A DNA stretch of 31,328 bases from an uncultured virus (IMG/VR IMGVR_UViG_3300020458_000003) (Duplodnaviria; Heunggongvirae; Uroviricota; Caudoviricetes), in IMG/VR virus record IMGVR_UViG_3300020458_000003; one strand, 5' to 3'. Shown here piece after piece: positions 1-31,328 of this stretch (its first letter is position 1; each line of letters opens with the position of its first letter). The notes under the pieces were generated by a model. It was not told the origin of the DNA. It worked only from the letters and a program-made list of their open reading frames with translations, and searched no databases. The position numbers and the translations under genes were made by a program.

Positions 1-420
1 TGGGTGGCTTCGTCGGAGCTCATTCCGTCATACGCGCCCTTGCGAGGGCTATTCGGAAGATTGGCAATGCAGTGTCCATTAACCTCAGTCGACTCCAGCA
101 TCTCCTGAATTGTCTTCTGGAGCTCTTGGAGGCTGTCCTGGACGTTTAGAACGTTCGAGGCATAAACGACGCAGTATTTTTCATTGAGTGCGTTAGAGTC
201 GTGTACGGGGCTTTTGTTCTCGCCGTATTCGTAGGGCGTGACGTCCACACCGTGACCAGAGAGAATTCCAGCATGAACGGCGTGTTTGCCAGCACCGAAA
301 TCTAGGACGGTGGCGTCCTGTCCCACCTGCTGGGCTACCTTCTCAGCAATCTTAGGGACCTTAGCATTGGGGCCAACGGCACCACCGGACCGAGAAGTGG
401 AGTTTGCAACAGCCACTGCC
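1..420 (-). other. Class I SAM-dependent methyltransferase domain (partial) within protein C
   Basis: Translation ATVLDFGAGKH...VDVTPYE...KYCVVYASNVLNVQ: motif I (D-F-G-A-G) and an SNVLNV post-II motif. Confidence 0.8.
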
Positions 421-3400
421 GTGTCCTCGTGCGAAGCGGCCCGATACCGTCGCCATCTCGCTAGAGACTGCCGTGACCATTTTTTATAGCGAATTTTCCA
501 TCCTCTCCGCATCGATCGCTGCCCAGCCTGGGACCAAGAATCGATAAGGGCTCTCGCCTCGGAGCCTGGCTGTTCCTCATGGCGTGAAAGCTGTTCCAAC
601 GCTTCCGCCATGACTTCATCATGCCACGGCTGGATGTTCTTCATCATGGATTTCTGGAGAGTATTCCACAGTGCTTCAGAGGAATCACCCTGTCCCGCAG
701 ACTCTCCCACATCCCAATCCAAAACATCCGGATGATATCTCTCTGCAGTCTCTGCCATCTCGTCAAACTGCCCTCCGTAAGGGCTGTGTTTCTGAAATGC
801 ATCGTGATCACGACCGCGGTACTGTCTCAACGAAGCTAGGAACCTCTGCCGGGGCGATGCTTGCCGGGTCGTCTTTCCTGTGACCGGATCCTTTTCGACT
901 ACCGTTTCGTTACCGAAGTACTGCCCAATGACGTCATTGATACCTGCTGCACGCCCAGCGGCCTGTTCCTGCTTTTGACTGTAAATATCTTCAGCTACAG
1001 ACTTTAGTTGCTGCTGCAATTCCGCATACTCTTCGTCGGAAGTCTCTGCGGACTGTGGCCCCAGGGCTTCCAGGATCGCCTTGCCTATGCGGCTCTTGGG
1101 ATTCACTCTGCGAACTTTGGGGGGCGTTTTTGGGTTTTCTGTGACATTTGAAAACTCATCAGAAGAGCCCGTTTCCTCCGTACCAGTTACTGAAGGAGGT
1201 GTCTGCTGTGGAGACTCAGCCGGCGAAACATCCTCTCTTGGAATCGAATACCGTACGTCCCAGTCATCGCTTTTGAACTTCGGCGGGATCATCACGACGT
1301 TTCCGCCGTCGGAAGAGAATCCAATCGCACCGTGTCCTAGGGTTTTCGATAGGTCGTGCAGTTGTCCGTATTCGGACGCTTCTGTACTGTCTTTGAGGTG
1401 GTCGTACAGCTCCCTCGCGTACTCATGCCCTAGCCGAGTGGTCTGGACGTGCCCCCTTCGCTTTGTGTCCCGCAACCGGTGTAGAGAACCTAGTAGACCC
1501 TGGATGGATGTGGGGGCTTGCTCAATATGTCCTCCAATGATGGCGTACTTTTCGTCGTTTGACTGTGGGGCTGGCTCATCGAGTTCGACATCGGACCCCA
1601 CGTCACTACCCCGGAGTTCTTCTCCGGGCTCTGCACCGGCAGCATCCTCCTGTCGCTTGGCCTCCTCTATTTCTCTCTGCCTATCCATAGCTCGCTGTCG
1701 CGAAGGAGACGGCTGCGGTTTTGGAACTTCAGAGTCCGGCGGCCTTACTGGCTCTGAGCCGACTCCACTAGAGTCGCCCTTGGCGTCGGGTAAATCTCGT
1801 GTCCTGCTGGCACTTTCATGCTCCGCGAGAATGGCCACCATTTGATGGCGAGCTTCTCGACTTGGCCTGAAGGACTCGTAGAGACTAAACGGATTATCTG
1901 ATCCGGACGCTGCTTGAGCGGCCTGGTCGACTTTGTCATGCATCTCTTCTGGCAAATCTGACTTGAGAATGTCGGCCAACTGGCCAACTACTTCTTGGGG
2001 GGTCTTCACCTCTGGTTCCACTGCCGGATCTTCGGGTCGCGACTCCTGCGTCCCAAACGATTCTTCGCCGCCATCCTGGGGAAATTCGGGGGTCGGGTCG
2101 GGGACTGCTGCTGACTCCGGGGTGAGCTCTCCAAACACGTCGTCCGGTTCAATTTCCTCTGGTTCGTCATCAACAATGCCACCTTCACTTCCCTCCCATG
2201 GACCTTCTGGTTCGTCATCTGCATCCTCGCGAGACTCCTCGTAGATTTCCTCTGCTTCCGGGTCGAGCTCAGAATCGAGATCAGGATCCCCCTCCTCCGT
2301 CCGGTCAACGATCGCCACACGGTGCCCAGCATCTACCAGGCGGCTCATATGGTGGTCCAGGTCTTCGGTGTCGAAGTCAGCAGACTCACCGTCTCCGACT
2401 TGCGTGAGGTCGTTTAGGATCTTCGCACCGCCACCGAACACATAGACCTTGTCACCCAATCGAGTCAGGACCACAAAATCTTTTCCTACCTGCTCCTGGG
2501 CTTCCTTGTGGGTTTCCCGTGCGTCCTTGGTTTCCTCTGATTCCCACCCGGAATCTTCCGCCTCCTCTTGGACGTCTGCGCGTTCGTCAGACGTCTCGTC
2601 AAGTGTGTCTAGATCAAACCCCTTTAGACCGGGGCAGCCTTTAAGAATAGTTCCGTCCTGAGAGGCAAGGACACGGGCGCCGCCTAGGCTCGTCCATGTT
2701 GGGCCTTGTTGAGAGTCCTGGCCGCGGTATCGAATTTTGGACAGACGGAACTTCTTTCCGAAGAGTGTTTTCTGCACCTTTGGGCCTGCCTTTGGAATCT
2801 CGTGTTCGTCCAGGAACTCTGACGGGTCAATTCCCGCCTTGGTTAGCGCGTCCGAAAATTGTTCGTTCAGTTGCTTAGCTCGTGATGGGTCATCTGCAAT
2901 AATGCCCTTACGTCCACTGTTAGAACTCTTGGCCTCATGCTTTAACATTCGGTCTGAACGTACATTGGCACCCCAATCATTAACCATTCCTATGAATCCC
3001 TGGAAATCATCCTCAGCCATCGCACCCCAAGGAATAAGTTCTTGCTTGTGTTCTTCATATAAAGCCTTAAGACTACTTAAGTCGTCTTCTACTGCGTATG
3101 GTCCATGCTCTCGACTAGCATGTCCGATATCGAAGTGATACGCATTTCCATCCCGGCCAATTCCAACCTGGATCTGATCATTTAGTGCCCAACCGTTTTT
3201 ATGCATTGCGCGAACGGAATCGCGTATTTGATCCAATTGCTGTTCATTCATTCGCGCATCAATGTCCAGGTGATCAGTAACCGAGAAAGCCTGATCAGCG
3301 GCGCCGCCGTCACCTCGACCGATCGCTACTTGATGCTCTTGTATTCCAGGTACTCCCATCTTGAGAAGCTGTCGAGAGTTGGTGTAATCATCCTCGATCG

Positions 3401-6400
3401 ACTGCATTGCTTCTTCAGGAGTGCGATGCACATAACGATCTGCCCTTAGTCCGGTATATGGGATAGTGGTACCTTTTTTGACCACCTTATCGCCGACTTT
3501 CCAAGCCACCGCTTCCTGTCCTTTACCAAGCAACTCTCCCTTTCCTTGTCGCACAGCATCCACAAAAGGATTCTTATTCGGCTTTATTTGAATGCGTCCC
3601 TGCAGGTCATTTACAAAACCACTCACACTCTCTTTTGGCATCTTTATCGTGTAGCCCCAGGTCTCTGGCTTGCCTGGAACGTTCTCATCAGGCTTATCTG
3701 GTCCAGTACTACTTCCGTGAACAAAATGAGATATGCCCTCATCTTCCCCCAAAAAAACCATATCCACACCGTCATGCTCTGGTCCTGGAAAATTGATAAT
3801 GGCGTTGTTTTGGAAATGGATCTTTTGTCCAGGCGTGTAGTGATCCGCGTCATTGATCAAGTGTTTCTGGTCAGTAGACGCCAGGAAATCTTTGTAGGTT
3901 TCAATCTCATCATCGGTGTATCCTAGAGCCCGCGAGAATTCAGTTGTGCCGTATCTTCCGTCCGCTAGTAAGCCGGCAATGCGTGCAACATCAGAAGCAT
4001 TCGTCCCGTAGACCGTGTGGCTGCCAACTGTCACCGACTGCAGGCCATCTTGACTGGCCCGTTCGCCGTCTCGCTGGCTGCCAACTCCGACTGGGAATTT
4101 ACCGGACACCACATCTTGATAACCGTGCGTATTGTTCTGGACGGACTTGCGAAGTGCGTCGGTCTTATCCACCTCTGGTTCTGGTCGAGACTCTTCCGTC
4201 CCAATCACTTCACCGCCGGCGCCCTTCTGAACCAAGTCGTCTGGCGTGCCTGCTTGCTTGAACAGGTCCATTTGGCCAGCTAACCCACTGGTCTGGAAAA
4301 GGGCGGCCTGGTCACCTCCCTGGTTCTCGAACGAGGCTTTTTTCGGGGTGACTGCTGGAGCCTGTGTCAACGCAAACGGTTCGTCTCCGCCGTCCTGTCG
4401 AGTCCAGCGGTGGTTCTGGTTGAGAACGTAGACAACTCCGTTTTCGGTCTTGGTCTCACCGGGCTGCATTCCCTGTTCGTCGTAACGGAGTGGCTCGCCC
4501 GCTTTTCCTGACTGTTGGATTTCCTGCAACGCATCAGCCATGTAGATCTTGTCTTGCAGGTTCGCTCTGTTGTAATCGTGAACGGCCTGGTCCACCTTGT
4601 AATCGCTCAGGAAAAGGTTCTCCTGGTTGGCCTTGATTACGTCGCGGTATTCATCGATGGATGGGAGTTTAGGGGCGTGCGATACTCCATGATGAGCTTC
4701 CAAATACTCTACAGGGCTGTGAGCTTTCCACTTACCCTCTCCGTGATCGTAGACCTCGACATGGCTGATATTTTCAGGAGGCAGATTTCCGCGAACTACC
4801 CCCCCGTGCTCCGTTTCCAGGGCATGTGTAAGACCGCTTACAGGATCGTGTTTGGACCACCCCAGCTGCTTCAGTTCATGCGGAACATCCAGTTGCTCAT
4901 CGGGGACCTTCATGTGGATCCGAACGCCGCCAAAACTCCCCTTGTTAGACTTTGGATGGCTGACATAGGTAGCATTTCGCTCTAAACCAAGTCCTGGAGC
5001 GAACTCTTGGACATCTCCAATTTGCGGCTTAAATCCCGGGTCCAGCCCTTGTGAGATCATGACGCCAGCGTTGTCGTGATCGGTTTCGGTTACGACCTCT
5101 GAAAATTTCCCGTCTTCACTCCGTAGGTGCTTCTCTTCAAATTCTTGGTCATAGCGAAGTGGAATGTCATCATCACCGTATTTCTCTGTCACACCGTCTG
5201 TCGGATTCCAAACATGGGTGTGCCTTGGGAGCCGGAAGTCCCTGCTGCGACCGGGTGGACGGAAACCATGGCTCCTATAGAACGACTCTAGCGCCTTTTT
5301 CTTTCGTGGCTCTGGATGAGCTGTTAGGACGACCGGTTTATTTTTCGATGCCGCATACTCCTGTAATGCACGGATTATTTTGCTCCCAGTTCCATGACCT
5401 CGCTGTCCTTCTTTCATGCGGACATTGTCTAGCCGAACATGATTTTCACCTTCATTGAGGTATAGGAGGTCAAGATTGTCAGAATGCTCATCTCTCAAAT
5501 GCGATTCGAGTTCCCCGATTGAGGAGAACTGTCCGCCGTCTCCCCTCGGGTGCTTGTCCTCGAACTCTTCGTCATACAGAACCGGGCGCCCTTCTTTTCG
5601 CCGGCTGTGCATCCCCCGCATTTCCCAGTTTTCTATTAAGCCATCGATTCCGTAGTCTTCGCGATCTTCTGGATTCTGTTCCCCGTGCAATTGGAGCCAG
5701 TCAAAAAGACTCGTCCTTCGAGTTTCTGATGTCGGCTTTACGGCCACGCCCTCATAGTCTCCTGGGTCATATTCTCCAGAGCCTTCAAATTCCACGACAT
5801 CAACCGAAAAATTCGGTAAACCCCACTCGTGCAATCCTAATAACAATTCCTCCGGGCTGCTGTAAGCAAAAACATGACCGGGCTTGTTTGTTTCCTCCGA
5901 TCCCTCGGAAGTCCATCCAAACAAGTCCGATCCCGTTGGCTGATACCTGAGATACCCGTATGATTTCTTTGGCTCTTCCTGCCCAAGCTCCTCACCGCTC
6001 CCAAACTTCCCATCATCCTCGCGAGGATGCTTGTCCTCGAACTCCTCGTCATACAGAACCGGGCGCCCTTCTTTTCGCCGCATGGTGTTCAGAATCTTGT
6101 CCGGATCGACGGATGAAGTAACAAACTGACGGCCGCCGACGGATAAATCAACGTCGTCCGGGTCTGGGTCGAGTTCATCGAGGTAGGTCTCTACCTCGAA
6201 CGTTCGGGGGTTCCCTCCGTGTGACTGGGTGGCGAGGTCGTGGTACCCGCTGACTACCGGCCCGGAGCTCTCGGTGGTCAGATAGACCCCGGCGCCAGTG
6301 TTTAAGTGCGGGTTTGTAGACGGAACGCCGTCATGGCCGCGTCGGAGAAGACCCTGTTCTCGAATAGAGTCTTCCAGGGAATCGCTGGTGTGATGATTCA

Positions 6401-6953
6401 GGACAACCGGGTGGTGACCGATGATAGAGGAGGCTTCAGGCTCTAATCGGTCGAATTCCACCCGGCCGTCGTCCCGAACGGTGATTTGGTGCTGATCTTC
6501 CAGGTACTCGGCGAGAGATTCATTGTCATCCGGGAGGTCTTCGGCTTGCAGCCATTCCTCAAAACCAGTGACACGGGATCGCATCTCAGAAAGAACAGAC
6601 TCGGCCTCGCCTGACGGCCCCTGGTGGACTCGTGGAGTACGTTTCTCTTCGATGGACCCAGAATCAATGTCCATCCACTTCTGGCCAGGAGGAATCCGCT
6701 CGTAATCAGCAGGGACCTCAGGCGTGTAAACACGACCATGGGAGTCATGGTCGACATACTGGCCGATATCGTCCTGGCCGGTGGGGATTATCCCCTTGTC
6801 TCCGATAGCTGTGAATCGGTCGCCATCGCCACGAGGATGTTGGGACTCGTCGAATCCCTCAGCGTATTGAACCTTGTCCGGATACTTGAATTCTCTCGGA
6901 CCGGTATTGCGAGGAGTGTGAGCTTTGAAGGTAGATAGCACAATATCCCCCAT
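1..6953 (-). CDS. Giant polyvalent-type multi-enzyme protein C (>2317 aa, truncated by the window edge): ART-like x3, GNAT, kinase-like, MutS-I-like and SAM-methyltransferase domains
   Basis: Manual translation from ATG 6953 (AAGGAGGT Shine-Dalgarno at 6961-6968) gives MGDIVLSTFKAHTPRN... and stays open to base 1. It is absent from the ORF track because no stop falls inside the window. Several recognisable enzyme motifs lie in this frame. Confidence 0.92.
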   Translation of the reverse strand, partial: MGDIVLSTFKAHTPRNTGPREFKYPDKVQYAEGFDESQHPRGDGDRFTAIGDKGIIPTGQDDIGQYVDHDSHGRVYTPEVPADYERIPPGQKWMDIDSGSIEEKRTPRVHQGPSGEAESVLSEMRSRVTGFEEWLQAEDLPDDNESLAEYLEDQHQITVRDDGRVEFDRLEPEASSIIGHHPVVLNHHTSDSLEDSIREQGLLRRGHDGVPSTNPHLNTGAGVYLTTESSGPVVSGYHDLATQSHGGNPRTFEVETYLDELDPDPDDVDLSVGGRQFVTSSVDPDKILNTMRRKEGRPVLYDEEFEDKHPREDDGKFGSGEELGQEEPKKSYGYLRYQPTGSDLFGWTSEGSEETNKPGHVFAYSSPEELLLGLHEWGLPNFSVDVVEFEGSGEYDPGDYEGVAVKPTSETRRTSLFDWLQLHGEQNPEDREDYGIDGLIENWEMRGMHSRRKEGRPVLYDEEFEDKHPRGDGGQFSSIGELESHLRDEHSDNLDLLYLNEGENHVRLDNVRMKEGQRGHGTGSKIIRALQEYAASKNKPVVLTAHPEPRKKKALESFYRSHGFRPPGRSRDFRLPRHTHVWNPTDGVTEKYGDDDIPLRYDQEFEEKHLRSEDGKFSEVVTETDHDNAGVMISQGLDPGFKPQIGDVQEFAPGLGLERNATYVSHPKSNKGSFGGVRIHMKVPDEQLDVPHELKQLGWSKHDPVSGLTHALETEHGGVVRGNLPPENISHVEVYDHGEGKWKAHSPVEYLEAHHGVSHAPKLPSIDEYRDVIKANQENLFLSDYKVDQAVHDYNRANLQDKIYMADALQEIQQSGKAGEPLRYDEQGMQPGETKTENGVVYVLNQNHRWTRQDGGDEPFALTQAPAVTPKKASFENQGGDQAALFQTSGLAGQMDLFKQAGTPDDLVQKGAGGEVIGTEESRPEPEVDKTDALRKSVQNNTHGYQDVVSGKFPVGVGSQRDGERASQDGLQSVTVGSHTVYGTNASDVARIAGLLADGRYGTTEFSRALGYTDDEIETYKDFLASTDQKHLINDADHYTPGQKIHFQNNAIINFPGPEHDGVDMVFLGEDEGISHFVHGSSTGPDKPDENVPGKPETWGYTIKMPKESVSGFVNDLQGRIQIKPNKNPFVDAVRQGKGELLGKGQEAVAWKVGDKVVKKGTTIPYTGLRADRYVHRTPEEAMQSIEDDYTNSRQLLKMGVPGIQEHQVAIGRGDGGAADQAFSVTDHLDIDARMNEQQLDQIRDSVRAMHKNGWALNDQIQVGIGRDGNAYHFDIGHASREHGPYAVEDDLSSLKALYEEHKQELIPWGAMAEDDFQGFIGMVNDWGANVRSDRMLKHEAKSSNSGRKGIIADDPSRAKQLNEQFSDALTKAGIDPSEFLDEHEIPKAGPKVQKTLFGKKFRLSKIRYRGQDSQQGPTWTSLGGARVLASQDGTILKGCPGLKGFDLDTLDETSDERADVQEEAEDSGWESEETKDARETHKEAQEQVGKDFVVLTRLGDKVYVFGGGAKILNDLTQVGDGESADFDTEDLDHHMSRLVDAGHRVAIVDRTEEGDPDLDSELDPEAEEIYEESREDADDEPEGPWEGSEGGIVDDEPEEIEPDDVFGELTPESAAVPDPTPEFPQDGGEESFGTQESRPEDPAVEPEVKTPQEVVGQLADILKSDLPEEMHDKVDQAAQAASGSDNPFSLYESFRPSREARHQMVAILAEHESASRTRDLPDAKGDSSGVGSEPVRPPDSEVPKPQPSPSRQRAMDRQREIEEAKRQEDAAGAEPGEELRGSDVGSDVELDEPAPQSNDEKYAIIGGHIEQAPTSIQGLLGSLHRLRDTKRRGHVQTTRLGHEYARELYDHLKDSTEASEYGQLHDLSKTLGHGAIGFSSDGGNVVMIPPKFKSDDWDVRYSIPREDVSPAESPQQTPPSVTGTEETGSSDEFSNVTENPKTPPKVRRVNPKSRIGKAILEALGPQSAETSDEEYAELQQQLKSVAEDIYSQKQEQAAGRAAGINDVIGQYFGNETVVEKDPVTGKTTRQASPRQRFLASLRQYRGRDHDAFQKHSPYGGQFDEMAETAERYHPDVLDWDVGESAGQGDSSEALWNTLQKSMMKNIQPWHDEVMAEALEQLSRHEEQPGSEARALIDSWSQAGQRSMRRGWKIRYKKWSRQSLARWRRYRAASHEDTAVAVANSTSRSGGAVGPNAKVPKIAEKVAQQVGQDATVLDFGAGKHAVHAGILSGHGVDVTPYEYGENKSPVHDSNALNEKYCVVYASNVLNVQDSLQELQKTIQEMLESTEVNGHCIANLPNSPRKGAYDGMSSDEAT
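2300..2530 (-). other. MutS domain-I-like module (degenerate) within protein C
   Basis: HKEAQEQVGKDFVVLTRLGDKVYVFGGGAKIL...LDHHMSRLVDAGHRVAIVD follows the MutS_I pattern (R-x-G-D...L-x-x-L-V-x-x-G-x-x-V-A-I) but lacks the F-x-E mismatch-binding residues. Confidence 0.6.
3110..3545 (-). other. Protein-kinase-like domain within protein C
   Basis: LLGKGQEAVAWKVGDKVVKK (Gly-loop plus VAIK-like Lys), AMHKNGWALNDQ (catalytic-loop-like) and YHFDIG (DFG-like). Confidence 0.7.
4720..5100 (-). other. Degenerate Tpt1/PARP-like ADP-ribosyltransferase-fold module within protein C
   Basis: TETDHDNAGVMISQGLDP...ATYVS...FGGVRIHMKVP...VVRGNLPPENISHVE parallels the layout of the module at 6090-6410, but the first-strand His is replaced by Thr. 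Confidence 0.45.
5210..5520 (-). other. GNAT acetyltransferase domain within protein C
   Basis: VRLDNVRMKEGQRGHGTGSKIIRALQEYA (acetyl-CoA motif A, Q/R-x-x-G-x-G) followed by VVLTA...ALESFYRSHGF (motif B). Confidence 0.88.
5551..5603. repeat. 53-bp direct repeat, copy 1 (encodes linker RRKEGRPVLYDEEFEDKH on the minus strand)
   Basis: Matches 6028-6080 at 52 of 53 positions. Confidence 0.95.
6028..6080. repeat. 53-bp direct repeat, copy 2
   Basis: tgcttgtcctcgaactc(c/t)tcgtcatacagaaccgggcgcccttcttttcgccg; one synonymous difference from 5551-5603. Confidence 0.95.
6090..6410 (-). other. H-Y-type (Tpt1/KptA/PARP-like) ADP-ribosyltransferase domain within protein C
   Basis: VVLNHHTSDSLEDSIREQGLLRRG...GAGVYLTTE...VDPDKI matches the H-x-T...SI...GL...G-x-G-V-Y-L-T signature. 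Confidence 0.72.
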
Positions 6954-6980
6954 CGAATAGACCTCCTTGGGTTCAAGGAT

Positions 6981-7010
6981 AGTCTACCCGACAGGGTATA
7001 AAGACCGCAA
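6981..7010 (-). promoter_or_regulatory. Possible sigma70-type promoter for protein C
   Basis: TTGCGG-N18-TAGACT on the minus strand just upstream of the AAGGAGGT RBS. Confidence 0.3.
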
Positions 7011-7059
7011 AACAATAGACAATCGGGGCTTACTGGCACAGCTCACCCGCGTTAGTCGA

Positions 7060-7476
7060 TTACCAAAACAGCTTGCACGCGTACCACATGCCATTGGCGC
7101 CGCGGACGACACACTGGGCAGCCACGGGTCTCTGACCAGTGAAGCAGCATTGATTCAGCGCCGACGCTGGCGTGGGACCCCACCCAACACCTTCCACGTT
7201 AGCGCCGCCATACCCTCCGCTAAGATGCCCCATGAATCCCATCCTAGCCATGTCCGAAGCTTTCCGGTTGGCCACCAACTGAGGACCAGACAGCACGGCC
7301 GTGGGAGTTTTCGATGTCGCCGCAACTGCGGTTTCTACCTCGGGAGAAACCCTCACGCCACACGAACCGTTGGCGCATGCGCTACGGCGCCATCGACGTC
7401 CACGTGACTCAGCCTGGTCCTCTAAGACCACACACAAAGCCACCGCCACAAATAAACCACGTAAAACGAAACGCAT
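7060..7476 (-). CDS. Exported small CAP/SCP-like domain protein (138 aa)
   Basis: ATG 7476 with a GGAGG RBS; hydrophobic signal-like N-terminus; ANRKASDMARMGFMGH...EGVGWG...GMWYAC resembles a reduced CAP domain. Confidence 0.6.
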   Translation of the reverse strand: MRFVLRGLFVAVALCVVLEDQAESRGRRWRRSACANGSCGVRVSPEVETAVAATSKTPTAVLSGPQLVANRKASDMARMGFMGHLSGGYGGANVEGVGWGPTPASALNQCCFTGQRPVAAQCVVRGANGMWYACKLFW

Positions 7477-7569
7477 TTCATTAAACCTCCGTGCAAAGTT
7501 TTGCAATAAGGGAATCCTTCAACAACGACAGTAATCTATATGTTTGTCATGTTTGTCAAGACCGAACGC

Positions 7570-7575
7570 TATAAT
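7570..7575 (+). promoter_or_regulatory. Perfect -10 box (TATAAT) just before the structured non-coding segment
   Basis: TATAAT at 7570-7575; no canonically spaced -35 (TTGTCA occurs at spacings of 11 and 20). Confidence 0.35.
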
Positions 7576-7580
7576 ACCGT

Positions 7581-8098
7581 GAGTCGCTGGGATTCATTGA
7601 AAAACCCCATGAGCTGTCGAGACGGGGGCAACTGAGGACGGGCCCAGCGAACAGGCGGTTCTCTATTACCCGCCCTCAAACGCAATTCTGGGTGGGCGAG
7701 CGGCGGCGTCAGCCTAACAATCGAGAATCGACAGCATCCGCCGCGTTTTTTTTGGAGGAACACTGAACCGACCTTCCGCGTATCGGGACGAGAGACACCA
7801 AGAAGGGACGAGAGGTGGCAGGGAAGCAACCGAGCCTGGCAGACCGTAATATGATTCGCCGCGCCAATAATATAGCCGCGACTCTGAAAATATCAGACGA
7901 ACCAGCGAGGGCCGCCTGTGGGTGTCTAACGACAGTCTTGCACGTAGCCAGCGGGCTGTGCTTTGAATGCCGCTGCGTGCAGACATGGGTGTGAAAGAAC
8001 CCCTTGTGGCGGTACAGATATTCACCTACACCCTCATTGGGGCATGGATCGTTGGGACTCTACTGGCTTCTCACGCACCAGAGACCGACCGCCCGTGT
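7581..8098 (+). ncRNA. Candidate large structured non-coding RNA (family not recognised)
   Basis: No convincing ORF. Nested helices include 7584-91/7643-50 (8 bp), 7651-63/7907-19 (13 bp, long range), 7669-75/7690-96, 7700-06/7738-44, 7745-55/7798-7809, 7939-48/7972-81 and 8008-13/8088-93. Non-Watson-Crick pairs are G-U on the plus strand. Confidence 0.55.
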
Positions 8099-8143
8099 GT
8101 AAAAATCGATCGCCAATCAAAAACTCTTCAGTCAGGGATATAT

Positions 8144-8365
8144 ATGCCCCGTGACGGAGGCGACGAACATATCGAGCTAATACCAGCCTTTACGTGGGAC
8201 TGTCCGGACTGTGGTCGCAATAACTTCTGTCGCGCGATCGCGATCGAAACATCGCCGGAAGATGCGTACGTGCTCGAACCAACAAATGTGACCTGCCACG
8301 CTTGCGGTAATGATTTCGACACTCTCTCATACGGACAGGACGACAAGGACCTACCGCAAGACTGA
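8144..8365 (+). CDS. Small zinc-ribbon protein (73 aa)
   Basis: Two CxxC pairs (WDCPDCG, VTCHACG); ATG 8144 with AGGGA upstream is preferred over the 7967 start. Confidence 0.7.
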   Translation: MPRDGGDEHIELIPAFTWDCPDCGRNNFCRAIAIETSPEDAYVLEPTNVTCHACGNDFDTLSYGQDDKDLPQD

Positions 8366-8368
8366 AGG

Positions 8369-8671
8369 TCAACCGGAGCTCAGATCTTCGAGTATCCTAA
8401 TCGCGTTCTCCTGAGACGGACTGGCGTCGTCGCTCGGCTCGCTCGGACTACCGCCACTTGACGAATCTAGCTTTGCCCGACTGGTGTTGATCTTGCCAGT
8501 TAGGATCTCGCTGCTGCACTCGTAGCAGTGTGTCTTCAGCTGCTTTTCCCACACCACTCGCAATAAACTGGCAGTTAATGGGGAACTACGATTTGCCTTG
8601 CCCCGTCGCGTTAGAGGCTCTCGGCATGCACGGCACACTCCCTCGCTAGGTTTCCTTGATGTCAATTCCAT
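8369..8671 (-). CDS. Hypothetical protein with CxxC...CxxC (putative Zn finger)
   Basis: CRAC and CYEC motifs; overlaps the DUF1064 gene in an operon-like arrangement. Confidence 0.55.
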   Translation of the reverse strand: MELTSRKPSEGVCRACREPLTRRGKANRSSPLTASLLRVVWEKQLKTHCYECSSEILTGKINTSRAKLDSSSGGSPSEPSDDASPSQENAIRILEDLSSG

Positions 8672-8984
8672 AGATTGCCTTCATTAGCTTATTCTTGATC
8701 CGGTATGCAGGCAATCTCCGAGTTGCCTGGCTCTTTGTATCCTCTACCACTGTCCCACCGTTCTCGGTGTACTGGAAGTCAGCAATGTATGTGCACACGT
8801 GGATATCATTTATCACCATTCTAAACTTTGGCTGCAACTCAAGACCCGCAATCTTCCCACCTGCCTCAAGAAGCTTAAGCTCACCGTACCGTGTGGCTTC
8901 TTTTTTTGAGGCGAAGACGATACCGTCAACCGTGCGGTCCCACTTTGGTGAGACACCGAATTTATTCGTTCGTTTTGAAAACAC
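8646..8984 (-). CDS. DUF1064-family PD-(D/E)XK endonuclease
   Basis: NKF...TVDGIVFASKKEATRY..LKLLE..G.I..LELQPKF...YIADFQY...VVEDTK signature. Confidence 0.88.
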   Translation of the reverse strand: MFSKRTNKFGVSPKWDRTVDGIVFASKKEATRYGELKLLEAGGKIAGLELQPKFRMVINDIHVCTYIADFQYTENGGTVVEDTKSQATRRLPAYRIKNKLMKAIYGIDIKET

Positions 8985-9792
8985 GTGTGCTATTCGTGAT
9001 TAGGTATTCTAGAACATCGACGTTCCCTTGATTGCGCCCGTTGAGGTCTGTCCACTCCCATGAAGTCTTGGGGTACAACTCTCTGACCAGCGGGTGATCC
9101 TGAAACCGACACACGACCTTCGTTTTCGTGTACCCCGACAAAACCTCAGCCAGATGTCTGTGTCCGTCGTCGGTCATATGGTGCAGGTACTTGTCACCGC
9201 TGATTGGAAATGGAGGATCTGCATATATTCCGTGCCCGTCTCGGTCTTTGCATTTTTCAAGAAATTCAAAGACGTCAAGGCACGAGAACGTTACCCGGCT
9301 GAATTCTTCTCGCCACTGCTCCAACGACTCGATGGCCGAATGATATCGCTTAGCTGAATCGCCCCCGCCAGCTTCCCATCGCAGTGCTAATTGGTTTTTA
9401 AATTCACTCGTCGTTCCGCTTGTGGAGCTACGCCCCTGCCAGCAGCAAACGAAATAAGCCTCGGCCCAGTCAAGAGGATGACACAGCTCTCCGGATTCTT
9501 TGGCGAGACACAGTAGCTGACAGCGGCGCAACACCGCAGGGTGAAACAACAGGTTTGAAAGACGTTTCCTGAGTTTTGGACCGTGGATCCCGCTGGTCAC
9601 AACATCCGCAAGATTGATAACGTGATGATGCAGGTCGTTGGCCAGGATTGTCCTGGCCTTCATGTGGGGGATTTCTGACATCCCTCCAGCAAACGGTATC
9701 CCAACCCAGACACAGTCTTGCAAACACTCGCCCGCATGCTTTGCTAGCATTCGATTCGACCCAAACCATGGCGCGAGAGCGGTAATTTTCAT
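8962..9792 (-). CDS. Dam-like (D12-class) DNA adenine methyltransferase
   Basis: PWFGS, PFAGG, ANDL and a DPPF catalytic motif (DPPY variant). Confidence 0.85.
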   Translation of the reverse strand: MKITALAPWFGSNRMLAKHAGECLQDCVWVGIPFAGGMSEIPHMKARTILANDLHHHVINLADVVTSGIHGPKLRKRLSNLLFHPAVLRRCQLLCLAKESGELCHPLDWAEAYFVCCWQGRSSTSGTTSEFKNQLALRWEAGGGDSAKRYHSAIESLEQWREEFSRVTFSCLDVFEFLEKCKDRDGHGIYADPPFPISGDKYLHHMTDDGHRHLAEVLSGYTKTKVVCRFQDHPLVRELYPKTSWEWTDLNGRNQGNVDVLEYLITNSTRVFKTNE

Positions 9793-10019
9793 TTAACATC
9801 ACGCAACAATAATTTGATGTCGCTGCATGAGACACCCACCCCCGTGAATAAGAACTGACCGCATTGCTCGGTTAGTGAATGGGGCAGCCTCTGTAATGTC
9901 CTCTTGCCAACCAGATCTGCTGTCTGGGATTGATCTAGGTAGTCCCAGGCATCTCGTATCCCACCGGCCACAACAATCACCGCCCAACACGGTTCGGATA
10001 TTTCCCTATGTGTGCACAT
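9789..10019 (-). CDS. Hypothetical protein
   Basis: Overlap-coupled ORF in the minus-strand operon. Confidence 0.5.
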   Translation of the reverse strand: MCTHREISEPCWAVIVVAGGIRDAWDYLDQSQTADLVGKRTLQRLPHSLTEQCGQFLFTGVGVSCSDIKLLLRDVK

Positions 10020-10248
10020 CCGGAACTTCTTGGGGCACCGAGTAGAATTGAGGCCGTTTCATCATCTCTATCAACTCAGCATACCCGGTCACAGTCAATT
10101 CCTCGTCCTGTATACAGCGGGTGTCGCCTCGCATATTGGCCGCCGCTAATTTTACAGACGCTTCCTGACAACGCACTTCAAGTCGGTGTATAACCGCCGA
10201 TCTATCCACCCTCCACCTCCTTTGTTCGAGCTTGACACAAATTATCAT
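10006..10248 (-). CDS. Hypothetical protein
   Basis: ATG start; overlaps the next ORF and ends with a GGAAG-like RBS for it. Confidence 0.55.
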   Translation of the reverse strand: MIICVKLEQRRWRVDRSAVIHRLEVRCQEASVKLAAANMRGDTRCIQDEELTVTGYAELIEMMKRPQFYSVPQEVPDVHT

Positions 10249-10309
10249 GAGTCAACAATCTCGGGAACCCCACTATCACTTCCTGCGAATGGGCCACACG
10301 CTGTATCGT

Positions 10310-10561
10310 TTAATTTCGTCTCTGACAAGACCACTGCTGATATGACGGGAGCTTGTTTCGGGTCGCGCCCCTTTTCCGACACCAGGCAATCACCTCAACC
10401 TCAACGTCAGGACAAGCATACGAACCGCGTTCAGGCACCCCGAATGGGAACCGCTCAACCTCCAGACCGTCTTCGTCTAAGGCAAAAAGGTACGGTTCGG
10501 ATGTCACCCTGTCTAGGGAATAGCCGATGTCGTAGCAGACTGTTCGGTTCACCGCTTGCAT
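10310..10561 (-). CDS. Hypothetical protein
   Basis: ORF fills the gap in the minus-strand cluster; weak RBS. Confidence 0.4.
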   Translation of the reverse strand: MQAVNRTVCYDIGYSLDRVTSEPYLFALDEDGLEVERFPFGVPERGSYACPDVEVEVIAWCRKRGATRNKLPSYQQWSCQRRN

Positions 10562-10606
10562 CTTCAATACTCACTATTCGAGAATTATGCCACAAGTCTA
10601 ATTTAC

Positions 10607-11050
10607 TTAATGACAACATCGTGCGTTGACGGCTCGAAAATAATTTGCGCAGTCTTGTCTATTCCTATTGCTGCCAAGAAAATAAGCAACGGGGAAAGTG
10701 TTAACGGATAGGACGTAGCAATAAGCCTTATTTCGGGGGTTCATCGCTACGTGTCTCTTATTCCCTAACCTGGCTTGACTTATCTTTAGAGCATAAATAC
10801 GTGCTCTTTCTTTACTTGCGGATTGTAAGATGTTTCTATAGTATTTAACGTCTCTTCTTGTTAAATCCCTTGGTCGTATAGCAACAGTACCTATATTCGT
10901 TTCAACGAATACATGGTTGTCTTCAAACGCTATAAACTCACCTGAAAAAGTCTTGTGAGTTTTTTTAAACGTCCAGACTCTAGAGTCCTCCTCTTCACCT
11001 GGAGTTGACGCTAGGACCGTCGCAAGGAGAAATAAATTTAAGCTTTGCAC
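10607..11050 (-). CDS. Exported SHD1-like domain protein, AT-rich
   Basis: Signal-like N-terminus followed by SRVWTFKKTHKTFSGEFIAFEDNHVFVE...IRPRDLTRRDVKYY, resembling the SHD1 pattern (R-x-W-T...F...V-x-L...L-S-x-x-D-x-x-Y). Confidence 0.55.
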   Translation of the reverse strand: MQSLNLFLLATVLASTPGEEEDSRVWTFKKTHKTFSGEFIAFEDNHVFVETNIGTVAIRPRDLTRRDVKYYRNILQSASKERARIYALKISQARLGNKRHVAMNPRNKAYCYVLSVNTFPVAYFLGSNRNRQDCANYFRAVNARCCH

Positions 11051-11347
11051 CGTTAAAACCCTTCATGTTGAGTGATCTCGGTCTTGCCTAGATTAACTTT
11101 CAGCAAGACTCTACACCACAATTAGCCCGAGCCTCTCGTTTGTCAACCAGAATTATTTCTGGCCGCGAGTGACATGCGTGCGCATTGCTGGAATTCCCAC
11201 CGCGCCGATGATAAGCTTGGCCTGATTGCCAGGACAAAAAAAATTAAATCAGACTTGGTTGACGATTGGACGCCTGCCGTTAATTCTCCTGTGAGAGGTA
11301 GCAGCACACTAATTGGTCCCGCCCCGCCCCCTAACCTGGAGAGAACC

Positions 11348-13078
11348 ATGTTTCAAGAAGGAACTAAATCCGTTGTTAATACTACACCCGAGGCTGTACC
11401 CGCGGCCCCGAACGCTGTTGTTGTCGCTTTCGCTGGCACAGGTAAGACGTTCACCCAAATCGTCGGCGTTGGGTGGGCATTCGGCCAAGAGATCTGGCCT
11501 GAGATCATCGAGGGTATCGGCTTCGATCCTGTACCTAGCCCCGAGCAACAACTAGTGTGGGATGCGTTGCGAGAGTCGACCCCAAAGACTGTAACCTACT
11601 GCGCGTTTAACCGCTCGATCGTTAGTGAGTTCTCAGATTCGTGGGGCTGGATGCAAGATAAGCTGCGAGACATCGGCCTGAATCTACAGTTTGCCACAAT
11701 CAACGGGCTGGGGCACAGAGTCATCTGCAATACATTCGGACGAGTGACCCCAATCAGCTGGCGCACCGAAAACATAATCGGTGAGATTCTCGCTTGCAAT
11801 ACTCGCGAGATGAAGCGCCGAGACCCGATAACGATCGAAGCTACTGGCAAATTAGTCGGGCTCTGCAAACTAACCCTTGTTGGTTGGACCGACGAAAATG
11901 GGTTCGACGCCGACCAAATAACGCACGCAGATCTAGACGAGCTTGCCGACCACTACGAGATAGATCTCAATGACAAGCGAGACAAGGTCTATGGATTAGT
12001 GCCCGAGGTCCTACGGCGAAGCCTAGACCTTCAGAAGAGAGAGATTGATTGGGATGATCAAAACTGGTTGCCGGTTGTTCTCGATCTGCCCATTCCCAAG
12101 GTTGACTTACTTCTTGTCGACGAGGGCCAAGACCTTAACCGCTGTAAGCAGCAGTTCTGCCTCCGAGCGGGCCGGCGTACCGTCCTGGTTGGCGACATCA
12201 ACCAGGCTGTCTACGGATTCGCTGGTGCCGATGTAGACTCAATACCGAGGATGCAAAATCTCTTGAAGGTGGATAATGTTCTTCGGTTGACTGAGACCAG
12301 GCGATGTGGAAAGGCAATCGTTGCCGTAGCCAATCAGACGCTGAAGCGCATACACCATATGCGAGGCGAGACACATGTGGAATTTACTGCGCATGAGTCA
12401 AACCCAAACGGCAAAGTCAGTCACGCGAAGATGGACACGTACGCTGACACGGTCGAGGATGGCGACATGGTCCTATGCCGTGTCAACGCCCCCCTAATCT
12501 CCGAAGCACTCAAGCATATTAAGGCTGGCCGTAAGGCATTGGTACGGGGTCGAGATTTTGGCGGGCAATTAGTTAAGTTTGTCGACCGAATGAAGCCAAG
12601 CGACCCTGGCGATCTAGTCGAGCAGGTTGACAACTGGTACCAAAGCGAGTTCAAAAAAGAGAGACGAAAGCGGAACCCCTCCGACGCCAAGCTAATCTCA
12701 CTAGAGACCAAGCGCGACTGTATCTACGCCTTCGCTGAGGACTCTCTAACAATCGCAGAAATAAAAGCGAAGATGGAACTCGTATTCTGTGGCAAGGTCT
12801 GCCCTTGTTGCGACAAGAGGTACAACGAGTCGGCCGAGCGTTGTGGGAATCGATCTTGCAAAACTCAACGCTTGATCACTCCAAAGGGCATCCTGCATAG
12901 CTCGATCCACAGAGCCAAAGGTCTCGAAGCCAATCGGGTGTTTTTGCTGCAGCCCAAAGGGGCAAGCGTGCCCCATCCAATGGCCAAGTCGACTTGGCAG
13001 ATAGCTCAAGAGTGGCACTGCCTGTATATCGCGCAGACTCGGGCCATTGAAGAGTTCACAACTGTTGAGGGGGTTTAA
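11348..13078 (+). CDS. UvrD/Rep-like superfamily 1 helicase (576 aa) with a Cys-rich insert
   Basis: AFAGTGKT (I), DEGQD (II), GDINQAVYGFAGA (III), TRRCG (IV), SIHRAKGLE (V), YIAQTRA (VI); ATG 11348 follows a GGAGAG RBS. Confidence 0.92.
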   Translation: MFQEGTKSVVNTTPEAVPAAPNAVVVAFAGTGKTFTQIVGVGWAFGQEIWPEIIEGIGFDPVPSPEQQLVWDALRESTPKTVTYCAFNRSIVSEFSDSWGWMQDKLRDIGLNLQFATINGLGHRVICNTFGRVTPISWRTENIIGEILACNTREMKRRDPITIEATGKLVGLCKLTLVGWTDENGFDADQITHADLDELADHYEIDLNDKRDKVYGLVPEVLRRSLDLQKREIDWDDQNWLPVVLDLPIPKVDLLLVDEGQDLNRCKQQFCLRAGRRTVLVGDINQAVYGFAGADVDSIPRMQNLLKVDNVLRLTETRRCGKAIVAVANQTLKRIHHMRGETHVEFTAHESNPNGKVSHAKMDTYADTVEDGDMVLCRVNAPLISEALKHIKAGRKALVRGRDFGGQLVKFVDRMKPSDPGDLVEQVDNWYQSEFKKERRKRNPSDAKLISLETKRDCIYAFAEDSLTIAEIKAKMELVFCGKVCPCCDKRYNESAERCGNRSCKTQRLITPKGILHSSIHRAKGLEANRVFLLQPKGASVPHPMAKSTWQIAQEWHCLYIAQTRAIEEFTTVEGV

Positions 13079-13118
13079 AAGAAAAAGGACGCCGGAGGGC
13101 GTGGACTCCCCGGCGTCC
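13077..13118 (-). terminator. Rho-independent terminator between convergent genes
   Basis: GGACGCCGG (13087-95) / CCGGCGTCC (13110-18) stem with an A-tract at 13077-86, which is a U-tract on the minus strand. Confidence 0.8.
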
Positions 13119-13185
13119 CAGAGACCGCCTGGCGGGTCGCAATCGCCCAGCAGTCCAGATAATGTGATCGTTACCGTATAGCCGC

Positions 13186-16100
13186 CTATCTGCGTCGCCT
13201 GTTTTTAGCCCACCTATATGCTAGCCAAAATCCTATCACCGCTCCAGCCACATGTGCCAGGGTAATATTCCCTGGCTTTTGAAAAATCATCCTGAGGGCG
13301 TCCATGATGGCTGTGTTGCCCCCGGACTGTCCGTCCTCCTCTTGGCTTTGAAGGAACCGAAAAGCTCCCTCTATGTCGTCCTGGCGGTCCTCACCCACTG
13401 GTTCATAGCCTTTCCGTGCGGCCGTTTCAATCAAATACCCGGCGGCATTGTTGGCTGTCGCGGCCAATTCCTTTCCAGTCCCGCCTCTCCACCCGTACCC
13501 CTTCGCCATTTCCTTGACACTCTCAAGGTGCTCGGCTTGACCCTTCAGGAACTTAGCAGCGGCAACAGCCTTGTCGGTTGGGTCGCCCCCAGCTGAATCA
13601 GGGTCGAATCCCTGATGCCGCGCGACTCTTGTGAAAAACTGACGAAGTCGCTTGTCATTACGAACGTCACCGGCCGGGATGCCAAACATTGTGGCTACAC
13701 GCCCAACCTCCTCTTTTTCTTCAGGGAGGAAGTTTCTCGCTTGGTGCTTAGGGTTCAACTCGGGCGATCGTGGGTCTTTCGGTTCAACTGGCCCGCGACT
13801 ACCGACTAACTTATCACTACCGTTGGCGAGACCCATACCGCCCCATCGCTGTCCCTCTGCGTCCTGCATCATCCCGCGGCTAATCGCCACAATGGGTACC
13901 ACTTTGTTACCATCGGCCGTTACAAGAGAAATCGAATTGTTGGCCTCTAAATGTTTTTGTACGAACCCAGCAACGTCGTCAGAGAATTTACCAACGTCCA
14001 GGTGTCCTGACTCGTTGGTGTGCTTCTGAACAAACCAGTCAAGCTTGAGTTCCTTGCCGACAGACTTTTTACGGCCCGCTGGCTTCGGAGCTTTCTCCGG
14101 TTTGAAGTGCGCCGACACCGCTTCTTTGTTGAATTTCAACATCTGGTCATCGGTGATAAACGTGTCGCCGTTGCTCCATCCCGACATGTTCATTTCTGGG
14201 ATGTCTGTTTTTGTCCACCCGTCGATTTCAGTTCCCGCCTTCGCGCCCTCAAGCTGGGTGAGTGGAGATTGTTTTTTTCCTGTTGGTGTCGTCTCCTTGG
14301 CTTTGCCTCGCTCTCCAGGGGGATTGTTCCCGTAGAACTTTTCGCCTGTTTCAACGTTCTCCCACCCATGGCCGCCACGGGGTCCGGTGTACGGCATCCA
14401 TTTAGCGTATCGAATTGGATTGCCGTCTTTGTCCAACTCCGGTCGGTTTGTTTGAACCGAGAGAACGGTCTGGTTGTTGGCAAAGGCATGAATTTTCTTC
14501 AGCGTTTCCCTTTTTGTTTTGCCCTTAGGCAAACCCAAGTCATCAGCTAGTTCATGAAGCTCCGAAAGCGGTATTCTCTTAGCAGCATGTTCGGCAGCTT
14601 GCTTGAATTGCTCGGCGTTTTCATCACTGATTCCGGATTTCAGAAACTCTCGCATCTTCAGGACATGGGGCTGCTCTTGTCGCCACTTTTTCCACGCGCC
14701 AGTGACTAGAATTAGAGGCTCGTCGTCTCCTCCGACTCCGATTTGCCTTCCGGCTCCGTGCCAGATGTCCCTTTCCACGTCCCCAGCAAACGATGCGGGC
14801 GTCGGTGTGACGTATACACTCACACCTCCCTCATGCCTGCCCTCCATCGTATTAAAGGATCTGCCGGAATCTGGCGGAGTGCCGACTCGGTAATATGTCC
14901 TGGGTGGCGCAACAGGATCACTGAGGTGATCAACAAAGGGATCTTCGAGAAGTTCGTTAGCGAGTGATTCGCTCTCTACTTTGATCGTCTCGTGTGTCCC
15001 GTCTACAAAAAAGACCACTCGCTCGTGTGGTGCGTCTTCTACTGAGCTACGAAAATCATCGTACCCGGTAGCGTCTTGCATGTACCCGTAGGTGACAGGC
15101 ATTGATGCCTCTTCGGGAGACATGGATTCTGGATCCGATCCTACCCCGAGAAGCGACTCCCGAAACTCATCTTCCGCTTTCTCTGTGGCTTTAATGGCCG
15201 CGGCCACTTTCGCGTTGTCAGGACCAGCTAACCCAGGTATTGGAGTCTCTAATATGCGAAGTCTCTCTAGGTCGAAATCTGTTATACTGTGCGTCTCACG
15301 GAGATCGTTGAGCGCAGACTTGGATTCGCGAAGTGTATGTCGTTTTCGTGGAGCATCTCCCGACGCGACTTGCGTTTCGTCTCCAACCTTCGGTTCCGGT
15401 TCTGGAACAACTTCTTCCTTGGGCTTAGCAACCGCTGGCTGCTCTGTCGAAACGTCTGGCTCAGACTCCGTCCCATCCGTCGATCCCTCTAGCTGGCCAG
15501 ATAGCGACGGCTTGCTCTTGCCTGCCGAGGGTGAGTCCTTGGATGGCTCCCTCTCGCCAGGTGGATCTGTTCCGTAGACCTTCTCACCAGTCTCCACGTT
15601 CTCCCATCCATGCCCTCCACGGGGCCCGGTGTACGGCATCCACTTAGCGTACCGGATTGGATTGCCGTCTTTGTCCAACTCCGGTCGGTTTGTTTTTCGC
15701 CATCCTTCGACTTGAACCGAGAGAACGGACTGGTTGTTGACGAAATCATTGATTGCTTTGAGAGTTGCTTTTTTCGTTCTTCCCTTGGGTAGCCCCAGGT
15801 CGTCGGCCAGTTCATGCAACTCCGCAATCGGCAGTCGCTTTGCAGCATGCTCGGCAGATCTCTTGAATTGACCTAGGTTTTCCTCTGTGATTCCAGATTG
15901 CATCATCTGGCGCATGTCCACCCCGGCATCCTGCCCAGACTCCAATCGCTTCAAATCGCGAGTTTCGCCCCACTCGTGAGCCGCCTTGTGAATCAAATCC
16001 TGGATAACTTCAGCCGGGAACATCTCTGAAAACCATCGGTCAGCAACTTCACTCGGATCTTCATCGTGAAGCCATGCGTGCTCGTCCGCATAAGCATAGA

Positions 16101-17220
16101 GTCGATCATGAAGGGCATTTCCGTTTCGAAACCATTCCCACGGTTCTAAGTGGTCAGAGATAAAATCTAGATGCAAAGTAGAATACGGGTTGTTTTTTGA
16201 ACCTCCCGAAATGGACTTGTCGTTCTCTATGATCTCCTTAAAGAACTCGGGGTCTTTAAACACCTGCAACTTGGGTCGGCCCTTTTTTAGCAACGGGTTT
16301 GAGCCGTATTTTGCTTGAGCCTTTTCCTTGAAGATCTTTGCTTCGTCCACGTACATCTGCTGAACTTCAAGCGGAGACACAAGACGGTCGTACCAGGCAA
16401 GAGCGGCGTCTTCCCAAAGCTCATCCCCGACATACCCGTCTTCTGACTGCAGATCCTCGGCAATCCTTTGGACCTTGTCAAAAATCTTGGTACCTCCACG
16501 AATCATGTCGGGATCAACTTCACGAAGGAAGTCCTCACCCACTCCCTCCTTAGCGATTTCCTCGACCGACTCATAAAAAAAGTCATTTTTCTTGAGAGCA
16601 AGCGATTGCGGTTTCAACGCCATGACATTCGGCGGTGGAGGTGGCGCATCGACACCCGAGCTTGGGAATTCGTCATTCCATAGGTTCAGGCATCCAGTGT
16701 AGAGTGGCCCCCAGCTCGTGTCCGTGCTTTGTCTTGGCGATCTCTCCGGAGAAGAAACGTCCGGTGACTCTTGCGGCTGTGCTGGCGACGGCTGAGAAAT
16801 CACGTCAGGGACCTGTTTGGCATCACCTGGACCACTTCCAAACTTACCTTCGTCGTCGCGAGGATGCTTTTCTTCGTCCCAGAGACTTAGCTGTCGAGAG
16901 TAACTTAGGGAATCGTCGTACCCCCGAGTAGACGCTTCCTTGAGTCGTCCTAGCGTGCCGTCGTGTCGCAGTGACTTGTAGACGAGATTCTCAAGAGAGA
17001 ATTCTCCACCGCCAGTGATGCCAATCTGACGAAACGACCAAAGCCGATTGAGAAGCTGTTCTAGTCGCTCCGGATAATCAATCTCGATCGCGGTATCGAC
17101 CGTCGCACGAATGCGATCTGCCTTCCTTTGGACGCATTCATCGTCAACATCGAGCGGATCACCCGGGCGGTCTACCCACTCATCTTGAAAAATCGAATAC
17201 CGTCCTTGACTGGCGATCAT
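13186..17220 (-). CDS. Giant polyvalent-type protein B (about 1344 aa): C-half of a nucleotidyltransferase, internal duplication, ART-like module, C-terminal TM anchor
   Basis: ATG 17220 has an AGGAGG RBS and is preferred over TTG 17256. N-terminus SQGRYSIFQDEW...GEFSLENLVYKSLR; HPRDDEGKF linker; hydrophobic C-terminus followed by KNRRRR. Confidence 0.88.
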   Translation of the reverse strand: MIASQGRYSIFQDEWVDRPGDPLDVDDECVQRKADRIRATVDTAIEIDYPERLEQLLNRLWSFRQIGITGGGEFSLENLVYKSLRHDGTLGRLKEASTRGYDDSLSYSRQLSLWDEEKHPRDDEGKFGSGPGDAKQVPDVISQPSPAQPQESPDVSSPERSPRQSTDTSWGPLYTGCLNLWNDEFPSSGVDAPPPPPNVMALKPQSLALKKNDFFYESVEEIAKEGVGEDFLREVDPDMIRGGTKIFDKVQRIAEDLQSEDGYVGDELWEDAALAWYDRLVSPLEVQQMYVDEAKIFKEKAQAKYGSNPLLKKGRPKLQVFKDPEFFKEIIENDKSISGGSKNNPYSTLHLDFISDHLEPWEWFRNGNALHDRLYAYADEHAWLHDEDPSEVADRWFSEMFPAEVIQDLIHKAAHEWGETRDLKRLESGQDAGVDMRQMMQSGITEENLGQFKRSAEHAAKRLPIAELHELADDLGLPKGRTKKATLKAINDFVNNQSVLSVQVEGWRKTNRPELDKDGNPIRYAKWMPYTGPRGGHGWENVETGEKVYGTDPPGEREPSKDSPSAGKSKPSLSGQLEGSTDGTESEPDVSTEQPAVAKPKEEVVPEPEPKVGDETQVASGDAPRKRHTLRESKSALNDLRETHSITDFDLERLRILETPIPGLAGPDNAKVAAAIKATEKAEDEFRESLLGVGSDPESMSPEEASMPVTYGYMQDATGYDDFRSSVEDAPHERVVFFVDGTHETIKVESESLANELLEDPFVDHLSDPVAPPRTYYRVGTPPDSGRSFNTMEGRHEGGVSVYVTPTPASFAGDVERDIWHGAGRQIGVGGDDEPLILVTGAWKKWRQEQPHVLKMREFLKSGISDENAEQFKQAAEHAAKRIPLSELHELADDLGLPKGKTKRETLKKIHAFANNQTVLSVQTNRPELDKDGNPIRYAKWMPYTGPRGGHGWENVETGEKFYGNNPPGERGKAKETTPTGKKQSPLTQLEGAKAGTEIDGWTKTDIPEMNMSGWSNGDTFITDDQMLKFNKEAVSAHFKPEKAPKPAGRKKSVGKELKLDWFVQKHTNESGHLDVGKFSDDVAGFVQKHLEANNSISLVTADGNKVVPIVAISRGMMQDAEGQRWGGMGLANGSDKLVGSRGPVEPKDPRSPELNPKHQARNFLPEEKEEVGRVATMFGIPAGDVRNDKRLRQFFTRVARHQGFDPDSAGGDPTDKAVAAAKFLKGQAEHLESVKEMAKGYGWRGGTGKELAATANNAAGYLIETAARKGYEPVGEDRQDDIEGAFRFLQSQEEDGQSGGNTAIMDALRMIFQKPGNITLAHVAGAVIGFWLAYRWAKNRRRR
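14308..14637. repeat. Intragenic duplication in protein B, copy 2 (about 110 aa)
   Basis: SGISDENAEQFKQAAEHAAKR...NRPELDKDGNPIRYAKWMPYTGPRGGHGWENVETGEK..PPGER, near-identical in protein to 15550-15897. Confidence 0.92.
15550..15897. repeat. Intragenic duplication in protein B, copy 1
   Basis: SGITEENLGQFKRSAEHAAKR...NRPELDKDGNPIRYAKWMPYTGPRGGHGWENVETGEK..PPGER; has 6 extra residues (VEGWRK) relative to copy 2. Confidence 0.92.
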
Positions 17221-17221
17221 C

Positions 17222-17413
17222 TCATTCCTCCTGAGCGAGGTCGATGCGGACACCAATAACAGAGATCATCTCGCTAATCTTTCCGCACGGAAGTTGGTCA
17301 GCGAGAGTTGCCAGGACGATTTCCATGTTTTCACATTCGACAGGATTTGTTTTATTTGGGACTTCTGCTGTTGCTGTCGGGCCTTGAAGTGTAAACAAGA
17401 TGTTCCATTTCAT
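17222..17413 (-). CDS. 63-aa hypothetical ORF inserted between the two halves of the nucleotidyltransferase
   Basis: ATGA overlap with the stop of protein A; its TGA lies 1 nt before the ATG of protein B and its 3' end supplies the AGGAGG RBS. Confidence 0.5.
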   Translation of the reverse strand: MKWNILFTLQGPTATAEVPNKTNPVECENMEIVLATLADQLPCGKISEMISVIGVRIDLAQEE

Positions 17414-20400
17414 ACGATGACACTCGCCGAAACCGCCAACAGATCTCCGGCAGTTTCTTCCATCGGCTCTACGAACACCTCAACCTCGTGCCCTTTTATT
17501 GTGATCGAATGCTTGGCATTCCAGTTGGACGAAACGTTGTAGAAATAGTCCTGAACCATATCCGGCGGCGCGAGTAGTTGCTCTGGGTCTACGATGATGT
17601 GTAAATCCAGATCGCTCCTGTTGTCCCACGAGTAGCCCGCTAGAGACCCCGTCACCTGGACGTCTATGACAGCGTCTCGCGGTATTTCGGTCCCACCAAT
17701 GAAATCCCCAGCGATCTTGCGAAGTCTCTCCAGGATATGAAGGTCGAGCTCACCGTCTGCGAACAAAGGTGACAGCTTCTCGGTTGCGAGATTCGGGCCT
17801 CTGGAGTAGCGGCGTTTGCTAGGCTGGTCCCAACGGAATCCCTTGGCATTCTTGTCCACAAGACTTTGCCACCAGGAAATTTGCCATTCGCCTTGATACT
17901 TCGAGACGCTGACCCCCTGTTTCTTAAGAGCCGCCTTGTTCTTTCGCCACTCCTTCCAGAACTCCTGAGTTGGAATGGCGCTGCGGACAGTTCTCGCGCC
18001 CTGGCTAGTGGTAACATTTCTTGGGTCAGACCAATTTAACATCCCCTGCAAACCACTCGCTCTCTTGGAGGGCGCTGGGGCCTTTTCTGACTCCGACTCT
18101 TTCGTGGCTGCAGCCACTACCTCCGCGTCTAATTGTCTACGGTATTTATGGACCAGCTTCATCGCAGCGCCGGCCTGGCGATCTGTCAGGGTGTCCTGGC
18201 TCGCAAGTTCGTGACCGTACCGTCCATCAAACCTATTGAAACCAATGTCGTTTCTGGTCAAGGCGAGGTCGGGGTCCATCGCAGCAATAGACCGCAGTCC
18301 TTCGAGTATCGCTTGTTTTTGCTCTTCAGGAACCTTAGGGGCTACTCGCTCAGGCGGAGGCAAGGGCAGCGGCTCCTGAGTGGCTGGAGGACTCCCGCCA
18401 ATGGTCGCCAGCGTAAATCCAAGTTTCCCCCCACTCGAATGGATGACTTCCCCTACCGTCTTTTGCTGGGTAGAGCCGTCGCGCTTTGTAATCTCGACTA
18501 CATCGCCAGGCTTAGCATGACCCTTAATCCGCACACCCCATTCGCCGCTAGGTAAGCTTGCAAAGCTGGCAGTAGGCTTACTACGGCCCTCGCCCGGGTA
18601 CTTCCACTCGTAAGGCTCCTCGGGAGTAAACTCTAGGGCGTCGGCTCCTGTCAGACTATTTACGTCTAAGGCTGACACCTGGCCTTGAACGCTGGCGCCA
18701 AGCGTCTTCATTTTCTCACTGATTAACGAGGCGTTCCAGTCGTCGACCTCGGTATCAGCGAATAGGAATTTTATTTCCGGAATGGATTGTGTTCTAAGCC
18801 GCCAAACGCGCCCGGCCGCTTGGACGTTTTGCACAGCCGAGAACGGCGCGGTCATCATGACAAGCGTTCGCGGGGCGTCACCAGTCGTGTCGTCTAAATT
18901 GATCCCCGTTCCGCCACTCTCAACCGTGGCAATCACAACTTTGGCGGCGCCAGACTGGAAACGGTCCATTTCCTTGGGCAGCTTACTTGGCTTCAGTCCG
19001 CCGTGTATCTGGGCAACGTCGGCGGCTGAGATGCCTCGCTTCTCCAGTTCTTCCAGAAGAAGTTTCATTGTACCTGCGGATGTGACGGCGAACTCTCCCT
19101 CCTCGTCGGCCTCGCCAACGTTTGATTCGTTCACCCGGCTGGCGAAGATTACAGCCTGCCGTCCGTTCGCTATTGCATCGACGGCAATATCGACAGTCGC
19201 TTGAACCTTGTAGGGCTCTTGCTGTCGTCGCTGGTGCATCAGAATGCGGGCTTCTTCTAATCCTGGATTATTAGAACTTCCCTCAATCATGGTCCGAATG
19301 GTATCCATCATTTCGTGAACTTCTGATGGAACCTTGACCTGCTCAATGCTAACCGGCACGCCAGTCATGTCCAGCTCGCGCTTGAGCATTTTGCCATCAG
19401 CTGTCAAACGGTCGAACAAACCGGATATTCGGCGCATGACTTCCGTTCCTTTGATGCCTGGCTTAATTTCCCACTTCATCACAGTGCCAGTACGAGTTCG
19501 CTGAGATATTTGATGAAGCCCCAGCTGCTCATATGTCTTGCCGAAATACTCATCCCCAAACACGCCAGCACGATCCAGATAGGACAGATGCTCCCACTTA
19601 TCTATTGGAGTAGCCGTGGCGAACAGCACAGCGTGAGAGTTTTCGGTGATTGCTTTGCCGTGACTAGCTTGTGCGGATGTGCGGTTTTTAAGGGCGTGCG
19701 CCTCGTCGAAGATCACGACAGTATCGCCGTCTACCAGATTTTTGATCTTGCTGAGGTTCTGGTAGCTGCTGATATTGACGACCCCTGGCGTGACCTCGTC
19801 TCTGGTTACGTTCAGCTCTACCCCCATGGCTTCGCTGTCGTCCTGCCAAGACCCGGCTACGGTCCTCTTCTTCCAGTCGGCCTTGGTAACGTTTTTCGGC
19901 GCAATGACGATGACCTTTTTGCCCTCGTCAAGAAAATGCTGCGCGACTGCGAGCATTTGTCGAGTTTTGCCGACACCGGTGCCATCACAGGTCAGGAACC
20001 CGCCGTTGGCCTCCATTGAAGAAATGGCGGCGCTCACCCCCTCCAGCTGATGGTCGCCTAGATGTTGTTGTAGGCGTTCTGGAACTCGGGATCGATCTGC
20101 CGCAGGCGTGTGTTGTTCTCTCGCGAGGATGATCCGCTCATCTTGCGATCTTCCGCGATTAGCTCCGCTATCGCTTGGGCTGCCAGAGTCTCCGTCGTCA
20201 GATAATCCTCGAACGGGATGTCCTCCACCAGATCCTCCAGATTCGCCTTCGATTGGTCCTTCGATTGGTCCTTCGACATTTTCGGTCTCCTGTAGGTCTT
20301 CAGTTTTCCCGGAATCCTCATCAACTAGCTCTAGCTTTTTCTGTTCCTTGGGGCTCGCTTCCACCGCGGCATCCGTAGAAATCCAACTGCCTCCATGCTG

Positions 20401-22638
20401 TTCCGTACCGGTCTCCGGGTTCGAGAACGTTTCTCCGGACTTTACGCGAGGGTGAGAATCCTCGTCCCATAATGTCATCTGCTTGGCGTACTTGCTGACC
20501 TGGGTGTTGATTGGTTTCTTCGTCGTCCCGATCGACAGCCAGCACTTGAACTGATCCAATGTCATAGCCGTAACGGGTCCAACCGTCCACCCGGACGAAT
20601 ACGACGACTTGTACAGGTCTGTCGCCTCTTTAACCGACGTGCAGCCGATCACCACCTTATGCTCATCGAACCGCCCACCCTGGGTCACTTGGTCAATGGC
20701 GACCACTAGCTCACTTTCTGGGTTAGGACCGATGAACACATCGAGATGGTCCCCGTCCCGTTCACTCTTTGTCAGCTTGACGTATCCATAGTGGGCGATC
20801 AGGGCGGGCCATGAAGGTCCTCGTTTGGTGCCTTTTGGGGTTTCAATAGCGACTTCCAGGCCATTCCACCAAAAAACACCTTTGCGGTAATTCCCGGCTT
20901 CCTTTTGGGATTCACTCGCCGCCGTATCGGTCCAGTCTGCCGCATCTTTGATAGCCTGGCGAAGTTCAGACGACTTCGAATACATGATCGGTCCGAAGAT
21001 ACGTCTTTTCTCACGATCCTCATCGGCATCCTTGTCCATCTGATCAGGCATTCCATCCATGGCGGACATCTGGTCTTCCGTGCCGTCGCCGACCACTCCG
21101 TCGCCATCTCCATCCTGGGGAATCTCCTGAGGCATGTCTGGCATGCCGCCTGGAGAACCCTGCTCCTGATTCTCCATCTGCTCAATCTGAGCTACAAGCG
21201 GAGGATTGAACAGCTTGAAATCATCCTTGTCCGGCATGGACAGGTCCAAACGATCAAAGATGTCGGAAGCTTTGATTTTTGCGCCCATTTGCCACAACTG
21301 CATCAGGGCCGACAGCTCTTCTTGTGGCGCGGAACTCTTGGTAGATATCCGGAACCACATATCAACGTTGCGGTACTTCGGAAAATTGACGTCTCTTAGG
21401 AAATGCAGGCATTCCTTTGTGATCGTCTCCTCTAGCTTTACCGCGTCGTACCGGACAATATGGTTAAGCGTGTCTTTTTGGAGTTCGGCAACCCCTGAAT
21501 TCATCCCGGTAGAACTGGACTTACTGGACAGCGTCTGCCCCAGAATGAACCGCGTTATCATGTCCCCGAAAAAGTCCTCGACAACACTCCTGAGGACCTC
21601 AAGGCCCTGGGTGTTGGGTGGGATCTGCTCGACCCTATACTGGTCGTTTTCTTCGGATGGCATCAGGATCACGTTCGTGTGAGCCTGCTCCTTGGATATC
21701 TTCTCGACCTCGGCTCTCGCCGTTTCATTTCCGCTCGGGTAGAAGTAGATCGTGAACCCCATGCCCGTTCGGTCAATCAATTCGGCAATCTGGGCCAAGG
21801 TCTCCTGTTTTTGATACCACACCCAATACAAGAAGTGCCTCATCCCGACGCCATGAATTTGACCACCCGAAATCGGATCCTCAAACTCACCGTCACGGAT
21901 CATGTGGCGATGTATACACCACATATTCCGTTCCCACGGCTGCAGGAAATACCCAAGACCTTCGCCAGTGGCTTCCAGCTCTCGGTGTCCTGCGATGTAG
22001 TCGTTTTTGCTTAGCGCCGCCGAAACTCGCACTCCAATCTGATCCGGGTCATAGCTCCCAGTACCGTCGTCGTACCGAAACAACAGCTTGTCACCTGAAA
22101 CAGGAATCCACTTCCGGATGACTCGCCGACGAACACCATGACGGTTGATGTGGGTGCCATAAGCATGCTGAATTCCATATCTCCCGTACCAGATAGCTTC
22201 CATCAGGCAGCGGCGATATTCCGTAAAATTGGGAATCCTCCTTATAATGTCCGTCATCTCGGCGGCCAAGGCTTTTAACTTGGGATCTTTGTCGTCTTCG
22301 GTCTCAATAGACCAATTAAGCAGCGATGCCATTGTTTGACGAGAAAACAGCGGACCAGCAACGACTGGGTCGTTGAGCATCGCATGGGCATTTTCCTGGT
22401 TATGGCGCAAGGCTTCATCGCTGTCGCGATAGGCCCGCGACAAACTCGTAACCATCCCACGGAAAGTTACGACATGAGGTACAGCCGGGCGCCCCAGGTT
22501 CGGAACGGTCCCCGCTCCAGGATCATCTGCCCGAGAGGACCCCTGAAGCAGCTTGCGGTATCGATCTGGCAAGCTTATCCCTGACGGATAATCCTGCCCA
22601 CCAATGCGAATCCCTCCCTTTGGTGCTCTAATCACCAC
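17410..22638 (-). CDS. Portal-fused polyvalent protein A (1742 aa): DUF935/Mu-gp29-like portal, InPase-like domain, Strawberry-notch-like SF2 helicase, N-half of a nucleotidyltransferase
   Basis: Portal about 22475-21200 (LNDP...LNWSIE, EAIWYG, ILGQTLSS, DAVKLEETI). InPase-like about 20935-20530 (AGNYRKG, IETPKG, HYGY, DGDHLDVFIG, FDEHKV). Helicase about 20060-18680 (DGTGVGKTRQ, DEAH, ATATP, GGTGINL, QAAGRVWR). NTase about 17780-17455 (TGS...SDLDLH). GTG start with a GGAGGGG RBS. Confidence 0.9.
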   Translation of the reverse strand: MVIRAPKGGIRIGGQDYPSGISLPDRYRKLLQGSSRADDPGAGTVPNLGRPAVPHVVTFRGMVTSLSRAYRDSDEALRHNQENAHAMLNDPVVAGPLFSRQTMASLLNWSIETEDDKDPKLKALAAEMTDIIRRIPNFTEYRRCLMEAIWYGRYGIQHAYGTHINRHGVRRRVIRKWIPVSGDKLLFRYDDGTGSYDPDQIGVRVSAALSKNDYIAGHRELEATGEGLGYFLQPWERNMWCIHRHMIRDGEFEDPISGGQIHGVGMRHFLYWVWYQKQETLAQIAELIDRTGMGFTIYFYPSGNETARAEVEKISKEQAHTNVILMPSEENDQYRVEQIPPNTQGLEVLRSVVEDFFGDMITRFILGQTLSSKSSSTGMNSGVAELQKDTLNHIVRYDAVKLEETITKECLHFLRDVNFPKYRNVDMWFRISTKSSAPQEELSALMQLWQMGAKIKASDIFDRLDLSMPDKDDFKLFNPPLVAQIEQMENQEQGSPGGMPDMPQEIPQDGDGDGVVGDGTEDQMSAMDGMPDQMDKDADEDREKRRIFGPIMYSKSSELRQAIKDAADWTDTAASESQKEAGNYRKGVFWWNGLEVAIETPKGTKRGPSWPALIAHYGYVKLTKSERDGDHLDVFIGPNPESELVVAIDQVTQGGRFDEHKVVIGCTSVKEATDLYKSSYSSGWTVGPVTAMTLDQFKCWLSIGTTKKPINTQVSKYAKQMTLWDEDSHPRVKSGETFSNPETGTEQHGGSWISTDAAVEASPKEQKKLELVDEDSGKTEDLQETENVEGPIEGPIEGESGGSGGGHPVRGLSDDGDSGSPSDSGANRGRSQDERIILAREQHTPAADRSRVPERLQQHLGDHQLEGVSAAISSMEANGGFLTCDGTGVGKTRQMLAVAQHFLDEGKKVIVIAPKNVTKADWKKRTVAGSWQDDSEAMGVELNVTRDEVTPGVVNISSYQNLSKIKNLVDGDTVVIFDEAHALKNRTSAQASHGKAITENSHAVLFATATPIDKWEHLSYLDRAGVFGDEYFGKTYEQLGLHQISQRTRTGTVMKWEIKPGIKGTEVMRRISGLFDRLTADGKMLKRELDMTGVPVSIEQVKVPSEVHEMMDTIRTMIEGSSNNPGLEEARILMHQRRQQEPYKVQATVDIAVDAIANGRQAVIFASRVNESNVGEADEEGEFAVTSAGTMKLLLEELEKRGISAADVAQIHGGLKPSKLPKEMDRFQSGAAKVVIATVESGGTGINLDDTTGDAPRTLVMMTAPFSAVQNVQAAGRVWRLRTQSIPEIKFLFADTEVDDWNASLISEKMKTLGASVQGQVSALDVNSLTGADALEFTPEEPYEWKYPGEGRSKPTASFASLPSGEWGVRIKGHAKPGDVVEITKRDGSTQQKTVGEVIHSSGGKLGFTLATIGGSPPATQEPLPLPPPERVAPKVPEEQKQAILEGLRSIAAMDPDLALTRNDIGFNRFDGRYGHELASQDTLTDRQAGAAMKLVHKYRRQLDAEVVAAATKESESEKAPAPSKRASGLQGMLNWSDPRNVTTSQGARTVRSAIPTQEFWKEWRKNKAALKKQGVSVSKYQGEWQISWWQSLVDKNAKGFRWDQPSKRRYSRGPNLATEKLSPLFADGELDLHILERLRKIAGDFIGGTEIPRDAVIDVQVTGSLAGYSWDNRSDLDLHIIVDPEQLLAPPDMVQDYFYNVSSNWNAKHSITIKGHEVEVFVEPMEETAGDLLAVSASVIV

Positions 22639-22785
22639 AACCCCTCCATAGGTATGCCTTTATTGAAATAATTGTAGTCCACCAAAAGGATTAAACACAA
22701 TCGATACGAGTTTGCCGTTGCATCGATTCTCAGCAAGTGATAAATTCCCTGGATAAACCGAAGCACATACGAGAGAGGCATTGCG

Positions 22786-23403
22786 ATGAGCGAAACCGTG
22801 TTTTTCGACCTAGAAACAGGTGGTATCGACAAAAACTTGCATCCAATAATACAGATAGCCGCCGCTGCAGTGGACTTCAGAAGCGACTACATGACGCCCT
22901 TGCGAACGTTTGAAACAAAAATCCAGTTCGATGTGTCCCATACCACTCCTGAAGCCCTCGAAAAAAACAGCTACGACCCTGCTGTGTGGGAGGACCAAGC
23001 TGTGACGGCAGATGCGGCAAGAGACGCATTCTCGTCGTTCCTCAGGGAGTATTCCTCAGTCAGGATGGTCTCGAAACGAGGAAAGAAATACAAAGTGGCT
23101 CAATTGATTGGCCACAACGCTAGCTCGTTCGATTTCCCGTTTTTGCAAAAATGGTACGAGAACAGAGGGTTCCTGCCTGCAAGCTTCTCCGTGTGGGACA
23201 CGTGCCAAAGAGCGAGATGGGCCTTCGCCGAGCGACCAGAATTGATCAAACCAGAGAGCAACTCTCTGTCCGACCTGGCGGAATACTTCAATATTACATT
23301 CGACGCCCATGACGCCATGGAGGACGTCCTGGCGACGATCAAGGTCGTATCTGCACTGAGGCGAATGGAGTCCGTAAGACCTTTGGATTTCCCTACGGAC
23401 TAG
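22786..23403 (+). CDS. DEDDh 3'-5' exonuclease (DnaQ/oligoribonuclease-like)
   Basis: FDLETGG (ExoI), GHNASSFD (ExoII), AHDAMEDV (ExoIII). Confidence 0.92.
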   Translation: MSETVFFDLETGGIDKNLHPIIQIAAAAVDFRSDYMTPLRTFETKIQFDVSHTTPEALEKNSYDPAVWEDQAVTADAARDAFSSFLREYSSVRMVSKRGKKYKVAQLIGHNASSFDFPFLQKWYENRGFLPASFSVWDTCQRARWAFAERPELIKPESNSLSDLAEYFNITFDAHDAMEDVLATIKVVSALRRMESVRPLDFPTD

Positions 23404-23406
23404 TGC

Positions 23407-23548
23407 ATGACTCCCGTTCTAAACCAAGACGCGATCACAATCTACTGTGGCGACTGCCTGGAAGTCCTTAAGGAGCTTCGGGATCGAGTTGAACCCCGAG
23501 TACTGCGAATTGGCAAAGAAGCGATTCGAGCAGAAGAGGCTGTTTTGA
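23407..23548 (+). pseudogene. Internally deleted N4/N6 DNA methyltransferase remnant
   Basis: MTPVLNQDAITIYCGDCLEVLKEL (typical MTase N-terminus) is joined out of frame near 23478 to GIELNPEYCELAKKRFEQKRLF* (typical MTase C-terminus). The catalytic and SAM-binding core is missing. Confidence 0.8.
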
Positions 23549-23553
23549 CACGA

Positions 23554-24462
23554 CTAGCGAATACTTTCTGGAAGAGTTGAACGCCTCCCACCACGACGGC
23601 CTTGACCAATATTTGGAACAGTTCGAACACGCAGGCCGCGCCGGGTTGCTTTCCTAGGGATATACTGAAATCCACCAGGAACATCGGTTAGTGTGTAAGG
23701 AAATCTGTGTTGCCACTGCGAACCGCAAACCCGCAGATTCTCCCACACCCACTGGCCTTTACTGGCTGCTGACACGAACTCCTCGAACTTATTTTCAGGA
23801 ATCCGGCGACCAGCGCCGCCATACGAATAAAGCGGTCCAGGAGCATGTGGACGGATGCCGCATCGATACTGCTGTCCAGAACAGATCGAAGTCATGTCCT
23901 TGTAGCCAATGACAGGGCTCGCTGCATTGAATCGCACGTACATCAGTCCGGACGTGTAGTCGTACTGGACTGAATACACGTTACTGGACTCTGGAGTCTC
24001 GATCTCAGGGGACAATCCTTGAACGTCGCTGGGTACGTGATCGAACGCACCGCGAACCCTAGTAGGCAGTGTGGTTATCACAGACTCATCTGGCCAGGTA
24101 TCCTCGCCTCGGACACGGAGTGGGGACGGTTGACGGCGAGTAGTCACAGATGGAGGCTGTGACTGGCGTGGACGAATCACTGAGGGGGCATGTGGAATGT
24201 CAGATTCCGGGACTGCCCTTCGTCCGCCTGGCGTTACGTTGAACCCCTCTTCAGTGAGGATCCTGACGGCATCTTCGATTTCCCTCTGCCTTGGTTTTTC
24301 ACCGCCAGAAAGGACATCGGCCACCATGCCGATTAGCTCACCAAACGGACCGAACTTCCGTCCTAGCTGGCGAAACATTCCTCCCTTAGACTGACCACCT
24401 CCTTTCTTAGAAGCGATAACGGCCTGAATTATCTGCTCTTGCTGTTCGCGGTTAAAAGGCAC
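23554..24462 (-). CDS. KTSC-domain-containing protein (302 aa)
   Basis: ESSNVYSVQYDYTSGLMYVRF...LYSY...IPENKFEEFVSAASKGQWVWENLR is a KTSC pattern with an insertion. Confidence 0.75.
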   Translation of the reverse strand: MPFNREQQEQIIQAVIASKKGGGQSKGGMFRQLGRKFGPFGELIGMVADVLSGGEKPRQREIEDAVRILTEEGFNVTPGGRRAVPESDIPHAPSVIRPRQSQPPSVTTRRQPSPLRVRGEDTWPDESVITTLPTRVRGAFDHVPSDVQGLSPEIETPESSNVYSVQYDYTSGLMYVRFNAASPVIGYKDMTSICSGQQYRCGIRPHAPGPLYSYGGAGRRIPENKFEEFVSAASKGQWVWENLRVCGSQWQHRFPYTLTDVPGGFQYIPRKATRRGLRVRTVPNIGQGRRGGRRSTLPESIR

Positions 24463-24643
24463 ACCAACATCTTACGAAATATTGGCATTTCCAGCGAATT
24501 GCTGCCTCCGTCAACCACCGCAAAGTTTAGCGATCCAGGGTCAATCGGCTCGCACCAACCTTCGTCTGGCCGCATTTTAGGAGACCCGCCGCCAGAGTCG
24601 ATCCGGCAATTGACACCCCATTTCCAGTGGGCCGAAAATTGAC

Positions 24644-24698
24644 AAAAAAACGGGGATGTCAACACGACCGGGTGCGAATCGGAAACGCTGACATCCCC
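24644..24698 (-). terminator. Rho-independent terminator downstream of the terminase large subunit
   Basis: Perfect 10-bp inverted repeat GGGGATGTCA (24652-61) / TGACATCCCC (24689-98), extendable by G-U pairs on the minus strand, followed by 7 U. Confidence 0.65.
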
Positions 24699-24850
24699 TC
24701 AAAAAGTGTTGGCAGTGGGGCCTTACCGGCAATGAAATCCATTGCCGCAGAATGTCCCACTTCGTTTCAGTGGCATGCGGGCGAACTTTTTATGCCCTAT
24801 CTGTTTAAAAGTCCCGGCTTCTCACTACTCATTGGGATTGCGAGAAACCC

Positions 24851-26815
24851 CTATCGCCCATGAATTCTTTTGTGTCGGACCTGAGGGCGTTGTTTTTGCT
24901 CGGTCCGGTAAGATGCGGCGCCGCCCGTAGTCGACCTGGCATCTGTGTGGATCAGGTACCGAAGGGCATCCATGCAGTCGTCGTACTTTTTTAGTGGCTG
25001 TGGCTTGGCGGCCTTTGGATTCAATCCACGACCGGATGATTTCTCCCATCGATAGGTGAAAAACTCCTTGATCGTTTGCTTACACCAGCTCGCCACGCGA
25101 ATCTGTGGACCGATCAAGGGATGGACCTTTAAGCACTTCCGAACAGATTCGATCCCTTCGTAGACCCTATTGTTCGCTGTCGTGACCGGAATGCCGTTGC
25201 TGTTGAACTCACGAAACAGATCCGGCCTGGACGGGTCTCCGTAGCTCTGACGAAAACACGGGTGACCTACGATCCAAGGATACATTGCACATATCGCCTC
25301 ACAGTGATCCTTCCATAGCTTGCCTTGGTCTGTGCTGTGGTATTCTCCGTAAATATTCCAGATCCCAAGAGAGTCCTTGTATCCAAAAACTACAGCCAGT
25401 GGGTGGTCCTCGCTCGCACCCCAGTCAATACCTCTCTTGTGAATCACTTCCGCCCGTGGAATTGGCATGTCGTCCACTACATGTATCGCGCGGTTGAATG
25501 TCTGGTAGATCAGACCCTCGTAGGAAGCGAACGCGCCTGTTTTTCTCGTCTCCGTCATCTCCTGGCTGACGGAAGCAAAAAATTCATCAGACCAAGCCCG
25601 GCCAACTACACTATTCGGGTCGGCTACATTGGACTCCGTGTTGCAACGGTAGAATTTCCAGGTGGGGGGAACCTTGTCCTCGACAACCATTTCCTCAATC
25701 CAGTAGGTGAGGGTTGGATCGACAGGAGTCAGCTCGAAGAACTTCGATCCAGGGTAGTTGTACTCTCGGGTCGCCCTCATGATCTCCGTCAACAGCTCTC
25801 TAGGGAACGGTTCCGTGCAACAGAAGCCACCGATAGACTCGGCCGTCATAACAGCGGCGCCTTCAGCGAAAGACCGGAATTCAATACACCAGTTGCTCCT
25901 CTGATTTTCGCCTCGGCCCCTCGGCCATGGTAGGAGTGGGACGGATATCGGAAGAGCCTGCTTCTCTGAATGCCAGCGGATTCTCCGCCAATCCACTTCC
26001 GTCTGCGGGATGTGGCCGTGACCGTAGAGCTTTTCTTTCCAGAACGTTTTGATTGTCTGGTCGATTCTGGGGCCAACCACCCAAAACGGAGTATCGGGGC
26101 GAGGCGCCTCTTGGCGGTTCAGGACGAACTGCGCCAGCTTGTAGGCCGCAGCTTCACTGGTGCCAGAGTTATGATGGAAGACGCCAGCGCATAGATAGTT
26201 GTTGTTTCCAGGTACGTGAACGTCGTAGAAGTCATCTGTACGCACGTACTCAATGGAGTCAATATGGGTGGCAATCGACGCCCGTTCCCTACTTTTGAAT
26301 GCCTTTCCCTTGTCCTCTGGAGGAAATGCAGCGATGGCAAACAGGCAATCACCGGCGCGAAGCTCGCGAATTTGTCGCCATTCTTCATCCAGACAAAGTA
26401 CCCGGTGATGTAAAGTCGAAACAAAAGACTCGCCTGTCGAAAGACGAATGCGAAACAGCGGGGCAACGCCTTTCACAAACGGACGGGCACTCCGAGACCG
26501 TTCTAGATAGCGGTCACCCAGGCTCGAAACCCAGAAGGAAGAAGTGATTCTGTCGATGCGTCTCGACTGTCCAGAAACAGGATCAAACAGCTCCTGCTCT
26601 CCACCTAGACACGCATTTCCACCTAGAAGCCCAGCCACGCCAGGAACTTGATCTTCAACAAATGACTGCTGTTGGTCGTAGTTCTCTGGGTCGTCTGGTC
26701 GCGGACGAAATGTGCAGTAGAAGTTATTTTCTAACTCAGCTAGTAAATCCCTGGCTTCGGGGCAGTCAGCTAGCACCCTCGCCATTTCCGCCAGATCGAC
26801 CATTTCCGTTGCCAT
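24851..26815 (-). CDS. Terminase large subunit containing a mini-intein
   Basis: GGN-type P-loop region; C-terminal RNase-H-like nuclease motifs GIDWG, YGDPS and DDCMDALRY; lies between terS and the portal. Confidence 0.9.
   Translation of the reverse strand: MATEMVDLAEMARVLADCPEARDLLAELENNFYCTFRPRPDDPENYDQQQSFVEDQVPGVAGLLGGNACLGGEQELFDPVSGQSRRIDRITSSFWVSSLGDRYLERSRSARPFVKGVAPLFRIRLSTGESFVSTLHHRVLCLDEEWRQIRELRAGDCLFAIAAFPPEDKGKAFKSRERASIATHIDSIEYVRTDDFYDVHVPGNNNYLCAGVFHHNSGTSEAAAYKLAQFVLNRQEAPRPDTPFWVVGPRIDQTIKTFWKEKLYGHGHIPQTEVDWRRIRWHSEKQALPISVPLLPWPRGRGENQRSNWCIEFRSFAEGAAVMTAESIGGFCCTEPFPRELLTEIMRATREYNYPGSKFFELTPVDPTLTYWIEEMVVEDKVPPTWKFYRCNTESNVADPNSVVGRAWSDEFFASVSQEMTETRKTGAFASYEGLIYQTFNRAIHVVDDMPIPRAEVIHKRGIDWGASEDHPLAVVFGYKDSLGIWNIYGEYHSTDQGKLWKDHCEAICAMYPWIVGHPCFRQSYGDPSRPDLFREFNSNGIPVTTANNRVYEGIESVRKCLKVHPLIGPQIRVASWCKQTIKEFFTYRWEKSSGRGLNPKAAKPQPLKKYDDCMDALRYLIHTDARSTTGGAASYRTEQKQRPQVRHKRIHGR
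26168..26611 (-). mobile_element. Mini-intein (148 aa, no homing endonuclease) in the terminase Walker A region
   Basis: Starts CLGGEQEL; block B TLHHRV; block F FYDVHVPGNNNY; ends HN followed by extein Ser. Confidence 0.92.
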
Positions 26816-27539
26816 TTCCGTTATGAGTCAGCGAGCGACTGGCTGAGTGCTCTTCGTACAACTTTGCTAGACGCGACCTTGTCAGTTCCACCACTTCACT
26901 GGGCGTCTTGCCTGCCACACGGTGACGGCTAGAGACGTCCATCTTGATGTCCTGACGCTCCCTATACCGACTGGGAAGCATCCCCTTGAGAAGCGTCTGC
27001 ATCAGTGAATCGCTGTACTCATGTTCGACATAGGGGACCATCTTAACTTCAGTTTTACCCCTCTTGGTCTCATGCACCAAATCCCCGTTTCCATCGCGCA
27101 GTGGAATCATGATAGGTTTGCCCTGATGAAACCGCATCCTCACGACGCCGTCTTTTGCCCGACGGATTGCCTCACTTTCGATACTGTCTGCCGCCATCCT
27201 GCGCGCCATCTTGTATTTCGCGCGATAGTTCATATCAGTCCGGAGCCACTTGTCGTGAGACCATTGACTGATTCCAGACAAAAGCCGGGCCTTGCTTAAC
27301 TGTCCAGTAACCGCAATGACTTTCAGAAATGTCCGCTGATAGTCGGTACACCCAGTGAAGACCTCGCTAGGATCATCAGGGTCGTCTTCGCGGGTGATAT
27401 AGACCTGGACTCCGGTTTCTTCATTCACCACTGATGGTGGATTCTGTGGTTTTTTCTTACGCGGGCGTCCTGGTTTCTTCTTCTTTTTGGCTGCCCTAGG
27501 CGGGGGTGGTCGCTTTTTAACCATTACGGGTCCCACCAT
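26766..27539 (-). CDS. Probable terminase small subunit
   Basis: Overlaps terL; HTH-like segment then ADSIESEAIRRAKDGV...EYSDSLMQTLLKG..P.RYRE, typical of a TerS-like phage family. Confidence 0.75.
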   Translation of the reverse strand: MVGPVMVKKRPPPPRAAKKKKKPGRPRKKKPQNPPSVVNEETGVQVYITREDDPDDPSEVFTGCTDYQRTFLKVIAVTGQLSKARLLSGISQWSHDKWLRTDMNYRAKYKMARRMAADSIESEAIRRAKDGVVRMRFHQGKPIMIPLRDGNGDLVHETKRGKTEVKMVPYVEHEYSDSLMQTLLKGMLPSRYRERQDIKMDVSSRHRVAGKTPSEVVELTRSRLAKLYEEHSASRSLTHNGNGNGNGRSGGNGEGAS

Positions 27540-27802
27540 GCATCTTCTGAATCATGCACGACCAAAGAATGACCTTCTACCGCAATCATCCAAGCGCGTC
27601 CGACCTGCTCCTCCACCATACCACCTTTGGGAAATGGTGCGGAAGAACAATAGACCTGGATTATCTGACCCACTTCCGGTGTCGCATTGGGGTGGTAGGT
27701 GAACCGAGGTCTTTCGTTGACGGCCGCTGGAAGGTTCTGGGACTCTCGGTGCGACGCCACTACGGCTTCAATCTTCGCCTGCAGCTCGGGCGGGTACTTC
27801 AT
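27524..27802 (-). CDS. Hypothetical protein
   Basis: ATGA-coupled to the upstream gene; overlaps terS. Confidence 0.65.
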   Translation of the reverse strand: MKYPPELQAKIEAVVASHRESQNLPAAVNERPRFTYHPNATPEVGQIIQVYCSSAPFPKGGMVEEQVGRAWMIAVEGHSLVVHDSEDAWWDP

Positions 27803-28836
27803 TGTGAATCCACAGTTTCTAGGGACAGTATTTGGTCAATCAGCCATTCCCGCTTAGGACTTCCCTTGAATTGGATCTTGAGTTCCTCCCTAGCATGCAG
27901 CCGGAGTTGCTGGTAATCCCATTCCGAAAATTGAGAATACTTGTCGTCATTCGTGTCGTTGCCTAAGTCGACGGTGTCGCTACCTAGGTCGACGGTGTCG
28001 CTACCTAGGTCGACGGTGTCCGCCTCGGTGTTCATCGTGACTTCCGCGACCCCCAGGCCCATTGGCCTGCTTAGAGAAACAGAAGGGGCTTCCGTGCCCC
28101 CCTCGTTATCGCCTGCATTCTTTGCAGCCTCAAACGTCTGCCACTCCGCCGCCACGTCGTCTTCTGTTCGCTGTAGCATTTTGGCTGCCTGGCGAATAGT
28201 CATCCCAGGAAGAAGCCATAGCTCCTGCGATGTTTCAGGACATGGCTGGGATTCGGCGGCTGCCTCAGCGGCTGCCGACGTCATAGTGTCTCGCATGGAC
28301 TGGTAAGTTCGCCTGGCTTCTTCTGCATCTTTACCAGCCTCCACATCGTCCGGGTGGATGTAATCTGGTCCGATGACAGAACCCGGATTGTCGAGCTCCT
28401 GTTGGACCAGATGTGGGCGCCCAGTGCCATCTGCGTTTCTCAGGCCCCACATCCTCGCAATTTGCTCGTGTGGAACCACCTGCTTGTCTAGCTCTTTGAT
28501 CGATTCTCGGTACACGGGTTCCCCCGGCTGGCCGAGTTTGATGTGAATATCCTCTAGATGCTCGCGAGCGTGCCAAAACGCACTTGGAGGTTCGGGGGAA
28601 TCGCTAATATCGAACTCTACCGACTGCTTCGCTAAATTGAACACAGCCACCGAGAGCTGTCGGCAGTCGGCCGGAAGATTCCCTGACTGAAACAGGTTGA
28701 CCATGTCATTGAACGACCGCCAATAGGCCAAAGTCGGGTACCTGGCCGAGTTCTCCCGTGCGTTAGCCCAGTCATTGTGGATATCATTGAAACCACTCAC
28801 CGCACCGAACAGAACAGCACTTCGATCCATCGTCAT
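27799..28836 (-). CDS. Hypothetical protein with a C-terminal helix-extension-helix (Rho-N/SAP-like) motif
   Basis: ATG 28836 with a G-rich RBS; C-terminus YQQLRLHAREELKIQFKGSPKREWLIDQIL. Confidence 0.7.
   Translation of the reverse strand: MTMDRSAVLFGAVSGFNDIHNDWANARENSARYPTLAYWRSFNDMVNLFQSGNLPADCRQLSVAVFNLAKQSVEFDISDSPEPPSAFWHAREHLEDIHIKLGQPGEPVYRESIKELDKQVVPHEQIARMWGLRNADGTGRPHLVQQELDNPGSVIGPDYIHPDDVEAGKDAEEARRTYQSMRDTMTSAAAEAAAESQPCPETSQELWLLPGMTIRQAAKMLQRTEDDVAAEWQTFEAAKNAGDNEGGTEAPSVSLSRPMGLGVAEVTMNTEADTVDLGSDTVDLGSDTVDLGNDTNDDKYSQFSEWDYQQLRLHAREELKIQFKGSPKREWLIDQILSLETVDSQ
27958..28020. repeat. Three 21-bp in-frame tandem repeats (DTVDLGS/N)
   Basis: gctacctaggtcgacggtgtc twice plus one diverged copy; no spacers. 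Confidence 0.9.
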
Positions 28837-28904
28837 AACAATCAACCCCCTGGGCTTTAGTCCGTTACTCACCAATCGTTTCTTACCACATCCAACCCAC
28901 TTTG

Positions 28905-29213
28905 TCACACTGCCCGACCTCGACTCCTGCGACTCTGCTTTAAGTTCAGGCGTCCTACATGACTCTTGAAGCTCTCTCTTTCCTTTAAATCTCCTCGGTT
29001 ATTTTCTCTTGAAAGAACTGTTTTCAGGACGGCCAACTCTTCCGCTGTCATCCTCCACGTGGTTCCGTAACGGATGACTCGACCGCCCCTGCCGAGCATC
29101 GGAATACTGAATGTGTCCGGGCCACACCCCAAAAGACGGTTCAGCTCAGCATTGACCGCATCCCGCCGATTTGCTGGAACAGATGCAGACGCGTGGTGTG
29201 AAAAACGGGTCAT
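28905..29213 (-). CDS. Hypothetical protein
   Basis: ATGA-coupled to the upstream gene. Confidence 0.65.
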   Translation of the reverse strand: MTRFSHHASASVPANRRDAVNAELNRLLGCGPDTFSIPMLGRGGRVIRYGTTWRMTAEELAVLKTVLSRENNRGDLKERESFKSHVGRLNLKQSRRSRGRAV

Positions 29214-30214
29214 GCTACGTACCTGCGGTTCACGTAGTTTTCCAGTGTGGTCTTGTCATCTGCGGAGATGACCGGCGCATACGAAATATGTTCTGGGATC
29301 TTACCCTCGAAAAAATCCTCTTCGCTGGTGTGCTTCAGGGCGGCGTATGTTGTGTTGTCGAGGCCGGTTAAATCGGAGATCCCCTTGTACGTTCCTGTTT
29401 CCGTCAAGGTCTGCGTGACGTCGCCGACCTCGATTGCAATAGCCGAACCGGTGTCGGTAATCGTGATCGAATAAAAGGTCGATACGCTTAGGACTGTGTC
29501 ACCTGTCGCACGGTACACGGTCGCCGCATCATTCACCTCGACGTAGACATTCCCCGATGAATCAAGGCCAACACAGAAATAAGTGGTTGCAGTGCCAGTA
29601 TCGGACGTTGCAAAAATCACTTGATCCGCGGCGAACGCCGATGCCCCGGTCTTGATTGGCAAAGACAGCGTCAATGAAGCTGCCGCACTCAGGGGGGCAG
29701 AAGCCAGCTCTAAAAGGTGATTAGTGCCGTTAAATTCTAGTAATGTTCGGCCATTGATTCCGTTCGCACCAGTTCGGGCTGTTGGTCGCTTGGCCGCTGT
29801 CGCTTGAGTGAATAGCAAAGACGACCCCTCGCGAGACAGCCACTCAATCACGGCATCACCATCTCCAGGAGATCCTTGCGCAGCCGCCTCAGGCCCGTCA
29901 GCTACGGTAACGGTGTTGTTGTCGGTCAGGTCGTTTGAAGCGTGCGCCTCGACCGCATTTCCAGATGATTCGCTGAGGTTATTCCAGGCAACCAGCCCCC
30001 AGTCCGTCTTCTGTGTCGCCGTCAGCTGGCCGTATAGTATCCCATTCCCGGAGGCATAGGTGTCAGACACGAATCCGGCCGCGACAGTAGACACGTCCGT
30101 GGGCTTAGCCAGCGCAAACCGAGCCATGCGACCGTCTAGGTATTCAGCACCGATAGAAATTTCAGCCGCACCATCGACTGACAGCGTGTCCGTACCTATG
30201 TCTAAGACTGGCAT
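29210..30214 (-). CDS. Putative virion protein with a LamG/concanavalin-like beta-sandwich
   Basis: Rich in Thr, Ala, Gly and Ser; W-x-S...F-T-Q-A-T...RPT...NG...LEFNG..HLL and FFEGKIPE..Y...LENY patterns; AAGGAG RBS. Confidence 0.6.
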   Translation of the reverse strand: MPVLDIGTDTLSVDGAAEISIGAEYLDGRMARFALAKPTDVSTVAAGFVSDTYASGNGILYGQLTATQKTDWGLVAWNNLSESSGNAVEAHASNDLTDNNTVTVADGPEAAAQGSPGDGDAVIEWLSREGSSLLFTQATAAKRPTARTGANGINGRTLLEFNGTNHLLELASAPLSAAASLTLSLPIKTGASAFAADQVIFATSDTGTATTYFCVGLDSSGNVYVEVNDAATVYRATGDTVLSVSTFYSITITDTGSAIAIEVGDVTQTLTETGTYKGISDLTGLDNTTYAALKHTSEEDFFEGKIPEHISYAPVISADDKTTLENYVNRRYVA

Positions 30215-30225
30215 GACCTGACTCC

Positions 30226-30588
30226 TTAATTGCCGGTCGGAGCCTCAGCCTCTTGCTCTTGATCCGGCTCGCGTTCGGCGCGGCTTCTGGCATCTTCGAG
30301 GCATCGACTCAGAGGAACCGACACCGCAATCGTGAAAGGAGTTGTCCTGCAAGCCTCTTCTAGCAACTCAAAAGACCTTTGCTGAAGACGGACAGGCGCC
30401 CCCTCTGCACGAAATATCTGCATTCCAACGTCATACAGAGCATAGCCGTCTTTGCCGTCCTTCTGAGTCTGAGAGAGCAGCTTCATGAATGCATCGGCGA
30501 GAGTGAAGGGGCGGTCCCCGTCTGTTATGCTCTCGCCAGTGAAACTGACAAGGACAGTATCTAGATCGCGCAGGTGGAACGTTTTCAT
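30226..30588 (-). CDS. Hypothetical protein
   Basis: ATGA-coupled ORF. Confidence 0.7.
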   Translation of the reverse strand: MKTFHLRDLDTVLVSFTGESITDGDRPFTLADAFMKLLSQTQKDGKDGYALYDVGMQIFRAEGAPVRLQQRSFELLEEACRTTPFTIAVSVPLSRCLEDARSRAEREPDQEQEAEAPTGN

Positions 30589-30953
30589 TGCAGCGCGGAT
30601 CCAGAGTTAATAACCCCCTTCACTTCCGCGACCAACTCCTCGATTGTGTGTTCCGTGAATGTGCCCGTGTCACGTAGTTCAACCATTCGTCGCTGGGTGA
30701 TGATCGCAATTCCGACAAGGATAGAGCGCATCTCTTTGTCTGTATCGATTGCAAAGATGCTCGATGTCTTGATTCGTTCATCAGGAGTGTCTGCAAGAAT
30801 TTCTTCGGCAGTCATTGCTTCGTGAGTGATGTCATCCCATCCAGTCGGCCAGGAATCAGCCTCTAATACAATCCAATCCCCTGCAAGAGCCCTGCCTGTG
30901 TTGCCTGGAGGGGCTTGTTGTCCCGGTGTAAGTCTAAACTTAAACAGTGCCAT
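30585..30953 (-). CDS. Hypothetical protein
   Basis: Starts 1 nt after the upstream stop. Confidence 0.7.
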   Translation of the reverse strand: MALFKFRLTPGQQAPPGNTGRALAGDWIVLEADSWPTGWDDITHEAMTAEEILADTPDERIKTSSIFAIDTDKEMRSILVGIAIITQRRMVELRDTGTFTEHTIEELVAEVKGVINSGSALQ

Positions 30954-30954
30954 T

Positions 30955-31281
30955 TTATTGCTCTACATATCCAAGGGTGGCTATTTTTGACATCTCCGGC
31001 AACAGTCCACGCTCCGCCGCAAATGCGGCAGGGCAGTCCTTATACTTCTCGTACATAGCCCGAAGAAACGTACACTCCCATTGATTGAAATCGTGTGGAA
31101 CGACGTCATTTCCAACAGTCGTATGAGCCCTGAGTTTCTCGTCGCATTCTTTCAGGAAAGCTTCAATATCTAATTGCGCCATCCCTGAGGGGATACCCAA
31201 GTTTTGGAAATAGATGAAGTTTCCGTTATCCACGACCCCGCCTCGCGACCGTGCCGCACAAAGAGCTTGAGAGAAGGCCAT
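30955..31281 (-). CDS. Hypothetical protein
   Basis: ATG-started ORF abutting the next gene. Confidence 0.65.
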   Translation of the reverse strand: MAFSQALCAARSRGGVVDNGNFIYFQNLGIPSGMAQLDIEAFLKECDEKLRAHTTVGNDVVPHDFNQWECTFLRAMYEKYKDCPAAFAAERGLLPEMSKIATLGYVEQ

Positions 31282-31328
31282 AATAATATGATGCTTAGGC
31301 TCTTCCTCTTCTTCATCCTGTTCAGTGA

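Follow-up and report, generated by a model that had tools for sequence, protein, structure and literature searches.

A nucleotidyltransferase domain of a phage portal polyprotein is encoded as two genes and may be reassembled after translation

Introduction

When an enzyme domain is cut between the end of one gene and the start of the next, is it lost, restored at the RNA level, or put back together as protein? This question is raised by a 31,328-nucleotide stretch of DNA from an uncultured Caudoviricetes virus (IMG/VR IMGVR_UViG_3300020458_000003; the whole stretch is called the window here), in which two very long minus-strand genes, encoding proteins A and B, lie in one common frame (Table 1). 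A first-pass annotation of the sequence had placed a nucleotidyltransferase across the interval between them and had offered three readings: a split enzyme that reassembles, an insert that is spliced out or bypassed by the ribosome, or a small gene that has inactivated the domain.

Most natural split enzymes described from phages are replication enzymes interrupted by homing endonucleases or inteins. One account of T4-like phages describes genes in pieces, including Aeh1 nrdA split by mobE, T4 topoisomerase split by mobA, and gp43A/43B of Aeromonas phages 25 and 44RR, and reports that the split Aeh1 NrdA and the split gp43 are active after reassembly of separately made pieces (PMC2988022). Fractured genes with split inteins, in which a conserved phage enzyme is in two parts with a free-standing gene between them, are described from marine-type metagenomes in another (PMC2677866). 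Portal fusions with inorganic pyrophosphatase (InPase), helicase, GNAT, and MutS-I domains figure in a work on polyvalent proteins, which are proposed there to be packaged, injected, and sometimes proteolytically processed (PMC5512222). Our preferred reading of the present locus, to which we give a probability of roughly 65%, is a nucleotidyltransferase in pieces, in which two separately translated chains would re-form the enzyme non-covalently.

Results

Two collinear halves of one enzyme family

The nucleotidyltransferase is indeed cut between the end of A and the start of B: residues 1631-1729 of A match positions 36-136 of the PHROG 36119 profile (E 1.7e-17) and residues 4-106 of B match positions 140-246 (E 5.7e-10), so that the halves are collinear parts of one family, and a read-through of both gives E 2e-32. 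Both halves occur in one chain in 141 of the best 150 phmmer matches, and the proposal that removing about 78 codons restores the usual spacing is exact for 115 of these 141 intact homologues (the spacing is longer by 1 in 13, longer by 7 in 10, and shorter in 3); the insert length is firm, while its ends slide by several codons (the MAFFT gap falls 5 residues later). The shared frame of A and B and its two TGA stops were also correctly noted, and lie at 17412-17410 and at 17268-17266, the second within the 63-aa gene that separates the halves. Given the two stops, B's own ribosome-binding site and ATG, and a relative in which the halves are out of frame, a single enzyme domain is here encoded by two genes, each with its own initiation. 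An alternative genetic code with TGA as a sense codon was considered separately and ruled out, since four long ORFs contain 0 TGA versus 130 TGG in 7395 codons.

The PHROG 36119-type family has 3069 representatives at E up to 0.001, and of 85 intact members 65 give a PF01909 match at E up to 0.01. The family's G-S, D-x-D, and third acidic residue, on the core sheet, are all kept both by the window and by every split N half; the C half has the conserved residues W15, P19, K33, R64, N78, K82, R85, and D102. The best PDB matches to the model of an intact member are CD-NTases and aminoglycoside adenylyltransferases at low TM (0.3 or less), and a PDB sequence search with an intact member gave weak matches only (DrrA N-terminal domain, E 0.024). 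A wide fold search returned nothing at Z of at least 8, neither the fold search nor the PDB sequence search fixes a substrate, and none is described for PHROG 36119 or for NTP_transf_2-like phage nucleotidyltransferases in the literature searched; we likewise found no description there of the family as a split enzyme, in a coverage that takes in few subscription journals. The break sits in loop 120-128 of the model of an intact homologue (pLDDT 93). A docked model of the read-through has pTM 0.66 and TM up to 0.69 against intact viral models, and because it was built from an alignment of intact homologues it speaks for compatibility only. A first scan of viral sequences with the read-through protein gave no match, and a scan of prokaryote genomes gave two weak, unrelated-looking loci.

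The relatives of B are 398-590 aa long and have its last domain in common with it. No family was found for that domain, which gave no usable Atlas or PHROG match, and no HEPN family match was obtained for B.

Table 1. Features of the split nucleotidyltransferase locus, in window coordinates
Feature	Coordinates	Strand	Remarks
Protein A	17410..22638	-	1742 aa: portal, inorganic pyrophosphatase, SNF2/strawberry-notch-type helicase, and nucleotidyltransferase catalytic half
Portal_Mu domain (A 84-465)	21244..22389	-	PF06074, E 3.9e-34
InPase domain (A 577-701)	20536..20910	-	PF18823, E 6e-35
SF2 helicase region (A 851-1324)	18667..20088	-	PF13872, PF00176, PF13871, PF00271
Catalytic (N) half (A 1620-1728), minimal Pol-beta core	17455..17781	-	G-S, D-x-D-x-H, third acidic residue E
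14-residue tail of A with TGA stop	17410..17454	-	
Y-[AS]-[KRQ] module-boundary motif just ahead of N half (A 1611)	17800..17808	-	Motif picked after the sequences had been seen
Y-[AS]-[KRQ] module-boundary motif just past C half (B 107)	16894..16902	-	Motif picked after the sequences had been seen
11-bp RNA hairpin over left junction	17429..17457	-	Kept in variant X9 contig; absent in L001
63-aa gene (P0001)	17222..17413	-	ATG overlaps A stop (ATGA); stop one base ahead of B's ATG
B ribosome-binding site AGGAGG	17227..17232	-	6 nt upstream of ATG, within 3' end of 63-aa gene
Protein B	13186..17220	-	1344 aa; ATG at 17220, stop at 13186
Helical (C) half (B 1-107)	16900..17220	-	Beta-hairpin and helical bundle
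Conserved 185-aa C-terminal domain of B	13189..13743	-	Ends in hydrophobic stretch and arginine tail

Split relatives and the company the halves keep

Seven non-self sequences among the best 150 matches, at 55-74% identity, have one half only, all broken at the same place: three N halves (P0004, P0011, P0023) and four C halves (P0009, P0020, P0068, P0119), with the starts of the split C halves agreeing within one residue and pairwise identities among split halves of 52-74%. The contigs that carry P0011 and P0020 measure 824 and 1080 bases, and two split loci, those of the window and of a second phage (L001), were compared as DNA; these two phages also provide the only split loci among the matches listed from a metagenome scan. 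The L001 locus runs from A through a coupled 59-aa homologue of the small gene and two more ORFs to B, its halves lie in different frames with 589 nt between them, and the junction hairpin is absent; one of the further spacer ORFs resembles a free phage family (phrog_31227, E 1.4e-5). In P0023 the N half lies mid-protein (907-1011 of 1983 aa) with about 970 residues after it, and in P0009 the C half comes first in the protein; from their equal contig count and size (one contig each, 52,161), these two are probably from the same genome. The split C halves form one clade (97/87), and one clade of N halves is not rejected (p-AU 0.60), with distances that are incongruent, P0023 being the more distant N half and P0009 the closest C half. 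Across these sequences the split is an old one, common to the phage group. Intact portal-NTase-InPase proteins (P0008, P0013, P0077/L188) are among the nearest relatives, and one genome, L166, has both carrier genes and neither half.

Might the two halves have become independent, the N half serving with a tail strand of its own (and perhaps the 63-aa protein as partner) as a minimal nucleotidyltransferase and the C half as a binding module on B? The N half does resemble stand-alone minimal nucleotidyltransferases in fold (2rff at Z 7.3, rmsd 4.7, 105 aligned; 1no5 at Z 6.3), at scores under the Z 8 that is treated as common, and at both loci compared as DNA the small gene is coupled to A. Moreover, three N halves have a hydrophobic tail of the pattern L-x-[AV]-V-[SAT], which could replace B's first strand and let the N half fold or work alone; the 10-aa tail of P0004 and the 9-aa tail of P0011, both hydrophobic, are in register with the strand that now opens B, and the tail is low-confidence and helical in the read-through model. 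However, the P0023 N half lacks this tail. Of the 18 family-conserved columns of the C half, 16-17 are kept, which equals or exceeds the 14-16 of intact embedded relatives, and the halves are present together or missing together in the genomes seen. We therefore regard independence as unlikely.

A small coupled gene between the halves

The 63-aa reading frame that had been noticed in another frame between A and B is translationally coupled to A through the overlapping ATGA, and it is a real coding sequence. Four of its five variants are synonymous in its own frame and all five are non-synonymous in the A/B frame; its one homologue, P0153 (59 aa, at the same position in L001), is 35% identical, with 0 of 5000 shuffles as good, and the two genes differ by pN 0.45 and pS 0.72. 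Among the 206 sequences listed the gene occurs only at split loci; in a separate protein search, word-based and weak for 60-aa proteins, both candidates (2/2) lie at the split, and none was seen in four related records lacking the split. The 63-aa protein has no match in Pfam or PHROG, no relative by single-sequence search, and no homing endonuclease signature, and its Atlas matches are all below 0.9 with a low-confidence model.

That both loci have the small gene immediately after A although synonymous sites are saturated, and that it was found nowhere else, would suit a three-part system in which the halves re-form the enzyme only with the 63-aa protein or are kept apart by it, the protein acting as a dedicated chaperone or inhibitor until virion assembly or injection. 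However, the L001 spacer holds two further small genes, so the spacer may simply collect small genes, and we think a three-part system very unlikely.

Selection on the halves

Family-conserved columns are invariant in the split halves in 18 of 22 cases versus 22 of 74 other columns for the N half, and in 17 of 18 versus 26 of 91 for the C half, by a column test that treats rows as unrelated. Between the window and L001 the halves have pS of 0.77 and 0.82, which is saturated, and pN of 0.16 and 0.27, the same as for the InPase (0.17) and the last domain of B (0.27). The catalytic residues are all kept in every split N half, as are the K/R residues in every split C half. Judged from these patterns of substitution, both halves are evidently under purifying selection.

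Such conservation bears on whether the small gene killed the domain and left the halves as decaying relics, as the inactivation proposed at first would have it. Most population variants in A and B are non-synonymous (10 of 11 substitutions in other runs, at contig depth 3-5), three of which fall within the halves (I to V, L to I, and G to E), none of them at catalytic or split-invariant positions. There was also no enzyme match in L166 and four other portal relatives, in a scan of records 53-100% complete that had no positive control, so the enzyme would be dispensable in the wider group. Against decay, the catalytic and K/R residues persist in every split half, synonymous sites are saturated while pN is only 0.16-0.27, and the branches of the split rows (0.14-0.52) are shorter than those of most intact portal-fused relatives (0.9-1.3), making relics highly improbable. 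What stands of the earlier proposal is a real small gene that may have been the cause of the split; inactivation of the domain does not fit residues conserved at saturated synonymous distance.

The insert in RNA and in assemblies

Removal of the insert at the RNA level, by self-splicing or ribosomal bypass, would give a portal fusion of about 3070 aa. In group I introns the 5' splice site forms a U-G pair within P1, and the intron ends in G. The window has both a P1-compatible hairpin and a terminal G, and L001 has neither; the left-junction hairpin contains a U-G pair, survives a 3-nt insertion in one variant contig of run X9 (-13.1 vs -12.8 kcal/mol), and is flanked by bases that can pair across the right junction. 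The common frame and the exact 78-codon spacing would also favour removal. Stems of at least 11 bp occur at seven places on the window's minus strand, of which this hairpin is one, and the whole insert folds no better than shuffles (z -0.22).

Several observations argue against removal: the L001 spacer, which at 589 nt puts the halves out of frame and lacks the hairpin; the mid-protein N half of P0023; the lack of any Rfam intron match in the insert at E up to 10; and, in a simple pattern scan of the window insert for the group I core P3-P8, the lack of an R, S, or paired P7 pattern. In bypass of the T4 gene 60 type, the take-off and landing codons match and a stop codon follows take-off immediately, in a hairpin. 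Here, in contrast, the first stop comes 14 codons past the junction, and the arrangement is not kept in L001. B has its own ribosome-binding site, the insert evolves as a 63-aa gene, and TGA is never sense. The shared frame of A and B in the window is a one-in-three coincidence, and the large fusion, against which stand the L001 spacer, the P0023 layout, and the Rfam result, is barely tenable.

A split intein or fractured gene of that type was rejected as well: no intein fragments are present, B opens directly with enzyme sequence, and a Pfam scan that did detect a terminase intein found no intein match in A, B, or the small ORF. No promoter or terminator patterns were found in 16900-17900. 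The insert also contains an 18-nt imperfect direct repeat (72%), on which no conclusion rests.

One contig each from three of four runs bridges the insert (X6, 17129-18500; X7, 17168-17563; X8, 17112-17500), and among assembled contigs of the four runs no joint skips it. X8 differs at 5 bases in the insert span and so represents a separate population, and the contigs of X6 and X7 may not count as independent. The chance of an assembly artefact, a concern for a metagenomic contig supported by assembled contigs rather than raw reads, is negligible given this bridging, with one run carrying its own variants, and the recurrence of the arrangement in the diverged L001 phage.

Discussion

The locus is best explained as an enzyme encoded in pieces. 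Since both halves are still conserved, their sequences suggest that the enzyme is put back together after translation; of the readings in the first-pass annotation, reassembly is supported indirectly, in that the split point is conserved and both halves are under purifying selection, while splicing or bypass is unsupported and inactivation is contradicted. In the ancestor, the enzyme would have been one domain inside a portal polyprotein. Two genes would have arisen from it when the surface loop that joins the catalytic core to the hairpin-plus-helix domain was broken, probably by insertion of a small gene bringing a stop, a start, and a ribosome-binding site. A, the small protein, and B would now be translated in turn, as three chains, from one late transcript. 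With the metal-binding D, D, and E on A's half, and conserved K and R on B's half that presumably hold the nucleotide, non-covalent docking of the halves would restore the active site.

Protein A, with InPase, helicase, and half a nucleotidyltransferase fused to its portal, has the several unrelated effector domains of a polyvalent protein, and from its portal fusion we infer that it is packaged in the virion and injected. The enzyme would enter the virion along with the portal and act early in infection, and pyrophosphate would be cleared by the InPase on A. Our best guess at the reaction, held at somewhat less than even odds, is nucleotide transfer to a host protein, with a nucleotide signal or an RNA end as alternatives. 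For as long as each half remains part of its carrier, docking would also keep B tethered to the portal fusion, as the first-pass annotation had suggested; should the flanking Y-[AS]-[KRQ] motifs be cut sites, a two-chain enzyme would be released instead. A further elaboration, possible but doubtful, is an assembly-gated virion effector: the enzyme would stay off until B docks on the portal fusion, the interface so formed would also recruit B with its cargo, which varies (398-1344 aa) and has a membrane-like end, and the 63-aa protein would hold the halves apart or help them join.

In two-protein MNT systems (HI0073/HI0074, MNT-HEPN), a minimal catalytic core works with a separate helical partner chain. 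Here, in contrast, the helical half is the enzyme's own former C-terminal domain. The PHROG 36119 nucleotidyltransferases of Lak, Synechococcus, and Maribacter phages are of the same family and have all catalytic residues, but known members are single chains. As in the T4-like genes in pieces, an intervening gene divides a phage enzyme gene into two coding regions; unlike them, the intervening gene encodes a 63-aa protein without endonuclease signature, the enzyme is a domain of virion polyproteins, each of its halves is joined to a different large carrier, and in one relative the N half has moved within its carrier. Split-intein fractured genes differ in that the present locus has neither intein fragments nor an endonuclease and A ends in a 9-14-residue tail. 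A is portal-fused and multidomain, with InPase and helicase, like the polyvalent proteins, but, set against what that work describes, the present nucleotidyltransferase family has a greater length (core plus helical domain) and is borne by phages (PMC5512222).

The split described here involves neither homing endonuclease nor intein, lies in virion polyproteins, and has survived a shuffle of the N half from the end of its carrier to the middle. For a widespread phage enzyme family it offers a defined split point that is tolerated in nature, with two fragments of some 110 residues, so that activity and reassembly are easy to test. If docking links the carriers, the pair would show how phages keep cargo on the portal after a polyprotein gene breaks, and would provide a small natural complementation pair.

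The split nucleotidyltransferase and its relatives

The window covers the larger part of a 35,362-base virus record from marine metagenomes. It carries a portal fusion, A, with Portal_Mu, InPase and SF2 helicase domains, a layout matching the phage polyvalent proteins described in PMC5512222. The first-pass annotation held that A ends with the catalytic (N) half of a nucleotidyltransferase (NTase) and that B begins with its continuation, here called the helical (C) half, and the PHROG 36119 profile bears this out, running collinearly from positions 36-136 on A 1631-1729 to positions 140-246 on B 4-106. The common frame of the two proteins and the two in-frame TGA stops (17412-17410 and 17268-17266) were likewise seen. 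A read-through query (X at stops) against 1.84 billion representatives returned 3069 proteins with E values no higher than 0.001; among the best 150, both halves lie in one chain in 141, and in 115 of these the spacing is exactly that left by removing 78 codons, in line with the figure of about 78 given in the annotation. The other nine match one half only and comprise the window's own two proteins and seven relatives. Misassembly, raised earlier as a check, finds no support in the contigs: single contigs bridge the insert in three of four sequencing runs compared and none skips it, while run X8 differs at five bases across it and therefore represents a separate population. The split is real and conserved.

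Features of the window and split N halves of related proteins
Feature	Position	Strand	Description
Terminase with intein	24851-26815	minus	Short intein in large subunit (PF14890, residues 118-216, E 5e-9)
A	17410-22638	minus	1742 aa; downstream of terminase in minus-strand order
Motif Y-[AS]-[KRQ]	17800-17808	minus	Just before N half
Junction hairpin	17429-17457	minus	11-bp stem over left junction
63-aa ORF	17222-17413	minus	Between A and B
B	13186-17220	minus	1344 aa
Motif Y-[AS]-[KRQ]	16894-16902	minus	Just after C half
B linker	16683-16729		Proline/serine-rich; in-frame length polymorphism
B modules	about 15550-15870 and 14310-14630	minus	Two near-copies, ~100 residues
B end domain	13189-13743	minus	185 aa
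Third giant gene	3-6953	minus	At least 3655 aa; runs past window to start of longer record G000, open at contig edge
N half, P0004			End of 1343-aa portal fusion, then 10-residue tail
N half, P0011			102 aa, 9-residue tail, on 824-base contig
N half, P0023	residues 907-1011		Within 1983-aa portal fusion, helicase after it

The C halves of four relatives (P0009, P0020, P0068 and P0119) start within one residue of B's start. A broader set of 267 sequences holds 255 with both halves, five with only the N half and five with only the C half, and a locus survey of 206 sequences (205 partly redundant loci and the genome) found 157 intact enzymes, nine split ones from two distinct phages and two single halves at contig ends. 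P0023 and P0009 are probably from one genome, since their contig records are equal (one contig each, longest 52,161).

The linker of B is shorter by 21 nt in run X6 and P0273 and by 45 nt in X9, and in each of B's repeated modules a weak Rho_N match precedes a Y-A-K-W motif. The end domain, with a hydrophobic stretch and an arginine tail, is 38-57% identical among five relatives (counterparts at L001 10844-11398 and L166 19969-20535), matched no family found, and has a weaker copy inside the portal fusion of L169. The third giant gene matches GNAT and, weakly, MutS-I, and a module is duplicated towards its end.

The intervening gene and the junction

The 63-aa ORF, annotated earlier as translationally coupled and in another frame, is a gene. 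Its ATGA start overlaps the stop of A, and an AGGAGG inside its end lies 6 nt upstream of B's ATG. Five variants occur in it in one contig of depth 3.4 (three also in X9): read in the gene's own frame, four are silent and one replaces I by L, whereas each of the five would alter a residue if read in the A/B frame. Its only homologue found, the 59-aa P0153, is 35% identical (none of 5000 shuffles scores as well) and occupies the same place in L001, the locus of P0004 and P0068 and the one relative compared with the window at the DNA level: there the order is A, ATGA, the homologue, ORFs of 51 and 78 aa, and B. The two extra ORFs span L001 9620-9998, and the longer matches phrog_31227 (E 1.4e-5). 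The L001 spacer is 589 nt, so its halves are out of frame.

A group I intron marks its 5' splice site by a U-G pair, and the hairpin covering the left junction, whose potential had been noticed at first pass, has a U-G pair where such a site would fall. This stem survives a 3-nt insertion and a substitution in one X9 contig, and is one of seven such stems on the minus strand. The earlier suggestion that the insert may be spliced or bypassed finds little support. Against RNA splicing speak the missing hairpin in L001 and the lack of any Rfam family or core motif in searches of the insert. Ribosomal bypass can explain neither the out-of-frame L001 nor the mid-protein N half of P0023. The first stop stands at a distance of 14 codons beyond the junction, and this phage does not use TGA for an amino acid. 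Our guess is that the hairpin tunes translation of the small gene.

Conservation, structure and origin

All split N halves keep G-S, D-x-D-x-H and the third acidic E, and all split C halves keep W, P, K, R, N, K, R and D at family-conserved positions. Among four related N-half rows (P0152 left out as a duplicate of P0004), 18 of 22 family-conserved columns are invariant versus 22 of 74 others; among five related C-half rows the counts are 17 of 18 versus 26 of 91. The kinship of these rows makes the p-values of the comparison look better than they should. Synonymous sites have reached saturation between the window and L001 (pS 0.77-0.85). The pN values for the same pair are 0.16 (N half) and 0.27 (C half), compared with 0.09 (portal), 0.17 (InPase) and 0.27 (last domain of B). 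Judged from these alignments, both halves are maintained under selection. On the other side, non-synonymous changes make up 10 of the 11 substitutions that other runs show in A and B (window 16300-18500, at low contig depth); three fall inside the halves, none at a catalytic residue. This excess is unlike the small gene.

In a model of the intact P0050 (pLDDT 93.4), a minimal Pol-beta core runs to strand 111-119, followed by a loop, where the break falls, a beta-hairpin (129-139) and four helices; fold neighbours, all distant, are CD-NTases, aminoglycoside adenylyltransferases and MNT proteins. The read-through model, with block pLDDT of 81-98 for both halves and a poorly predicted insert, reaches TM up to 0.69 (about 0.73 possible) against intact viral models, and as a prediction shows that the present-day halves are consistent with the fold of the intact enzyme. 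Since its alignment came from intact homologues, the model does not speak independently for binding.

Trees of the halves (58 rows each, only 110-113 columns, midpoint roots) group the split N halves with six intact polyprotein-embedded copies (99/94) and the split C halves in a single clade (97/87); a single clade of split N halves is not rejected (p-AU 0.60). The ancestral layout was likely portal, intact enzyme and InPase, as in P0008, P0013 and P0077/L188. In the locus L166 (portal 67% identical), the portal is fused to a helicase, a B-type gene stands apart from it, and neither half is present; B can thus exist without the enzyme piece, which is not needed to keep it, and the absence of both halves fits joint loss. 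The helicase of that fusion (L166 9566-16021) is interrupted by an apparent full-length intein, judged by eye, and the window's helicase has none.

Discussion

The locus holds two genes whose break is conserved and whose enzyme pieces are both under selection, with a real gene between them. We propose that A and B would be translated separately and that the halves would reassemble non-covalently, to which we give a probability of about 0.65; the enzyme may then be packaged with the portal and its activity helped by InPase, an assisting role proposed in PMC5512222. A less probable alternative is that the halves are independent of each other; it is kept mainly because three N halves bear a short hydrophobic tail that lies in register with the first strand of B.

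The split NTase would work like known split enzymes, without homing endonuclease or inteins. Genes-in-pieces enzymes (reviewed in PMC2988022) work in the same way but have a homing endonuclease that is missing here, a split polymerase III module (PMC7824862) works similarly, and fractured genes (PMC2677866) carry inteins where this split has none; PMC9503650 and PMC2701414 give context only. No paper describing this NTase split was found in the literature searched.

The motif Y-[AS]-[KRQ] lies just before the N half and just after the C half in L001 as in the window, and in P0008 it flanks the intact domain at either end. The count in 15 related, non-independent proteins is 39 versus 16.5 expected from shuffling, the motif having been chosen after inspection; it and is absent from P0013, terminase and UvrD. 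It also recurs at module junctions of A, B, the giant gene, L166, P0023 and P0008. It could be a protease site or a recombination linker. Cutting at these motifs, if true, would free the enzyme as a two-chain protein and weaken the idea that reassembly tethers B to the portal.
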